DNA of 43,443 nucleotides. Source: Eubacteriales bacterium. GTDB taxonomy: Bacteria > Bacillota > Clostridia > Oscillospirales > CAG-272. The DNA is taken from assembly GCA_045632465.1 (NCBI GenBank), contig JAZQWS010000344.1:1-43443 (forward strand), in the 5' to 3' direction. The notes below the pieces were generated by a model. The model saw only the letters and a program-made list of their open reading frames with translations, searched no databases and was not told the DNA's origin. How positions within the stretch are numbered: the stretch's first letter is position 1; the number at the start of each line of letters is the position of its first letter. Below, piece after piece: positions 1 through 43,443 of this stretch. The translations under genes were made by a program, and so were the position numbers.

Positions 1-852
1 TGCCTTGCCGCCGTCGTCCTCCTCGTCGGGCGTCACCTCGTAATATTCGGTTGCCTCCTTGTGGCCGCGCGGGAGCTGCTCCGCAATTTCGGGAATGCTG
101 TCGGTGCATCTTTCGTAGGGCGCAAGGAAGGTGTCAAGATGCGTAAGCGCGGCATCAATGTCCAGATCGCCATCCAAGAAGATCAGTGCCTGCGAGGGGT
201 GGTAGAAGGTCTTGTGCGCCGCGAGAAACTCCTCATAGGTGAGCTTCAGGATGGAATTCGGCTCGCCGCCCGAATCCTGCCCGTAACAGGTGTCGGGATA
301 TATAAGGCGGTTCATATATTCCGAAAGAACGTCCTCGGGGGAGGAATACGCGCCCTTCATTTCATTGTAAACAACGCCGCTTGCCTTGTGTGTCCCGTCC
401 TCCTCCGTCGTGAGGTGAAATCCCTCCTGCAGAAAGATCTCGGGGCGGGTGAGGATCGCGGGATGCAAAACGGCATCCATATAAACGTCTATCAGATTGT
501 GAAAATCTTTTTCCACGCGTGAGCAAACGGGATACATCGTCTTGTCGGGGAAGGTGAATGCATTAAGGAACGTCTGCATCGATCCCTTGAGAAGCGCAAC
601 GAAGGGCTCCTTCACAGGGTATTTCTCCGATCCGCAAAGCACGGAATGCTCTAAGATATGGAAAACGCCGGTGCTGTCCGTCGGAACGGTTTTGAAGGCG
701 ATGGAGAAGGTTTTGTTTTCATCGGGGCGCGCAAGATAGCAAAGCTTTGCTCCGTTTTTCTCGTATTCCATTTCGTAAAGCGTTCCTTCCACCTCGGGAA
801 TTTCGCGCACGCGAAGAACGCGGAAGCCGTGGAGCATATCGTTGGTTTTCAT
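1..852 (-). CDS. M16-family zinc metallopeptidase (insulinase/PreP-like), first 284 codons; the 3' end runs off the window
   Basis: Absent from the supplied ORF track because no stop lies inside the window. Hand translation of the reverse strand from ATG (complement of 850-852) is stop-free to position 1: MKTNDMLHGFRVLRVREIPEVEGTLYEMEYEKNGAKL... It carries the inverted zinc motif HxxEH (HILEH) and a downstream NEMKG block typical of M16. The plus-strand ORFs 61-858 are its antisense shadows. Confidence 0.85.
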   Translation of the reverse strand, partial: MKTNDMLHGFRVLRVREIPEVEGTLYEMEYEKNGAKLCYLARPDENKTFSIAFKTVPTDSTGVFHILEHSVLCGSEKYPVKEPFVALLKGSMQTFLNAFTFPDKTMYPVCSRVEKDFHNLIDVYMDAVLHPAILTRPEIFLQEGFHLTTEEDGTHKASGVVYNEMKGAYSSPEDVLSEYMNRLIYPDTCYGQDSGGEPNSILKLTYEEFLAAHKTFYHPSQALIFLDGDLDIDAALTHLDTFLAPYERCTDSIPEIAEQLPRGHKEATEYYEVTPDEEDDGGKA

Positions 853-1078
853 AATTGACCTCGCCAAAATTTATATTTATATGTATTTATTATAACACAT
901 GCGCGCAGGGATTTAAAGCCCTTTGGAAAAATAAAAGAAAAATATATTTTGAGTTTTCGCAAAATCCTTGTATTTTATGAAAAAGGGTGATAATGGTACT
1001 TTTCAAAGAAAAGAAGAAAAAACGGCCTTCCTTTTTTGGAATCGGATGAAAGAAAATCGGGCGAATTCAAGAATTCGG

Positions 1079-1107
1079 TTGACAAATTGTCTCCGGGGTG
1101 ATACAAT
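1079..1107 (+). promoter_or_regulatory. sigma-A type promoter for the GH39-like/MATE-1 operon
   Basis: TTGACA (1079-1084), 17-nt spacer, TGaTACAAT (TACAAT at 1102-1107). It lies about 30 nt upstream of the GGAGG/ATG at 1139. A 7-bp inverted repeat, cgaattc-aa-gaattcg (1062-1077), abuts the -35. Confidence 0.7.
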
Positions 1108-1138
1108 GAAGATATATTAAATCTATATGGAGGTTTTT

Positions 1139-2455
1139 ATGCAACTTAAGGTTGATTTGAATCAAAAAATCGGTAAAATCAAGGCTATGAACGCAACCGG
1201 TCAAGCGCCTATGGGCGGCGGCCTTGGATTCGATAATTATAATTATTTTCATCTTCTTTCGGATATTTCCGTTCCCTACGTTCGTTTGCATGACGTTGGC
1301 GGCTTGTACGGCGGCTATCGCTACGTGGACGTGCCGAATATCTTCCGCGATTTTGATGCGGATGAAACCGATCCGAAGAATTATGACTTTGCTTTCACGG
1401 ATTCCTATCTTGCCGCGCTTGCGAAAAATGGGCTGAAGCCTTATTACCGTCTCGGCGTTACCATCGAAAACCATGCTGAGGTGAAGTCCTATCGCATCGA
1501 TCCGCCCGCAGACTATGAGAAGTGGGCAAGAATCTGCGAGCATATCATAGCGCACTATAACGAGGGCTGGGCAAACGGCTTCCATTATGATATTGAATAT
1601 TGGGAGATCTGGAATGAGCCGGATGACGGTCTCAGAATTTCCCAGATGTGGAACGGAACGGCAGAGGATTATTATCGCCTTTATGACGTTGCCGCCAAGC
1701 ACCTGAAGGCAAAATTCCCGAATATCAAGATCGGCGGATACGCCGCCATCGGCTTCTATGCCGCCGTTGAAACCGAGGAATTTCTTGCCACCGAGGCGGC
1801 GATCCGCCCGAAATATTTCCTTGAATTCTTCCATGGCTTTATGAAGTACATCAAGGCGCATGGCTCGCCGATCGATTTCTTCTCCTGGCATAGCTATTCC
1901 GCGCCCGAAAAATTCCTGCGCGAGGTGAAATGGGTGTGCGAGCAGCTGCAGGCCTATGGCTATGGCCACGTGGAGAAGCACGTCAACGAGTGGAATCCCC
2001 CCTGCCGCCAGGAAAGAGATAAGGCCGTGCACGGCGCGGAAATTGCGGCAACGATGCTCGGATCGCAGAATACCCCCATGGATATGCTGATGGTGTACGA
2101 TGCGCGTTTGGACGGAAGCCTCTATTCGGCACTTTTCCTTCCCACGCTGAAGCACGGCGCCCCCAAGCTTTCGCCCGGCTATTATGCCTTCGCCGCCTTC
2201 TCGGAGCTTTATAAGCTCGGCGAGCAGGTTGCCTTGGATGGACTTGAGAATGGCGTTTATGCCGTTTGCGCAAGCAACGGAAAGAAAAACGCTCTCATGA
2301 TCTCCAATATTTCGGGAGAGGATAAGGCGCTTTCGATCGAGGGCGCAGATCTCTCGGATGCGAGATGGTACGTTTTGGACGATGACAGAATGCTCTCCTG
2401 GTCGCCCGCGATTCAGACTGTGAAGAACAACACGGTTGTGCTGGTTACGTTTTGA
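1139..2455 (+). CDS. clan GH-A (TIM-barrel) glycoside hydrolase, GH39-like; no signal peptide
   Basis: Long ORF with GGAGG at 1129-1133, so ATG 1139 is preferred over 1127. Contains the YWEIWNEPD block (NEP acid/base motif of clan GH-A, GH39/GH5/GH30 style). The N-terminus MQLKVDLNQKIG is not signal-like. Confidence 0.6.
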   Translation: MQLKVDLNQKIGKIKAMNATGQAPMGGGLGFDNYNYFHLLSDISVPYVRLHDVGGLYGGYRYVDVPNIFRDFDADETDPKNYDFAFTDSYLAALAKNGLKPYYRLGVTIENHAEVKSYRIDPPADYEKWARICEHIIAHYNEGWANGFHYDIEYWEIWNEPDDGLRISQMWNGTAEDYYRLYDVAAKHLKAKFPNIKIGGYAAIGFYAAVETEEFLATEAAIRPKYFLEFFHGFMKYIKAHGSPIDFFSWHSYSAPEKFLREVKWVCEQLQAYGYGHVEKHVNEWNPPCRQERDKAVHGAEIAATMLGSQNTPMDMLMVYDARLDGSLYSALFLPTLKHGAPKLSPGYYAFAAFSELYKLGEQVALDGLENGVYAVCASNGKKNALMISNISGEDKALSIEGADLSDARWYVLDDDRMLSWSPAIQTVKNNTVVLVTF

Positions 2456-2491
2456 TGGGCTTCTCCCTGTAGATAATTGAAAGAGAGCTTT

Positions 2492-3865
2492 ATGAAACTG
2501 ACAAAACGCACAGACGTTGATCCAACGGAAGGACCGCTTCTTTCCGCGATGATCACCTATTCGATCCCGATCATTCTCTCCAACATTTTTGCAACCCTGT
2601 ATCAATCTGCGGATATGATGGTGCTTTCCTGGTTTTCGGTTGGAAACGAGGTAGCCTCCGTTGGCGCATCCTCAACGATCGTCAGCCTTCTTCTTTCGAT
2701 TGCGATTGGCCTTGGAAGCGGCGGAACGGTGATTCTTTCGCATCTTTTCGGTAGCAAGCAGAGAGAAAGGGTGCAGAATGCGCTTTCCACGATGGTGCTC
2801 TTTTCGCTTGCTGTGGGTGTTTTGCTTGCGCTGATTGGCGCATTCATCATGCGCCCCTTCCTGCTTTGGACGAATTGCCCGGAAGAGTGCCTTTCCGATG
2901 CGATGCTTTATGCCGTTGTCTATACGCTCGGTATGCCGTTTCATCTGCTGTATAATTACGTCGCCGGAGCCATCCGCGTTTCGGGCGATAGCCGCCATCC
3001 CTTGTACTATATGCTGATTGGCGGCGGCCTCAACGTTGTGCTGAATATTCTTTTTTGCTTGATTTTTGAGCGCGCGGTGCTTGCAGTGGCGCTTTCCACC
3101 TTGATTGCAAACGCGCTTGCCGCCTATCTCTGCGTGCGCCTGATGGTGAAAACGGAAGGCGTTTGCCGTTGGGATTATAAAAAAATCTGTATTGATTTTT
3201 CGGTTGTGCGGCAGATCCTGCGCTACGGTGTTCCGAGCGCCGTTGCTGCCTCGCTGTACCCGATTGCGAATTTGCAGATGCAATCGGCGATCAATAGCTT
3301 TGGCCCATCCGCCATCGCGGGCAACACGGCTTGCATTCAGTATGAGGGCATAATCAGCAATATAGGAAACGGCATGAATGCCAGCGCCACCACCTTTATC
3401 GGGCAGAATATGGGAGCAAAAAAGAAGGATCGGGTGCTTCGCTCCTTTTTCTGCGTGGCTTTGGCCGAGTTTGTCACAATGCTTGTGCTCTCCGCTTTGG
3501 CCTTGTCCGTTGGCGAGCGCCTGATCTCCGTTTTTGCAGGCAATGATGCGGAGGCGCTTCGCATCGGAGTTCTGCGTATGTGGAACACGATCGCCCTTTA
3601 TATCATTGCCATCAATCCCTTGGCAGTCACCATCGTGGCGCTGGGATATCCAACGTTGCAAACCGTGATCAGCCTGGTTGGAATTTGCGGATTCCGCACT
3701 TTTTGGATGCAGTTTGTTTACGGCACGGCACTTTTCCCGAGCACGATCGAGAATGTTTATCTTGGCTTCCCGATTTCGATCGTTCTCACGCATTTTACGT
3801 ATGCCGCCGTGGTAGCCGTTTTGCTGACACGCTATAAAAAGGGAACCTTGAAGGATAAGATTTAA
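2492..3865 (+). CDS. MATE-family (MOP superfamily) transporter, paralog 1
   Basis: 12-TM-like hydrophobic profile. N-terminal KRTDVDPTEGPL, plus NEVASVG, NCPEEC, IRVSGDSRHPLYYM and GQNMGAKKKDRV blocks shared with the five copies at 19409-26395. ATG 2492 is preferred over the TTG at 2477. Lies 36 nt after the GH39-like stop. Confidence 0.9.
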   Translation: MKLTKRTDVDPTEGPLLSAMITYSIPIILSNIFATLYQSADMMVLSWFSVGNEVASVGASSTIVSLLLSIAIGLGSGGTVILSHLFGSKQRERVQNALSTMVLFSLAVGVLLALIGAFIMRPFLLWTNCPEECLSDAMLYAVVYTLGMPFHLLYNYVAGAIRVSGDSRHPLYYMLIGGGLNVVLNILFCLIFERAVLAVALSTLIANALAAYLCVRLMVKTEGVCRWDYKKICIDFSVVRQILRYGVPSAVAASLYPIANLQMQSAINSFGPSAIAGNTACIQYEGIISNIGNGMNASATTFIGQNMGAKKKDRVLRSFFCVALAEFVTMLVLSALALSVGERLISVFAGNDAEALRIGVLRMWNTIALYIIAINPLAVTIVALGYPTLQTVISLVGICGFRTFWMQFVYGTALFPSTIENVYLGFPISIVLTHFTYAAVVAVLLTRYKKGTLKDKI

Positions 3866-3867
3866 TC

Positions 3868-3915
3868 AAAAAAAGCCTTCTCGAATTGCGAAAAAGCAGT
3901 CGAGAAGGCTTTTTT
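3868..3915 (+). terminator. intrinsic terminator after MATE-1
   Basis: Perfect 11-bp stem agccttctcga (3874-3884) / tcgagaaggct (3900-3910) followed by TTTTT (3911-3915). Confidence 0.8.
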
Positions 3916-3990
3916 GCGCAAAGCGCAAAAACCCGATCCGAATCAACGAGTGTCGGATTCAAAACAAAAAACGCACCCTATTGGGTGCGC
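3910..3990. repeat. copy A of a diverged ~80-nt two-hairpin intergenic repeat
   Basis: Hairpin 1 is TTTTTGCGC-aaa-GCGCAAAAA. A CGAATC-containing spacer follows, then hairpin 2, A-run + cgcaccc-tatt-gggtgcg. Same architecture and order as copy B at 4082-4160. Confidence 0.55.
3961..3989 (-). terminator. minus-strand intrinsic terminator (hairpin 2 of repeat copy A)
   Basis: On the minus strand it reads cgcaccc-aata-gggtgcg followed by TTTTTTgTTTT. This implies that something transcribed leftwards from about 4080 ends here. Confidence 0.55.
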
Positions 3991-4081
3991 GCTACCCAGG
4001 TATTCGCCTATGGCGAAAATACCCGCGCCCTGCGCCTGGTATGCAAGCATCCCGATCTTCGGGCGGGGTAACCGAACTGGA

Positions 4082-4160
4082 TTTTGCGCACAAGGCGCAA
4101 AAACGCAGTTCGAATCGATAATAGCGGTAAAAAAGCACCCCCGCTTTTGCGAGGGTGCTT
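4082..4160. repeat. copy B of the two-hairpin intergenic repeat
   Basis: TTTTGCGC-acaag-GCGCAAAA, then gcagttcgaatc, then A-run + agcaccc...gggtgct + T-run. Alignable with 3910-3990. Confidence 0.55.
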
Positions 4161-4164
4161 TTTT
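4128..4164 (-). terminator. bidirectional hairpin acting as the terminator for tRNA-Thr
   Basis: Stem agcaccc (4134-4140) / gggtgct (4153-4159) with an inner cgc-tttt-gcg, flanked by an A-run (4129-4134) and a T-run (4160-4164). It lies immediately 3' of the tRNA on the minus strand. Confidence 0.65.
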
Positions 4165-4239
4165 GGAGCTGCTACCCAGATTCGAACTGGGGACCTCATC
4201 CTTACCAAGGATGTGCTCTACCAACTGAGCCATAGCAGC
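4164..4239 (-). tRNA. tRNA-Thr (anticodon GGU), CCA encoded
   Basis: The reverse complement folds as a perfect cloverleaf: acceptor GCTGCTA/TAGCAGC, D stem GCTC/GAGC, anticodon stem CATCC/GGATG with loop TTGGTAA (anticodon GGT), T stem CCCAG/CTGGG with loop TTCGAAT, discriminator T, then CCA. 76 nt. Confidence 0.95.
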
Positions 4240-4346
4240 AACCTATATCCGTTACGGACGTATGATATTATAACAAATTCTCGGGCGTTTGTCAATAGGT
4301 TTTTGAAAAAAGTTTTTGAAAAAAATAAAAATGCTGTGTTTTTTGT

Positions 4347-5192
4347 CTATGCGTTTCTGAATTTTGAGGGATTTACCTTGAACGTGCGCTTAAAGCATCC
4401 CGAAAAATAGGCTAAATCGCAAAATCCGCAGGCCGACGCCACCTCGCTGATGGGAAGGGATGTGTTTTGCAAAAGCGAAACCGCCTTTGTCAGCCGCACG
4501 TGGATCAGATATTGATGCAGAGAAAGCCCCGTGGATGCCTTGACAAGATGGCTGATATAATTCGGGTGATAATTGAAATGTGCGCCGATGGATGCGTTGG
4601 TCAGCGGCTCTGCATAATTTTCGTGAATAAAGGCGATTACTGCGGCTGATACCTTGTCTTCACCCGTGGTGAGAATCGTTTGATGCGCGCGCACGGCATC
4701 GATGATGCAGGTGGATAAAAGACTGCTCGTTTTTTCTTTGAAAAACTCAAGTCGCAAGGAAAATTCGCTGATGATGCCGTGCAGTCTTTTTTGCAATATC
4801 TCCATGTTTTTGAGAAAAAGAACACCCGAAAGGATGGGATAGTCTTCAAAAACGATGGGGCTTAGCAGCATCTCCCTTTTGAAATCCTTCTTTTTTAGGG
4901 GAATCACGGGCGCAGTGTGCTCGGATGCCGCCATATCATAATCAAAATTGACCTGCAGATAGGAAGCCTGCTTGCCTATAGGGCATATTTGATAGGAAAT
5001 TCCCGCATTTATGATCAGAAGATCGTTTTCGCGCAAGTGATATTCCTTGCCTTCAATAATAAAAAGTCCGCTTCCGCTTTGCAGAAAAAAGAGCCTCGCA
5101 TCGAGAGGGATAACCTCGTCAAAACGGCTTTTTTCATGCAGGGTTAAAATCTGCGCATATCGCACGAATGGATGCATATCCGAAAACAACAT
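4347..5192 (-). CDS. AraC/XylS-family transcriptional regulator (cupin-like N-domain plus C-terminal HTH)
   Basis: C-terminal HTH region ...FIHENYAEPLTNASIGAHFNYHPNYISHLVKASTGLSLHQYLIHVRLTKAVSLL...ISEVASACGFCDLAYFSGCFKRTFKVNPSKFR is classic AraC. ATG 5192 (GAGG 9 nt upstream) is preferred over the TTG at 5207. Divergent from the esterase gene. Confidence 0.88.
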   Translation of the reverse strand: MLFSDMHPFVRYAQILTLHEKSRFDEVIPLDARLFFLQSGSGLFIIEGKEYHLRENDLLIINAGISYQICPIGKQASYLQVNFDYDMAASEHTAPVIPLKKKDFKREMLLSPIVFEDYPILSGVLFLKNMEILQKRLHGIISEFSLRLEFFKEKTSSLLSTCIIDAVRAHQTILTTGEDKVSAAVIAFIHENYAEPLTNASIGAHFNYHPNYISHLVKASTGLSLHQYLIHVRLTKAVSLLQNTSLPISEVASACGFCDLAYFSGCFKRTFKVNPSKFRNA

Positions 5193-5240
5193 AGGAGCGC
5201 GCCTCAAATCTTTATTTTACACAAATTTTGATTTAAAAAT

Positions 5241-5280
5241 CATCTTGATTATAACACGAATCCATGCTAAAATCAAGATG
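5241..5280. promoter_or_regulatory. 10-bp inverted repeat bracketing the esterase promoter (candidate operator)
   Basis: catcttgatt (5241-5250) and aatcaagatg (5271-5280) are exact reverse complements 20 nt apart. The -35 and -10 elements lie inside or between the arms. Confidence 0.4.
5245..5273 (+). promoter_or_regulatory. sigma-A type promoter for the esterase/WbsX-like operon
   Basis: TTGATT (5245-5250), 17-nt spacer, TGcTAAAAT (TAAAAT at 5268-5273). About 30 nt upstream of GGAG/ATG 5305. Confidence 0.6.
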
Positions 5281-5304
5281 GAAATCAAAAAATGGAGATG
5301 CTTT

Positions 5305-6396
5305 ATGAAAAGAGATCTTTTCGTTTTTGCAGGGCAATCCAATATGATGGGCGCATCGGTTTTTGCGCCGAAGGAAGCCGTTTCGTTTTCGGATTCCTTT
5401 GAATATAAGCATAAAGCGCGCCGCCTTGGCGCGGAGAGAGGAGATTTCGTTTCCTCCGCGTATCCTGCAGGCGAATTTTCCTATATAGATCTTGAGCGTG
5501 CGTACGGCGCAGACGCGATGGACGAAAAAGGGAAGAGTCTGCTGGCAAATTACGTTGAGAATACCTTCTTTTGTCCGGCGATGTCCAATCTTAAGTCGGA
5601 GAAGGAGAAGACTCTGTATTCCTTTTCGGATTTCTCGGAGTCCACTGCGCAGGACGGTGCCACCCTCGCCCCCTTTCTTGCAAGAGAATGGGAAGCCCTC
5701 GGCCGCACATCGGCTTATGCGCATATTGCCAAGGGATGCGTTTCCATCAATTATTATCTGACGGATGCAATGGCAGAGGAATACGCGCGGCGCATAGAGG
5801 ACTATAACGAGCGCTTTGGCACAAGCTATGAAACGAAAATTGCTTCCTCCTCGCGCTTGGCGGGGGCGGCCGAATACTTTTTTGAAAAAAGCCGCGATTT
5901 TTTTGCGGATGCCGAGGCGCGCTTTGGAAAAGAGCTTTCGGGCAACAGATGCTTTTTCTGGCTTCAAGGCGAGGGGGATGCTTGGCGTTCTTCCGTCGAA
6001 TACGAAACCAAGATGGACGTTCTTTGGGAGGCGCTGAAGCAAAGCGGATTTACGCACTTTTTCTGTATTCGCATCGATTACTTCGGCGAGGACGGAATCT
6101 ATAAGATCATGCGCGCGCAAGAGAATTTCGTTTCCCACCGTGAGGACGCCTATATGCTGACGAGAGCCGCCTCGTATTTTGTCTATCCCGGGCAAAATGA
6201 GAAGGAATGGTTTGTTTCGCCGCCGCCCGAGGAGTACCGCGATTGCCGCGATAGCTTTTTCGGATATAAAAATGACCACATCAATGAAAAGGGCTTTTTG
6301 CTCCTTGCCGAGCGCGCGGCGAAGAATCTTTTCCGCGTTCTCGTGCAAAACGAAGCCCCCGTGCTTGAAGAAGAAAATATCCGCCTTTTACCTTAA
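5305..6396 (+). CDS. SGNH/DUF303-type carbohydrate esterase (sialate O-acetylesterase-like), no signal peptide
   Basis: Starts MKRDLFVFAGQSNMMGAS (the GQSNMxG nucleophile block) and has WLQGEGD later. GGAG at 5294-5297. The upstream 86 codons of track ORF 5047-6396 overlap the promoter and the AraC gene and are rejected. Confidence 0.75.
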   Translation: MKRDLFVFAGQSNMMGASVFAPKEAVSFSDSFEYKHKARRLGAERGDFVSSAYPAGEFSYIDLERAYGADAMDEKGKSLLANYVENTFFCPAMSNLKSEKEKTLYSFSDFSESTAQDGATLAPFLAREWEALGRTSAYAHIAKGCVSINYYLTDAMAEEYARRIEDYNERFGTSYETKIASSSRLAGAAEYFFEKSRDFFADAEARFGKELSGNRCFFWLQGEGDAWRSSVEYETKMDVLWEALKQSGFTHFFCIRIDYFGEDGIYKIMRAQENFVSHREDAYMLTRAASYFVYPGQNEKEWFVSPPPEEYRDCRDSFFGYKNDHINEKGFLLLAERAAKNLFRVLVQNEAPVLEEENIRLLP

Positions 6397-6566
6397 AATT
6401 AAAGAATAGGAGAATCGGCGTGAAATAACATTCATCTGTGTTTGGCTTAAGTGTTCACGCCATCAAATTTTCGCGATTTGGAGCCTTCATCCAAATCGAT
6501 GCAAGCATTACCGAAAATTATACTATATTTTGTGTAGTCGCTGTAGGCGACAGAATGGAGAGTGCT

Positions 6567-7784
6567 ATGTATAACATCAAATTCAGCGAATATATCCCCG
6601 AGCCGAATCCCGCAAAGCCCGATCGCATCGTTGCCGCGCATTACTACGCGGCGTGGAAATACGGCGCGGCGGGGCTTCACAACGGCTTTAACGACCTTGC
6701 CGAGGATTTTCCGGACAGAACGCCCTTGATGGGATATTACGACGAGGAAAATCCCGAGGTTTGCGATTGGGAGATCAAATGGGCAACCGAGCATGGCATC
6801 AACTGTTTTATTTACTGCTGGTACAGAAAAAAGGAAAATATGGGCAAGCCCGTCACCGCCAGGGATCTTCGTTGCGGTCACGGCATCCACGAGGCGCTTT
6901 TCAATGCAAAATTCCGCGAGAAGATGAAGTTTGCCATCATGTTTGAGGCAAGCGAGCGCTGGGGCGGCACGGATGAGCGTGATATGCTCGAAAATCTGAT
7001 GCCTTTTTGGATGGAAACCTATTTCAAACGCGGAAATTATCTCATTATAGATAATAAGCCCGTGCTGTTCGTTTATAACCAGTTAAGACTTTCGCGCGAG
7101 TGCTTTGAGAGTGCTGAAAGCCAAAAGAGAACCTTCGATCTTTGCCGCGAGTATGCGAAGGGGGAAGGCTTTGACGGTATGATTTTTGCCGTTTGCAATA
7201 ATTTGCCAAAGCAAGACAGAAACGATGAAATGCTCGCGCGCGGCTATGATTTCCGCTTTGGATATAACGCGGGATACGATGCGCCGTGCGATTATTTTTC
7301 GGATGAAGAAAAGATTATCGAGGGGCAATGCGAGCGCTTCCTTCAAAATCTCTCGGTAGGAAATAAGGCCTTTATTCCAACGGCCTCCTGCTTCCAGGAT
7401 GCAACGCCGCGATTCTCGCAAAGATGGATCGATCTCGGATACCGATTCAGAGATTACGGAAAAATATGGTATCTTTCGCCCGAGAAATTCAGAAAGCTTT
7501 TGCAAAGGATGAAGGAAATCAGCGATGCGCTCCCCGAGGATGCCTGGGCAAGGAAGATCATCATGATCGACAACTGGAATGAATGGGACGAGGGGCATTT
7601 CGTGGCTCCGAGCCATAAATTCGGTTTCAAATATCTGCAAGCGATTCGTGAGGTTTTCACCGAAAGGGAAAATCTCCCCGATTACCGAATGCCGCAGGAT
7701 CAAGGTCTCGGCGGCTATAATAAAAGCTGGAAAACGCCGGATTTCGGGCCGCTTTGCGAGCGCCGCTTGAAGGAAAAGGAATAA
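6567..7784 (+). CDS. WbsX / GH99-like domain protein (glycan-active, exact activity unknown)
   Basis: Pattern AAHYYAAWKYG...PDRTPLMGYYDEENPEVCDWEIKWATEHGINCFIYCWY...IDNWNEWDEGH resembles the WbsX/GH99-like family as I remember it. ATG 6567 has GGAG 6 nt upstream. ATG 6555 is an alternative start. Confidence 0.5.
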   Translation: MYNIKFSEYIPEPNPAKPDRIVAAHYYAAWKYGAAGLHNGFNDLAEDFPDRTPLMGYYDEENPEVCDWEIKWATEHGINCFIYCWYRKKENMGKPVTARDLRCGHGIHEALFNAKFREKMKFAIMFEASERWGGTDERDMLENLMPFWMETYFKRGNYLIIDNKPVLFVYNQLRLSRECFESAESQKRTFDLCREYAKGEGFDGMIFAVCNNLPKQDRNDEMLARGYDFRFGYNAGYDAPCDYFSDEEKIIEGQCERFLQNLSVGNKAFIPTASCFQDATPRFSQRWIDLGYRFRDYGKIWYLSPEKFRKLLQRMKEISDALPEDAWARKIIMIDNWNEWDEGHFVAPSHKFGFKYLQAIREVFTERENLPDYRMPQDQGLGGYNKSWKTPDFGPLCERRLKEKE

Positions 7785-7792
7785 TCAAATAA

Positions 7793-7845
7793 GAAATCCC
7801 GCGGATCGGATTTTTTCTGCCTGCGGGATTTTCTTGTTTTTACTC
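7793..7845 (+). terminator. intrinsic terminator after the WbsX-like gene
   Basis: Stem gaaatcccgc (7793-7802) / gcgggattt(t)c (7823-7833) followed by a T-rich tail, ttcttgttttt. Confidence 0.7.
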
Positions 7846-7868
7846 GTAATAAAACTCGCATTCCCCTC

Positions 7869-7897
7869 TTGATTTTTTTTCGGAAAAGGAGTAAAAT
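7869..7897 (+). promoter_or_regulatory. sigma-A type promoter for the 470-aa membrane protein gene
   Basis: TTGATT (7869-7874), 17-nt spacer, TAAAAT (7892-7897). GGAG/ATG at 7928. Confidence 0.55.
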
Positions 7898-7927
7898 ATA
7901 GAGTACGTCAAAAAAACGGAGTGAAAA

Positions 7928-9340
7928 ATGGACAGTAAATTTTCAAAAGAGGCGTTTTTTTCTCGCGATGATAAAAGAATGTCTCGCTTTATGCTCTTTT
8001 TGAGCCTATATTTTCTTCTTTGCTCACTTGCGGCCGTGCTGTTTTTGAAGGAGGGGGATTTCTTTTCTTCGCTTTGGCGCGTGCTGATCTCGCCGAGCCG
8101 TCTTGTAACCGATTATTTTGCGCTTGCGGGTGTTGCCGTCAGCTTTTTTAACGTGGGCGTTTGCGGCTTGATCGCCAATGTCGTGATCTATTTCTCGCGC
8201 CTGAAGATCAACGCAACGGCGTTTGCCGCGTATCTTCTGGTGGTGGCGCACGGATTTTACGGATTGAATTTTCTGAATCTTTGGCTTCCGATGTTCGGTG
8301 TTCTTTTGTATTGCCTCGTGCGCCGCGTGAAGATTTCGGAAAACGCGCACATCATGCTTTTTGCAACGGCGCTTGCTCCCTTTGTGAGCGATCTTCTGTT
8401 TGCATATCCCATGCCGGATCGCGATAAGTTCGGCTTTTCGGTGATCGGACTTGTGCTTTCGATTCTTCTTTCGATCTTCTCGGGCTTCTTCGCGCCCGCC
8501 GTTTTGCCGGGAACAACCGCGATGCACCGCGGTTACAATATGTATAAGGCAGGCCTTGCGCTTGGTCTTCTCGGTCTCTTTCTCTATTCGTTCTTATATC
8601 CGAGCCTTGGAATTTCCGAGCCCGCCCCCTCGATCACCGCGGGTATGCCGCTTCCGACCTTGCTTTCCGCGCAGGGCATCTTTGCAGAGGCTTCGCTCCT
8701 CCTGCTCTTCACGATCTCGCTTTTCCTTGGATTTTTCCTGAACGGAAGAAGCTTTTGCGGTTATAGATCGTTGCTTGGTGCCAGCGGATACGGAACGGAT
8801 TTTTATCACTTGCACGGCGTTCCGCTCTGCTTTGTGAACTTCGGCGTGTATGGATTCACGCTTCTTCTGTACCTGAACGCTGTTTTCGCGCTTCCGCTTC
8901 TGATCCCTGGCTTGCCTGCGGCGGCTTGTTTTACGGGCCCAACGGTTGGCGTTGTATTCGCTGCACTCTCCTTTTCGGCAGACGGACAGCATCCGCGCAA
9001 CATTGCGCCGATCGCGCTCGGCTATGCCTCTCTCTTCGTGGTGTGCTCGTTGCTTTGCGTGGCGCTCGGCCGCCCCGTGGCATGGACACTCGGAACACAG
9101 AGCTACGTAAACGGCTTCGCCTTCGCCACCGGACTTTGCCCCTTGGCAGGAAAATACGGTAAGCGATTTGGTACTTTGGCAGGCTTCCTCGGTGCAACGA
9201 TCTGCACCGTGACGGACGAGATGCACGGCGGCTTCGTTCTGTATAACGGCGGCTTCACCGCGGGACTAACGGCCTTGATTCTCATCTGCCTTTTGGATTT
9301 CTATCATATCAAGCCCAAATTCCGTGACGACATGGAATAA
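7928..9340 (+). CDS. polytopic integral membrane protein of unknown function (possibly DUF1576-like)
   Basis: 470-aa ORF with GGAG 6 nt upstream and about 10-12 hydrophobic segments rich in G/F/L. I recognise no catalytic motif. The DUF1576 assignment is from memory only. Confidence 0.5.
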   Translation: MDSKFSKEAFFSRDDKRMSRFMLFLSLYFLLCSLAAVLFLKEGDFFSSLWRVLISPSRLVTDYFALAGVAVSFFNVGVCGLIANVVIYFSRLKINATAFAAYLLVVAHGFYGLNFLNLWLPMFGVLLYCLVRRVKISENAHIMLFATALAPFVSDLLFAYPMPDRDKFGFSVIGLVLSILLSIFSGFFAPAVLPGTTAMHRGYNMYKAGLALGLLGLFLYSFLYPSLGISEPAPSITAGMPLPTLLSAQGIFAEASLLLLFTISLFLGFFLNGRSFCGYRSLLGASGYGTDFYHLHGVPLCFVNFGVYGFTLLLYLNAVFALPLLIPGLPAAACFTGPTVGVVFAALSFSADGQHPRNIAPIALGYASLFVVCSLLCVALGRPVAWTLGTQSYVNGFAFATGLCPLAGKYGKRFGTLAGFLGATICTVTDEMHGGFVLYNGGFTAGLTALILICLLDFYHIKPKFRDDME

Positions 9341-9349
9341 AGCACCGTG

Positions 9350-10270
9350 TTATACGCGTGGCAAAAGCAACAAAAGCCCAAGGGCAGATGCGCCCATAGA
9401 AAAAAATACGAGAATTTTTCGAGCCTCTTTCGGCGAAAGACCGATCTGCAAAAGCAAATGATGCAGATGCCCGCGGTCTGCCCGAAAGGGGCTTTTTCCT
9501 TTCAAGATCCGCCGCCCCACCGAAACGAAGGTGTCTAAAGCGGGAAGCGCGAGGAAAAAGGAAAATTCCGTGCAGAGCCGCCCGTTGATCGGCGTCATCG
9601 CGAAAACGGCGAGTGCAAGACCGAGCAGCTGGGCGCCCGAATCTCCCATGAAAAGCGATGCAGGGGAGAGATTGAAGGGAAGAAAGCCGAGCAGGGCGAA
9701 AAAAAGAAGAAGCGAAAGAAGCCCCGCCTCGCGCTCGCCATGATAAAAGAAGGTGATGCCGAAGGCAAAGAGCGCAACGAGCGAACTGCAGGCGCAGAGC
9801 CCGTCGATCCCATCCGTGAAATTCACGCCGTTCATATAAAGAAGGAAGCGGTATGCGCCGTAAGCATAGCCGAGTGTCGCAGGGAGAGGGATGGAGAGAG
9901 AAAGAAAGGAAAATGCCTCGGGAATACCAAGCACGGGCAGGGTGATCAGCGCAGAGAGACCTTGCAGGATCAGCTTCGTGATAGGGGAAAGCCCGCGCAC
10001 GTCATCCAAAACGCCGCAAAGAAAAATCGTGCCGCCGCCGATGAGGAGCGCCGCCGCCGTTTTTTCGATCGGGCGGCAGAAAAGAAGCAGGGAAACAAAA
10101 AAGGCGAAAAAGATGCCCGCACCCCCGAGCCTAACGGTCGGTCTTGCGTGGCGATGCCGCCCCGTATCGGGAATATCCAGCGCGCCGAGCACGAGACCTG
10201 CGCGCCGCACGGTGGGCATGGAAAGCATGGAAAGCGCGAAGGTGAAAAGAAAAAAGAAGAAAAATTTCAT
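9350..10270 (-). CDS. glycosyltransferase family 4 polyprenyl-phosphate sugar-1-phosphate transferase (MraY/WecA/TagO type)
   Basis: Motifs NFTDGIDGL and FMGDSGAQLLG, plus N-terminal ...LDIPDTGRHRHARPTVRLGGAGIFFAF, typical of WecA/TagO. ATG at the complement of 10268-10270 is preferred over the TTG at 10276. Confidence 0.85.
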   Translation of the reverse strand: MKFFFFFLFTFALSMLSMPTVRRAGLVLGALDIPDTGRHRHARPTVRLGGAGIFFAFFVSLLLFCRPIEKTAAALLIGGGTIFLCGVLDDVRGLSPITKLILQGLSALITLPVLGIPEAFSFLSLSIPLPATLGYAYGAYRFLLYMNGVNFTDGIDGLCACSSLVALFAFGITFFYHGEREAGLLSLLLFFALLGFLPFNLSPASLFMGDSGAQLLGLALAVFAMTPINGRLCTEFSFFLALPALDTFVSVGRRILKGKSPFRADRGHLHHLLLQIGLSPKEARKILVFFSMGASALGLLLLLPRV

Positions 10271-10276
10271 CGGCAA

Positions 10277-10316
10277 TAAAAAAGTGGAAGAGGGGCCTTG
10301 TCAGCATCTCTTCCAC
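10277..10316 (-). terminator. intrinsic terminator after trpS
   Basis: On the minus strand, stem gtggaagag / ctcttccac (10308-10316 and 10284-10292) followed by TTTTTTATT (complement of 10275-10283). Confidence 0.75.
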
Positions 10317-10340
10317 TGTCTTTCTTTTGATATGTAAATA

Positions 10341-11336
10341 TTAATTTACAAAACCGATCTTTCTTCTAACCTTGGACATGGTTTTTCTTGCGTAGTAAGC
10401 CGCTTCCTCTGCGCCGTTTTTCATAACGCTTTCGAGGAATGCCTTGTCTGCCATCAGTCGGTCAAACTCCGCACGCACGGGTGCAAGTCCGTCCGCGCAG
10501 GCCTCGCCAACGGCAACCTTGAAGTCGCCGTATCCCTTGCCCGCAAATTCTCTCTCGATCTCCTCGAAGGTCTTGCCGGTGAAGGCATGATAAATGGTCA
10601 TCAGGTTGTTAACGCCGTCCTTGCCGGGCGCATAGCGCACCTCAGCCTCCGAGTCGGTAACGGCCTTCTTGAACTTGCGGATCATATCGTCCTTCGTGTC
10701 AAGAATATAAACAACGGCGTTTGTGTTTTCGTCGGATTTGGACATCTTCTGCGTCGGCGCGGCGAGGGACATGATCTTCATCGTGTCGGTCGGAATATAT
10801 CCTTCGGGAACGGTAAAGGTGTCGCTGTAAATCTGGTTGAAGCGCATCGCAATGTCGCGCGCAAGCTCCAGATGCTGCTTCTGGTCAATACCAACGGGCA
10901 CGAGGTCGGTCTGATAAAGAAGGATATCTGCCGCCATCAGCGTGGGGTAGGTGAAAAGACCTGCATTGATATTCTGCGCATTTTTTGCACTTTTATCCTT
11001 AAACTGTGTCATGCGGGAAAGCTCGCCGTGCATCGTGTAGCAATCGAGGATCCAGCCAAGCTCTGCGTGCGCGGGAACGTGCGACTGCACGAAGAGGGTG
11101 TTCTTCTTCTCGTCAAGACCGCAGGCCATGTAGAGCGCAAGCGTTTCGTAGGTGCGGCGGCGAAGCTCCGCAGGCACCTGGCGCACGGTGATCGCGTGCA
11201 TGTCCACAACGCAGTAGAAGGTTTTATATTCATCCGAAAAGCGCGAGAAATTTTTGATCGCGCCAAGATAATTTCCGATCGTCAGGTTGCCCGAGGGCTG
11301 CACGCCGGAAAACACGGTTTTTTTATCGCCGTTCAT
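10341..11336 (-). CDS. trpS: tryptophan--tRNA ligase
   Basis: MNGDKKTVFSGVQPSGNLTIGNYLGA (class I HIGH-region equivalent), a KMSKS motif, and about 330 aa, typical of bacterial TrpRS. GGAG sits upstream of ATG 11336. Confidence 0.95.
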   Translation of the reverse strand: MNGDKKTVFSGVQPSGNLTIGNYLGAIKNFSRFSDEYKTFYCVVDMHAITVRQVPAELRRRTYETLALYMACGLDEKKNTLFVQSHVPAHAELGWILDCYTMHGELSRMTQFKDKSAKNAQNINAGLFTYPTLMAADILLYQTDLVPVGIDQKQHLELARDIAMRFNQIYSDTFTVPEGYIPTDTMKIMSLAAPTQKMSKSDENTNAVVYILDTKDDMIRKFKKAVTDSEAEVRYAPGKDGVNNLMTIYHAFTGKTFEEIEREFAGKGYGDFKVAVGEACADGLAPVRAEFDRLMADKAFLESVMKNGAEEAAYYARKTMSKVRRKIGFVN

Positions 11337-11406
11337 AAAGATCTCCATTCTGTCGCCATCGGCGACCGTACAAAAGGTTGATGAATTTTTTTATATTCAC
11401 CATACA

Positions 11407-11435
11407 ATTATACAACTCGCGCGCCGCTTTGTCAA
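11407..11435 (-). promoter_or_regulatory. consensus sigma-A promoter for trpS
   Basis: On the minus strand, TTGACA (complement of 11430-11435), exactly 17 nt, TATAAT (complement of 11407-11412). The leader is about 60 nt and contains the small hairpin gtcgcc-gat-ggcgac next to the SD. Confidence 0.7.
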
Positions 11436-11537
11436 GTCAAAGAGGCGCTTTTAAGCATAAAAACAGAAAAAATAAAACATTTTTTGAAAAGATAGGTGAA
11501 AAATTCTTTGAAAATCATAAAAATCTTTATAATACTA

Positions 11538-11566
11538 TTTACTTTTCATATATTTCGTGCTATAAT
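11538..11566 (+). promoter_or_regulatory. extended -10 promoter for PFOR
   Basis: TTTACT (11538-11543), 17 nt, TGcTATAAT (TATAAT at 11561-11566). Confidence 0.55.
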
Positions 11567-11642
11567 ATACGTTGGCATATGAAAAATGCCGCGTCTTATA
11601 ATTCTTGATGTATATAAAATTTCATATATGGAGGAAAAACCA

Positions 11643-14600
11643 ATGGTAGAAAGAAAGAAAATTTCTATGGATGGTAACACAGCTGCTGCGCACGTATCGT
11701 ATGCGTTCACGGAAGTTGCCGCCATCTACCCCATCACCCCCTCATCCAACATGGCTGAGGTAACCGACACCTGGTCCGCATCGAACAAGAACATCTTCGG
11801 CGAGCCCGCAAAGAACATTTTCGGCACGAACGTTAAGGTTGTTGAGATGCAGTCCGAGGCAGGCGCCGCAGGTTCCGTTCACGGTTCTCTTGCTGCAGGT
11901 GCTATGACCACCACCTACACTGCTTCCCAGGGTCTGCTTCTTATGATCCCCAACATGTATAAGATCGCGGGCGAGCTGCTTCCTTGCGTTATTCACGTTT
12001 CCGCAAGATGCGTTGCTTCTCACGCGCTGAACATTTTCGGTGACCATTCCGACGTTTATTCCTGCCGCCAGACCGGCTTTGCCATGATGGCAGAGAGCAA
12101 CGGCCAGGAGGTTATGGACCTTGGCGCCGTTTCCCACCTTGCAACCATCAAGGGAAGAGTTCCTTTCCTGAACTTCTTCGATGGCTTCCGCACCTCTCAC
12201 GAGATCACCAAGGTTGCCGCTTGGGACTATAAGGATCTTGCTGATATGGTGGATTGGGATGCTGTTGCCGCTTTCCGCGCAAGATCTCTGAACCCCGAAA
12301 CCGCTCCCATGCTGAGAGGCTCTGCTGAGAACGGCGATATCTTCTTCCAGCACAGAGAGTCCTGCAACCCCTACTACGATGCGCTTCCCGCAATCGTTGA
12401 GGAGTACATGGACAAGGTTAACGCTAAGCTTGGAACAAACTATAAGCTCTTCAACTACTACGGCGCACCCGATGCTGATCGCGTGATCATCGCTATGGGC
12501 TCTGTTTGCGACGTAGCAGAGGAAGTTATCGATTACCTCCTTGCTAAGGGCGAGAAGGTTGGTCTTGTTAAGGTTCGTCTTTACAGACCCTTCGTTGCCG
12601 AGAAGCTTGCTGAGGCAATTCCCGCAACCGCAAAGGTTATCTCTGTTCTTGACAGAACCAAGGAGCCCGGCTCTCTTGGCGAGCCCCTTTACCTTGACGT
12701 TATCGCAGCTCTCAACGAGGTTGGCAGATGCGGCGTGAAGGTTCTTGGCGGACGTTACGGTCTTGGCTCTAAGGACACCACTCCCGCTTCCATCTTCGCG
12801 GTTTACGAGAACATGGCAGGCGAGCAGAAGAACCACTTTACTATCGGTATCGTGGATGATCTCACCGGTCACTCTCTCCCCGAGCAGAAGGCTCCCAACA
12901 CCGCTCCCGTGGATATGATCCAGTGCAAGTTCTGGGGTCTGGGCGGCGACGGTACCGTTGGTGCAAACAAGAACTCCATCAAGATCATCGGTGACCACAC
13001 CGATAAGTTCATCCAGGCATACTTCCAGTATGACTCCAAGAAGACCTCCGGTATCACTATTTCTCACCTTCGTTTCGGTGATAGCCCCATCAAGTCTTCT
13101 TACTATATCAATAAGGCTGACTTCGTTGCTTGCCACAACAACGCATACCTCAACAAGTACGATATGATCTCCGACGTGAAGCCCGGCGGTACCTTCCTTC
13201 TGGACTGCCCCTGGTCTGTAGAGGAGCTTGATAAGCACCTTCCCGCATCGGTTAAGACCTATATCGCAAAGAACGACGTTCAGTTCTACACCATCAACGC
13301 AACCAAGATTGCTATCGACCTTGGTAACGCAAAGGTTAAGAACACCGTTCTTCAGTCCGCATTCTTCTCTCTTGCAGGCATTCTTCCCATCGAGGAAGCA
13401 ATCGGCTACATGAAGAAGGCTGCATACAAGTCCTATATCAAGAAGGGACAGGCTATCGTTGACCTCAACTATGCCGCAATCGACGCAGGTAAGGATGCTC
13501 TTACCAAGGTTGCCGTTCCCGCTGATTGGGCAAATGCAGGTGAGACCGCTCCCGCAGCTAAGGTTGTTGGTAAGAGAGCAGAGCTCATTGACTTCGTAAA
13601 CGACATCGTTGTTCCCGTTGGCAAGATGCAGGGTGACAGCCTTTCCGTTGCAACCTTCGCTAAGTATGCAGACGGTACCTTCCCCCAGGGCTCTGCCGCA
13701 TTCGAGAAGAGAGGCGTTGCCGTTTCCGTTCCTCAGTGGAATCCCGAAACCTGTATCCAGTGTAACAACTGTGCGTTCGTTTGTCCTCATGCCTGCATCC
13801 GTCCCTTCGCTATGACCGAGGCCGAGGCTGCAGCAGCTCCCGAGGTAACTAAGTTCACGAAGGCACCCGTTGCAAAGACCACCTATAAGTTCACGATGGC
13901 TGTTTCTCCCCTTGACTGTATGGGATGCACGCTTTGCGTTAAGGCTTGCCCTGTAACCGCAAACGCTGCTAAGACCGGCAAGGCTCCCGCAATCGAGATG
14001 AAGCCCATCGCTACTCAGCTTGATCAGCAGCCCGCTTATGACTACGCTGTTGCAAAGGTTTCCGAGAAGCCCGAGCTTATCAACGTAACCGTTAAGGGTA
14101 GCCAGTTCAAGCAGCCCCTCCTTGAGTACTCGGGCTCCTGCGCAGGCTGTGCAGAAACCTCTTACGCTCGTCTTATCACCCAGCTCTTCGGTGAGAGAAT
14201 GTATATCTCCAACGCAACCGGTTGTTCCTCCATCTGGGGTGGCTCCGCTCCCGCAACTCCTTACACCGTAAACAAGGAATCCGGCCACGGTGTTGCTTGG
14301 GCAAACTCCCTGTTCGAGGATAACGCAGAGCACGGTCTTGGTATGTATATCGGCCAGAAGGCAATCCGCGATAAGCTGATCGCTATGGTTGAGGAGATGG
14401 CTCAGTCCGAGAAGGCTTCTGCAGAATTCAAGGCTGCTGCCGAGAATTATATCGCAACCAAGAACGACGGTAAGGCAAATGAGGCTGCAACCAAGGCTCT
14501 TGTTGCTGAGCTTGAAAAGGCTGCAGCAGCAGGCTGTCCCGTTGCTCCCAAGATCCTTGCTGAGAAGCAGTACCTCTCCAAGAAGGCCGTTTGGATCTTC

Positions 14601-15239
14601 GGTGGTGACGGTTGGGCATACGATATCGGCTTCGGCGGTCTTGACCACGTGCTTGCATCCGGCGAGGACGTAAACGTAATGGTATTCGATACCGAGGTTT
14701 ACTCCAACACCGGTGGACAGGCTTCCAAGGCTTCCAACATCGGTCAGGTTGCTCAGTTCGCTGCTGCAGGTAAGGCAATCGGCAAGAAGAATCTTGCAGA
14801 GATCGCTATGTCCTACGGTTATGTATACGTTGCTCAGATCGCTATGGGCGCAGATATGAACCAGACGCTGAAGGCAATTGCCGAGGCTGAGGCATATCCC
14901 GGACCTTCGCTTATCATCGGCTACGCTCCTTGCGAGATGCACTCCATCAAGGGGGGTATGGCAAACTGCCAGGCTGAGATGAAGAAAGCTGTTGAGACCG
15001 GTTACTGGCATATGTTCCGCTTCAATCCTTCGCTGAAGGCAGAGGGCAAGAATCCCTTCTCGCTGGATTCCAAGGAGCCTACCGGCAACTATCAGGACTT
15101 CATCACGAACGAAGCTCGTTACACCCGTCTTGCTCAGCAGTTCCCCGAGAGAGCGAAGGAGCTCTTCGAGAAGGCTGAGGCAACCGCAAAGGCGAAGTAC
15201 GAGAGACTCGTTGACCTCGTTGAATTTTACAACAAGTAA
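11643..15239 (+). CDS. nifJ: pyruvate:ferredoxin (flavodoxin) oxidoreductase, single-polypeptide PFOR
   Basis: About 1198 aa starting MVERKKISMDGNTAAAHVSYAF. Two 4Fe-4S ferredoxin motifs (CIQCNNCAFVCPH, CMGCTLCVKACP) and the TPP block GGDGWAYDIGFGGLDHV. GGAGG at 11630-11634. Strong codon bias. Confidence 0.97.
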   Translation: MVERKKISMDGNTAAAHVSYAFTEVAAIYPITPSSNMAEVTDTWSASNKNIFGEPAKNIFGTNVKVVEMQSEAGAAGSVHGSLAAGAMTTTYTASQGLLLMIPNMYKIAGELLPCVIHVSARCVASHALNIFGDHSDVYSCRQTGFAMMAESNGQEVMDLGAVSHLATIKGRVPFLNFFDGFRTSHEITKVAAWDYKDLADMVDWDAVAAFRARSLNPETAPMLRGSAENGDIFFQHRESCNPYYDALPAIVEEYMDKVNAKLGTNYKLFNYYGAPDADRVIIAMGSVCDVAEEVIDYLLAKGEKVGLVKVRLYRPFVAEKLAEAIPATAKVISVLDRTKEPGSLGEPLYLDVIAALNEVGRCGVKVLGGRYGLGSKDTTPASIFAVYENMAGEQKNHFTIGIVDDLTGHSLPEQKAPNTAPVDMIQCKFWGLGGDGTVGANKNSIKIIGDHTDKFIQAYFQYDSKKTSGITISHLRFGDSPIKSSYYINKADFVACHNNAYLNKYDMISDVKPGGTFLLDCPWSVEELDKHLPASVKTYIAKNDVQFYTINATKIAIDLGNAKVKNTVLQSAFFSLAGILPIEEAIGYMKKAAYKSYIKKGQAIVDLNYAAIDAGKDALTKVAVPADWANAGETAPAAKVVGKRAELIDFVNDIVVPVGKMQGDSLSVATFAKYADGTFPQGSAAFEKRGVAVSVPQWNPETCIQCNNCAFVCPHACIRPFAMTEAEAAAAPEVTKFTKAPVAKTTYKFTMAVSPLDCMGCTLCVKACPVTANAAKTGKAPAIEMKPIATQLDQQPAYDYAVAKVSEKPELINVTVKGSQFKQPLLEYSGSCAGCAETSYARLITQLFGERMYISNATGCSSIWGGSAPATPYTVNKESGHGVAWANSLFEDNAEHGLGMYIGQKAIRDKLIAMVEEMAQSEKASAEFKAAAENYIATKNDGKANEAATKALVAELEKAAAAGCPVAPKILAEKQYLSKKAVWIFGGDGWAYDIGFGGLDHVLASGEDVNVMVFDTEVYSNTGGQASKASNIGQVAQFAAAGKAIGKKNLAEIAMSYGYVYVAQIAMGADMNQTLKAIAEAEAYPGPSLIIGYAPCEMHSIKGGMANCQAEMKKAVETGYWHMFRFNPSLKAEGKNPFSLDSKEPTGNYQDFITNEARYTRLAQQFPERAKELFEKAEATAKAKYERLVDLVEFYNK

Positions 15240-15291
15240 TTTCTCATAATAAGAACGGGGCTGTCGCATTTAGGCATAACCGAATAAAAAA

Positions 15292-15327
15292 CGGCAGAAG
15301 CATTGTTGAAAAACAGTGTTTCTGCCG
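15292..15327 (+). terminator. probable terminator hairpin after PFOR (weak U-tract)
   Basis: About 16-bp stem cggcagaagcattgtt-gaaa-aacagtgtttctgccg. The tail ctgctttatgc is T-poor, hence moderate confidence. Confidence 0.45.
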
Positions 15328-15484
15328 CTGCTTTATGCAAATCAAGGGAATTAAGGTTGAAAACCTACGGTTTTCTCCATTCAATTAAAGTTTTTTATTC
15401 TATTTCCGTTTCCTCGCTCATCGTACCTTTGTACGATTATCGCTCGTTAGCCGAAAATTTCTGCTCTAAATCCGTTCGCCCCGA

Positions 15485-15510
15485 GGCTACCGCAAAATTT
15501 TGCGGTAGCC
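15485..15510. repeat. perfect 26-bp palindrome
   Basis: GGCTACCGCAAAATTTTGCGGTAGCC is its own reverse complement. It lies about 50 nt upstream of the apbE start. Confidence 0.9.
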
Positions 15511-15557
15511 CTTTGAAAAATATGAAAAAGTTATAAAATGTAAAGGATAATAGTCAT

Positions 15558-16589
15558 ATGATGAAGAAAATGGGGGCTTTTCTCCTGATTCTTTCCTTGA
15601 TCCTTCCCTCGCTTTTTTCTTGCAGCACGAGGGAAATTGTGTATTATCAGTATTTTGACACCGTGATCGCTTTGTCCTCCACCTATGCGACAAGAGCGGA
15701 TTTTGAAGAAAACGTGGCCGCCGCAGAAAAGGAAATCGCGGATTACCACAAGCTTTTTGATATTTATCATGAATATTCCGGCATGAAAAATCTCTGCTCG
15801 GTAAACCGCGCGGCAGGGAAGGAAGCCGTTTCCATAGATCGCCGTCTTTTTGATTTTCTCTCGCAGGCGAAGGCCTTGTATGAAAAAACGGACGGGCAAC
15901 TGAACGTGATGATGGGCGCCGTTACCTCGCTTTGGAAGGCCGCGGGTGCTGACGCTGAAAGCGGCACGGGTGTTTTGCCAACAGAGGAGGAGATCGCGGC
16001 GGCGCGCCTGCATTGCTCCATTGATAGCCTTGTTCTGGACGAGGAAAATCTAACCGCCTATATCAGCGATCCCGCCGCCTCTCTGGACGTTGGTGCTTAT
16101 GGCAAGGGATATGCCGCCGAGCGCGTGGCGGAGCTTCTTTCTGCGCGCGGCGTTTCGGATTCTTACGTTTTGGATTTTGGCGGCAACCTTCGCGTGATCG
16201 GCGCGCCGCACAATAGAGAAGCCTTTATCGCGGGCATCCGCGATCCGCAGGCCAACGCAAGCGGCGAGCATGTTTTGCGCCTGTATTTGAAAAATGCATC
16301 GCTCGTAACGTCGGGCAGTTATTTTCGCTATTTTGAGATTGACGGCGTGCGCTATCATCACCTGATCGATCCCGAAACGGGTTACCCCGCATCCGTCTTT
16401 TCCTCCGTCACGATCTACGGCGCGGATAGCGGCATCTGCGATGCGCTCAGCACGGCACTCTTCGTGATGACGGAGGAGGAGGGCAGAGCCCTTCTTGAAG
16501 AGCGTTTTGAGGGCTACAAGGCCGTTTGGGTATATGCTTCGGGTGAGATGCATATGAGCGAGGGAATTGAGGAATTCGTTGTAAAATAG
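15558..16589 (+). CDS. apbE: FAD:protein FMN transferase (ApbE family) lipoprotein
   Basis: Signal peptide plus lipobox MMKKMGAFLLILSLILPSLFSC, then ApbE-like blocks (FDTVI..., GKGYAAERV, HHLIDPETGYP). Confidence 0.85.
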   Translation: MMKKMGAFLLILSLILPSLFSCSTREIVYYQYFDTVIALSSTYATRADFEENVAAAEKEIADYHKLFDIYHEYSGMKNLCSVNRAAGKEAVSIDRRLFDFLSQAKALYEKTDGQLNVMMGAVTSLWKAAGADAESGTGVLPTEEEIAAARLHCSIDSLVLDEENLTAYISDPAASLDVGAYGKGYAAERVAELLSARGVSDSYVLDFGGNLRVIGAPHNREAFIAGIRDPQANASGEHVLRLYLKNASLVTSGSYFRYFEIDGVRYHHLIDPETGYPASVFSSVTIYGADSGICDALSTALFVMTEEEGRALLEERFEGYKAVWVYASGEMHMSEGIEEFVVK

Positions 16590-16625
16590 TGCATACGGGT
16601 TGGTCGCATTCGCGGCAGAACCAAA

Positions 16626-16668
16626 TAAAAAAGGTTGAATCGTGGAGATTCAACCTTTTTTATTTTTG
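16626..16668. terminator. bidirectional intrinsic terminator between the convergent apbE and Na/Pi genes
   Basis: A-run, then stem aaggttgaatc (16631-16641) / gattcaacctt (16647-16657), then TTTTTTATTTTT. Confidence 0.8.
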
Positions 16669-16674
16669 GAAAAA

Positions 16675-18444
16675 TTAAAGACTGTATTTTTCCCGGAACG
16701 TGCCGAATTCCTGCTTGAAGGCGGCATCGTTGTTTTTGATCTCGGTGAGATACTTATGAAGGTCAAGCGCATCGTGGCTCGCAAGCTCAAGGATGCATCC
16801 GCCAACGTTGGAGCAATGGTCGGAAACACGCTCGAAGTTGTTGAGAAGATCCGAGAGAACGAAGCCGTGCTCGATGGAGCATTCGCTCTTCTGCAATCTC
16901 TTGACGTGATTTGCCTTAATCGCATCCTTCAGATCGTCAACCACCTGCTCCAGGGGCTCGATCTTAGCGGCAACGGGAAGATTGTTTTCGCAGAATGCCT
17001 GCTCGCTGATGTCAAGGATCTCCTCGATCGCCGCCGTCATAACGGCAAGCTCGCGGGTTGCCTCGGAAGAGAAGGCAAGCTTCTTGTCGCGGATCTCCTC
17101 TGCGGATTCAACGATATTGACCGCATGGTCGGAAATGCGCTCAAAGTCTCCGATGATGTGCAAAAGCTTCGTCAGCTGATGGCTGTCAGCCGCCGTGAGC
17201 TGTGCGCCGGAGATCATAACGAGATAAGAGCCAAGCTCGTCCTCGTAAACGTCGGCCTTGGATTCCAGATCGCGCACAAGGTCGGCCTCTGCCGCATCGT
17301 AGGTGGTGATTAGCTTCATGGACTTGCGGAGCGCGGTGCAGGAAATGGATGCCATCGTTTTTGCAACCTCGGTTGCGCGTGCAACGGCGATCGCGGGCGT
17401 TGCGATAAGACGGGGATCCAGGAGCTTGGAGGGCGAATTGTCGTCGGTATCCTTGTCCTTGACGGTGAGAACAGCAAGCTTCTCGAGATATTTTGCAAAG
17501 GGAAAGAGGAGGCCAACGGCCAGGATCTTGAAGATCGTGTGAACGCCTGCGATGCCCCACATGTCGATCTGATTTGCAACGAAGGGGAATTTTGCAAAGG
17601 CATTTACGATGTAGAATGCGGAAAGCCAGAAAACAACGCCGATCACGTTGAAGTAAAGGTGAGCAACGGCGGCGCGCTTACCGTTTTTGTTTGCGCCGAT
17701 GGCAGACATCATTGCGGTAACGCAGGTACCGATGTTCTGGCCGAGGATGATCGGAATCGCCATGCCGTAGGTGATGGCGCCCGTGGTGGAGAGAGACTGA
17801 AGAATACCGATCGAGGCGGAGGAGGATTGAACGATCGCCGTCAGAACGATACCGGCAAGCACGCCGAGAAGGGGATTGTTACCAAAAACAGTGAGGATCG
17901 ACTTGAATGCCTCGCTGTCCTTCAGGCCTCCAACGGCGTCTGCCATCATATCCATGCCGACCATCAGCACCGAGAAGCCGATCAGGATCGTTCCGATATC
18001 CTTCTTGCGGCCGCGCTTTGCAAACATAATGAGACCAACGCCCAGCACGGCAACGAGAGGCATCCAGGAGGATGGCTTGAGCCATTTCAGCGCGCTTACG
18101 GCGGCAGATGCGCCTGCACCGAGACCGGAAAGACCGGTGATCCACGCGGTAACGGCCGTTCCTACGTTGGCACCCATGATAACGCCGATCGCCTGGAAGA
18201 GCGTCATCGTTCCGGAGTTAACGAAGCCGACCACCATAACCGTGGTGGCGGAGGAGGACTGGATAATGGCGGTAACGCCGAGACCGAGCAAAAAGCCGCG
18301 CAGGGGGCTGGAGGTCATTTTGCTGAGTGTGTTTTTTAGGCCCGAGCCTGCACTTTTCTTGAGCGCATTGCCCATTGCATCCATACCGTAGAGGAAAAGG
18401 GCGAGACCGCAAAACAGAGAGAGAACGTCAAAATTTTTGATCAT
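16675..18444 (-). CDS. Na+/phosphate cotransporter family protein with a C-terminal PhoU-like domain (YjbB/NptA type)
   Basis: N-terminal repeated QSSSATT / QSSSASIG transporter motifs. The C-terminal helical region has ERISDH / ERVSDH PhoU-like repeats. Confidence 0.88.
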   Translation of the reverse strand: MIKNFDVLSLFCGLALFLYGMDAMGNALKKSAGSGLKNTLSKMTSSPLRGFLLGLGVTAIIQSSSATTVMVVGFVNSGTMTLFQAIGVIMGANVGTAVTAWITGLSGLGAGASAAVSALKWLKPSSWMPLVAVLGVGLIMFAKRGRKKDIGTILIGFSVLMVGMDMMADAVGGLKDSEAFKSILTVFGNNPLLGVLAGIVLTAIVQSSSASIGILQSLSTTGAITYGMAIPIILGQNIGTCVTAMMSAIGANKNGKRAAVAHLYFNVIGVVFWLSAFYIVNAFAKFPFVANQIDMWGIAGVHTIFKILAVGLLFPFAKYLEKLAVLTVKDKDTDDNSPSKLLDPRLIATPAIAVARATEVAKTMASISCTALRKSMKLITTYDAAEADLVRDLESKADVYEDELGSYLVMISGAQLTAADSHQLTKLLHIIGDFERISDHAVNIVESAEEIRDKKLAFSSEATRELAVMTAAIEEILDISEQAFCENNLPVAAKIEPLEQVVDDLKDAIKANHVKRLQKSECSIEHGFVLSDLLNNFERVSDHCSNVGGCILELASHDALDLHKYLTEIKNNDAAFKQEFGTFREKYSL

Positions 18445-18493
18445 CTGAGCTTCCTTTCATGGTGTAAATATAGAATATTGTAAATAATTATTG

Positions 18494-19153
18494 TCAAATA
18501 AGGGCTTGTCCGTTCACAAAAAGACGGAATCTGAGGCCGAGAACGGTTGCCGCCTTGCGGCAGAGAAGCATTCTTTCTGTGAAGATTTCGAAGTAATCGA
18601 GAACCGAGCTGATTTCCGGATCGATCCGAAGCGAGAGGCGCACCTCCATGCGATCGCGATTTAGCGAAATGTGCGAATCGGTTACCGAGAAGTTCACGCG
18701 GTCGTGAATATCTACGTCTATATCGCTCGCGCCGCGAACGCGCGTGCGGCGAACGTCAGACTTGTCCGCAAGGATCAAAGCCGCCGCTATGGGGCTAACG
18801 GGAGAGCCCGATCCCTCGTCGTGATTTCCGATCGCGCTGACGATGGGCGCAATCTCTTCGGGGGCAAAGCCGCGCTCCGAAAGAAGCGAAAAAGCAAGGA
18901 TCGCGCCGCTCTGCGAATGGTCGTGGCGATTGACGAGATTGCCGATATCGTGCAGATAGCCCGCAATGCGCGAAAGCTCAACCGTTTTTTCATCGTATTC
19001 GAGAAAGGCAAGAATTTTTGCAGTCTCTTCTGCAACGCGGCATACGTGCGCAAAGCTATGCTCGGTGTATCCGAGTGCTTCCAGCGTGGCATCGGCGCAT
19101 TTGATATACGTGCGGATGCTTTCGTCCTTTTTCAGCTCTTCATATGAAAGCAT
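18494..19153 (-). CDS. HD-domain metal-dependent phosphohydrolase
   Basis: H...HD signature (HSFAHVCRV ... GYLHDIGN ... HDHSQSG). ATG 19153 has AGGAAG 7 nt upstream. The longer start at 19228 lies upstream of the predicted -10 and is rejected. Probably co-transcribed with the Na/Pi gene. Confidence 0.8.
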   Translation of the reverse strand: MLSYEELKKDESIRTYIKCADATLEALGYTEHSFAHVCRVAEETAKILAFLEYDEKTVELSRIAGYLHDIGNLVNRHDHSQSGAILAFSLLSERGFAPEEIAPIVSAIGNHDEGSGSPVSPIAAALILADKSDVRRTRVRGASDIDVDIHDRVNFSVTDSHISLNRDRMEVRLSLRIDPEISSVLDYFEIFTERMLLCRKAATVLGLRFRLFVNGQALI

Positions 19154-19219
19154 GGTTGATCTTCCTTTCTTTGCGTTTTCGTCGGTTTTGAAAATAGGCC
19201 ATTTTTCACCATCATAATT

Positions 19220-19248
19220 ATTATACAAGAAAATGCAAGCGATTGCAA
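19220..19248 (-). promoter_or_regulatory. sigma-A type promoter for the HD / Na-Pi operon
   Basis: On the minus strand, TTGCAA (complement of 19243-19248), 17 nt, TATAAT (complement of 19220-19225). Confidence 0.6.
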
Positions 19249-19341
19249 GAGTTTTTTTTACTTTTGTGCGCGCGTGTAATATTTTAGTTAATTTTTCCTA
19301 AAAAAATTAAAAAAGAATAGGAAAGTTATGAAAAAAGTCAA

Positions 19342-19361
19342 TTGACTTTTTCGGTCGTTAT
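19342..19361. promoter_or_regulatory. perfect 20-bp palindrome overlapping the -35 of the MATE-array promoter (candidate operator)
   Basis: AAAAAGTCAATTGACTTTTT is self-complementary. The TTGACT -35 hexamer (19352-19357) lies in its right half. Confidence 0.5.
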
Positions 19362-19379
19362 GCTAAAATAATATTGTAT
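19352..19379 (+). promoter_or_regulatory. sigma-A type promoter for the MATE array operon
   Basis: TTGACT (19352-19357), 16 nt, TGcTAAAAT (TAAAAT at 19374-19379). A second TATAAT sits at 19387-19392. AGGAGG lies before ATG 19409. Confidence 0.6.
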
Positions 19380-19408
19380 AATTATTTAAGAATTATTAGG
19401 AGGTATAT

Positions 19409-20782
19409 ATGAAGCTGCTTGCAAGGCGCACGGATCTCGATCTGACGAATGGGCCGATACTCAAAACAATCATTCTTTTTTCGTTCCCTTTAATTTTGGC
19501 CAATTTCGTTTCAATGATGTTTGATGCGATGGATTTGATGGTCCTTTCCTGGTTTGCTGACGGATACGAGGTTGCCTCGGTTGGAACCACCTCCTCGCTG
19601 ACGCATCTGCTTGAGAATCTTGCAACGGGACTTTGCGTTGGCGTGAATATCATTCTTGCCCGCCTTTTAGGTGAGGGCGACCATGCGCGCGCGCAAAAGG
19701 TGATTTCCACCGCCATTATAACGAGCGTTGGTCTCGGTGCCGTTATTGCTGTGATCGGAAGCTTCATTGCCCGCCCCTTCCTTGTTATGACGGATTGCCC
19801 CGCCGAATGCATCGATCATGCAACGATCTATGCCACGTTTTATTTTCTCGGCATGCCGCTTCTCCTTCTTTACCATTATGCCGCGGCGATCATCCGTGTT
19901 GGAGGAGACAGTCAGCGCCCGCTCTATTATATGCTGATCGCCGGCGTTTGCAACCTTGCGCTGAACACGGTTTTTTGCGCCATTCTTTCTCAGAAGGTAG
20001 TGGCGGTTGCTTTGGCAACGGCGCTTTCCAAGGGGCTTGCCGCATTTTTGGCTCTGCGCCATCTTGTGCGCGGAAGCGGAAGATGCCGCTGGGAGATCAA
20101 GCAAACGCGCTTTGATTTTGCTTCCTTCAAAACGATGATTTTATACGGACTTCCCACGGCGATCACCTCCTGCCTTTATCCGATTGCCAATATGCAGATT
20201 GCCGCCGGTATCAATTCCTACGGTGCGGATTTCGTTGCGGGAAGCACCGCGAGCCAGCAGTATGAGAAAATGCTCGGCTCTTACAACGTGGGCCTCGCCG
20301 CCACAGCGCTCACGATGATGGGGCAGAATCTCGGCGCAAAAAAGCCGAAGCGCGTATATCGCGTGTTCTTTGATATTTTGATTCTTGAGCTGTGTCTTGT
20401 GCTGGGAACGGCAACGATCGTGTATTCCTTCGGAGAATCGCTGATCCCTATTTTCGCGGGCAACAATGCCGCCGCGATCGAGGCCGGAATGCTTCGCATG
20501 AGAATTATGCTCTTCTCGTATTGTATTTTGCACACGCCCTTGGGGCCTGCCATTCAGGCCTTCGGCTATCCGACTTTGCAAACGGCGATCAACACGGCCG
20601 GAATTCTTGGCGTGCGAACGCTTTGGATGCAGATCGTGTACGGCCGCCTCGTTCCCCGAACGGCAGAAATGGTATTTATGAGCTTCCCGGTATCCTACAT
20701 ATTCACAACGGCTTGCTATGCAGTCTGCGTGCTGGTGATCCTTCTTCGCTATCGCAAGGGAAAATATAAGAAAAAGATTTAG
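19409..20782 (+). CDS. MATE-family transporter, paralog 2
   Basis: 457 aa. MKLLARRTDLDLTNGPIL, YEVASVG, DCPAEC, IRVGGDSQRPLYYM, GQNLGAKKPKRVY, IQAFGYPTLQT and a C-terminal LLRYRKGKYKKKI. Confidence 0.9.
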   Translation: MKLLARRTDLDLTNGPILKTIILFSFPLILANFVSMMFDAMDLMVLSWFADGYEVASVGTTSSLTHLLENLATGLCVGVNIILARLLGEGDHARAQKVISTAIITSVGLGAVIAVIGSFIARPFLVMTDCPAECIDHATIYATFYFLGMPLLLLYHYAAAIIRVGGDSQRPLYYMLIAGVCNLALNTVFCAILSQKVVAVALATALSKGLAAFLALRHLVRGSGRCRWEIKQTRFDFASFKTMILYGLPTAITSCLYPIANMQIAAGINSYGADFVAGSTASQQYEKMLGSYNVGLAATALTMMGQNLGAKKPKRVYRVFFDILILELCLVLGTATIVYSFGESLIPIFAGNNAAAIEAGMLRMRIMLFSYCILHTPLGPAIQAFGYPTLQTAINTAGILGVRTLWMQIVYGRLVPRTAEMVFMSFPVSYIFTTACYAVCVLVILLRYRKGKYKKKI

Positions 20783-20809
20783 CTTTTGTGCCCAAAGAGG
20801 AGATAAAAA

Positions 20810-22183
20810 ATGAAAATTTTAGCAAAAAGAAAAAATTTGGATATCACAAGCGGGCCGCTCTTTTCCTCCATTGTTGCCTTTGCGATTCCTCTGATTTTAT
20901 CGAATATTTTTTCTGCCTTTTACCATTCTGCGGATATGGCGGTGCTGGCAGCCTTTGCAAAGGGGAATGAGGTTGCCTCGGTTGGCTCAACCACCGCTCT
21001 CACGGCTTTGTTTCTGAACACGGCCATCGGCCTTGGTACAGGTGCAAACATCATCCTTTCCCGTTGCTTCGGAAGCGGGGAAAAGGATCGGGCGCAAACC
21101 GTTATCTCCACCTCGATTCTGACGGGACTCTTCCTTGGCTTGATCCTTGCCGTGGCAGGCGCGATTCTCGTTCCTTATTTCCTTGCATGGACGAATTGCC
21201 CCGCCGATTGCCTTAACGATGCAACGCTCTATGCCGTGGTTTATATTCTCGGCATGCCCTTTTATCTCGTTTATAGCTATGCTGCCGCCGTGATTCGCGT
21301 GTCGGGTGATAGCGAGCATCCGCTGTATTACATGATCGCGGGCGGACTCACCAACGTTGTTTTGAACGTTCTGCTTTGCTTGATTTTGCCCTATAAGGTG
21401 CTTGCGGTTGCGATCGCAACGCTCGTTTCCAATGCGCTGAGCGCGTTTCTTTGTCTGCGCCGCCTTTCTGTCGTGGAGGGCGTGGCGCATTGGGATGTAA
21501 GGAAAACGCGATTTGATTTCCCAACCTTCGGGAAAATGCTGCAGTACGGTTTGCCCGCGGCGCTGACGACCGTGCTTTATCCGATCTGTAATCTGCAGAT
21601 CCAGACGGGCATCAATTCGTACGGTGCATCCGTTATCGCGGGAAATACGGCAAGCTCGCAGTACGAGAGCTTTGTGAACAATGCCTGCGCCGCATTGACG
21701 GCAACGGCACTGCCGTTTATCGGCCAAAACCTCGGCGCCAAGAAGCCCAAGCGCGTGTATCGATCCTTTTTTTATACACAGGCGATAGAGTCTGCGATCG
21801 CGATCGTTTTCCCAATTTTGTTCTTCCTTCTCGGAAAGCGGCTTTTGCCGATCTTTGCGGGGGATGATCCCGCCGCGATCAGCGCAGGACTTGTGCGTAT
21901 GCGATACGTGCTTCTCGCATATCCAATCGCAATGAATGTTTTCGGAACCACCATTCAGGCCTTCGGTTATCCGACGGTGCAGACCTGTATCAACCTTGCG
22001 GGTATTTTCGGGTTCCGAACCCTCTGGATGCAGTTTGTGTACGGAAAGATCCTTCCTGCCACGCTTGAAAATCTTTATATTTGCTTCCCACTCTCTATTG
22101 TTTTGACGCACGCGGTCAACGGAGCGATGGTTGCGGTTCTGCTCCTGCGCTACCGCAAAGGCAAGTATAAGGAAAAGCTTTGA
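20810..22183 (+). CDS. MATE-family transporter, paralog 3
   Basis: 457 aa, 27 nt after paralog 2, with GAGGAG as its SD. Same block structure (NEVASVG, NCPADC, IRVSGDSEHPLYYM, GQNLGAKKPKRVY, LLRYRKGKYKEKL). Confidence 0.9.
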   Translation: MKILAKRKNLDITSGPLFSSIVAFAIPLILSNIFSAFYHSADMAVLAAFAKGNEVASVGSTTALTALFLNTAIGLGTGANIILSRCFGSGEKDRAQTVISTSILTGLFLGLILAVAGAILVPYFLAWTNCPADCLNDATLYAVVYILGMPFYLVYSYAAAVIRVSGDSEHPLYYMIAGGLTNVVLNVLLCLILPYKVLAVAIATLVSNALSAFLCLRRLSVVEGVAHWDVRKTRFDFPTFGKMLQYGLPAALTTVLYPICNLQIQTGINSYGASVIAGNTASSQYESFVNNACAALTATALPFIGQNLGAKKPKRVYRSFFYTQAIESAIAIVFPILFFLLGKRLLPIFAGDDPAAISAGLVRMRYVLLAYPIAMNVFGTTIQAFGYPTVQTCINLAGIFGFRTLWMQFVYGKILPATLENLYICFPLSIVLTHAVNGAMVAVLLLRYRKGKYKEKL

Positions 22184-22214
22184 TTTTTTTCACAATTGAA
22201 GAAAGGATCTTTGT

Positions 22215-23585
22215 ATGCTTCTGAAACGAAAAAAGGATCTTGATTTAACGAACGGGCCGCTTTTTTCTTCCTTGATCGCCTATGCGCTTCCGCTTTTGGC
22301 CTCGAATCTGATCGGAACGCTCTTTGGCGCGATGGATCTGATGGCGCTCTCCTATTTCTCCGTGGGAAACGAGGTTGCCGCGGTTGGTGCCAGCTCGGCG
22401 CTCACCTCTTTGTTTTTGAATTTAGCCTACGGTCTGACCGCGGGCATCACCGTGATCTTAGCGAGAAGCTTCGGCGAAAAGGATAAGGATCGCGTGCAAA
22501 GCGTAATCTCCACGGCGATCATAACTGCCGTGGTTGTCGGTGTGGCATTTGCGGTGATCGGCGCGCTTCTCGTTCCGTCCTTTCTCCGATGGACGAATTG
22601 CCCCGCAGATTGCGTTGCGGATGCAACGCTCTATGCCGTGATCTATATCTTCGGCATGCCGTTTTATCTTCTCTACGGTTATCTTGGCGCGGTGATCCGC
22701 GTTTCGGGTGACAGTGAGCGTCCGCTTTACTATATGCTTGCGGGCGGCGTGACGAATATCGTTCTGAACTTCGTTCTTTGCATCGTTTTGCCTTATAAGG
22801 TGCTTGCGGTTGCGATCGCAACGCTTGCCTCCAACATTCTCGGTGCATTTCTTTGCCTGCGCCGCCTGATAAAAGCGGAGGGGATCGAGCACTGGGACGT
22901 GAAGAAAACGCGCTTTGATCTTTCCGCCTTTGGAAGCATTTTGCGCTATGGCATTCCCGTTGCGCTGACGAACGTTTTGTTTCCCATTGCCAATCTGCAG
23001 ATCCAATCCGCGATCAATGCCTTTGGCTCTTCCGCCGTTGCGGGCAACACGGCTTGTATGCAATTTGAAAATCTGATGAGCTCCTGTGCGATGGCCTTTA
23101 TATCTGCGGCAATGGCCTTTATGGGGCAGAATATCGGCGCGGGGAAGCCAAAACGCGTATTTCGCTCCTTCTTTTATATGCAGGGAATGGCAACGGCGGT
23201 GAGCGTTACCTCGGTGCTCATCATCGCTCTCTTCGGCAAGCATCTTTTGCCGCTCTTTGCCGGAGATGATCCTGCCGCGGTGGCTTTCGGCCTCGTGCGT
23301 GTGCGCGTTGTCGTTCCTGCCTTTATCTTTTCCCTCACGGTGTTTGCAACTACGGTTCAGGCATTCGGTTATCCCATGCTGCAAACTCTGGCGGAGGTGA
23401 TCGGAATCTTTGGCTTGCGAACGGTTTGGCTTCAGCTTATTTACGGAAAGCTCGTTCCGGCAACGCCCGAGATGCTCTATCTTTGCTATCCGATTTCGAT
23501 GGTGACAACTGCGCTCTTCAACGGAAGCATTGCCGCCGCGCTCCTGCTATGCTATCGCAAGGGAAAATATAAGAAAAAACTTTGA
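22215..23585 (+). CDS. MATE-family transporter, paralog 4
   Basis: 456 aa, 31 nt after paralog 3. NEVAAVG, NCPADC, IRVSGDSERPLYYM, GQNIGAGKPKRVF, CYRKGKYKKKL. Confidence 0.9.
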   Translation: MLLKRKKDLDLTNGPLFSSLIAYALPLLASNLIGTLFGAMDLMALSYFSVGNEVAAVGASSALTSLFLNLAYGLTAGITVILARSFGEKDKDRVQSVISTAIITAVVVGVAFAVIGALLVPSFLRWTNCPADCVADATLYAVIYIFGMPFYLLYGYLGAVIRVSGDSERPLYYMLAGGVTNIVLNFVLCIVLPYKVLAVAIATLASNILGAFLCLRRLIKAEGIEHWDVKKTRFDLSAFGSILRYGIPVALTNVLFPIANLQIQSAINAFGSSAVAGNTACMQFENLMSSCAMAFISAAMAFMGQNIGAGKPKRVFRSFFYMQGMATAVSVTSVLIIALFGKHLLPLFAGDDPAAVAFGLVRVRVVVPAFIFSLTVFATTVQAFGYPMLQTLAEVIGIFGLRTVWLQLIYGKLVPATPEMLYLCYPISMVTTALFNGSIAAALLLCYRKGKYKKKL

Positions 23586-23613
23586 TTTTTCGTTTTTATG
23601 AAAGGACCTTTGT

Positions 23614-24978
23614 ATGTTTTTGCAACGAAAAAAAGATCTTGATATAACGGGCGGGCCGCTTCTTAAAACCATCATTCTGTTTGCTTTGCCGATCGTGCTC
23701 TCCAATATGGTGACAACGCTTTTCAATGCCGCGGATATGATGGTGCTTTCCTGGTTTGCGCAAGGTAACGAGATTGCCTCCGTTGGAGCAACGAGCAGCG
23801 TTATTTCTCTTTTCACGCAGTTTGCCATCGGCCTTTGCACGGGCGTGAACATCGTGCTTGCGCGCTTGATCGGTCAGGGGGATGATAGAAACACGCACCG
23901 CGTGCTTTCAACGGCGATCCTCGCCGCCGCCGTTATGGGGCTCTTTCTTGCGATCGTTGGAGGCCTTTTCGGACGTTCGGTTCTTTCTTGGATGAATTGC
24001 CCCGATGAATGCCTTTCGGATGCCTCTTTGTATTTAATTGTTTACTTTTTGGGCGCTCCGTTTCTTCTTTTGAACCAATATGCCTCTGCCATCATCCGCG
24101 TTTCGGGTGATAGCGAACGCCCTCTGTATTATATGTTGATCTCCGGCGCAACGAACGTTGTGCTGAACGCGATTCTTTGTCTGATCCTGCCTCGCAAGGT
24201 GCTTGCGGTTGCGCTGGCCACGCTTGCTTCGCAGGCCGTTGGTGCGTTTTTGTGCCTTCGCCGCCTTGTCATGGCAGAGGGAATTTGCCACTGGGACTTT
24301 AAAGCAACGCGTTTTGATCTTGGTGCGATGAAAAAGATTCTTATGTATGGCTTGCCTTCCGCTTTGACAACGGCGCTCTACCCGATCACCAATCTGCAGG
24401 TGCAGTCTGCGATCAATTCCTTCGGCCCTGCCGCCATCGCGGGAAACACCGCCGCCATTCAGTATGAAACCATCGTCGGCACGGCGGGAGGTGCATTTCA
24501 GACCTCGGCCCTCACCTTCGTCGGCCAAAATCTCGGCGCGAGGAAAAACGAGCGCGTGTACCGTTCCTTCTTTTACTGTCTGTTCTCAGGTCTTACAGTC
24601 ACCGCAACGCTGGCCGTCAGCATTTATATTTTCCGCCAGCCGTTGCTTTCCATTTTCGTTGCGGGGGATGCGGCATCCATCGCGCAGGGCGCGGTGCGCA
24701 TGAAATACGTCATGCTCTTTTACATTTTGACCATCAACCCGATGGCCTCCACCATTCAGGCCTTTGGCCATCCAACGCTGCAAACCAGCATCAACGTCGG
24801 CAGCGTGCTCGGACTGAGAACGCTCTGGATGCAGATTGTGTATCCCTTGAATCCAACGCTGGACGTCTTGTATTTCTGTTACCCGTTGACATACATTGTC
24901 AATGCGGCGATTTACGCGCCGATCGTTGTTGTTCTTTTCCTCCGTCTGCGAAACGGAAAATACAAATATCAAATTTGA
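23614..24978 (+). CDS. MATE-family transporter, paralog 5
   Basis: 454 aa, 28 nt after paralog 4. NEIASVG, NCPDEC, IRVSGDSERPLYYM, GQNLGARKNERVY. Confidence 0.9.
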   Translation: MFLQRKKDLDITGGPLLKTIILFALPIVLSNMVTTLFNAADMMVLSWFAQGNEIASVGATSSVISLFTQFAIGLCTGVNIVLARLIGQGDDRNTHRVLSTAILAAAVMGLFLAIVGGLFGRSVLSWMNCPDECLSDASLYLIVYFLGAPFLLLNQYASAIIRVSGDSERPLYYMLISGATNVVLNAILCLILPRKVLAVALATLASQAVGAFLCLRRLVMAEGICHWDFKATRFDLGAMKKILMYGLPSALTTALYPITNLQVQSAINSFGPAAIAGNTAAIQYETIVGTAGGAFQTSALTFVGQNLGARKNERVYRSFFYCLFSGLTVTATLAVSIYIFRQPLLSIFVAGDAASIAQGAVRMKYVMLFYILTINPMASTIQAFGHPTLQTSINVGSVLGLRTLWMQIVYPLNPTLDVLYFCYPLTYIVNAAIYAPIVVVLFLRLRNGKYKYQI

Positions 24979-25000
24979 GAAAAAGAAAAGGATTTGCAAA

Positions 25001-26395
25001 ATGACAGCTGTTAAAACTACCGATCCCTTGTGCGGCAAGCCGAAAAGAGATCCGATTACCGAAGGCCCGCTGTTTTCCTCAATCCTCCTCTTCGTGATCC
25101 CCATCGTTCTCGCAAACGTGATGCAAACGCTTTTTAACGCCGTGGATATGGCGATGGTGAATTTCTTCTCGGTGGGCAACGAGGTTGCTTCCATCGGAAG
25201 CACAGGGCCGATTTTGCATCTTTTCAGAAATCTTTCTATCGGAATATCGGTCGGCACAAGTGTTCTGCTGGCGCGCTATCTGGGGGCGAAGGATGAGGAA
25301 AAGACGAAAAAAACCGTTTCTTCCTCGATTCTCGCCGCGCTTCTGATCGGTGTTTTGATTGCCGCCTTCAGCATTCCTTTGATGAAAACGCTTCTTACGA
25401 GGATGAACTGTCCGCCCGAGTGCTTTGAGGAGGCGTGGCTCTATGCCGTTGTAAGCATGGCGGGTATGCCCGCGATCCTTCTCTATAACTACTGCTCTGC
25501 CATCCTGCGTGTTTCGGGAGACAGCAAGCGTCCGCTCTATTATATGCTTTGTTCGGGCGGTATCAACGTAGTTCTGAATCTTGTTTTTTGCATTCTCTTT
25601 GCTTCTAAAATTTTGGCCGTTGCGCTTGCAACGGTGCTCTCGCAGGCCATTGGCGCGGCACTCTCGCTTTTTCGCCTTTGCCGAGTGGAGGGATCTTGCC
25701 GTGTTTCGCTGAAAACCCTTCGCATGGATTTTCGCTATTTCTTTAAAATTCTGCGCTATGGACTTCCGAACGGAATTTGCCTCGCTCTCTTTGCGTTCTC
25801 CAATATCCTGATTTATTCGGCTTTGAATGAGTTCGGTGCAGCCACCGTTGCAGGTGAAAGCGCCGCCGCACAGCTGCAGGAGGTCAGTCTTGCCGTCAAT
25901 TCGGCTTTCCAGGTGGCCACGCAGACGTTTATTGGTCAGAATCTCGGCGCGGGAAATCCAAAGCGCGTGAAAAAGAGCTTCCTCTATTGCGGTGTTATGC
26001 TGTTTGCGATCACCTTCTCGCTGGGACTCTTTATGAATATATTTGCCGAGCAGCTGCTGTATCCTTTTGTAGGCACGAATCCGGAATCCATTTATTGCGG
26101 CAAGCTTTCGACCTTTTATCTCGCGTTCTTTTTCTTCCTGTATTCAACGCCGCTTCCTGCAACGATTCAAGCCTTTGGCTATCCAACGCTCCAGATGTCG
26201 GTCAACTTGACGGGCGTGCTGGGCTTCCGAACCGTTTGGATGACTTTTGTATACGGCAAGCTTTTGCCCAAGGCTTTGACCTCGATTTATTTTTGTTATC
26301 CCATCTCCTATGCGTTGCTGGATGCCGTTTATATTCCGATCGTGATCGTTCTTTTTGTAAAATATAAGAAAGGGCGCTTGAAAAAGGAGCTCTGA
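25001..26395 (+). CDS. MATE-family transporter, paralog 6 (most divergent)
   Basis: 464 aa from ATG 25001 (MTAVKTTDPLCGKPKRDPITEGPLFSS). The track ORF start at 24896 overlaps paralog 5 and is rejected. NEVASIG, NCPPEC, LRVSGDSKRPLYYM, GQNLGAGNPKRVK, KYKKGRLKKEL. Confidence 0.88.
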   Translation: MTAVKTTDPLCGKPKRDPITEGPLFSSILLFVIPIVLANVMQTLFNAVDMAMVNFFSVGNEVASIGSTGPILHLFRNLSIGISVGTSVLLARYLGAKDEEKTKKTVSSSILAALLIGVLIAAFSIPLMKTLLTRMNCPPECFEEAWLYAVVSMAGMPAILLYNYCSAILRVSGDSKRPLYYMLCSGGINVVLNLVFCILFASKILAVALATVLSQAIGAALSLFRLCRVEGSCRVSLKTLRMDFRYFFKILRYGLPNGICLALFAFSNILIYSALNEFGAATVAGESAAAQLQEVSLAVNSAFQVATQTFIGQNLGAGNPKRVKKSFLYCGVMLFAITFSLGLFMNIFAEQLLYPFVGTNPESIYCGKLSTFYLAFFFFLYSTPLPATIQAFGYPTLQMSVNLTGVLGFRTVWMTFVYGKLLPKALTSIYFCYPISYALLDAVYIPIVIVLFVKYKKGRLKKEL

Positions 26396-26408
26396 GAAGG
26401 AGAAAAAT

Positions 26409-27167
26409 ATGATTCATTCCATTCTTGTTATCGGTCAGTCCAATGCGGGCGGCCGCGGCTTTGCCTCTGAGGTTGAACCGATAGAAAATGCAGATGAGAG
26501 CATCAAGGTGCTTCGCAACGGGCGCTGGATTCCGATGTATACTCCCGTCAATCCTGACAGAAGAACCTCGGGCGTGAATCTTGTGGAGAGCTTTGCGGCT
26601 CGTTATCGCGAGGAAAAGGGCGTGCAGGTTGGCATTATCCCCTGCGCAGACGGCGGCACCTGCCTGGATCAATGGGCGGTTGGCGGTCTTCTTTTTGACC
26701 ACGCCTGCTATATGGCGGAGCTTGCAAGCCGCACCTCCACGATCGCGGCCGTTCTTTGGCATCAAGGCGAGAGCGATACCAGAGAGGATCGCGCCCCGCT
26801 TTACGAAGAAAAGGTGATGAAAATTTTCGATGCCTTCAGAAAACGCCTGAACCTTTACGACGTTCCGTTTATCGTTGGCGGCCTCGGCGATTTTGTTTAT
26901 AATTTTTATCCGCCTGAACGCCATGATCATATCAAAATGGTAAACAATGCTTTGCAAAATCTTCCGAATAAGTATAAAATGATAGGTTTTGCATCCGCCG
27001 AGGGATTAACCTCTAATCCCGACAATTTGCATTTTTCCGCACCTGCTTTGCGCGAATTCGGCCTCCGCTATTACGAGGTGTTCAAAGCGCTTGAGGATAA
27101 AAACAAGGTCTTTGAGGAGAAGCCGGACGAGCTCGGCGCTATCCGCAACGAGATCGAATATTTGTAA
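26409..27167 (+). CDS. SGNH/DUF303-type carbohydrate esterase (sialate O-acetylesterase-like), short form, no signal peptide
   Basis: MIHSILVIGQSNAGGRG (GQSN block) and WHQGESD. Starts 13 nt after MATE-6 with GGAG as its SD. Confidence 0.75.
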   Translation: MIHSILVIGQSNAGGRGFASEVEPIENADESIKVLRNGRWIPMYTPVNPDRRTSGVNLVESFAARYREEKGVQVGIIPCADGGTCLDQWAVGGLLFDHACYMAELASRTSTIAAVLWHQGESDTREDRAPLYEEKVMKIFDAFRKRLNLYDVPFIVGGLGDFVYNFYPPERHDHIKMVNNALQNLPNKYKMIGFASAEGLTSNPDNLHFSAPALREFGLRYYEVFKALEDKNKVFEEKPDELGAIRNEIEYL

Positions 27168-27180
27168 GAGGAGAATTGTC

Positions 27181-28374
27181 ATGCAGTTTCATACCGAACC
27201 GAAAACCGTGGCCGAGGCTGCCGTTCTCGCAAGATGCCGCCGGCTGACAGAGTTTGTGTGGACGCCGGTGCGCGAGCTTCCGACCTACACACGCGATAAG
27301 GGAAGCTTCACGCTTCCTGCGGGCGTTCCCATCAAGGGGTTCCCGTATTCCTCCACCGAGAAAACCGACCAATTTATAACCGAAAATATTGCGATCCGTT
27401 CTTTTCTCTCCGCGATCGATAACCCCGACAGCAAGCTGTATCAGCCGGGGCAGGGGCAGTTTTATGCCTGCAATTTCGGCATTGTTTGTAACGGGCTTGC
27501 ACGCTATGCCTTGGGCATTCCGTATCGCGTGAGCACCGCAAGATGGGAAACCATCCCGGGGATGCGCCGCGTGGCGGACAGAGGGTGCTATAAGGCGGAG
27601 GATATCCGTCTGCTCGACGTTCTGTATGCCTTTGGCGAGGGCAGAAATCACGTGGCGATGATCACGGATATCGTTAAGGACGAAAAAGGAAATATCCTCT
27701 CGATCGAGGTTTCGGATGCGATCCGCCCCTCCTGCGCAAGGAGGAGCTTCACGCCCGAGGCATTCTTTGAAAAATGGGCGCTTTTCCATTTGGATCGCTA
27801 TGATTATTTGGAGAGTGTTCCGCTTTTGGATGCGGAAACCGATGCGCTTTTGGATAACTTCCGTCAGAGTGAAAAGCCTCCGCGCATCGCGGTGGATAAC
27901 GGTGATTTTTCCAATTATCGCCTCGGCGAGGATGTTTTGCTTTCCACCTTTTTGGAAGGGGCAGACGAAGTGGAGCTGATCTCGGAGGGCGCGGTTTTGG
28001 AAACCTACAAGGTGTTTGGCCACGCGATGATCACCCTTGCGCCAAAGCGCGGATATTACGAGCTCCGCCTGAAAAGCACGGGCGAGTGTGTGCATTTTGC
28101 CGTTGTCGGCGCGAAAACGAGCTATGAAGCAGAGGATGGCCTTATCACCGTCACCGCAGACCCCTGTGATAAAAAAAGCGAGATCCATTATATGGATTTC
28201 CGCATTTCCGGAGAAAGTCCCAGCGCCCTTGCAAAATACGAGGTGCTGACGGAGGAGGAAAAGGCGCGCGGCGTGATCACGCGCAAGATTCCATCGGACG
28301 CGGGCAGCTTCAAGGTGTACTACAGAAACACTTACGGGATCTGGACGCATCCGCTGACACCCATCGAAAAATAA
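27181..28374 (+). CDS. hypothetical protein (397 aa), last gene of the MATE operon
   Basis: GAGGAG SD then ATG 27181, 13 nt after the esterase stop. Ordinary amino-acid composition. I cannot name a family. Possible Cys/His pair (FGIVCNGLARYAL ... GRNHVAMITDIV). The track start at 27091 overlaps the esterase gene and is rejected. Confidence 0.6.
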   Translation: MQFHTEPKTVAEAAVLARCRRLTEFVWTPVRELPTYTRDKGSFTLPAGVPIKGFPYSSTEKTDQFITENIAIRSFLSAIDNPDSKLYQPGQGQFYACNFGIVCNGLARYALGIPYRVSTARWETIPGMRRVADRGCYKAEDIRLLDVLYAFGEGRNHVAMITDIVKDEKGNILSIEVSDAIRPSCARRSFTPEAFFEKWALFHLDRYDYLESVPLLDAETDALLDNFRQSEKPPRIAVDNGDFSNYRLGEDVLLSTFLEGADEVELISEGAVLETYKVFGHAMITLAPKRGYYELRLKSTGECVHFAVVGAKTSYEAEDGLITVTADPCDKKSEIHYMDFRISGESPSALAKYEVLTEEEKARGVITRKIPSDAGSFKVYYRNTYGIWTHPLTPIEK

Positions 28375-28379
28375 AATAA

Positions 28380-28424
28380 AAACGGTTGCTAAATACCTTT
28401 CGGTGAAGAGCAACCGTTTTTTTG
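28380..28424. terminator. bidirectional intrinsic terminator between the two convergent operons
   Basis: A-run, then stem acggttgct (28383-28391) / agcaaccgt (28410-28418), then TTTTTT (28419-28424). Confidence 0.8.
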
Positions 28425-28437
28425 CTTGGATGGATCG

Positions 28438-30420
28438 TTAGTTTTTGATTTGAATTTTTGCAATCATAACATTGCTCTCGTAGCGATCGAAAATCTCGGG
28501 TATAACACGCTCCACCGGCTTTTTTGCAGGAATCACGAACCTGTAGTATCTACCGTCATCCATGTCCTCAAAATCGCAGGTGAAGATGGTTTCACGACAA
28601 TAGCCGAGATCTGCGGGACGACCGTCATCCTCAAAGGAAGTAACCTTTCCTTCCTCCTGAGCAGAATGCATCGGGCCGACATTTTCGCCCCAGAGGATCT
28701 CCACGCGCTCGTCGCTTCCGTCCTTGTAATAAATATGGTAATAACCAAGGCGGAACATATCATCGCTCGGGAATTCGCCGCAACCGTAATATCCGTGCTT
28801 GATCACAAGATTCGAGGTGTGCAGAATATCCACGTGCGAGCCACTGAGCACATCGCGGAAGCGATAATCGAAGGCAGAGGCGGCAGTCATAGCAAGCTCA
28901 AGGCCACGCTTCGTATCATCATATTCTCTGCTCCAAGCCATACGGGAGGCATATACCACGGAATCAAGGCGCATACCTCTTTGCATCTGCTTAAAGTCCG
29001 ATGCGCCCCAGCTGGAAACGCAAAAGCCCTTTGCGCCCATAGTGACTCTGGCATTCCACTGATCAAAGAGGATGCCGCTGAAGTTTCCGTACACCATCGG
29101 AAGCCCGTGAAGATGATAATCACGGTCGCCCTGCGGATAATACGACCAGTACCAGTTCATACAGATGATGTCCTTCGGGATCATACCGATGGCGGGATAG
29201 GTTTCCTCTTGCGTGCTACGAATTCTATCCGGAGGAAGGAGCGCAGTTTGCATAGGGGAAATAACATCTATTCCCTTCACCGCATATTCTTTGCCTTTGA
29301 AAGTAACCTTTTTGTCCGTTTCCTTAAACACGATCGTTTTATATGCACCACCCGCAGGCTGCCAGAACTTATTATAGCTATTGAGAAGCTTTTCCGACCA
29401 CATCATCGTACGGATGCCACGCTCCGCGAGATAGCCGTGGATCTTTTTGATATCATCGGCAAAAAGATCTGCGCCACGCTTACCCTTGCAACGAGGGCAA
29501 ACGCCGTATACGTAATATTCATCGTGGCCGATATGAAGCACCTTCGGCTCAAACACCTCGATCACCTCATCAAACACATCGAAAAGGATCTCATAGGACT
29601 TAGGATTCGAGGGACAATAGGTATCGGGCGCGGGATCATCGGGAGATTCGGCGATATCCTTTCTGCCTGCGATCAGATAATCCGCGTGAGAGAGGCAGGG
29701 CACCTCGGGGATTGGCTCAAGACCGCGCGCACGCGCATAGGCACAAATTTCCTTGACGGTTTTCTGAGAAAGGAATTTTCCGCCACCGTTTTCGATATGG
29801 ATCGAGTTTTTGCACCAATACTGCGTGAACATAAAATCCTTGGTTTTTCCGCTGTATTCAAAGAACTCCTTGCAATAATCCACCCAGAAATCATTGATCT
29901 CGGGATGCTTTTTGTATTCCATTGCACCTCCGATCTCAAGAACCAGAGCATTATAGCCGTAATGCATAAACATATCGAGCATATAATAGAATTCATCCAG
30001 TTTTTCCTCTGCGGGCAGATACATTTTTACGGCGCGGAATTCTACGAGCGGCTCGTTGTAAATATAACCCGTGCCGATCCCCTCTCTGTAGTGGGAGAAG
30101 AGCGTGCAAGCACCGTAGAGATGGCCGCGAGGATTGCTTGCATAAACGGTGATATATTCTGCCGTTATCTCTAAAAGATAGGCATCCTCTTTTTTCTCAA
30201 GGACTTCACCGAAGACAGAAATGACCTTTTTCTTTTCGTTTTCGCCAAACGAAAGAAAGCGAATGGCTTTGACAGAATTGCTTTTCTTTCCCGTGAGAAG
30301 AGAAGCCAGCGTTTTTTGAATCACGGAATTTTCGGTTTCCAAAACCGTGTCGGCATCCAAAAACACGGCCTCTGCAGAGAGCTTCACATAGGAATCTTTG
30401 AAATTTTGGTTAAAACTCAT
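28438..30420 (-). CDS. GH20-like glycoside hydrolase (beta-N-acetylhexosaminidase-like TIM barrel), no signal peptide
   Basis: 660 aa. FRAVKMYLP...GYNALVLEIGGAMEY and LHIGHDEYY resemble the GH20 catalytic-domain blocks (H-x-G-x-DE). Family assigned by eye only. Confidence 0.45.
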   Translation of the reverse strand: MSFNQNFKDSYVKLSAEAVFLDADTVLETENSVIQKTLASLLTGKKSNSVKAIRFLSFGENEKKKVISVFGEVLEKKEDAYLLEITAEYITVYASNPRGHLYGACTLFSHYREGIGTGYIYNEPLVEFRAVKMYLPAEEKLDEFYYMLDMFMHYGYNALVLEIGGAMEYKKHPEINDFWVDYCKEFFEYSGKTKDFMFTQYWCKNSIHIENGGGKFLSQKTVKEICAYARARGLEPIPEVPCLSHADYLIAGRKDIAESPDDPAPDTYCPSNPKSYEILFDVFDEVIEVFEPKVLHIGHDEYYVYGVCPRCKGKRGADLFADDIKKIHGYLAERGIRTMMWSEKLLNSYNKFWQPAGGAYKTIVFKETDKKVTFKGKEYAVKGIDVISPMQTALLPPDRIRSTQEETYPAIGMIPKDIICMNWYWSYYPQGDRDYHLHGLPMVYGNFSGILFDQWNARVTMGAKGFCVSSWGASDFKQMQRGMRLDSVVYASRMAWSREYDDTKRGLELAMTAASAFDYRFRDVLSGSHVDILHTSNLVIKHGYYGCGEFPSDDMFRLGYYHIYYKDGSDERVEILWGENVGPMHSAQEEGKVTSFEDDGRPADLGYCRETIFTCDFEDMDDGRYYRFVIPAKKPVERVIPEIFDRYESNVMIAKIQIKN

Positions 30421-30460
30421 AATGGGCTCCTTTTATCCTTTTTGTTTTTTCAGAAATACC

Positions 30461-31564
30461 TTATGCCTCTTCGATCTCGGAGAGCATCACCTTTTTGATC
30501 ACCGTTGCAGACAAAGGGAAGCCTGTTCCGTAGGAATGAAAATAGGAGCAGAGGAAGTAGTCTTTTCCCTCGAATACGGCGGAATAGCAATAGACTTCCT
30601 TGGGGTCATCCTCAAGGAGAAAGACCTTTGCCTTCGAGCTGAAGAAGAAGGGGCCAAGAAATTCCGTTCCCTTTCCGTTTGCGACGGCAAGAGCGAGCGG
30701 AGAACGCTCGCCGCAGCTCATAAAGGAATAATCGTTCAGAGGCGTTGGGGGAAGCGGATTCCAAACAGCAACCGTTCTTCCGTTCGTAATATGGCGCATA
30801 TGCATGGGGGAGCAGGGCGAGGTGAAAAACGGAGAAGGCTCGGGCGTTGAAAAGCTCTCGCCGCCGTCCTCAGATATGCAGATGAACTGCGAGCCGGCGT
30901 AGGTGCGCGAGTAGGCAAGTACCTTGCCGTCCTCAATTTCGAGAACGCCGGTTTCCTGCAGGCCTGCGGGATCGTTTTTTAATGGATTTTCCACGTGGCA
31001 GGATTTTTTAAAGCTTTTGCCGTCGTCGTCGGAATAATAAAGTTCAAAGCTGCCGCGAAGGCGCGGATTTCCGTCTTCATCGTAGGGATGCGCGTTTGTG
31101 GGGAGCAGAATACGTCCGGACGAAAGGCGGATCACGCGGGCGTTATTATTCACAGAGTATTTTGCGTCCGGTGTGCAATCGATCGGCTCGGAGAAATGTT
31201 CTCCATCCTTCGTTCTCGTCAGCATCGTATGCAGGCAGATCCTTCCGTCCTTTCCTAAGAATTTTTCTCCGTAGAACAAACCGATCTCGCCGTTTTGCAT
31301 CGGGAGAAAAGAGCTGAACATACGGTTAATGACGTTATCGGGTGTGGGAATCAATACACGGTAATCGCCGAAGCTTTCGCCCTCGTCCGAAGAAAAGATT
31401 GCGCTGATGCGCGCGGGCGAATGGTCGTGAGTGTTACTCGTATAGTGATCCGAGTAGGCGAACATAATTCTGCCGTCCGGCAGGCGAATAAAGTCGCCGC
31501 CGCCGTTTCGCGCGTTTTGCTTGGTGGGAACAATTGCATGCACCCGCCTTCCGATGATTTTCAT
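30461..31564 (-). CDS. BNR/Asp-box beta-propeller, sialidase (GH33)-family protein, paralog A1; no signal peptide
   Basis: Asp-boxes SSDEGESF, SDDDGKSF and SEDGGESF, plus an N-terminal IRLPDGRI (FRIP-like Arg motif). Alignable along its full length with 33892-35013. Confidence 0.75.
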   Translation of the reverse strand: MKIIGRRVHAIVPTKQNARNGGGDFIRLPDGRIMFAYSDHYTSNTHDHSPARISAIFSSDEGESFGDYRVLIPTPDNVINRMFSSFLPMQNGEIGLFYGEKFLGKDGRICLHTMLTRTKDGEHFSEPIDCTPDAKYSVNNNARVIRLSSGRILLPTNAHPYDEDGNPRLRGSFELYYSDDDGKSFKKSCHVENPLKNDPAGLQETGVLEIEDGKVLAYSRTYAGSQFICISEDGGESFSTPEPSPFFTSPCSPMHMRHITNGRTVAVWNPLPPTPLNDYSFMSCGERSPLALAVANGKGTEFLGPFFFSSKAKVFLLEDDPKEVYCYSAVFEGKDYFLCSYFHSYGTGFPLSATVIKKVMLSEIEEA

Positions 31565-31611
31565 ATGATGCTCCTTTTTGTTTTATTATGAAAAGTGCTT
31601 GAATGCCAAAA

Positions 31612-31712
31612 TCAGTTATAAGACCAAATTTTTTGGATGATCACGGATTGATCGCCGATCTTCTGATAATAAACGGTCAGAAATCTTCCGTCCGAAAGCT
31701 CCACCGTTACAG
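31612..31712 (-). pseudogene. orphan 3'-terminal fragment of a BNR-B type gene
   Basis: The minus strand reads TVELSDGRFLTVYYQKIGDQSVIIQKIWSYN*, matching the last roughly 30 codons of the 32719-33843 gene (...ATVELSDGRFLTVYYQKIGDQSVIIQKIWSYE*). There is no upstream coding continuation of that family. It begins right after the S8-like stop codon. Confidence 0.8.
31619..31708. repeat. 90-nt direct repeat, copy 1 (89/90 identical to 32726-32815)
   Basis: Base-by-base hand alignment at an offset of 1107 nt. The single mismatch is at 31680 (g) versus 32787 (a). Confidence 0.95.
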
Positions 31713-31731
31713 TTTTCTTGATCCGAATTTT

Positions 31732-32688
31732 TTAGTGCTCCATAATGAAGTCGATGGCTTTTTCAAGATTCAAGGCCTTGAAGGAAAGCCCGGTCACCTC
31801 ATCGGTGTATTCTTTTCCCGTGAGCTTGAAGATTGCCATAGCGGCCTCCGGCATGGTTGAGCCGTAATTTTGCCAAGGAAAAGCGGATTTTTCAACGGCC
31901 TCGCGCCAGAGCATGAAGGAGGCGGCGGCATAGGCGTTGGAGGAGGAGGTGAAATCGGCATGCACCAAAAGGTCGGTGTTGCTGAAACGGTCGTTATAAA
32001 CCTTTTCGTCCTTCACCGAGCCGATGGCATAGCAATTTTCCTGGCAGGCGGGCCAGGAGATGCCGTCCGTGTGTTGCAGATTTCCGCAGGGCGCGCTCAC
32101 CCAGATGTTCATTCTTCTCAAGCGCGCAAGCGAGGCGTCCAGCACGGTGGGGCAGGGCTCTGTGTGCGGAACGTCATCCAATGCCGAAAGATTCACGGCG
32201 GTGATATTGTATTTTTCCGCATTCTCTGCAACCCAATCCAAGGCTTTGGCAAGCGTTATGTCCTCGCCCTCGATTTTCGGCAAATGCACGATTGTGCAGG
32301 AGCGAATGTGCGCAACCCGATTGCGATATGCAATGCCGCAAAGCCCGTTGTAGCATAGAGAGGAAGGGTAGCCAACGGTTGTTCCGTGGTATCCGGGAGG
32401 TACGTGCGAGGGATCGTCATTTTCCTCATAAACGTTCCAAGAGGCGATCACCTTTTTGCCCCATGGATGCACCGTTTGCCATTCCGGCACGGTGAGGTTG
32501 CATCCATCGTCCGCGATTGCCAGGGTTTGCCCTTCGCCAAAGGAAAGGATGCCGTCGTATTTTTCCCAAACGCGGGTTGCGCCGATGGATTCGAAATGTG
32601 CTTTGTTATAAGGGGTACGTGCATTGTCGGCGGCATGCTCGGCCGCATCGATTTCGAGCCCCTTTTCGATTCCGCTTAAGCTGCGCAT
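31732..32688 (-). CDS. S8 (subtilisin-like) serine peptidase family protein, no signal peptide
   Basis: ESIGATRVWEKY...GEGQTLAIADDGCN (Asp region), GYHGTTVGY (His region), WVSAPCGN (oxyanion Asn region) and FTSSSNAYAAASF (degenerate GTSxA Ser region). Confidence 0.6.
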   Translation of the reverse strand: MRSLSGIEKGLEIDAAEHAADNARTPYNKAHFESIGATRVWEKYDGILSFGEGQTLAIADDGCNLTVPEWQTVHPWGKKVIASWNVYEENDDPSHVPPGYHGTTVGYPSSLCYNGLCGIAYRNRVAHIRSCTIVHLPKIEGEDITLAKALDWVAENAEKYNITAVNLSALDDVPHTEPCPTVLDASLARLRRMNIWVSAPCGNLQHTDGISWPACQENCYAIGSVKDEKVYNDRFSNTDLLVHADFTSSSNAYAAASFMLWREAVEKSAFPWQNYGSTMPEAAMAIFKLTGKEYTDEVTGLSFKALNLEKAIDFIMEH

Positions 32689-32718
32689 CGCTTTTTTGTC
32701 CTTTCTTGTTTCGTGCTT

Positions 32719-33843
32719 TTATTCGTAAGACCAAATTTTTTGGATGATCACGGATTGATCGCCGATCTTCTGATAATAAACGGTCAAAAATCTTCCGTCC
32801 GAAAGCTCCACCGTTGCAGGATAGCCGAGATCGTGCGTTTCGCTCTCGTTGTCCAGCACGAGATCGGTTTCCCATGTTTTTGCGCCGTCGCGGCTGATCA
32901 TCAGGCGGATGCCAAAGGGCTTTTCGCGATAGCCGTAGGCCGAGATAAGATCGCCGTTTTTGGCAAGGCAAAGATGCGCGGGCGCGCCGCCGCAATCTCC
33001 CGAGATCTGTACCGGGGCGGAGAAGGTGTACCCTCCATCGGTGGAAATGCTTTGATAAATCGTCAGCGCGGCGGGCGTTTTCTTCTCGGTGTGAACGCGG
33101 ATGTGTACAACGATTCTGCCATCGGGCAGACAGATGCAATGCGGCTCACAGACATATGCGCGCTTTCCTTCTCTGTAAATATCGGGGATATTGCCGAGAT
33201 GCTCGAACGTTCCGTCCGAGGAAATGCGATAGCATTGGATGCGCGGATCGGCATCGGCAGGGGATGCGGGGTTTTCCATGTCAAAGCGGCTTCCAACGTA
33301 GCGAAGATCTCCGTCGGGATGCAGAGAGGGGCCATGCGGCGCGGAAATCGGAATTTTTGCTATAGGGCCGAAGCTGTGTCCGCCATCGCGGCTGATGGCA
33401 AAGAGCGAGCCGAGATATTTTTCTTCTGCGCCCTCCATGGATTCAATCACGTCAAGATAGGCGTTGCTGAGCTTCTTTTTGCCCTCGTCGTACCATGCGT
33501 GCTCGCCGCCCGACAAGGCGTTGTAGCTTCTCTGAAAGGCAATGGAATTGTTAAAGCTTGTGACGAGAACGCTTCCGTCACCGAAAACGCCAATGCCCGC
33601 ATCGCGGTCGTCCAGCGGCGTGTCGATCAGAATGGCGGGAGCAGACCAGGTCTTTCCCTCGTCGCGGCTATAGGTGGCAATCACCTTGCCGAAGGCGCAA
33701 ACGTGCTTTAGGCGAAAGCCGGAGCAAACCGTTATCAGCGTTCCGTCGGGAAGCCTTTTTACGGTTGGCCATGCGAAATAGCAAAAGGGACTCTGCGGAT
33801 TTTGGCAAATAATCTTTTTTTCGTGCACTGTAATTTTTGTCAT
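32719..33843 (-). CDS. BNR/Asp-box beta-propeller, sialidase-family protein, type B; no signal peptide
   Basis: Asp-boxes SRDEGKTW, SRDGGHSF, STDGGYTF and SRDGAKTW, plus KRLPDG near the N-terminus. AAGGAG precedes ATG 33843, which is preferred over 33885. Confidence 0.75.
   Translation of the reverse strand: MTKITVHEKKIICQNPQSPFCYFAWPTVKRLPDGTLITVCSGFRLKHVCAFGKVIATYSRDEGKTWSAPAILIDTPLDDRDAGIGVFGDGSVLVTSFNNSIAFQRSYNALSGGEHAWYDEGKKKLSNAYLDVIESMEGAEEKYLGSLFAISRDGGHSFGPIAKIPISAPHGPSLHPDGDLRYVGSRFDMENPASPADADPRIQCYRISSDGTFEHLGNIPDIYREGKRAYVCEPHCICLPDGRIVVHIRVHTEKKTPAALTIYQSISTDGGYTFSAPVQISGDCGGAPAHLCLAKNGDLISAYGYREKPFGIRLMISRDGAKTWETDLVLDNESETHDLGYPATVELSDGRFLTVYYQKIGDQSVIIQKIWSYE
32726..32815. 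repeat. 90-nt direct repeat, copy 2 (3' end of the intact BNR-B gene)
   Basis: See copy 1. This copy is the genuine C-terminal coding sequence of 32719-33843. Confidence 0.95.
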
Positions 33844-33891
33844 TCCATATCTCCTTGTGCATATGTGCGATCGATTGTAAAACAACCGATA

Positions 33892-35013
33892 TTATTCCTC
33901 GATTTCGGAGAAGAGAATTTTCTTTATCACGGTGGCGGAAAGAACGTTCTTCGTGCCAAAGGAGTGGTAGTAGGCGCAGAGAAGATAGTCTTTTCCGACA
34001 AAGACGGCGGGATAGCAATAAACGTCCTCGGGGCTATCCTCTAAAAGGAAGACCTTGGCAGGAACGCTTCGCGGAGCATTGCGGATGAAGGCTTCGCCTT
34101 TTCCTTCAACGATCGCCGTAAGCAGGGGCGTTCGGTCGACGCCTCCCGCGCTTATACGGGTGCAACCTGCGTTGTGCGGCATGGGCGGCGCGGGATTGAA
34201 TACCGCGATCGTTTGATTTTCGCCCAAATGGCGCATATGCATGGGGGCGCAGGGGGAGGTGAAATAGGGGCAGGGGAGCGGCTTTGTGAAGCTTTCGCCT
34301 CCGTCCTCGGAAATGCTGGTGTATTGGCAGCCGCCGCTCGTGCGGTGGAAGGCGAGAATTTTTCCTTCTTCGATTTCGATAACGCCGGTTTCCTGCAATC
34401 CGGATTCCAGGTTTTCGCAGGGGTTTTCGAGCCGAGCGGGGCTCTTTTTAAAGGTTTTGCCGTCATCGTCCGAATAATAGAATATCGAGATGCCGCGGGA
34501 TGCAATGCCGTGGTGCGTGTCATCCTGAAATGGGTGATGGTTCAGAGGGAGCAGAATCCGCCCCGAAGAAAGACGAATCACTCTGGCGTTTTCCTTTACG
34601 AAATAATCCTCGTTATTTGTGCAGTTGGTGGGAGAAGAAAAGACCTTTGCGTCTCGCGTGCGCGTCAGCATCACGCGCATACCGATGCGTCCCATGCTGT
34701 TTTTGAATTTTTCGCCGTAAAAAAGGCCGATCTCGCCGTTTTGCATCGGGAGGAGGGAAACGCACATACGGTTGACCACCGTTTCGTCCATCGGCACAAG
34801 CACGCGGTAGCCGCCAAAGCTTTCGCCCTCATCCGAGGAGAAAACGGCACTGATTTGCGAGGCGGCGTGGTCGTGCACGCTGCCGCCGATATATTCACTG
34901 TAAGCATACATAATGCGCCCATCGGGAAGGCGGATCATGTCGCCCTCTCCGTTTCGCACGTTGTCGCCTATAGGGGGCAAGGCGCAAACTCTTTTTCCTA
35001 CAACCTTTATCAT
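33892..35013 (-). CDS. BNR/Asp-box beta-propeller, sialidase-family protein, paralog A2; no signal peptide
   Basis: SSDEGESF, SDDDGKTF, SEDGGESF and IRLPDGRIMYAY. Collinear with A1 (30461-31564), including the TSPC(A/S)PMHMRH block. Confidence 0.75.
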   Translation of the reverse strand: MIKVVGKRVCALPPIGDNVRNGEGDMIRLPDGRIMYAYSEYIGGSVHDHAASQISAVFSSDEGESFGGYRVLVPMDETVVNRMCVSLLPMQNGEIGLFYGEKFKNSMGRIGMRVMLTRTRDAKVFSSPTNCTNNEDYFVKENARVIRLSSGRILLPLNHHPFQDDTHHGIASRGISIFYYSDDDGKTFKKSPARLENPCENLESGLQETGVIEIEEGKILAFHRTSGGCQYTSISEDGGESFTKPLPCPYFTSPCAPMHMRHLGENQTIAVFNPAPPMPHNAGCTRISAGGVDRTPLLTAIVEGKGEAFIRNAPRSVPAKVFLLEDSPEDVYCYPAVFVGKDYLLCAYYHSFGTKNVLSATVIKKILFSEIEE

Positions 35014-35027
35014 TTCTTTTTCTTCCT

Positions 35028-36566
35028 TTATTCAAATTTTATGGAATACAGATCGGCATCGGCCATTTTGATCTCCAAAATGACCTCCTTGCCCGAGAAG
35101 CGTTTCACGGCATCCTCGGGAAAATGGATCTTCTTATCGGTGCTGTCACCGAAGATCTCGCAGCTTTCTGCCTTTTCATCGCCGCAGATCAGCGTAAAAT
35201 ACAGATGGCCGAAGGCGGAGGTGGAAATGTTGGCATAGAGGTTTTCTCCCTCGTAGATAAAGGGCTTGGTAATCACCGTTTCCTCCTCGTCCGCGTGCAG
35301 GGAAGCAAAGCCGTCCATGCGCAGAACGTAGCGGTAAAGTCTGGGCGGATCGCCGAGGCAATGACCGTCCGGCGAATAGAAAGAAAGCTCATCGTCCGCG
35401 CCGGGGATGTGCGATTTTGTCACCATGGGAATGGGGGTGGGATAGCAATCGCCGTAGAGCCAGCCGTTCGGATTTTCGGGGCCGGGGCGCATAAAGGCGG
35501 GCTTGAAGCGGTGAAAATGCAATCCGTCACGCGAGGTCATAAAGCCGCAATCCGTCACGGAAAGGCCAAAACGGGGAACAACGTTGTAGCGCTTATAGCG
35601 CTTTTCTCTGCCGCAAAGCTCATCGTAGTTTGCCGTCCATTCGTGGCGCTCTCTATAGCGCGTGTGAATGCCGATAAACATATGCGGCGCGCGAGCATAG
35701 CGGCTGATGCCGTTGGTATACATATGGTATTCATCCTCGTCCGCATAGGAGATGCAAACGGGATCGCTCCAGGTCTTGTAGTCCTTCGATTCGTAGTAGT
35801 AAACGTCGCGGTAGGCCGGGGCTGAAGAGCTGTGGATCTTTCCGTTGATGGCATCCCAGCCCATTGCGGTGCATTCCGCAGGGCTCATTCCTTTGATGCG
35901 CATACCGCGCGCGTAAAGGCGGTAGAGCTTTTCCTCCTTGTCCCATATCACGATGTTGAGAGAATCAAAGCCTCCCTGGTTCGTGATCATTTCTCCGAAG
36001 CGGAAATGAATGCCGTCGGGCGAGAGCATCGTGAAGAGGCGCGGTCTGTGAACCACGCCGGGCATCTTGGGCGGATCCCAGGCCGTGATGCCCTTGTAGC
36101 GCTCGTTTTCGGGACAATCGGGATTTTCATCATAGAAAACGTAGAGCTGGCAGGATTCGGGGTGAATGGTCTTGTCGAGAATCAGATTGTTATGCGTGCT
36201 TCCGCCGTAGGTGCAGATGCCGAGGTCGGGCTTTTCAAAATGAATGCCGTCGCCGCTCTCAAGATAGCAGATGCGATAGCCGTCCTCCATCTCTTCCTCT
36301 TTTAAGTGGCAGGGAAATTCGCGGCTGTGAGCGCCGTAGTGATACATGCGGTAGGTTCCGTTCGGATACTGTCCATGAACGCCCTTCCAGCGCGGATCGA
36401 AAAACACGTGGTGATAGCAGCAGGCCGCTCCCTCCCAGGGCGCATCGTGCAAAACAACGCATTCGCGCTTTTCGGGGCGGTGGAGGCAGATCTTCGCGGT
36501 GGTTTTTTCCTTATTCAGCAGAAAATCGTCAAAAAAGCATTCTCTGCGGTTTCTTATGTTGATCAT
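35028..36566 (-). CDS. hypothetical protein (512 aa), possibly a beta-propeller/lectin-fold glycan-active enzyme
   Basis: Long ORF inside the operon, with 14-nt and 26-nt gaps to its neighbours. No signal peptide. Trp/Tyr/Gly/Asp-rich composition, as in glycoside hydrolases. I recognise no diagnostic motif. Confidence 0.55.
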   Translation of the reverse strand: MINIRNRRECFFDDFLLNKEKTTAKICLHRPEKRECVVLHDAPWEGAACCYHHVFFDPRWKGVHGQYPNGTYRMYHYGAHSREFPCHLKEEEMEDGYRICYLESGDGIHFEKPDLGICTYGGSTHNNLILDKTIHPESCQLYVFYDENPDCPENERYKGITAWDPPKMPGVVHRPRLFTMLSPDGIHFRFGEMITNQGGFDSLNIVIWDKEEKLYRLYARGMRIKGMSPAECTAMGWDAINGKIHSSSAPAYRDVYYYESKDYKTWSDPVCISYADEDEYHMYTNGISRYARAPHMFIGIHTRYRERHEWTANYDELCGREKRYKRYNVVPRFGLSVTDCGFMTSRDGLHFHRFKPAFMRPGPENPNGWLYGDCYPTPIPMVTKSHIPGADDELSFYSPDGHCLGDPPRLYRYVLRMDGFASLHADEEETVITKPFIYEGENLYANISTSAFGHLYFTLICGDEKAESCEIFGDSTDKKIHFPEDAVKRFSGKEVILEIKMADADLYSIKFE

Positions 36567-36592
36567 TGCAAAAAATCCTTTCTACTTTTAGG

Positions 36593-37285
36593 TTAAGCGG
36601 TTGCCTCTGCGGCCTTGTTGGCCTGCTGTTCCTTATAGAGCTTCCAGATCGCGAAAATACTGCGCGCAACGCAGATCGCGCCGTAAATGCCGCTGATCAG
36701 GAAGGGGAATCTGGAGGGATCGTCCAAAACCATAGTGATATTGAGAACCATACCGATGGTGCAGCTGATGATCTGGATAAAAGGCGCTTCGCGGAAGGAG
36801 AAGAGATGCAAAACCGTCACGAGAATGCCGAGAAGAGAGGTGAGGGTATCGAGCGTTCCGTAGCTTGAGCCGAGAAGCTTCAGCACGGGAACGGCAATGC
36901 AGAAAATGAGCACGAAGCTTGTACCGATTCCGATATACATCTTTTTGGTCATACGGCGGAAAACGGTGGAATCCTTATAGGCGCGCTTCGACCAGGTAAA
37001 GAAGGTTGCCAGCTGAAGCAGGCAGGAGAAGAAAAATGCGTAGAACGCGGAAAAATAAAGGCCGAGGCCGATGTAGGAGATCGTATAGAGAACGGAGTTC
37101 AGTCCGCCGATCAGAAAGGCATAGCGATTCGCCTTCGAGGTCAGCATTCCAACGAAGAGCGAAATGTAAAGAGGAAGAACGAGATAAAAGGGAGAGGGGA
37201 AGATGCAATAGGTCGTGGTGATTCCAATGGCTGTCAGAATAAGCAAAAAACGGCGCGACGTCAAGATACTAAGTGCTTTTTTCAT
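36593..37285 (-). CDS. PnuC-like (nicotinamide riboside transporter family) small membrane protein
   Basis: About 230 aa with about 7 TM segments. Blocks ANRYAFLIGGLNSVLYTISY...LLQLATFFTWSK and DTLTSLLGILVTVLHL...FREAPFIQIIS...IFAIWKLYK follow the PnuC pattern (two repeats each ending in a W-x-K/W-K segment). From memory of the family, not a search. Confidence 0.5.
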   Translation of the reverse strand: MKKALSILTSRRFLLILTAIGITTTYCIFPSPFYLVLPLYISLFVGMLTSKANRYAFLIGGLNSVLYTISYIGLGLYFSAFYAFFFSCLLQLATFFTWSKRAYKDSTVFRRMTKKMYIGIGTSFVLIFCIAVPVLKLLGSSYGTLDTLTSLLGILVTVLHLFSFREAPFIQIISCTIGMVLNITMVLDDPSRFPFLISGIYGAICVARSIFAIWKLYKEQQANKAAEATA

Positions 37286-37319
37286 GGTAGTCCTCATTTC
37301 GGTATTTTTTTATAATACT

Positions 37320-37348
37320 ATTATACATGAGAAAAATGGAAAAAACAA
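37320..37348 (-). promoter_or_regulatory. possible promoter for the PnuC-like/sialidase-like operon
   Basis: On the minus strand, TTGTTT, 17 nt, TATAAT (complement of 37320-37325). The -35 is weak. Confidence 0.3.
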
Positions 37349-37393
37349 TTCTTGCGTCGGCCGTTTTTTTGAAAAACATGTCCCACTATTAAA

Positions 37394-38275
37394 CTATTCG
37401 GTGAAATTTTGCTCTCTGTACTCGCTTGGCGTGCATCCGAAGGCCTTGCGAAATGCAATATGAAAGCCGGAGGGTGAGGCGTAGCCTACCTCAGCTCCGA
37501 TCATGTCAATGGGCAAGTTCGTTGTGATCAGAAGCCCCTTGGCATAATGTAAGCGGAGCTCGGAAAGCTTCTTTCGGAAGCTCATGCCGAAGATGCTGCG
37601 CACAACGCGGCTCGTTTGCCGAATGGAGAGTCCGAGCAATTCGGCAAGATCCGCTTCGCAGATCGGCTCGCTTATATGCTGTTGCATTAAAATTTCGATT
37701 TTATTGTAGCGTGCGTTTGCATCGTCACTTTTTTGAAGAGAGACGTTCTCCTGCGGATTCATTACGGCGCCGAGACGGCGGTAAAGAAGAAGGAAGAGCT
37801 CGCAAAGATAGGCGCGGCAGAGCGGCGCGGAGGCGGCCTGATTTGAAAGCGTTTCCTCCTTGATTTTTTGCAGAAGCAGAATCAGATCCGCCGCATCCGA
37901 AAGGTGTGTCAGCGTGTGCAGGGTGGCGAAACGCGAGAAAAGATCCTCGCAGTCCTCCTTTTGGCGCGCATGGCAGGAAAATCGAAGTGTCAGCCGGCGG
38001 GTACCCATCTTTGCATCAACGAGGTGATAAATGTCCGGGGGAATCAGGCATATACCCCCTCGGGTCACTCTGATCTGCTCGGCGTTTGAGGTTTGAAAAA
38101 TAAGCTCCCCTTCGGTAACCGCCTGCATCTCAAAAACGGGATGGCTGTGAAAGGGTGTGGCGCGGATCTCGTCTTCACGAATGGAACCGTCTAAGGTAAT
38201 CGCCGCGGCGAGGTTTTCAAGCTCGAAGGAATAGGAGGAATAAAACGCGTGCTCGTATTCGCATTTTTGTGTCAT
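37394..38275 (-). CDS. AraC/XylS-family transcriptional regulator (cupin N-domain plus HTH)
   Basis: C-terminal LMQQHISEPICEADLAELLGLSIRQTSRVVRSIFGMSFRKKLSELRLHYAKGLL...IDMIGAEVGYASPSGFHIAFRKAFGCTPSEYR. GAGGAGG SD. Confidence 0.88.
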   Translation of the reverse strand: MTQKCEYEHAFYSSYSFELENLAAAITLDGSIREDEIRATPFHSHPVFEMQAVTEGELIFQTSNAEQIRVTRGGICLIPPDIYHLVDAKMGTRRLTLRFSCHARQKEDCEDLFSRFATLHTLTHLSDAADLILLLQKIKEETLSNQAASAPLCRAYLCELFLLLYRRLGAVMNPQENVSLQKSDDANARYNKIEILMQQHISEPICEADLAELLGLSIRQTSRVVRSIFGMSFRKKLSELRLHYAKGLLITTNLPIDMIGAEVGYASPSGFHIAFRKAFGCTPSEYREQNFTE

Positions 38276-38305
38276 TTTCTCCTCCTCTTCTGTTGAAAAA
38301 ACAGA

Positions 38306-39817
38306 TTATCTTTCCTTAATATGTAATGTTGGGTTTACAATAGAGTCGCAAATCCGCACTTCTGTCGAGCGCATCTCGAGAAGTCGCATGCCCATGTTCT
38401 CGATGATGTTGCGGGGCGGAAGGGGAAGCGTTTTGAATTCTTTTGCGTTGATCTGCTTGGATTTTGAAACGATGGAGATGTATCTGTCGTAGATCGTGGA
38501 ATTCAGAAGCGCAAAGAGTCCGAAGAGAAGTCTTGCGCAGATCTCGCCGCCCTTTTCCTTCGTGTCGATAAAGTTGAGCTTGTTATGCGTGCTGACGAAG
38601 CGGTAGGCGGGAAGGCGCGAGGACATATAGATGCCCGCGTTCACGAATCTCTCGTCTCTCTTGGCGGGAACGCGCTTGATCAGGATCATATTCTTGTTGG
38701 GCTGGAAGAGCGTTTTGGAGACGGGCGCGATATATTGCTTGGCAACGGCGGCAGGGAAATGTACCATGCCCTTTTCGATCGAGGCGGGGCGCAGAAGCGG
38801 GATCGTTCCCTTCACGGGATCGTTGAAAAGCATGCCGCCGCATCGGTTGTCCAGAACGAGACCGGTGTGCATCTTGAGACCGAGGCTATCCAGCGTTTCG
38901 GGGAAGTCCGAAATATAGCGAACGATGTTGGCATCCTCGGCGCTCTTCGGAAGCGTCAGCCCGCGGCCCTCCTTGTCCACCACGAAATCGTAAGAAAGAA
39001 GAGGAAGCGCGTTGGTTTTCGCGCCGTGGTCGGTCGAGGTATAGATCTGCACGTTTTCGGGCGCATCGCCCTTGCGCATCGCGAGAATGCATTCCTTCTT
39101 GAGCGGAACGGCGCGGCGCTCGTTTTTCTGTTTTCCTATAAAGAGATGCACCGATTGGAGCGGCATTTCTCCGAAAAGCGAGAGGCGGAAGGGCTTCTGC
39201 TCGGTGGCGGATGCAATGGTGGTCGGCATCATGATAACGAGCTGGCCGTCCTCCTCAAGGTGTCTTTTCGCCGTTTCGGCAAAGAGGAGCGCGCTGTGCG
39301 CCTTCACGGTGCTGATGCCGCCGATGGCCTTCGCCTCCTCCGATCCCTTTGCGTAAAGCTCCTTGGGGGGATTGCAGATGATATAATCAAAGGTGTCCTC
39401 CACGCGCTTGAAAAAATGCATCGTGTAGTGCTCCTTGGATTCGGTGATATAATTCTCTTCGTAAACGGTGATGAAAAGATGCACGTCATAGTCATGGCGG
39501 CACTTCTTGCGGATTCTCTCGAGGTTATCCTTCAACATGGGAAGGAAGGTCTCGTCGTTTTCGTAGCAGGTGAGAAAGATCTGCTTGCATCTGGGAGCTT
39601 CCTTGCAAATGCGCTCCACCAGCGCGGCCGAAAGAATACCCGTGCCCGCACCGGGATCCAGGATCGTGCAAGCGTTTTTCTCCGTATGCAAAGAAAACAT
39701 GGAAGCCATCACGCGCGCCGTGTCCTTTTTCGTAAAAAGTCTGCCAAGGCGAACGTTTTCGCTATCCACCCTCGCGCGCACAAGCTTTGCCGTGTTTCTG
39801 CAAGCCAAATTCAGCAT
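38306..39817 (-). CDS. gamma-class N6-adenine DNA methyltransferase (Eco57I/TaqI-like) with a C-terminal target-recognition-like domain; no partner endonuclease
   Basis: Motif I ILDPGAGTGIL (complement of about 39638-39658). Motif IV position reads DYIICNPPKELY (NPPK at the complement of 39362-39373) rather than NPP[YFW]. About 250-aa C-terminal domain. GGAGG SD. Confidence 0.7.
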   Translation of the reverse strand: MLNLACRNTAKLVRARVDSENVRLGRLFTKKDTARVMASMFSLHTEKNACTILDPGAGTGILSAALVERICKEAPRCKQIFLTCYENDETFLPMLKDNLERIRKKCRHDYDVHLFITVYEENYITESKEHYTMHFFKRVEDTFDYIICNPPKELYAKGSEEAKAIGGISTVKAHSALLFAETAKRHLEEDGQLVIMMPTTIASATEQKPFRLSLFGEMPLQSVHLFIGKQKNERRAVPLKKECILAMRKGDAPENVQIYTSTDHGAKTNALPLLSYDFVVDKEGRGLTLPKSAEDANIVRYISDFPETLDSLGLKMHTGLVLDNRCGGMLFNDPVKGTIPLLRPASIEKGMVHFPAAVAKQYIAPVSKTLFQPNKNMILIKRVPAKRDERFVNAGIYMSSRLPAYRFVSTHNKLNFIDTKEKGGEICARLLFGLFALLNSTIYDRYISIVSKSKQINAKEFKTLPLPPRNIIENMGMRLLEMRSTEVRICDSIVNPTLHIKER

Positions 39818-39857
39818 TTCTCTACCTCCAAAATTCTGCCTTGTTTTTTATAACACT

Positions 39858-39886
39858 ATTTTAGCATAATTTTTTGCCTCTTGCAA
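39858..39886 (-). promoter_or_regulatory. sigma-A type promoter for the methyltransferase gene
   Basis: On the minus strand, TTGCAA (39881-39886), 17 nt, TGcTAAAAT (complement of 39858-39863). Confidence 0.6.
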
Positions 39887-39915
39887 GACATTTTGTAAGT
39901 TTTTTTGCTAAAATT

Positions 39916-39944
39916 ATTGCAAAAGGCGATCGGAAATGCTATAC
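39916..39944 (+). promoter_or_regulatory. sigma-A type promoter for the SbcD-like gene
   Basis: TTGCAA (39916-39921), 17 nt, TGcTATACT (TATACT at 39939-39944). This puts the track start at 39936 inside the promoter, which supports ATG 40002. Confidence 0.6.
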
Positions 39945-40001
39945 TATAAGATAAAGAAAGAAATTCCCGACAAAGCGCGGGAGAAAAGGACGGGTAGATC
40001 T

Positions 40002-41156
40002 ATGGCCGAAAACAGTAAAAACACGCATTTGCGGTTTCTGCATTGCTCGGATATTCATCTGGACACGCCCACGGTGGGATTAACGGCGGAGAAGTGTGAC
40101 GAGAGGCGCAGAGAGCTGCGCTCCTCCTTCATGCGCATGATGCAGTACGTCAGAGATCGCGGTGTCAACGTTGTGCTGATCAGCGGCGATCTTTTTGATA
40201 ATCAGTACGCCACCAATACCACGGCGGAGGTTTTGATTCGCGAATTCCGCAATTGCTCGGAAACGGTGTTTATCATCTCCCCCGGCCGATCGGATTATTA
40301 TGAAAATAACCCGATCTATACGTCGGGTCGCCTTCCCTCCAACGTATATGTTTTCTCGAAGGACACGCTCTCTCGCTTCGATTTCGAGCAGTTTAACGTA
40401 ACGGTGTACGGCTGGGCCTTCATGGGCGAGAAGATGAACGAAAGTCCGCTCTATGAAAAAACGGTGGATGATGCCTCGAGAATCAACCTCGTTTGCGGAT
40501 ACGGTGACCTCGGCGGAAGCATTGATTCGGATCTTTGCCCCCTTTCCGAAAACGAGCTGAAAAAGTTCGGCGCGGATTATTGTGCGCTTGGCTCTCGCCA
40601 TGAGGCGGGCGATTTTATGAAGATCGGCGATAGCGTGATTTACAGCTATTGCGGCTCTCTCGAATGCACGGGCTTTGAAAACACAGGCATCGGCGGCGCA
40701 AATCTCATCGTTGTGGATTATCAGGACGGCGAGCTTTCCATCGATGTGAAGAAGCTCTCCTTTGGTCGCCTCCGCTTTGTGAATGAAACGATCGATATCA
40801 CCGGGGTAAACACCGGTAGCGAGATCATTAACCGCATCACCAAGGTGATCAGCGAGAAGAAGTACGGTATGGAAACCGCCCTGCGCGTGCAGTTGGTCGG
40901 CGAGATCGATCCGCGCTTCCTCGTTCCGAAAAATCTGGAGTGCGATGCCTTTGGTCTTTATTATTTCGATCTTGTGGATAAAACCATGCCTCTTTTCGGC
41001 GCGGAGCATTTTGAGCGCGATATGAATGCGGCAGGCGAGGTTTATCGCAAGCTTCTCCCCCTTCTCAGATCCGAAAACGAGGATGAGCGCATGACGGCGG
41101 CGAAGGCTTTCCGTGTAGCGTTGGCGGCTTTGGAAAATCGCGAAGCCGAAATATAG
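40002..41156 (+). CDS. calcineurin-like metallophosphoesterase, SbcD/YhaO-type DNA repair exonuclease
   Basis: LRFLHCSDIHLD (motif I, DxH), VLISGDLFD (motif II, GD) and later GSRHE. About 384 aa. Confidence 0.8.
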   Translation: MAENSKNTHLRFLHCSDIHLDTPTVGLTAEKCDERRRELRSSFMRMMQYVRDRGVNVVLISGDLFDNQYATNTTAEVLIREFRNCSETVFIISPGRSDYYENNPIYTSGRLPSNVYVFSKDTLSRFDFEQFNVTVYGWAFMGEKMNESPLYEKTVDDASRINLVCGYGDLGGSIDSDLCPLSENELKKFGADYCALGSRHEAGDFMKIGDSVIYSYCGSLECTGFENTGIGGANLIVVDYQDGELSIDVKKLSFGRLRFVNETIDITGVNTGSEIINRITKVISEKKYGMETALRVQLVGEIDPRFLVPKNLECDAFGLYYFDLVDKTMPLFGAEHFERDMNAAGEVYRKLLPLLRSENEDERMTAAKAFRVALAALENREAEI

Positions 41157-41406
41157 GGTGCGGCTTGAAAATTTTGGCGCAAAGGCTTGCTTTCCGCATC
41201 GACGTACTCTTGTACGCCTTCTGCGAAAATCAAGCCTTATCATCCAAAATTTTCTTCGCCGCGCAGACGGTGCTTAGGTAAGGGTGCGGCTTGAAAATTT
41301 GGCGATATTGCCCGATTTCCCCCCTCGCGGTATTCGTATACCGCTTCGGAGAAAAAGAAAGCGTCTCATCCGAAATTTTCTGCACCGGGCAGACGGTACT
41401 AAAGGA
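41155..41406 (+). repeat. two tandem copies of a 126-nt structured element (conserved flanks, variable hairpin core)
   Basis: Unit 1 is 41155-41280 and unit 2 is 41281-41406. Shared 5' flank: AGGGTGCGGCTTGAAAATTT. Shared 3' flank: CATCC(A/G)AAATTTTCT...GCAGACGGT(G/A)CT. The cores differ, but each holds a 7-bp/4-nt-loop hairpin at the same offset (41201-41218 and 41327-41344). Confidence 0.85.
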
Positions 41407-41475
41407 ATAGATTCGGAGGCTGATGCAGATTGCCTGCGCGGCCTCTGATTTGTGTAAAACGAAAAGGAAAAAAGT

Positions 41476-42159
41476 ATGATCAAGCACGTATTTTTGGATT
41501 TGGACGATACGATTTTGGATTTTCACAAGGCCGAGGCGGTGGCTTTGGAGAAAACGCTTCGCCATTTCTCGATCCCCGTAACAGAGGAGAATAAGGCGCT
41601 TTACAGCCGCATCAACAAGGGATGCTGGGAGGCCTTGGAGCGCGGGGAGATCACGAGAGCCGAGCTTCGTCTTTTGCGCTTTGCGCGCTTTTTTGAGCAG
41701 ATCGGCGCGGCAAATGCCGAGCTTGCGCCTGCCGTGTATGAAAACTTCCTTTCGCAGGGGCATTATTTCCTGCCCGGTGCGGAGGCGATGTTAGAGTCTC
41801 TTTTCGGAAAATTTGCGCTTTATCTTGCGACCAACGGCATCGCTGCCGTGCAGGCAGGGCGCGTGGCTTCCGCGGGAATCGGGAAGTATTTCAAGGAGCG
41901 CTTCGTTTCCGAGGAGGTTGGATATAATAAGCCCTCTGTCGCGTATTTTGAGGCTTGCTTTGCAAGGATCGAGGGATTTAGCCGTGAGGAGGCTGTGATC
42001 GTCGGCGATAGTCTGACGTCGGATATCAAGGGCGGTCTTGACGCGGGCATAAAAACCGTTTGGTTTAACCCCAAGGGGCTTGCCCATCCCGAAAATATTT
42101 GCCCCGACGTGGAGATCTCCGATCTTGGCGCGCTGGCTTCCGTTTTAGAGAAAATGTGA
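41476..42159 (+). CDS. HAD-superfamily hydrolase, YjjG-like noncanonical pyrimidine nucleotidase
   Basis: Motif I FLDLDDTILDF, a cap-domain helical insert, LATNG, K-P, and motif IV VGDSLTSDIKGG. Confidence 0.75.
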   Translation: MIKHVFLDLDDTILDFHKAEAVALEKTLRHFSIPVTEENKALYSRINKGCWEALERGEITRAELRLLRFARFFEQIGAANAELAPAVYENFLSQGHYFLPGAEAMLESLFGKFALYLATNGIAAVQAGRVASAGIGKYFKERFVSEEVGYNKPSVAYFEACFARIEGFSREEAVIVGDSLTSDIKGGLDAGIKTVWFNPKGLAHPENICPDVEISDLGALASVLEKM

Positions 42160-42168
42160 GGAATCAAG

Positions 42169-43437
42169 ATGTATACAGGACATAATTTTAGCGAAAAAGT
42201 GATCGAGCTTGCCGCGCAAGCGGAGCTTGATTGTAAAGAAGTGTTTGCAAAACTTGAGGCGAATTGCATGAAATGCTCCGCAAAGGTGCTCGCCGCTTTC
42301 CGCGATTGCCGCGTTTCCACCACGGATTTTCTGGAGGTAACGGGCTATGGTTATACGGATGACGGAAGAGATAAGCTCGAGGAGCTTTATGCGCGTGTAT
42401 TCGGCGCAGAGGATGCGCTGGTGCGCCCTCAGCTGATGAGCGGAACGCACGCGCTCGCCGTAACGCTTGGCGGACTTCTCAAGCATGGCGAAACGCTTCT
42501 CTATATCTCGGGCGAGCCCTATGATACCCTGCGCTCCGTCATCGGAACGGCAGGGGAGAGCCGCAATTCCTTGATCAAGTGCGGCGTTCTTTACGAGGAG
42601 ATCGATCTCGTTGAAAATGATTTTGATTACGATGCGATCGAGAAGCGCCTTTCCGAGAGCTATGTGCGCGTGGCCGCCATTCAGCGTAGCCGCGGCTATG
42701 CTCAGCGCAAGAGCTTAACGATGGATAAGATCGAGCGCGTGATCGCCTTGATCAAGCGCGTCAGCCCCGAAACGATCGTTATGGTGGATAACTGCTACGG
42801 CGAGTTCTGCGAGGATCGCGAGCCCACCGAGGTGGGAGCAGACGTTTTCGTTGGCTCAATGATGAAGAATCTCGGCGCGGGCTTTGCCGTTTCGGGCGCG
42901 TACTGCGTTGGTACAAAGGCTGTTATTGAGGACATTGCAGAGCGTCTCACCGCCCCCTGCATCGGCAAGGACCTCGGCGCAAACTTCAACCAGCTGGCTT
43001 CCTTCTATAAAGGCTTCTTCATGGCGCCCGCATGCGTGGCTTCTACCATGAAATCCATGGTATTTGCGGCGAGAATGCTGGAGCTTGCAGGCTTTGACGA
43101 GGTTGACCCCAAGTATGACGAAAAGAGAACCGACATCGTGCAGACCGTGAATCTTCACTCGGCAGACAAGCTGATCAAGTTCTGCAAGGGCATTCAGATG
43201 GGTTCGCCCGTAGAGGCCTATTGCATTCCCGAGCCGGGAGATATGCCGGGTTATCCTCACCCCGAGATTATGGCGGCAGGTACATTCATCACCGGCGCGA
43301 CCAACGAGCTTTCCTGCGACGGCCCAATCGTCGAGCCTTATACCGCATATATGCAGGGCGGCCTGACCTACGAATACGGCAAGCTGGGCGTTATGAAAGC
43401 AATCGATATGATGCTTGACTTGACACCTGAAAACTAA
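42169..43437 (+). CDS. YnbB-like PLP-dependent enzyme (aluminium-resistance / Cys-Met metabolism family)
   Basis: VTGYGYTDDGRDKLEELYARVFGAEDALVRPQLMSGTHA...VDNCYGEF...GSMMKNLGAG matches the YnbB/aluminium-resistance family pattern. Starts 9 nt after the HAD gene. Confidence 0.8.
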   Translation: MYTGHNFSEKVIELAAQAELDCKEVFAKLEANCMKCSAKVLAAFRDCRVSTTDFLEVTGYGYTDDGRDKLEELYARVFGAEDALVRPQLMSGTHALAVTLGGLLKHGETLLYISGEPYDTLRSVIGTAGESRNSLIKCGVLYEEIDLVENDFDYDAIEKRLSESYVRVAAIQRSRGYAQRKSLTMDKIERVIALIKRVSPETIVMVDNCYGEFCEDREPTEVGADVFVGSMMKNLGAGFAVSGAYCVGTKAVIEDIAERLTAPCIGKDLGANFNQLASFYKGFFMAPACVASTMKSMVFAARMLELAGFDEVDPKYDEKRTDIVQTVNLHSADKLIKFCKGIQMGSPVEAYCIPEPGDMPGYPHPEIMAAGTFITGATNELSCDGPIVEPYTAYMQGGLTYEYGKLGVMKAIDMMLDLTPEN

Positions 43438-43443
43438 ATAAAA

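Follow-up and report, generated by a model that had tools for sequence, protein, structure and literature searches.

A five-gene array of MATE-family transporters linked to cytoplasmic hydrolases in an uncultured lineage of gut Clostridia

The window (the whole 43,443-nt stretch of DNA that was analysed) carries five consecutive genes for MATE-family transporters, designated M1 to M5, which together with the genes for a SASA-family esterase and a 397-aa protein form one operon of ~9 kb. The array is real and vertically inherited in an uncultured lineage of gut Clostridia; comparison of related loci showed that ancient tandem duplications built it up from one M1-type gene, and that its copy number now differs between species (1, 3, 4 or 5). 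The preferred reading, to which we give a probability of about 0.4, is that the MATE set consists of pathway-coupled, sub-specialised exporters.

The array genes are encoded on the forward strand: M1 (19409-20782, 457 aa; Pfam MatE, E 3.7e-35), M2 (20810-22183, 457 aa; E 9.4e-32), M3 (22215-23585, 456 aa; E 2.5e-33), M4 (23614-24978, 454 aa; E 1.4e-38) and M5 (25001-26395, 464 aa; E 8.5e-38). A sixth copy, M0 (2492-3865; E 3.7e-34), is encoded on the same strand. Two MatE stretches (PF01554) were found in each of the six ORFs, at E values of about 9e-32 to 1e-38, and among the six copies only M5 exceeded the TIGR00797 cut-off. The start of M5 was placed at ATG 25001, which has its own SD and fits the 464-aa orthologs, rather than at TTG 24896, where the program-made ORF began. 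The spacers from M1 to M5 are 27, 31, 28 and 22 nt long, and an SD-like GGAG or AAGGA occurs in each, in agreement with the five tightly packed same-strand genes and the sixth copy described in the initial annotation. In pairwise comparisons the six copies share 39-59% protein and 58-67% DNA identity; M2 and M3 are sisters (59%), and M5 diverges most, with 39-45% identity to the remaining copies. Every shared motif block listed earlier was recovered in the paralog alignment; the R-x-x-G-D-S-x-x-P and GQN-x-GA blocks also match the corresponding PfMATE loops in a HMMER alignment, and several of the blocks are therefore not paralog-specific.

A consensus scan identified the array promoter, TTGACT-16-TAAAAT with an extended -10 element (TG-n-TAAAAT), at 19342-19369 on the forward strand; its -35 and extended -10 are kept in nine related genomes, including L098, a relative with a single MATE gene. 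The operon ends at a bidirectional terminator shared with a convergent operon (28380-28424), in which a hairpin at 28380-28419 (AAACGGTTGC ... GCAACCGTTT), with a 10-bp stem, a 20-nt loop and flanking A and T runs, is followed by a T run to position 28424. This terminator was found by direct reading of the sequence, since the 20-nt loop caused the consensus scan to overlook it. Promoter and terminator agree with those described earlier. The promoter is of the sigma-70 type and near consensus; it would be strong and looks constitutive. An operator common to this promoter and the AraC-headed convergent operon was looked for and not found, which together with the near-consensus elements would fit constitutive expression better than induction by sugars. 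The upstream neighbour of the array is an HD-domain gene and the regulators nearby are of the AraC type, while no MarR-, TetR- or MerR-type regulator, as is typical of drug pumps, adjoins the array or M0.

The stop of M5 is separated by 13 nt from the esterase gene (26409-27167, forward strand), and this by another 13 nt from the gene for the 397-aa protein (27181-28374, forward strand, starting at ATG 27181), which bears out the co-transcription of the array with an SGNH esterase and an unassigned protein. The 252-aa enzyme is a SASA/SGNH (DUF303) carbohydrate O-acetylesterase (Pfam SASA, E 1.5e-43), in which Ser11 of GQSN and the D205-x-x-H208 motif are invariant in eight orthologs; it has no N-terminal hydrophobic segment and is predicted to be cytoplasmic. 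No Pfam or NCBIfam model matched the 397-aa protein, and none of its 325 homologs bears a name that indicates function, the only one used being 'hypothetical protein'. Its AF2 model has a pLDDT of 94, residues C103 and H157 are invariant, and the N-terminal domain gave weak fold matches to IdeS/Mac-1 and PlyC (E 0.06-0.14); in this protein two Ig-like beta-sandwich domains come after a putative Cys-His hydrolase domain. Its gene directly adjoins SASA in five other species too.

The convergent operon is encoded on the reverse strand, and its earlier description as sialidase-like agrees with the Pfam matches. Its last gene (28438-30420) codes for a 660-aa GH20-like hexosaminidase (Glyco_hydro_20, E 4.9e-16) with neither a hydrophobic N-terminus nor a signal sequence. 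The adjacent block (30461-35013) comprises three genes for BNR_2 sialidase-like beta-propellers (30461-31564, 32719-33843 and 33892-35013; Pfam BNR_2, E 4e-15 to 8e-17) and a weakly matching subtilase-like gene (31732-32688). The best PDB matches of the BNR_2 proteins are GH33 sialidases, though only at E 1e-4, and relatives have one to four BNR_2 copies. The following gene (35028-36566) encodes a 512-aa protein, assigned by homolog search to a large uncharacterised family with at least 1514 homologs, for none of which a function is named; its profile gave sub-threshold matches to GH130 and GH32 enzymes in PDB (E 0.2-0.3), and it is possibly a five-bladed beta-propeller glycosidase or phosphorylase. 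The head of the operon is formed by genes for a PnuC-like transporter (36593-37297; Pfam NMN_transporter, E 4e-11) and an AraC-family regulator (37394-38275; HTH_18/AraC_binding), both kept in L013, L014 and L098; no riboswitch was found.

The sixth copy lies in an operon of its own (1079-3915, forward strand), comprising the promoter TTGACA-17-TACAAT, located as a string in the sequence (1079-1107), a GH39-like gene (1127-2455; Pfam Glyco_hydro_39, E 2.3e-17), M0 and a terminator formed by a perfect 16-bp hairpin (3869-3915). At a further locus, L017, a MATE of this clade is located in the middle of a ten-gene hydrolase operon, the spacers in the half that holds it being 12-44 nt long; the MATE is flanked directly by two paralogs of the 512-aa protein (37% and 33% identity), and the operon also holds GDSL esterases and GH20. 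The MATE is the only transporter there; an exporter as the sole transporter of a catabolic operon is unusual, which counts against the exporter reading. Within the lineage the clade is linked to hydrolases in three locus types (the array, M0 with the GH39-like gene, and L017), and the enzymes of all three lack signal sequences, suggesting that they are cytoplasmic. No ABC, PTS or MFS sugar importer was found in the 43-kb window or among the called genes around L013, L014, L017 and L018. CAZyme-like genes account for ~9 of the ~33 genes in the window, and chance adjacency is therefore not negligible.

The array locus, with three, four or five MATE copies and the gene order of the window, was found in at least eight independent related gut MAG assemblies from different hosts (L001-L004, L013, L014, L018 and L097). 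A mis-joined or inflated repeat array could be suspected in a metagenome-assembled source, where tandem paralogs are in principle prone to mis-assembly, but this is refuted for practical purposes: L097, an independent sample, has the order M1-M2-M3-M4 at 75-90% protein identity, and the low DNA identity of the copies, together with the independent assemblies, rules out a collapsed or duplicated assembly repeat as the origin of the array and upholds the old paralogy proposed earlier.

The M1, M4 and M5 orthogroups are represented in all array genomes, and M2 and M3 in some. M1, which no related locus lacks, is the anchor copy and under the strongest constraint; its orthologs are 78-90% identical, with dN/dS of 0.064-0.082 against three of them. 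M4 (dN/dS 0.12) and M5 (0.09-0.12), the latter always last in the array, are also core members, while M2 (orthologs in L001, L002, L004 and L097; 0.12-0.17) and M3 (L018 and L097 only; 0.23) are variable. Overall, dN/dS in the paralog classes is 0.06-0.24 at dS of 0.4-1.4, and 23 alignment columns are conserved inside each class and different between classes. To judge by these substitution patterns, each class is kept by purifying selection, with its own conserved residues.

Related species share the synteny of the MATE array, SASA and the 397-aa protein converging on BNR_2, the 512-aa protein, PnuC-like and AraC genes. Downstream of all arrays of at least three copies lie SASA and the 397-aa protein, and all these arrays face BNR_2 and the 512-aa protein where the contig reaches far enough. 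In L098 M1 is the sole remaining MATE, and SASA, the 397-aa protein, BNR_2 and the 512-aa protein are absent. The L003 array contains a gene for a PutP Na+/proline symporter, so that the operon looks like a mixed transporter set. The synteny that the initial annotation proposed to look for is conserved in related species but absent beyond the lineage: a 44%-identical relative stands singly among housekeeping genes, relatives at 38-43% identity are monocistronic, and in 71 other species the SASA orthologs show no linkage of this kind to MATE; within 9 kb of six of these orthologs lies a MATE that is unrelated and weakly similar (19-34% identity). The pair of SASA and the 397-aa protein also occurs without any MATE.

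Full-length profile matches to PfMATE (E 1e-33) and DinF-BH (E 1e-25) place the array proteins in the DinF/PfMATE branch. This branch holds ordinary multidrug pumps, which speaks against a glycan-specific role, while the hydrolase linkage conserved within the lineage speaks for it. PfMATE (Pyrococcus furiosus; PDB 3vvn) and DinF-BH (PDB 4lz6), the closest solved structures, are H+-coupled DinF-subfamily exporters that share with the array clade the two-lobe MatE architecture, the TM1 Asp (PfMATE D41), invariant in 41/41 clade members, and the conserved N180. Unlike PfMATE, all 41 members have Phe for Y37, Ser or Gly for E163 and Asn for D184, that is, replacements of three of the four PfMATE proton-coupling residues (for the coupling roles of Y37, E163 and D184 see bioRxiv 10.1101/773572). 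The clade also carries its own Cys-Pro-x-x-Cys before TM4, and its genes sit in hydrolase operons, whereas those of PfMATE and DinF-BH stand alone.

Clostridioides difficile 630, another Clostridia genome rich in DinF-type MATE paralogs, has 15 of them including CdeA, all DinF-type, many antibiotic-induced and regarded as products of duplication (PMC11170357). Those paralogs lie dispersed, retain both Asp residues of the DinF signature and have been discussed as pumps that respond to antibiotics, whereas in the window five genes lie head-to-tail in an enzyme operon and their proteins have lost the second of these residues. MATE, MOP and PnuC go unmentioned in a 2026 review of glycoside transporters in bacteria (PMC13543919). 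The locus resembles Gram-positive polysaccharide-utilisation loci in its clustering of CAZyme-like genes (SASA, GH20, BNR_2, GH39-like), AraC regulators and transporters, but has MATE and PnuC-like genes in place of ABC/PTS/MFS importers, and its enzymes are all cytoplasmic. ClbM (PDB 4z3n), detectably homologous to the array MATEs (E 2e-16), is encoded in the colibactin island as its MATE exporter and provides a precedent for a MATE that serves the product of one pathway and is encoded among that pathway's genes. It is a single gene, located in a biosynthetic island, and its protein exports a defined precursor, whereas the array comprises five paralogs in a seemingly catabolic, hydrolase-rich setting.

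In the preferred reading the MATE copies would be sub-specialised cation-coupled exporters whose function is tied to the cytoplasmic enzymes encoded with them, which are of deacylating and glycosidase-like types. Importers encoded elsewhere would bring in acylated glycosides or glycoconjugates; the esterase, the Cys hydrolase, GH20 and the propeller proteins (BNR_2 and 512-aa) would break these down in the cytoplasm, and the MATE paralogs would expel a related family of fragments, aglycone or acyl-type products that are left over or toxic and are not metabolised. We infer both the substrates and the direction of transport; the latter is taken as export because, to our knowledge, every characterised MATE is an exporter. 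The initial annotation's proposal of glycan substrates rather than drug efflux may hold inasmuch as the array is old, individually constrained and hydrolase-linked in three locus types, but the DinF/PfMATE branch, the lineage-limited linkage, the lone M1 of L098, the constitutive-looking promoter and PutP in L003 weigh against it.

It is possible, though somewhat less likely, that the array is a generic efflux battery of ordinary multidrug or toxin exporters directed against bile salts, plant phenolics and antimicrobials in a gut anaerobe, with the esterase and Cys hydrolase acting as detoxifiers or being unrelated passengers and the glycan neighbourhood reflecting no more than a genome dense in CAZyme genes. 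The branch assignment is consistent with this, as are the many MATE paralogs of gut Clostridia (15 in C. difficile 630; PMC11170357), the promoter identical in L098, where M1 stands alone, the singleton state of distant relatives and the PutP insertion. However, regulators of drug-pump type are missing beside the array and M0, the clade is embedded in hydrolase operons of three locus types, multi-copy arrays co-vary with the presence of the enzyme genes, and the proton-coupling residues are largely replaced. It is unlikely that the paralogs are importers or facilitators, which would take up acylated glycosides or oligosaccharides by symport, or by facilitated diffusion in which the cytoplasmic hydrolases trap what has entered, and so fill the empty importer slot of these loci. 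The substrates of enzymes without signal sequences must enter the cell, sugar importers are absent from the loci surveyed, the L017 MATE has no other transporter beside it, the replacements at Y37, E163 and D184 leave room for altered coupling, and the partner operon encodes a PnuC-like facilitator. Yet we know of no MATE or MOP member that has been shown to import, the antiporter-typical TM1 Asp is kept, importers may be encoded elsewhere in the genome, the canonical importer in the L003 array (PutP) serves an unrelated substrate, and M1 occurs without any enzyme in L098.

A role as Wzx- or MurJ-like flippases of lipid-linked glycans, in the assembly or remodelling of cell-surface glycans, is very improbable and already disfavoured by gene context. 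MATE belongs, like Wzx and MurJ, to the MOP superfamily, the PfMATE entry 6fhz was deposited as 'putative MOP flippase', and the window contains a GT4 (MraY/WecA-type) gene (9350-10276); but this gene lies 9 kb off on the other strand beside housekeeping genes, MatE models alone match the array proteins, with no MurJ/MVIN or Polysacc_synt family at E <= 0.001, and the genes nearby encode hydrolases and esterases that lack signal peptides, rather than glycosyltransferases or polymerases.

For the biology of this lineage, the question is whether the array moves sugar-derived compounds or pumps toxins: export tied to the co-encoded enzymes is the reading we favour, generic efflux is possible with a lower likelihood, and import would be a distinctly less probable role.

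Six full-length MATE genes are present in the window, five of which (M1 to M5) are arranged head to tail on the plus strand at positions 19409-20782, 20810-22183, 22215-23585, 23614-24978 and 25001-26395, while the sixth, M0, is located on the same strand at 2492-3865. Each copy contains two MatE stretches (Pfam PF01554, E 9e-32 to 1e-38), and the PF01554 scores of 110-133 bits, compared with a cut-off of 24.9 bits, place all six in the MATE family. These matches bear out the initial annotation, which described five tandem MATE copies and a sixth, and its observation of a five-gene array is confirmed as a whole. The spacers between M1 and M5 are 27, 31, 28 and 22 nt long, and each contains a Shine-Dalgarno-like element. 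M5 starts with ATG at 25001 after AAAGGA, giving a protein of 464 aa, the same length as its orthologs; a mechanical ORF call extends this gene upstream to TTG at 24896. Pairwise identities among the six copies are 39-59% for protein and 58-67% for DNA. All of the shared motif blocks listed in the initial annotation were found in the six-copy alignment; several, R-x-x-G-D-S-x-x-P and GQN-x-GA among them, align with the corresponding loops of PfMATE (HMMER alignment) and are therefore not specific to these paralogs.

The array is preceded by a near-consensus promoter at 19342-19369 on the plus strand, consisting of TTGACT, a 16-nt spacer and TAAAAT, with TG upstream of the -10 box. M5 is followed after 13 nt by the gene of a 252-aa SGNH esterase, SASA (26409-27167, plus strand; Pfam E 1.5e-43), and after another 13 nt by a gene coding for a 397-aa protein that belongs to no Pfam or NCBIfam family (27181-28374, plus strand). 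A hairpin with flanking A and T runs at 28380-28419 closes both the array operon and a convergent operon on the opposite strand; it was overlooked by a consensus scan because its loop is 20 nt long. Promoter-like and terminator-like matches inside the array show no excess over shuffled sequence.

The subfamily was assigned by comparing a profile of the six copies with solved structures. Residues 9-441 of the profile match residues 8-439 of PfMATE (3vvn) with E 1e-33, followed by DinF-BH (4lz6; 1e-25), ClbM (2e-16), VcmN (6e-14), HvAACT1 (7e-14) and NorM-NG (6.5e-6). The copies are thus closer to DinF/PfMATE than to NorM or eukaryotic MATE proteins and, judged by overall similarity, belong to the DinF branch. 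They have the twelve-TM, two-lobe topology, and a crude hydropathy scan gave 8-12 hydrophobic stretches per copy. Only M5 (165.1 bits) exceeds the 147.4-bit cut-off of the TIGR00797 matE model, the other five copies scoring 118-145, and none of the NCBIfam equivalog models (MepA, NorM-type, DinF, YeeO, SolL and others) came near its own cut-off. An exact-sequence look-up of M0 found no record of this protein.

Coupling residues were surveyed in an alignment of PfMATE with 41 members of the clade, 32 close and nine distant. The Asp of TM1 (D41 in PfMATE, D40 in DinF-BH, D42 in M1) is invariant (32 of 32 close members, nine of nine distant ones), and the residue corresponding to PfMATE N180 is kept as well. 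PfMATE D184, which lies in TM5 in the motif N-I/V-x-L-D, is replaced by Asn (N186) in all 41, so that the second DinF signature Asp is absent. The position of E163 in the intracellular loop 4-5 is occupied by Ser or Gly, and that of Y37 in TM1 mostly by Phe (27 of the 32 close members), otherwise by Tyr; the PfMATE-type proton switch of Glu at E163 with Tyr at Y37 is not found in the clade. All close members have Cys-Pro-x-x-Cys ahead of TM4, whereas the second Cys of this motif occurs in only five of the nine distant members. D41 and D184 have been described as DinF signature residues and both are kept by all 15 MATE proteins of C. difficile (PMC11170357). Y37, D41, D184 and E163 of PfMATE have been tied to proton coupling, and Glu at position 163 was found in only 45% of homologs (bioRxiv 10.1101/773572). 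In the alignment the clade keeps one of these four residues, and it may couple transport by a chemistry other than that of PfMATE.

When one genome per GTDB species was scanned, the locus was recovered in four species-level MAGs, which bear the labels Eubacteriales or Clostridia bacterium and were in some cases obtained from water-deer rectum. NaPi and HD genes precede the MATE array, and SASA and then the gene of the 397-aa protein follow it. Genomes with the array include GCA_054289005.1 and GCA_045636085.1. The arrays of the four MAGs comprise 3, 4, 4 and 5 MATE genes; a context look-up gave three copies for locus L013 and four for L014. In the closest relative, L097 (NaPi 97% identical), M1, M2, M3 and M4 follow in the order of the window up to the contig end, with identities of 83, 90, 85 and 75%. 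The presence of the same locus in independent assemblies, with its order kept, together with the 58-67% DNA identity between copies, excludes mis-assembly for practical purposes, and the proposal of old paralogy rather than assembly duplication stands. One MATE copy in another relative (L018:2370-3730) is called as two ORFs of 173 and 280 aa, which reflects either a pseudogene or a frameshift error. In the MAG RGIG8981 (L003:8236-9946, JAGBCA010000058.1), a PutP-type Na+/proline symporter (TIGR02121 score 523.7 bits, cut-off 515.5) is inserted on the same strand between the M4-type and M5-type genes.

In a neighbour-joining tree of 41 copies the orthogroups are resolved, with M1, M4 and M5 forming a core present in every array; the variable members are M2, M3, a type resembling M0 and a fourth type. 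The duplications are thus older than the divergence of these species. Pairs of orthologs have dN/dS values of 0.06-0.24 at dS 0.4-1.4, M1 being the most constrained. In the alignment, 85 columns are common to all classes and 23 are kept within each of M1, M2, M4 and M5 yet differ among the classes, a pattern that fits retained, differentiated functions. The array operon comprises five diverged, individually constrained DinF-type MATE genes and two genes for predicted cytoplasmic hydrolases, and it recurs in related species with differing copy number.

A one-MATE relative, L098 (L098:1-10907, Logan SRR27608121), provides a natural contrast to the arrays of 3-5 copies. Its flanking genes are the same as those of the arrays, with HD at one end and PnuC-like, AraC, methyltransferase, Metallophos and Met-gamma-lyase genes at the other, and it has a single M1 ortholog (85% identity), while SASA, the 397-aa protein, BNR_2, the 512-aa protein of the convergent operon and GH20 are all absent. 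M1 is thus the anchor gene, and the rest of the locus is either an accreted block or one deleted in L098. The window also encodes a 503-aa N6-adenine methyltransferase-like protein (38306-39817, minus strand; weak Eco57I, N6_Mtase and MTS matches), which has no adjacent restriction gene and is syntenic in L013, L014, L022, L023 and L098 (84-90% identity).

Downstream of every array of at least three copies come SASA and the gene of the 397-aa protein, and on all contigs that extend far enough the array is opposed by BNR_2 genes (1-4 copies) and the gene of the 512-aa protein. The SASA esterase is probably active, judging from the GQSN Ser11 and D205-x-x-H208 motifs, which are kept in all orthologs and invariant in eight. 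The 397-aa protein belongs to a widespread family with 325 homologs, none with a functional name, those named being 'hypothetical protein'. Its AlphaFold2 model, built from a 41-sequence alignment (pLDDT 94), comprises an alpha/beta N-terminal domain and two Ig-like sandwiches. A fold search with the full-length model returned only Ig-like hits, while the N-terminal domain alone (pLDDT 93) gave weak but coherent matches to the papain-like proteases IdeS/Mac-1 and the CHAP domain of PlyC (E 0.06-0.14); sequence and profile searches of the PDB found nothing. With C103 and H157 invariant, the protein may plausibly be a Cys-His hydrolase (amidase, peptidase or deacylase). Elsewhere the family neighbours M20 peptidases and PGA_cap; one homolog (P0155) is fused to a metallo-beta-lactamase domain, and the gene adjoins SASA in several unrelated Clostridia.

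The convergent operon on the minus strand contains, in order, genes for AraC, a PnuC-like protein, the 512-aa protein, BNR_2, BNR_2, a weakly subtilase-like protein, BNR_2 and GH20; in L018 four BNR_2 genes are found in tandem. Homologs of the 512-aa protein (35028-36566) number at least 1514, are spread over Clostridia, Victivallales and Paenibacillus, and have no functional name. The protein matches no Pfam or NCBIfam model; its PDB profile matches, a GH130 phosphorylase and a GH32 hydrolase, are all sub-threshold (E 0.2-0.3) and would fit a putative five-bladed propeller glycosidase. The BNR_2 proteins pass the Pfam threshold (E ~1e-16) and match GH33 sialidases in the PDB with E 1e-4 over about 70 residues, so that 'sialidase' may serve as a lead only. 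The substrates could be sialo- or nonulosonate glycans, hexosamine glycoconjugates or acetylated muropeptides. The PnuC-like gene (NMN_transporter, 36593-37297) heads this operon of glycosidase-like genes, which is an unusual context, since the PnuC family is known for vitamin and nucleoside uptake; it has no upstream riboswitch, an Rfam search of the window matching only a tRNA.

M0 belongs to a second MATE operon, in which a promoter at 1079-1107 (plus strand) drives a GH39-like gene co-transcribed with M0, and a perfect hairpin of 16 bp at 3869-3915 ends the unit. The 481-nt gap between M0 and the neighbouring AraC gene (4347-5207, minus strand) contains tRNA-Thr(GGT) (4164-4239, minus strand) with its own hairpin (4129-4164), and upstream of it a 38-nt repeat (3907-3944 and 4079-4116, 76% identical) that holds the palindrome TTTTGCGCA...GCGCAAAA. 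A third glycan-type cluster lies next to this AraC gene at 5305-9340 and encodes a SASA-like esterase that has the GQSN motif and probably starts at 5305, a WbsX-like protein (6438-7784) and a DUF1576 membrane protein with 14 TM segments (7928-9340), which belongs to a family without an assigned function and may be a transporter.

A hydropathy analysis found an N-terminal hydrophobic segment in none of the enzyme-like proteins checked, which are accordingly predicted to be cytoplasmic. Of the components of a Gram-positive glycan utilisation locus, the window contains CAZyme-like genes and AraC regulators; the 43 kb encode no ABC, PTS or MFS sugar importer, and no shared operator was found. A shared AraC operator was rejected, because the region upstream of M1 and those upstream of PnuC and AraC have only -10-like strings in common. 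The M1 promoter, close to consensus, and the conserved block upstream of it do not differ between the nine genomes, of which L098 is one. Within 19282-19341 and the orthologous regions, a block upstream of the -35 box (GAAAGTTATGAAAAAAGTCAA) and the element TTCCTAAAAA are kept in most of the nine genomes, and could represent an UP element or a regulator site.

The link between the clade and hydrolase genes recurs at L017, another contig of the L002 genome, where a 476-aa clade MATE is the sole transporter in the middle of a ten-gene hydrolase operon (PGA_cap, GDSL, RpiB, an unassigned gene, MATE, an unassigned gene, GDSL, GH20 and an unassigned gene; spacers of 12-44 nt in the MATE half). The two genes flanking the MATE (L017:8499-9956 and 11453-12940) are paralogs of the 512-aa protein gene (37% and 33% identity), so that two arrangements that are not homologous associate the MATE clade with the same enzyme families. 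Beyond the lineage this linkage was not recovered: a 44%-identical MATE relative is a singleton between AddAB and the housekeeping genes RbfA/TIM/PGK, and relatives with 38-43% identity are monocistronic. In four of eight loci of the latter, the neighbours include GFO/IDH/MocA oxidoreductase and AraC genes and a GH63/MGH1-like cytoplasmic hydrolase gene, convergent on the MATE and not co-transcribed with it (509-513 aa where seen, in L008, L010, L011 and L012, at about 11.4-13.2 kb in each locus); this neighbourhood is suggestive only. Among 75 SASA loci scanned, the array is confined to the four that belong to this lineage, ruling out a MATE linkage that travels with the esterase. The SASA orthologs in 71 other species of Clostridia (45-69% identity) have heterogeneous neighbours, AraC regulators being the commonest, and no clade MATE beside them, six loci having an unrelated, weakly similar MATE (19-34% identity) within 9 kb; in five other species SASA and the 397-aa protein gene are directly adjacent with no membrane protein beside them. 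The near-consensus M1 promoter, the lack of an operator in common with the AraC-headed operon and the PutP gene within the L003 array also weigh against the link. The proposal of sub-functionalised transport of glycan-related substrates is supported in part: the array is old and its members are individually constrained, but its linkage to glycan-type genes holds only within the lineage.

We favour, at about 0.4, the reading that the paralogs are pathway-coupled exporters: the cytoplasmic esterase, hydrolase and glycosidases would release a set of related fragments, which the MATE paralogs would remove from the cell. To our knowledge all characterised MATE proteins export their substrates, and this, together with the retained TM1 Asp and the embedding in operons, which suggests that the paralogs and the enzymes work together, favours such a role. 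CAZyme-like genes make up about a quarter of the genes in the window, so that chance adjacency is not negligible. Generic efflux is somewhat less probable: it fits the family itself, a promoter that looks constitutive, the occurrence of M1 on its own in L098 and the missing linkage outside the lineage, while the operon embedding speaks against it. It would make the locus an unusually large but ordinary paralog array.

It is considerably less probable that the clade is an uptake route for acylated glycosides or oligosaccharides, acting either as symporters or through facilitated diffusion in which hydrolysis traps the substrate. The predicted cytoplasmic location of the enzymes and the absence of a canonical importer are consistent with import, as are the loss of three of the four PfMATE coupling residues and the position of a clade MATE as the only transporter among cytoplasmic glycan-active enzymes in three locus types, including the L017 operon; the export function of known MATE proteins and the retained TM1 Asp favour pathway-coupled export. 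MATE and PnuC both go unmentioned in a 2026 review on glycoside transporters of bacteria (PMC13543919). If true, import would be a first for the MATE/MOP superfamily, and the clade would constitute a new glycoside transporter class in gut Firmicutes. A flippase role of the MurJ/Wzx type is disfavoured, since at E <= 0.001 in Pfam only MatE matches and in NCBIfam only MATE models, with no match to MVIN/MurJ or Polysacc_synt.

The family itself is known; what is unusual is the combination of array size and conservation, the embedding of the array and other clade MATEs in operons of cytoplasmic glycan-type hydrolases without a canonical importer, and a clade-wide loss, seen in the alignment, of a DinF signature Asp. 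Literature searches on MATE proteins in clusters with sialidase, esterase or GH genes, on arrays of MATE genes and on import by MATE proteins retrieved nothing relevant. MATE proteins are regarded nearly always as pumps for drugs and toxins; in this case a whole MATE clade has multiplied and become wired into cytoplasmic esterase/glycosidase-like operons in uncultured Clostridia of human and ruminant guts. The natural series of 1, 3, 4 and 5 copies is a system for studying how specificity splits after duplication. If the pumps are pathway-coupled, they would mark a neglected step of glycoconjugate breakdown, the disposal or possibly the uptake of fragments, and would provide handles on three large families without an assigned function, the 397-aa Cys-His, 512-aa propeller-like and DUF1576 families.

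Follow-up and report, generated by a model that had tools for sequence, protein, structure and literature searches.

Organization of the locus

The window, which is the entire contig C344 (43 kb) of a cattle-gut Clostridia bacterium, contains seven minus-strand open reading frames (ORFs), from 36593–37285 down to 28438–30420. The original prediction had assigned these to one operon, and all seven are present where it had placed them. From first to last, they encode a PnuC-like membrane carrier, a 512-aa protein, the sialidase-like propeller A2, the propeller B, an S8-like protein, the A2 paralog A1, and a GH20-like enzyme. The intergenic gaps are 26, 14, 48, 30, 167, and 40 nt, in agreement with the predicted spacing of 14–48 nt save for one 167-nt gap holding an orphan fragment. 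The genes have good Shine-Dalgarno sequences, which support the starts at 37285 (PnuC-like carrier) and 33843 (B). The order MTase-AraC-PnuC-512aa-A is kept in all four of the closest loci (L010–L013); the S8-like gene is present in three of these, the GH20 gene in two, and B in none.

As predicted, an AraC-family gene (37394–38275, minus strand) lies just upstream of the operon, 108 nt away on the same strand. Its product comprises a cupin sensor domain and HTH_18 (Pfam HTH_18, 78.8 bits; AraC_binding, 27.8 bits) and is likely the activator of the operon; an AraC gene adjoins the PnuC-like gene in 8 of 80 loci of the A family. Direct reading of the AraC/PnuC spacer reveals an extended −10 box, TGTATAAT (37320–37327, minus strand), without a good −35 element; a promoter at this position would be activator-dependent. 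The box was not listed by a promoter consensus scan, whose yield (17 sites versus 11.7 in shuffles, sd 3.6) was not above shuffles.

A second operon, on the plus strand, converges with the first. It contains five tandem MATE paralogs (19409–26395; two MatE repeats each, 110–133 bits), followed by a leaderless SASA-family (sialate O-acetylesterase-like) esterase as the last-but-one gene (26409–27167; PF03629, 149.5 bits) and a 397-aa protein without a Pfam or NCBIfam match as the last gene (27181–28374). Both L011 and L013 encode an esterase 86–87% identical to this one and also conserve the 397-aa protein; an Atlas search with the latter returns only unnamed clusters at 0.95–0.97. The claim that the window contains two DUF303 esterase genes stands for the SASA esterase and is marginal for the second gene, 5305–6396, whose SASA match spans 19 residues and, at 24.9 bits, barely passes the cut-off of 24.8. 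Between the two operons, direct reading reveals a convergent hairpin, AACGGTTGC ... GCAACCGTT (28381–28424), preceded by an A-run and followed by a T-run, which may serve as a bidirectional terminator; it is missing from the hairpin scan, whose rule permits loops of at most 8. Other genes in the window encode a GT4 (WecA-like) protein, a WbsX-like protein, and a DUF1576 membrane protein.

A1 and A2 model as minimal GH33-type sialidases

The original prediction recognized three BNR propellers with an xRLPDG motif, and all three hold up: A2 (373 aa; 33892–35013, minus strand), B (374 aa; 32719–33843, minus strand), and A1 (367 aa; 30461–31564, minus strand) score 59.7, 56.5, and 61.9 bits with Pfam BNR_2 (cut-off 31.4 bits) and carry the motif as MIRLPDG, KRLPDG, and FIRLPDG, respectively. 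A1 and A2 are 59–60% identical and are thus the close paralogs they had been taken for. A1 is 88% identical to its counterpart in L012, and a third A copy is present elsewhere in the genome, after a GH38 gene and under an AraC gene.

The AF2 model of A2 (pLDDT 90.8) superimposes on 1w8o with a VIA Z of 36.0 and an rmsd of 2.8 Å over 316 residues, and on human cytosolic NEU2 with a Z of about 35 over 327 residues. Seven residues, R20, D48, E208, R224, R294, E325, and Y334, are invariant among 34 aligned sequences, and R28 is kept in at least 90% of them. Specifically, E208, R224, and R294 align with 8axs chain positions 197, 213, and 284, which, with an offset of 21, correspond to E218, R234, and R305 of AmGH181. 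In GH33 entry 4fj6, the residue opposite D48 in the alignment is the second Asp beyond the first strand pair. Both leaderless proteins model as minimal GH33-type sialidases, with conserved Arg, Asp, Glu, and Tyr at the expected spacing, and are exo-sialidase candidates. Against this reading, A is only 12–18% identical to solved sialidases; no NCBIfam model matched A, residue-by-residue alignment did not place its first Arg or its Tyr, and a C-terminal profile of the A family retrieved no sialidase.

The sialidase-family assignment, which had been made for all three propellers, extends to the fold and most catalytic residues of A1 and A2, and not clearly to B. B is a Dfer_1899-like propeller (PDB 5hx0, E 3.5e-11) with 3640 representatives at E ≤ 1e-3. 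Its invariant residues among 38 sequences (W25, P26, D78, E233, R249, D338, Y341, and Y357) form a set partly different from that of A, and it has no strictly conserved Arg in the RIP-like position.

Other products of the operon

The 512-aa protein (35028–36566, minus strand) is modeled as a five-bladed β-propeller with a C-terminal β-sandwich (AF2 pLDDT 91.2). Pfam and NCBIfam searches returned no match; 1190 homologues were found at E ≤ 1e-3, and the 120 listed are mostly unnamed and otherwise called 'hypothetical protein'. The closest structures are 5mt2 (BT_0996; VIA Z 22.7), GH130 phosphorylases (22.5), and the GalNAc deacetylase 6n1a (22.4), with GH43/GH62 at about 20. The protein is a GH43/GH130/GH137-like propeller by this model, and its family, which has at least 1190 members and no Pfam model, is a candidate new family of glycoside hydrolases or phosphorylases.

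The last gene encodes a leaderless GH20 β-N-acetylhexosaminidase-like enzyme of 660 aa (28438–30420, minus strand; Glyco_hydro_20, 59.5 bits; PDB 9fym, E 1.9e-23), in which HIGHDEY aligns with HVGLDEV, so that the Asp-Glu pair is kept. The S8-like protein, leaderless and subtilase-like (318 aa; 31732–32688, minus strand), scores 18.7 bits with Peptidase_S8, under the cut-off of 21.8; the Asp of its IADDG aligns with the subtilase Asp in 9ues/3afg, and one member of its cluster is named 'S8/S53 family peptidase' in its source record. The orphan fragment (31619–31712, minus strand) is a 94-nt duplicate of the B 3′ end (97.9% identity to 32726–32819) and has no other copy in the rest of the genome. 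Together, the two form a direct repeat flanking the S8-like gene. A contig joint 31618→32726 skips the gene in runs X20 and X8, and a joint 31626→31726 in run X1 lacks the fragment; the S8-like segment is present or absent between strains.

Absence of export signals and of canonical importers

Export signals were assessed on maximal ORFs as the highest Kyte-Doolittle mean of any 12-residue stretch among the first 70 residues. All 11 glycan enzymes of the window have best means of at most 1.42, whereas ApbE has a mean of 2.77 and a lipobox-like LFSC. None of the enzymes has an N-terminal hydrophobic segment such as ApbE possesses, in accord with the prediction that a signal peptide or lipobox is recognizable in ApbE and in none of the enzymes. 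The absence of export signals even on the longest ORFs, together with the side on which the BNR domain lies in a fused relative (see below), supports the proposed intracellular processing.

The claim that the window encodes no canonical importer is likewise borne out: Pfam scans of 38 ORFs that span the window reveal no SBP, BPD_transp_1, PTS, or MFS/GPH family. Its membrane proteins are six MATE proteins, the PnuC-like carrier, a Na/Pi cotransporter, the GT4 (WecA-like) protein, and an 11-TM DUF1576 protein, the last of which was missing from the carrier candidates of the original prediction. No ABC solute-binding protein or permease family occurs among the 181 cluster representatives of the 280 genes found no more than two genes away from A across the 80 loci. 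Against the reading, one relative, of another family, has A followed by an SBP_bac_5 gene. Elsewhere the genome has 11 BPD_transp_1 matches, an MFS carrier, and EamA carriers.

A PnuC-like carrier is linked, and in relatives fused, to A

The PnuC-like carrier (36593–37285, minus strand) has 8 predicted TM helices with both termini inside; its even loops contain 16 K+R and its odd loops 2. With 43.6 bits for PF04973 (cut-off 27.3) and 29.8 bits for the nicotinamide-riboside transporter equivalog TIGR01528 (cut-off 42.45), it is, by profile score, a divergent PF04973 member and not an equivalog of that transporter. Eight of the 80 A-family loci (L010–L013, L016, L023, L027, and L071) have a PnuC-like gene next to A; in the last four, A is only 37–42% identical to the A of the window. 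AraC lies beside the PnuC–A pair in six of these eight (L010–L013, L027, and L071), and Pfam adds L016.

In L016, PnuC and A form a single 607-aa ORF, with PF04973 at residues 38–216 and PF13088 at 320–577. The carrier of the window shares 32% identity over 200 aa with the N-terminal half of this type of fusion protein (P0044; E 4e-25). The 607-aa protein belongs to a 90%-identity cluster of 68 members. Of the 15 listed, eight are 606/607-aa forms, each on up to 10 contigs; 254-aa and 353-aa forms also occur, and Pfam identifies one 254-aa form as the PnuC part and one 353-aa form as the BNR part. By the positive-inside rule, the BNR domain of the fused relative, located beyond the final membrane helix, lies on the cytoplasmic side. 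Fusion of a PnuC-like domain to the hydrolase is difficult to account for if the substrate does not enter by way of that domain. Counting against this reading, 71 of the 80 A-family loci have no PnuC-like gene beside A, and many of these place A among housekeeping genes (gatB, amidase, NUDIX, Metallophos). Our literature search found no paper that describes a PnuC-sialidase pairing.

Import through the PnuC-like protein and/or the MATE paralogs had been proposed. Conserved adjacency and gene fusion support the PnuC-like protein as a putative importer, and the case for MATE is one of association with glycan loci, in this genome and two relatives. The six MATE proteins of the window are 39–59% identical pairwise and form one clade with those of contig C314 (support 100/99); L011 and L013 also have the array next to the operon, and 12 of the 18 MATE genes or pieces in the genome have a glycan enzyme no more than two genes away, the other six having no recognized glycan enzyme within that distance. 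To our knowledge, all characterized MATE proteins are cation-coupled exporters, so product efflux fits this association equally well. The second PnuC of the genome, which adjoins MATE and GH115 genes, passes the nicotinamide-riboside equivalog cut-off (59.2 bits), and its position may therefore be chance.

Genomic context of A genes

In other loci, A genes lie near DHDPS-family lyases (L017, L018, L032, and L074), SASA (L011, L013, and L089), GH20 (L010, L012, and L050), GH38 (L067), GH92 (L064), GH2 (L032), GH109 (L025), and sulfatases (L014 and L089), a context that points to host sialoglycans as the probable source of substrate. The L017 lyase scores best against NanA models, under their cut-offs, and that of L074 scores best as DapA, also under cut-off. 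In the genome itself, NanE, a sugar kinase, GH42, and AraC are in one cluster on contig C370. No N-acetylneuraminate lyase was recognized in the assembly (92% complete, 406 contigs): of its four DHDPS-family matches, the two strong ones exceed the cut-off of the DapA equivalog but not that of either NanA model, and three places match the NanA model, none at cut-off. Because the assembly contains no NanA-grade lyase, Neu5Ac catabolism remains a candidate only. Counting the window contig, paralogs of the GH39-like, GH20-like, and 512-aa proteins occur on 12, 21, and 8 contigs, respectively.

Discussion

We propose, with somewhat more confidence than doubt, that the operon is AraC-controlled and serves to degrade, within the cell, a small glycoside of the sialic-acid (2-keto-3-deoxy acid) type that the bacterium scavenges from host glycans. 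The divergent 8-TM carrier encoded by the first gene would pass the substrate across the membrane, and cytoplasmic GH33-like A2 and A1 would hydrolyze it, thereby maintaining an inward gradient (metabolic trapping), as phosphorylation by NadR does for nicotinamide riboside. The GH20 hexosaminidase, the five-bladed propeller enzyme, B, and the S8-like protein may process what remains of the molecule, or related substrates; the convergent operon would contribute a sialate-O-acetylesterase-like enzyme and five MATE carriers, for uptake or for product efflux. The operon and the carrier-enzyme fusion thus point to an undescribed import-and-trap route for a small acidic sugar compound. The known substrates of PnuC carriers are vitamins of nucleoside size, and a sialyl-oligosaccharide would be large for a PnuC pore, a point against our reading; PnuC is reportedly kin to SWEET sugar carriers, a relationship ascribed to Feng and Frommer in 2016.

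The size of the pore bears on an alternative that is less probable and still deserves weight, namely that import and cytoplasmic hydrolysis occur as proposed and that the substrate of A and B is not sialic acid, being instead another acidic keto-sugar (KDN, Kdo, Dha, pseudaminic acid, or legionaminic acid) or a modified monosaccharide (2,7-anhydro-Neu5Ac or Neu5Ac2en), either of which would suit a small PnuC pore. The low identity of A to characterized sialidases, the missing NanA-grade lyase, and the grouping of B, lacking a strict RIP-position Arg, with uncharacterized Dfer_1899 would all fit such a substrate, as would the minimal AraC/PnuC/A modules of L016, L023, L027, and L071, which have no second glycosidase within two genes of A that could handle an aglycone sugar. 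However, A genes elsewhere keep the company of a set for sialylated host glycans (NanA-like lyase, SASA, GH2, GH20, GH38, and sulfatases), and NanE is present in the genome.

It is rather unlikely that MATE, and perhaps the PnuC-like protein too, are not importers and that the glycan enters by a carrier encoded elsewhere, of which the BPD_transp_1, MFS, and EamA matches offer instances; the MATE proteins would then expel an unusable or toxic product (free sialic acid, aglycone, or de-esterification product) or be ordinary drug pumps. The exporter activity of the characterized MATE proteins, the six MATE genes or pieces apart from glycan enzymes, and the missing lyase for the released sugar acid agree with this, and the text of a 2026 review of bacterial glycoside transporters does not mention MATE (as a transporter), PnuC, SWEET, or MOP. 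The PnuC-hydrolase fusion argues against it; the other 12 MATE genes or pieces near glycan enzymes, and the array kept with SASA and the 397-aa protein in two relatives, do so as well, and all of this is neutral as to the direction of transport. Least probable by far is action on the cell's own glycoconjugates, as cytoplasmic turnover or remodeling of a surface glycan or glycoprotein precursor. MATE proteins are members of the MOP superfamily, which includes lipid-linked glycan flippases, and the window has the GT4, WbsX-like, and DUF1576 proteins; but AraC-type sensors over the operon and several similar loci, the large paralog expansions, and the linked sugar-catabolic genes (NanE, kinase, and GH42) fit nutrient foraging instead.

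The proposed import-and-trap route can be compared with several known systems. Like the GH33 catalytic domain of Micromonospora viridifaciens (1eur, 1w8o, and 2ber), NEU2 (1snt and 1vcu), and Clostridium perfringens NanH (8ub5), A is a six-bladed propeller of equal size with Asp-boxes and the order Arg, Asp, Glu, Arg, Arg, Tyr, with Glu and Arg likewise 16 residues apart. A is leaderless, as are NEU2 and NanH; NanH is described, in the abstract of PMC4509764, as having no secretion signal and being predicted to be intracellular. A differs in having a short 'IRLPDG' instead of the usual RIP motif and hairpin, in that its first Arg and its Tyr are assigned by conservation and spacing only, and in its pairing with a PnuC-family carrier, to which it is fused in relatives. 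The best PDB profile match of the A family is AmGH181 (Amuc_1547) of Akkermansia muciniphila (8AXI/8AXS/8AXT; E 1.4e-17). The AmGH181 paper identifies R234 and R305 as two arginines common to GH33 and E218 as the glutamate by the nucleophile site, the catalytic-site residues with which those of A2 align. According to the same paper, GH181 has Gln for the nucleophile Tyr and for one Arg, its authors hypothesize an inverting mechanism, and it carries a CBM-like domain, whereas A keeps an invariant Tyr and is a bare propeller. Dfer_1899 of Dyadobacter fermentans (5HX0), the match of B and also the top Foldseek match of the A model, is a structural-genomics protein without described function, and a whole-word search for its PDB code found no paper.

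Gut Firmicutes and bifidobacteria have import-then-degrade pathways for sialoglycans and HMOs with ABC importers, as in the Ruminococcus gnavus nan cluster. The present system shares with these a gut Gram-positive host, scavenging of sialylated host glycans, as we propose it, cytoplasmic steps, and a dedicated regulator; it differs in that the window contig has no ABC solute-binding protein or permease and in that the sialidase-like enzyme itself is cytoplasmic. Another parallel is with PnuC and NadR, in which phosphorylation by cytosolic NadR drives uptake of nicotinamide riboside through PnuC. Both carriers belong to PF04973, that of the window with 8 predicted helices and both ends inside, and both are coupled to a cytoplasmic enzyme that converts the substrate; the carrier of the window fails the nicotinamide-riboside transporter model, and its partner is a glycosidase, whereas NadR is a kinase.

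Organization of the operon and its signals

The window, which makes up the entire contig C344 of a 2.59-Mb draft genome (406 contigs, completeness 92%, contamination 4.3%), contains all seven minus-strand ORFs of the original prediction, an observation that is confirmed as a whole. In operon order, the genes encode a PnuC-like protein (36593–37285), a 512-aa protein (35028–36566), the BNR_2 propellers A2 (33892–35013) and B (32719–33843), an S8-like protein (31732–32688), the BNR_2 propeller A1 (30461–31564), and a GH20 protein (28438–30420), and are separated by 26, 14, 48, 30, 167, and 40 nt; Shine-Dalgarno sequences back the starts assigned at 37285 and 33843. An AraC-family gene (37394–38275) is located upstream on the same strand, and the spacer between it and the PnuC-like gene is 108 nt.

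Reading by eye, we identified an extended −10 box, TGTATAAT, at 37320–37327 in the AraC/PnuC spacer, with no good −35 element, and an inverted repeat at 28381–28418, with an A-run 5′ and a T-run 3′, where the operon meets the plus-strand MATE operon. Because the generic consensus scan did not rise above its shuffles (17 promoters versus 11.7, s.d. 3.6; 24 terminators versus 19.1, s.d. 5.0), both elements are our own interpretation of the sequence. When six upstream regions were compared by k-mers, only −10-like words emerged, and no common operator. The word ATGCTAAAAT is common to the regions upstream of the first MATE gene (MATE1, 19229–19408), a SASA-like gene (5208–5304), and a methyltransferase-like gene (39818–39935), and TTATGCTAAAAT occurs in two of these three; both words look like extended −10 boxes, and the MATE1 region, in contrast to the PnuC promoter, has TTGACT ~17 nt further upstream. 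The methyltransferase-like gene (38306–39817, minus strand) adjoins the AraC gene and encodes an orphan N6-adenine DNA methyltransferase-like protein (Eco57I, N6_Mtase, and MTS matches), for which no restriction partner was seen; it is kept beside AraC in four of four close loci at 84–90% identity, AraC itself being 50–57% identical. The sole Rfam match at gathering score within the window is a tRNA gene (4167–4239, minus strand, 71.6 bits).

Strain variation around the S8-like gene

A 94-nt copy of the 3′ end of B (31619–31712) and the original (32726–32819) form direct repeats flanking the S8-like gene; the orphan fragment of the original prediction is this copy and is ruled out as a separate gene. 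Contigs from other sequencing runs differ here. Specifically, contigs from runs X8 (DNA) and X20 (RNA library) join 31618 to 32726 and lack the S8-like gene and one repeat, and a contig from run X1 joins 31626 to 31726 and lacks the orphan fragment. In the relative loci L010 and L012 the order is A2-A1-S8-like-GH20, without B, so that the S8-like gene follows A1. Together, the contig joints and the gene order in these loci indicate that the S8-like gene is a movable part of the operon.

The window's stretch is present, at shares of 0.31–0.52, in 19 DNA runs that come from five studies of the gut of cattle or other animals. In the X20 metatranscriptome, short contigs fall in 11 of 30 bins (word share 0.06) and match parts of the GH20 gene, A1, B, and the spacer between AraC and PnuC; they may reflect DNA carry-over and are not counted as proof of expression.

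A1 and A2 are sialidase-like propellers

A1 and A2 share 59–60% identity, pass the Pfam BNR_2 cut-off, and contain BNR repeats. The AF2 model of A2 (pLDDT 90.8) is a six-bladed sialidase-type β-propeller with Asp-boxes, which matches the Micromonospora viridifaciens sialidase 1w8o (Z 36.0, rmsd 2.8 Å, 316 residues) and human cytosolic NEU2 (Z ~35). Source databases name close homologues 'exo-alpha-sialidase' or 'sialidase-1'. Across 34 sequences of the A family, comprising relatives of A1 and A2, residues R20, D48, E208, R224, R294, E325, and Y334 are invariant, and R28, within F-I-R-L-x-D-G, is conserved in at least 90%.

The best PDB profile match of the A family is 8AXI/8AXS/8AXT (E 1.4e-17), entries deposited as AmGH181 according to their paper. 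With an offset of 21 between chain and paper numbering, A2 residues E208, R224, and R294 align with AmGH181 E218, R234, and R305, and the paper gives R234 and R305 as the arginines in common with GH33. The second and third arginines of the sialidase triad are therefore found in A1 and A2, at the invariant R224 and R294. According to the paper, GH181 has Gln at the position of the GH33 Tyr nucleophile, whereas the A family retains an invariant Tyr. E208 and Y334 are the candidates for the Glu partner and the Tyr nucleophile. Y334 lies 40 residues past R294, versus 45 from R305 to Q350 in GH181, in a last blade that is unalignable by sequence; a profile of this blade against the PDB gave only chance matches to actin (E > 0.1), and the Tyr could not be aligned. 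The candidates for the first Arg (RIP motif), R20 and R28, fall outside every residue-level alignment to solved sialidases. The invariant D48 is matched to the second Asp that follows the first pair of strands in GH33 entry 4fj6, an Asp that we take to be the catalytic acid/base. Sequence and model together make A1 and A2 candidate GH33-like enzymes, with predicted sialidase activity.

Other enzymes of the operon and the window

B matches the uncharacterized Dyadobacter fermentans protein Dfer_1899 (PDB 5hx0; E 3.5e-11), for which we found no literature under the PDB code. The invariant residues of the B family (W25, P26, D78, E233, R249, D338, Y341, and Y357) differ from those of the A family; the Arg of K-R-L-P-D-G is a majority residue only, and the preceding W25-P26 is invariant. 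Twenty longer or fused B-family members carry Laminin_G_3, NIPSNAP, Antibiotic_NAT, or Flg_new domains, and in none of the 20 is PnuC the partner. Fusions (P0354, P0321, P0369, and others) combine B with an aminoglycoside 3-N-acetyltransferase, NIPSNAP, a lectin-like Laminin_G_3 domain, or Flg_new surface repeats.

The 512-aa protein has no Pfam or NCBIfam match and at least 1190 homologues, with many invariant acidic and basic residues. Its model (pLDDT 91.2) comprises a five-bladed propeller and a C-terminal sandwich and resembles BT_0996, which we take to be of GH137 type, GH130 phosphorylases, a GalNAc deacetylase, GH43, and GH62 (Z 20–22.7, tied within ~2 Z units). The modelled fold fits that of five-bladed propeller glycosidases and phosphorylases (GH43/62/32/130/137).

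The GH20 protein scores 59.5 bits (Pfam cut-off 22.3) and retains the Asp-Glu pair, its H-I-G-H-D-E aligning to H-V-G-L-D-E of 9fym (E 1.9e-23). The S8-like protein scores 18.7 bits against Peptidase S8, below the cut-off of 21.8; its Asp aligns with the subtilase Asp, and its His (YHGT) and Ser (SSSNA) were chosen by eye. Elsewhere in the window, the SASA gene (26409–27167, plus strand) matches PF03629 along 219 of the 226 profile positions (149.5 bits), and the SASA-like gene (5305–6396) matches it marginally (24.9 versus cut-off 24.8 bits).

The glycan enzymes lack export signals and the window lacks canonical sugar importers

Two observations of the original prediction, that the glycan enzymes are leaderless and that no canonical sugar importer is encoded, are both upheld. 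In a hydrophobicity heuristic (12-residue Kyte-Doolittle mean in the first 70 residues of the longest possible ORFs), none of the 11 glycan-related enzymes exceeds 1.42, versus 2.77 for the ApbE lipoprotein; since the longest ORFs were used, signal peptides masked by wrong starts are ruled out. No family of solute-binding proteins, ABC permeases, PTS, or MFS/GPH came up in Pfam scans of 38 ORFs that cover the window. The membrane proteins recognized are six MATE proteins, the PnuC-like protein, a Na/Pi cotransporter, GT4, and an 11-helix DUF1576 protein. The DUF1576 gene (7928–9340, plus strand), which comes directly after the SASA-like gene and the WbsX-like gene and lies opposite another AraC gene, encodes an additional candidate carrier, missing from the original list.

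The PnuC-like carrier is linked to the A family

The PnuC-like protein matches PF04973 (43.6 bits, cut-off 27.3) and has eight predicted helices, with 16 Lys and Arg residues in even loops versus 2 in odd loops. It falls below the nicotinamide riboside equivalog TIGR01528 (29.8 bits, cut-off 42.45); the second PnuC of the genome, on contig C213, scores 59.2 bits and is above that cut-off.

One protein among 120 A2 homologues listed, P0044 (607 aa), combines PF04973 with PF13088. P0044 is a single open frame in relative locus L016, with PnuC at residues 38–216 and BNR_2 at 320–577, and over a stretch of 200 residues its N-terminal half shares 32% identity with the PnuC-like protein of the window (E 4e-25). 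P0044 belongs to a cluster of 68 members at 90% identity; eight of the 15 listed are 606/607-aa forms, each on up to 10 contigs, and the cluster also has 254-aa forms and 353-aa forms, one of the former recognized by Pfam as the PnuC portion and one of the latter as the BNR portion. By homology, the eight helices and Lys/Arg loop bias of the window's carrier place the fused propeller in the cytoplasm. No longer protein was retrieved with the PnuC-like protein as query, a weak result, as P0044 itself was not recovered.

Relatives of A were collected by scanning one genome per species with an alignment as query, which yielded 155 relatives, the best 80 loci being kept; a search with the A2 sequence alone found none. 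All 80 loci are from gut Clostridia MAGs. By tblastn with the window proteins, a PnuC-like gene adjoins A in eight of these best 80. In particular, the four close loci (L010–L013) keep the order MTase-AraC-PnuC-512aa-A, and in L016, L023, L027, and L071 a PnuC-like gene stands beside A, with A only 37–42% identical; AraC accompanies the PnuC/A pair in L027 and L071 (tblastn) and in L016 (Pfam). Imp-YgjV proteins, which neighbour an A gene in three cases and a MATE gene in one, were considered as PnuC kin; hhalign gave 22% probability over 30 tail columns, too little to show kinship, and they are therefore not counted with PnuC. Both cytoplasmic processing and a PnuC-like importer, as originally proposed, find good comparative support. 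No PnuC-sialidase pairing or fusion is described in the main texts and abstracts searched, and searches joining PnuC with sialidase, or with glycoside hydrolase or oligosaccharide transport, returned nothing relevant.

Genomic context and the nature of the substrate

For the 80 loci, we surveyed the 280 genes that lie no more than two genes away from A, through their 181 cluster representatives. A DHDPS-family lyase is near A in L017, L018, L032, and L074, with the L017 protein scoring best against NanA models and the L074 protein best as DapA, each under the respective cut-offs. SASA esterases are near A in L011, L013, and L089, a GDSL_3/GxDLY esterase in L066, and GH20 in L010, L012, and L050; GH38, GH92, GH2, GH109, and sulfatases appear in single loci or pairs of loci. 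The lyase, esterase, glycoside hydrolase, and sulfatase neighbours argue for a role in sialoglycan use. In many loci, mostly of Acutalibacteraceae, A instead has housekeeping neighbours (gatB, amidase, Metallophos, NUDIX, and fructosamine-kinase-like genes), surroundings that count against such a role or are neutral. The rest of the genome bears on the same question. No place in the assembly (406 contigs, 92% complete) reaches the cut-off of the NanA lyase model, a narrow model that is above cut-off in only one of 14 control genomes, and the two strong matches among four DHDPS-family matches exceed the cut-off for DapA and stay under those of both NanA models. The NanA shortfall counts against a complete sialic acid pathway, although in a fragmented assembly and with a narrow model. 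NanE is present on C370, where its neighbours are a sugar kinase of the BadF type, GH42, and an AraC gene.

Carriers beside A are PnuC-like, Imp-YgjV (three loci), EamA (two), MFS (two), and Na_H_antiporter-family proteins (five or six), and no solute-binding protein or ABC permease family is present among the 181 representatives, points that likewise speak against a sialoglycan role or are neutral to it. In one genome of another family of the same order (L125, G034:C29, 6461–10861), an A-family gene lies between L-fucose isomerase and SBP_bac_5 genes; the SBP_bac_5 gene after A suggests that A-type enzymes may elsewhere be served by ABC systems.

Genome-wide, BNR_2 matches occur in 10 places and BPD_transp_1 matches in 11. 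A third A copy, split between C3:1–566 and C301:9516–10214, follows a GH38 α-mannosidase and a 421-aa unknown, with AraC just upstream on the opposite strand; its GH38 setting suggests cytoplasmic N-glycan breakdown. Counting the window's contig, this 2.6-Mb genome has GH39-like matches on 12 contigs, GH20-like matches on 21, and 512-aa-like matches on eight, and C107 has three of the GH20-like ones in tandem (62–71% identity). These large paralog expansions concern leaderless glycan enzymes.

MATE genes are associated with glycan loci

The genome has 38 MatE half-domains, corresponding to 18 genes or gene pieces, two of which, at contig ends, may be one gene. The window's six MATE genes score 110–133 bits, with two MatE (PF01554) stretches each. 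Twelve of the 18, the window's six included, are within two genes of a recognized glycan enzyme. Specifically, a MATE gene is beside GH115 on C213, a weak case, as the PnuC there is the canonical one; with GH39, AraC, and YgjV on C180; directly 3′ of three tandem heparinase II/III-like genes, followed by a GDSL esterase, on C32 (L116:1–7290); with DUF4838 and MocA on C157; and adjoining 512-aa-like genes on C82 and C362. The last two are probably one MATE gene over two contig ends, with 512-aa propeller paralogs on both sides, an arrangement that repeats the window's MATE-propeller pairing. The other six (C189, C357, C386, C217, C314, and C389) have no recognized glycan enzyme within two genes.

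The window's six MATE proteins are 39–59% identical and, with that of C314, form one clade (support 100/99) among 16 full-length MATE proteins, the two partial genes being left out of the tree. This identity range and the single supported clade indicate that the array is old and not a recent amplification. L011 and L013 retain the array, the SASA gene, and the 397-aa protein gene (27181–28374, plus strand) next to the operon. This genomic evidence shows association with glycan loci, not direction of transport. A term search of a 2026 review of bacterial glycoside transporters returned no MATE as transporter, PnuC, SWEET, or MOP, and a paper that covers the MATE family, sialic acid, and the nan operon names MATE only as drug efflux.

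Discussion

In gut mucus, capture of sialic acid shapes which microbes thrive. To our knowledge, the known bacterial routes for sialic acid use ABC, TRAP, SSS, or MFS carriers, and vitamin-type nucleosides are the only known substrates of the PnuC family. As a tentative joint reading, possible though in our estimate not the probable one, a branch of PnuC would have been recruited as importer of a sialic-acid-type compound, by facilitated diffusion and trapping by a cytoplasmic, sometimes fused, GH33-like hydrolase, and a dedicated MATE clade would serve the breakdown of glycans in the cytoplasm of ABC-poor gut Clostridia. The compound imported may be a sialyl-disaccharide, or a sialic acid in anhydro or dehydro form set free by other gut microbes; the MATE clade might comprise the first MATE-type glycoside importers, or pumps that remove products. 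From the original interpretation, cytoplasmic processing and the PnuC-like importer stand, on comparative support; the MATE proposal stands as an association that does not give direction, and sialic acid stands as a candidate substrate.

If this reading is correct, the coupling or fusion of a PnuC-type carrier to a sialidase-like enzyme in the cytoplasm would add a new class of transporters for sialosides or sugar acids, and a two-gene module easily testable in E. coli. For enzyme discovery, the 512-aa propeller, which has many homologues but lacks a Pfam model, and the propellers A and B are targets at hand. This genome further suggests that in uncultured cattle-gut Clostridia most glycan breakdown is intracellular, ABC systems being few and MATE genes numerous, a pattern that challenges the usual genome-based prediction of sugar use. 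Overall, the original interpretation is partly supported, and the system would be a variant of import-then-degrade glycan catabolism in which a PnuC-like carrier is paired with a sialidase-like enzyme, a pairing new to the literature searched.

Follow-up and report, generated by a model that had tools for sequence, protein, structure and literature searches.

The locus downstream of the SbcD-like gene raises the question of what two structured 126-nt units, lying head to tail in front of a HAD-family hydrolase gene, actually are. The first-pass annotation of the window (the whole 43,443-nt stretch of DNA analysed) had proposed either a functional RNA or a structured element of the MITE/REP type; this proposal is supported, and its dispersed-repeat alternative is the better supported. 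Not noted there were the preference for the minus strand, the extent of the hairpin over each whole unit, a full-size relative elsewhere in the window and the instability of the locus among strains. With moderate confidence, we consider the two units to be tandem hairpin (D) modules of a modular interspersed repeat family resembling BOX, ERIC and MITE elements. The features of the locus are as follows.

39936..41156, plus strand: Metallophos (SbcD/YhaO-like) gene, 406 aa (ORF list, Pfam PF00149), whose stop codon abuts unit 1
41155..41280, minus strand: unit 1 (type A), from its RNA fold, ssDNA fold and inverted repeats I1 and I4
41191..41229, minus strand: tip motif of unit 1 (47.1 bits with covariance model R1, E 1.3e-13)
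41281..41406, minus strand: unit 2 (type B'), from its RNA fold, in which several G-U pairs are needed
41317..41355, minus strand: tip motif of unit 2 (40.7 bits with covariance model R1, E 1.7e-11)
41415..41454, plus strand: terminator-like hairpin GGAGGC..GCCTC followed by TGATTTGTG, read from the sequence, located after the array and before the HAD gene
41476..42159, plus strand: HAD-family hydrolase gene, 227 aa (Pfam PF13419, PF00702), downstream of the array

The arrangement described by the first-pass annotation was found again: the units have a period of 126 nt and the first begins at the stop codon of the SbcD-like gene, on the AG of TAG. The 20-mer AGGGTGCGGCTTGAAAATTT has two exact occurrences, at 41155 and 41281 (chance expectation 0.02), and the 3' flanks of both units match their earlier description. 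The flanks pair within the units as had been suggested, the basal GAAAATTTTGG and CCAAAATTTTC being complementary at 11 of 11 positions, and the additional GCGGC/GCCGC of unit 1 pairs as well. The long hairpin of unit 1 is followed, in plus-strand coordinates, by a 20-nt linker, GCAGACGGTGCTTAGGTA. Parts of the description had to be revised. The cores, said to be unrelated in sequence, are about 70% identical over 91 nt in an ungapped register, and the structure is not limited to the tip stem, since one hairpin of about 100 nt covers each whole unit (41160-41262 in unit 1 and 41293-41380 in unit 2). Tandem Repeats Finder did not call the unit pair because the units are too diverged. As described, a 7-bp stem with a 4-nt loop is present at equal offset in both tips. 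Read on the minus strand, the tip of unit 1 consists of lower stem, AGAA loop, GGCGUAC-AAGA-GUACGUC, GA and lower stem, and that of unit 2 is CC-GAA-GCGGUAU-ACGA-AUACCGC-GA-GG. At least two tip-stem positions had been reported as changed on both sides; there are in fact three such double substitutions (pairs 2, 3 and 7, GGCGUAC/GUACGUC becoming GCGGUAU/AUACCGC), with the flanking GAA/GA loop unchanged.

We looked at the fold of each unit on both strands. As RNA, unit 1 gave -61.4 kcal/mol (z -9.1) on the minus strand and -49.1 kcal/mol (z -4.6) on the plus strand, and unit 2 gave -43.3 kcal/mol (z -2.7) and -35.5 kcal/mol (z -0.1), respectively. In the tip stem of unit 1, an A-C mismatch on the plus strand corresponds to a G-U pair on the minus strand. 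These values bear on a very improbable reading, namely that the array evolved locally as a terminator, attenuator, 3'-UTR stabiliser or similar cis element for the SbcD-like/HAD operon, was duplicated in place and has no link with any dispersed family. The array does lie in the SbcD-like 3' UTR, before the terminator-like hairpin and the HAD gene, and unit 1 has a stable hairpin on the plus strand. Yet the better fold is on the opposite strand, no U-tract stands beside either D hairpin on either strand, and a scan of 41155-41406 called no intrinsic terminator. The array is also variable. The number of units at this locus is 1, 1, 3 and 2.5 in related species. Unit 2 is dispensable among strains: in those with an identical HAD protein it is intact, excised between its basal repeats, truncated or degenerate. 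In L021, a relative at 63% identity, a plain terminator stands in place of the array. The hairpin at 41415..41454, which a simple terminator scan did not call, is kept with changes in relative L017; in relatives L018-L020 its place is taken by clearer plus-strand terminators. Finally, a local origin is already contradicted by dispersal, the same tip and hairpin architecture being found at more than 100 unrelated loci. The array is unlikely to serve specifically in regulating the SbcD-like or HAD gene; it behaves as selfish repeat DNA instead.

The dispersal became apparent with the apical 20-mer TCGACGTACYCTYGTACGCC, for which at least 119 exact matches were obtained in Oscillospirales MAGs and several Bifidobacterium isolates, with several per MAG and some at true contig ends; the Bifidobacterium isolates with matches include B. 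primatium, B. simiarum, B. margollesii and B. tibiigranuli. The doubt that the unit might have no other copies is thereby removed. In every match the 20-mer is the apex of a long hairpin, the stems below it vary and covary, and a 27-nt tip is the same, letter for letter, in Firmicutes and Actinobacteria. An 18-mer of the 5' flank, used as search key, returned chance matches alone, in unrelated phyla. In 721 kb of loci, model R1 detected about 20 more copies (about one extra per 36 kb), and 116 kb of unrelated control loci gave none; it also placed a third copy in the window, at 15410-15448. We estimate tens of copies per genome. Copies adjoin stop codons and terminators at the 3' ends of genes and are enriched between convergent genes (39 convergent, 18 and 15 in the two tandem contexts, 6 divergent). 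The 358 ORFs flanking them fall into 310 clusters, of which those of AspRS, LRR/dockerin proteins and AraC regulators recur; the ORFs include neither a transposase nor any protein gene travelling with the copies. The neighbours are mutually unrelated, and the copies do not sit upstream of, and in sense with, functionally coherent genes as a 5'-UTR riboswitch or leader would. Searches of PLSDB plasmids and INPHARED phages gave no match for the elements searched, and the 2.9 million viral contigs of IMG/VR gave one partial match only; on these results we rejected an origin from phages or plasmids as well as spacer-like matching of the stems. The first-pass annotation had matched the units to no riboswitch or sRNA family, and Rfam 15 was indeed blank, both for the window and 18 loci at gathering thresholds and for the region and 9 loci in E-value mode, where chance-level miRNA and sRNA matches appeared, all with E > 0.1.

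With these copies in hand, the strand asymmetry and the pairing could be measured on the family. The reverse strand gives the better fold in 100 of 103 copies, with a mean gain of 10.4 kcal/mol, and on the modelled strand there are 68 G-U pairs for 7 A-C mismatches. The preference is confined to the D module (82 of 85 copies); the left part of the elements favours the opposite strand (57 vs 28). When nine units were aligned, 20 of 40 pairs showed double changes, compared with 1-4 in slid registers, and 92% of cells were paired, compared with 42-52%. The covariation score was 0.465, against 0.205 for shuffled alignments and 0.07-0.13 for slid registers. The covariation put forward from two units therefore proved strong once more copies were aligned. 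Compensatory pairs beyond controls and G-U pairs on one strand are what is expected of structured RNA in general, with the caveat that hairpin-templated repair can give DNA palindromes matching changes. The strand-specific fold resembles an RNA constraint, and in the favoured reading the hairpin is selected at the single-strand level, probably as RNA. Some observations count against the plain-repeat reading: the copies within a genome differ and covary, which points to a long-term structural constraint and not to a recent burst, a tip identical across phyla exceeds the needs of a passive palindrome, and the favoured strand has no recognisable promoter.

In an alternative reading, rather unlikely in our view, the units are minus-strand structured ncRNA genes or processed modules, hairpin RNAs of about 100 nt whose invariant tip binds a conserved protein, whose variable stems carry specificity or serve as scaffold only, and whose spread as repeats is secondary. 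It accords with the strand-specific G-U pairs, including the tip-stem G-U kept in 84 of 98 copies, with the loop-and-stem motif invariant across two phyla, and with unit 2, which folds as RNA and not as ssDNA. Copies of the G1 subfamily fold into a three-way junction, one arm of which covaries and differs in length between copies, a usual trait of RNA families. In metatranscriptome contigs the word depth of the G1 element is far above that of its flanks; this depth is, however, inflated by copy number, and the contigs carry no strand. None of the RNA runs searched contained the locus of the window. Other observations disagree with this reading. Promoter and terminator scans revealed no recognisable promoter on the favoured minus strand at the target and no terminator, D is flanked in full-size copies by terminators facing it, and orientation with respect to the neighbouring genes is random in tandem contexts (18 vs 15). 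Unit 2 has been lost or has decayed among strains of the same species, and the taxonomic distribution is patchy. A small minus-strand ORF, for which GGATGA supplies the ATG in both units, was rejected: the type B units of L018 and L019 have no ATG. The reading frame is not conserved in G1 copies because the variable-length arm shifts it.

The third copy in the window belongs to a full-size member of the family, whose parts are listed here.

15256..15483, plus strand: full-size family member, 228 nt, from its sequence, inverted repeat I2 and folds
15256-15273: left inverted repeat (IRL)
15292-15327: hairpin B
15355-15378: T1 hairpin and U-run
15410..15448, minus strand: apical motif (covariance model R1, 19.0 bits, E 3e-4, filters off)
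15466-15483: right inverted repeat (IRR)
15485-15510: resident terminator beside the element

Its order is thus IRL, B, T1 with its U-run, a D hairpin whose tip is variant, and IRR. The I2 arms are 18 nt long and 78% complementary. The tip reads GAUA-AUCGUAC-AAAG-GUACGAU-GA, its stem being altered by compensatory substitutions. At two orthologous sites (L152 and L153) the 228-nt element is absent; these sites keep both stop codon and terminator, at a distance of only 22-28 nt. A direct repeat of about 11-17 nt, diverged and similar to the terminator arm, flanks the copy, and one weak promoter-like site lies beside it on the minus strand.

Dispersed, non-coding full-size copies of 208-246 nt, with at least 119 pattern matches, have the size and copy number of MITEs, and the empty sites opposite 15256-15483, together with the varying unit number at the target, give the presence/absence polymorphism expected of such elements. 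We then considered the ends. Inverted-repeat end pairs recur at fixed offsets in dozens of copies, by subfamily (for example GGGGATGTAAAAAAAGCGCAGACCG with GGGGATAGGAAAAAAAGATGCAGAACGG, and GGGGCTGCTTCATTTAGG with GGGGCTCGCTTGATTTAGG). In this AT-rich DNA their local-alignment scores are no higher than those of shuffles, and the argument for the ends is that one and the same pair returns at a given place. The target units have a short basal inverted repeat only, and neither the target array nor the Bifidobacterium arrays have GGGG ends. The signal for a 5-nt target-site duplication is weak: 16 G1 copies gave a mean of 2.19 matches out of 5, compared with 1.62 after shuffling (p about 0.02; the flanks are A-rich), and perfect flanking 5-mers were seen in 2 of the 16. 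No partner transposon with matching ends was detected among the 358 flanking ORFs, nor did a plasmid search with the left end give a meaningful match; a possible similarity of this left end to those of the Tn3 or IS6 families was considered and set aside.

Another mobile-DNA reading, which we hold to be highly improbable, is that of an ssDNA hairpin of which one strand is used, either acted on by an HUH (Y1) enzyme in the manner of REP/REPIN or IS200/IS605 elements or serving as an attC-like folded recombination site. Such a strand-specific fold tolerates G-T pairs, and unit 1 does fold as ssDNA on the minus strand (-36.3, z -8.1); moreover, the copy number, intergenic sites and tandem clusters resemble BIMEs. 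Unit 2, on the other hand, does not fold as ssDNA (-19.2 on both strands, z about -1.0), and no RAYT/Y1 or integrase gene is present among the 358 neighbouring ORFs. The family has putative inverted-repeat ends, which are absent from IS200/IS605 elements, and it conserves the tip and not the base, the opposite of REP and attC. An attC site has the consensus boxes RYYYAAC / GTTRRRY at its base, a variable tip and a place in a cassette array; here the R''/R' boxes are absent from the hairpin base, conservation is at the tip and the neighbours are housekeeping genes. REPs are defined by a GTAG or GTGG located 0-2 nt 5' of the hairpin (PMC6006769), and this motif is missing from the hairpin base on both strands. 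CRISPR-like, type III antitoxin-like, attC, REP and K-turn readings, judged from sequence, were dropped because their defining features are missing.

For the favoured reading, that of D modules of an interspersed repeat family, we propose the following scheme. Full-size members, 225-245 nt long, have putative, imperfect inverted-repeat ends beginning with GGGG, one or two terminator-like hairpins best folded on the strand running inward from the left end, and a D hairpin best folded on the strand running inward from the right end, and they sit between a stop codon and a resident terminator. On this reading the target locus holds a stripped-down form in which D alone is left, its basal stem made of the short inverted repeat, together with the 20-nt linker, and is duplicated head to tail. 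Copies may be mobilised in trans, and arrays may expand or contract by unequal recombination or slippage. The hairpin could act as RNA, as a barrier or processing site, on transcripts antisense to the SbcD-like gene, and on the plus-strand SbcD-like mRNA it would be a weaker 3'-UTR hairpin. The GAA/GA loop, together with the 7-bp stem with its G-U and the purine-rich tetraloop, is a candidate protein recognition site. A bolder and improbable extension is that the tip is the handle of an RNA-protein system common to gut Clostridia and Bifidobacterium, in which minus-strand hairpins would be processed from arrays, the covarying stems would be guides or decoys, and spread would generate new specificities.

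One of the closest known systems is the BOX element of S. pneumoniae (boxA-boxB(n)-boxC), a modular small non-coding repeat over-represented between convergent genes (PMC3049150). In both families the end modules are, putatively so in the present one, mutual inverted repeats, the internal hairpin module may be absent or tandem, the fold is tight if transcribed, there is no clear target-site duplication and module number varies between strains. The likeness is one of architecture, and no sequence relation was seen. Unlike BOX, the present family has an internal module that is a hairpin of about 100 nt with a tip invariant across two phyla and covarying stems, its fold is strand-specific, and at the target and in Bifidobacterium the internal module forms bare arrays that lack the end modules. 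Elements of the ERIC/IRU and Correia (CREE/NEMIS) types are imperfect palindromes or inverted-repeat-bounded sequences of about 100-150 nt in transcribed intergenic DNA, and form long RNA hairpins affecting the stability or processing of neighbouring mRNA (described in part in PMC3049150); the present family differs in host phyla, in sequence and in that its conserved part is the hairpin tip. With REP, BIME and REPIN elements it shares high copy number, extragenic palindromes at gene 3' ends and a frequent tandem arrangement, REPIN hairpins being also about 100 nt long, but REPs keep the stem and vary the loop and the present family does the reverse; it has, besides, neither the GTAG/GTGG 5' of the stem nor a RAYT gene nearby. 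Like SPRITE and intrinsic terminators, the copies lie just after stop codons and are enriched between convergent genes, and full-size elements hold hairpins with U-runs (T1 and B); the D hairpin differs from terminators by the lack of an adjacent U-tract, a much longer stem and a conserved tip sequence.

The family, so far unnamed, appears to be abundant, at an estimated tens of copies per genome, in many uncultured Oscillospirales of the rumen and hindgut and in some Bifidobacterium; it is absent from Rfam 15, and no description of it was found in the literature searched. Its annotation would account for part of the intergenic DNA and for some contig breaks of these MAGs, and would prevent the elements from being misread as riboswitches or sRNAs. 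Since the 27-nt tip is identical across phyla and the fold is strand-specific and RNA-like, the family is a reasonable place to seek a new RNA-binding factor or mobilisation mechanism.

The first-pass annotation had described two tandem units with a 126-nt period at 41155-41406, the first starting at the stop codon of an SbcD-like gene, and the sequence proved to be as described. The window has exactly two copies of the 20-mer AGGGTGCGGCTTGAAAATTT, one starting at 41155 and one at 41281 (exact-match count; chance expectation 0.02), and unit 1 begins with the last two bases of the TAG that ends ORF 39936-41156. The cores of the two units, which had been taken as unrelated, are instead about 70% identical in ungapped register. 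Tandem Repeats Finder did not report the pair at 41155-41406, and no promoter-like or terminator-like sites were called within this array. Beyond the array follow genes for a HAD hydrolase and a YnbB-like PLP enzyme (Pfam).

Features of the window
4167-4239, minus: tRNA gene; nothing else in the window matched Rfam at the gathering threshold
15256-15483: full-size copy of the repeat, 228 nt, between a PFOR-like gene and an ApbE gene (Pfam)
15256-15273 and 15466-15483: its inverted-repeat arms, 18 nt, 78% complementary
15292-15327: its hairpin B
15355-15378: its hairpin T1
15410-15448: third copy of the tip motif in the window (covariance model R1, 19 bits, E 3e-4)
15485-15510: resident terminator after the full-size copy
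39936-41156: SbcD/YhaO-type calcineurin-like phosphoesterase, 406 aa, upstream of the array (ORF list and Pfam)

A probably spurious 387-aa ORF (40080-41243, minus) lies antisense to the SbcD-like gene, with its ATG start inside unit 1 in the conserved GGATGA. Two ORFs are divergent from that gene: an N6-adenine DNA methyltransferase-like ORF (38306-39817, minus; Eco57I/N6_Mtase/MTS matches) and, next to it, an AraC-type regulator (37394-38275, minus). An uninterrupted head-to-tail run of four MatE-family (MATE efflux) paralogues, each 454-457 aa long, occupies 19409-24978 (plus).

The structure had been placed in the tip hairpin alone, but the whole unit forms one hairpin of about 100 nt, hereafter D, with the tip motif at its apex. 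As RNA, the minus strand of both units folds much better than the plus strand (unit 1, -61.4 kcal/mol, z -9.1, vs -49.1, z -4.6; unit 2, -43.3 kcal/mol, z -2.7, vs -35.5, z -0.1). With DNA parameters the unit 1 fold persists (minus strand -36.3, z -8.1), and unit 2 does not fold on either strand (-19.2, z -1.0) because its stem depends on G-U pairs.

In four MAGs from ruminant and other animal guts (L017-L020; SbcD-like protein 90-93% identical), units of this kind again follow immediately on the stop codon, numbering 1, 3, 1 and two and a half, respectively; at L021 (63% identical) a plain terminator takes their place. The units of the window and relatives have cores of two alternating types, A and B. 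When nine units were aligned on the minus strand, RNAalifold predicted 40 pairs, 20 of them with double compensatory changes. Paired cells amounted to 92%, vs 77% in shuffled alignments and 42-52% in slid registers, and the covariation score was 0.465 vs 0.205 and 0.07-0.13, respectively. Many of the minus-strand pairs are U-G, whose plus-strand equivalents would be A-C mismatches.

Within the species, we compared the regions upstream of an exactly identical HAD protein in ten metagenome contigs, one of which was too short to reach the array. Three had two units as in the window with a differing unit 2 stem, two had lost the unit 2 hairpin by excision between the basal inverted repeats, three had a degenerate unit 2 without tip, and one a truncated unit 2. 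Unit 1 was constant in all contigs reaching it. From this variation, constraint on unit 2 is weak within the species.

The supposition that the units have copies elsewhere was borne out. The 18-mer of the 5' flank gave chance matches only when used as a search key; the tip 20-mer TCGACGTACYCTYGTACGCC (P sense, the plus-strand writing) matched at least 119 stretches. Among the matches listed, the carriers are Clostridia, Eubacteriales, Acutalibacteraceae, Oscillospiraceae and Ruminococcus MAGs and at least eight Bifidobacterium isolates; several tips can occur in a single MAG, some lie at true contig ends, and all form the apex of a long hairpin whose lower stems vary by copy. On the reverse (R) strand, the minus strand at the target, the motif reads lower stem, GAA (or GUGA/GAUA), GGCGUAC, RAGG, GUACGUC, GA, lower stem. 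Almost all listed copies (93 of 101) have an A immediately 5' of the 7-bp stem, and stem pair 2 is kept as G-U. In variant tips, double changes preserve the stem, the counts being GU 84, CG 9, GC 3 and UA 2 at pair 2, CG 85 and UA 5 at pair 3, and CG 90 and UA 7 at pair 7.

A covariance model of the tip (R1) scored units 1 and 2 at 47.1 and 40.7 bits. It gave 124 matches in 721 kb of fetched loci and none either in 116 kb of unrelated control loci or where orthologous sites lack the element. About 20 of the 124 are extra copies without the exact-pattern anchor, roughly one per 36 kb, a density that implies tens of copies per genome. Bifidobacterium isolates (L042, L061, L078, L136) contain tandem arrays of the tip-bearing hairpin with their own conserved inner loops; like the target, these are bare arrays starting at or inside the upstream gene's stop codon. 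A Bifidobacterium-type unit also occurs in L133 (CAVFKU010000004.1), a record labelled Parabacteroides merdae, and may reflect bin contamination.

The strand bias recurs across the family. The R strand was better folded in 100 of 103 non-redundant listed copies, by a mean of 10.4 kcal/mol, and in 82 of 85 over the D hairpin alone; the 140 nt left of D favoured the P strand (57 vs 28), and distant flanks were neutral. In subfamily G1, D is a three-way junction with a covarying side arm of variable length, and has 68 G-U pairs vs 7 A-C mismatches. As transitions have an equal chance of leaving G-U on one strand and A-C on the other, this asymmetry, found at differing positions in each subfamily, indicates that selection acts on one single strand of D. 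Unit 2 does not fold as DNA, which points to that strand being RNA.

Alignment of copies together with their flanks gave the layout of full-size elements.

Layout of the full-size element (P sense)
Part 1: left end, GGGGATGTAAAAAAAGCGCAGACCG in G1 and GGGGCTGYNNCATTTAGGCAKAACC in subfamily G2
Part 2: AT-rich stretch, often with hairpin B
Part 3: T1, a hairpin followed by a U-run
Part 4: D hairpin
Part 5: right end, the inverted repeat of the left end; reverse complement GGGGATAGGAAAAAAAGATGCAGAACGG (G1) and GGGGCTCGCTTGATTTAGG (G2)

The ends form matched pairs specific to each subfamily, and their left/right differences are conserved, not compensated; the ends are therefore read as putative DNA-level inverted repeats. 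As their alignment scores do not exceed those of shuffles of the AT-rich element sequence, this reading draws on recurrence at fixed offsets. At the site orthologous to that of the full-size copy, two related MAGs have no element (L152, 623-700; L153, 2843-2900): the stop codon is followed by 22-28 nt and the terminator GGGGCTGCCGC...GCGGCAGCCC, so that filled and empty sites differ by a clean insertion/deletion. In the copy's left end, the outer ~17 nt are similar to this terminator's left arm and loop. Terminator stems of the type GGGGCTG...CAGCCCC, closely similar to the outermost parts of the inverted repeats that bound the element, are frequent in these genomes (L152, 650-695; L153, 2863-2895; window, 15485-15510; many further loci), and may be targets, relics (solo ends) of the repeat, or coincidence. 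There is a weak indication of a 5-bp target duplication in G1. One weak promoter-like site was called on the minus strand beside the full-size copy.

Copies are intergenic, usually starting within 10-20 nt of a stop codon. Where both neighbouring genes were called, listed copies lay between convergent genes in 39 cases, tandem genes in 18 and 15, and divergent genes in 6, which amounts to strong enrichment at gene 3' ends with no orientation preference in tandem contexts. The neighbours are housekeeping genes with no relation to one another: their 358 ORFs form 310 clusters, few of them recurrent (AspRS, LRR/dockerin proteins, AraC regulators). PLSDB plasmids gave nothing meaningful with the target units, the G1 element or the left end, INPHARED phages gave zero matches with the target units and G1 element, and IMG/VR contigs gave one partial match. 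None of the RNA runs searched includes the window locus; in metatranscriptome contigs, which are unstranded, word depth over the G1 element was far above its flanks, a difference confounded by copy number.

The units fail to conform to the GTAG/GTGG that defines REP/RAYT elements (PMC6006769), and were also rejected as terminators, attC sites, riboswitches or Rfam members. We found no description of this family in the literature searched. Its features agree with those of modular interspersed repeats such as BOX, ERIC and MITE elements. Pneumococcal BOX elements also fold tightly, are enriched between convergent genes, vary in the tandem number of an internal module and have end modules that are inverted repeats (PMC3049150); in the present family the inverted-repeat ends are putative. 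The structures beside each end face inward: T1 would act on P-sense transcripts that come in from the left, D on R-sense ones from the right. Such a layout may be that of an element insulating itself from outside transcription, and would persist once an internal gene had been lost. The target array is a reduced form in which D, with a short inverted repeat at its base and a linker, has been multiplied locally. Within the SbcD-like mRNA the array is a 3'-UTR hairpin of moderate stability; the better fold would arise on antisense transcripts only.

A purely passive repeat does not account for a tip that is letter-perfect in two phyla, the G-U pair kept in its stem and long-term covariation among copies within one genome; the alternative in which a conserved factor recognises D as an RNA module thus stays alive. 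The target feature and its structure are real and the family is abundant, and the likeliest reading of the units is repeat DNA, selfish or weakly domesticated, rather than a locus-specific regulator.
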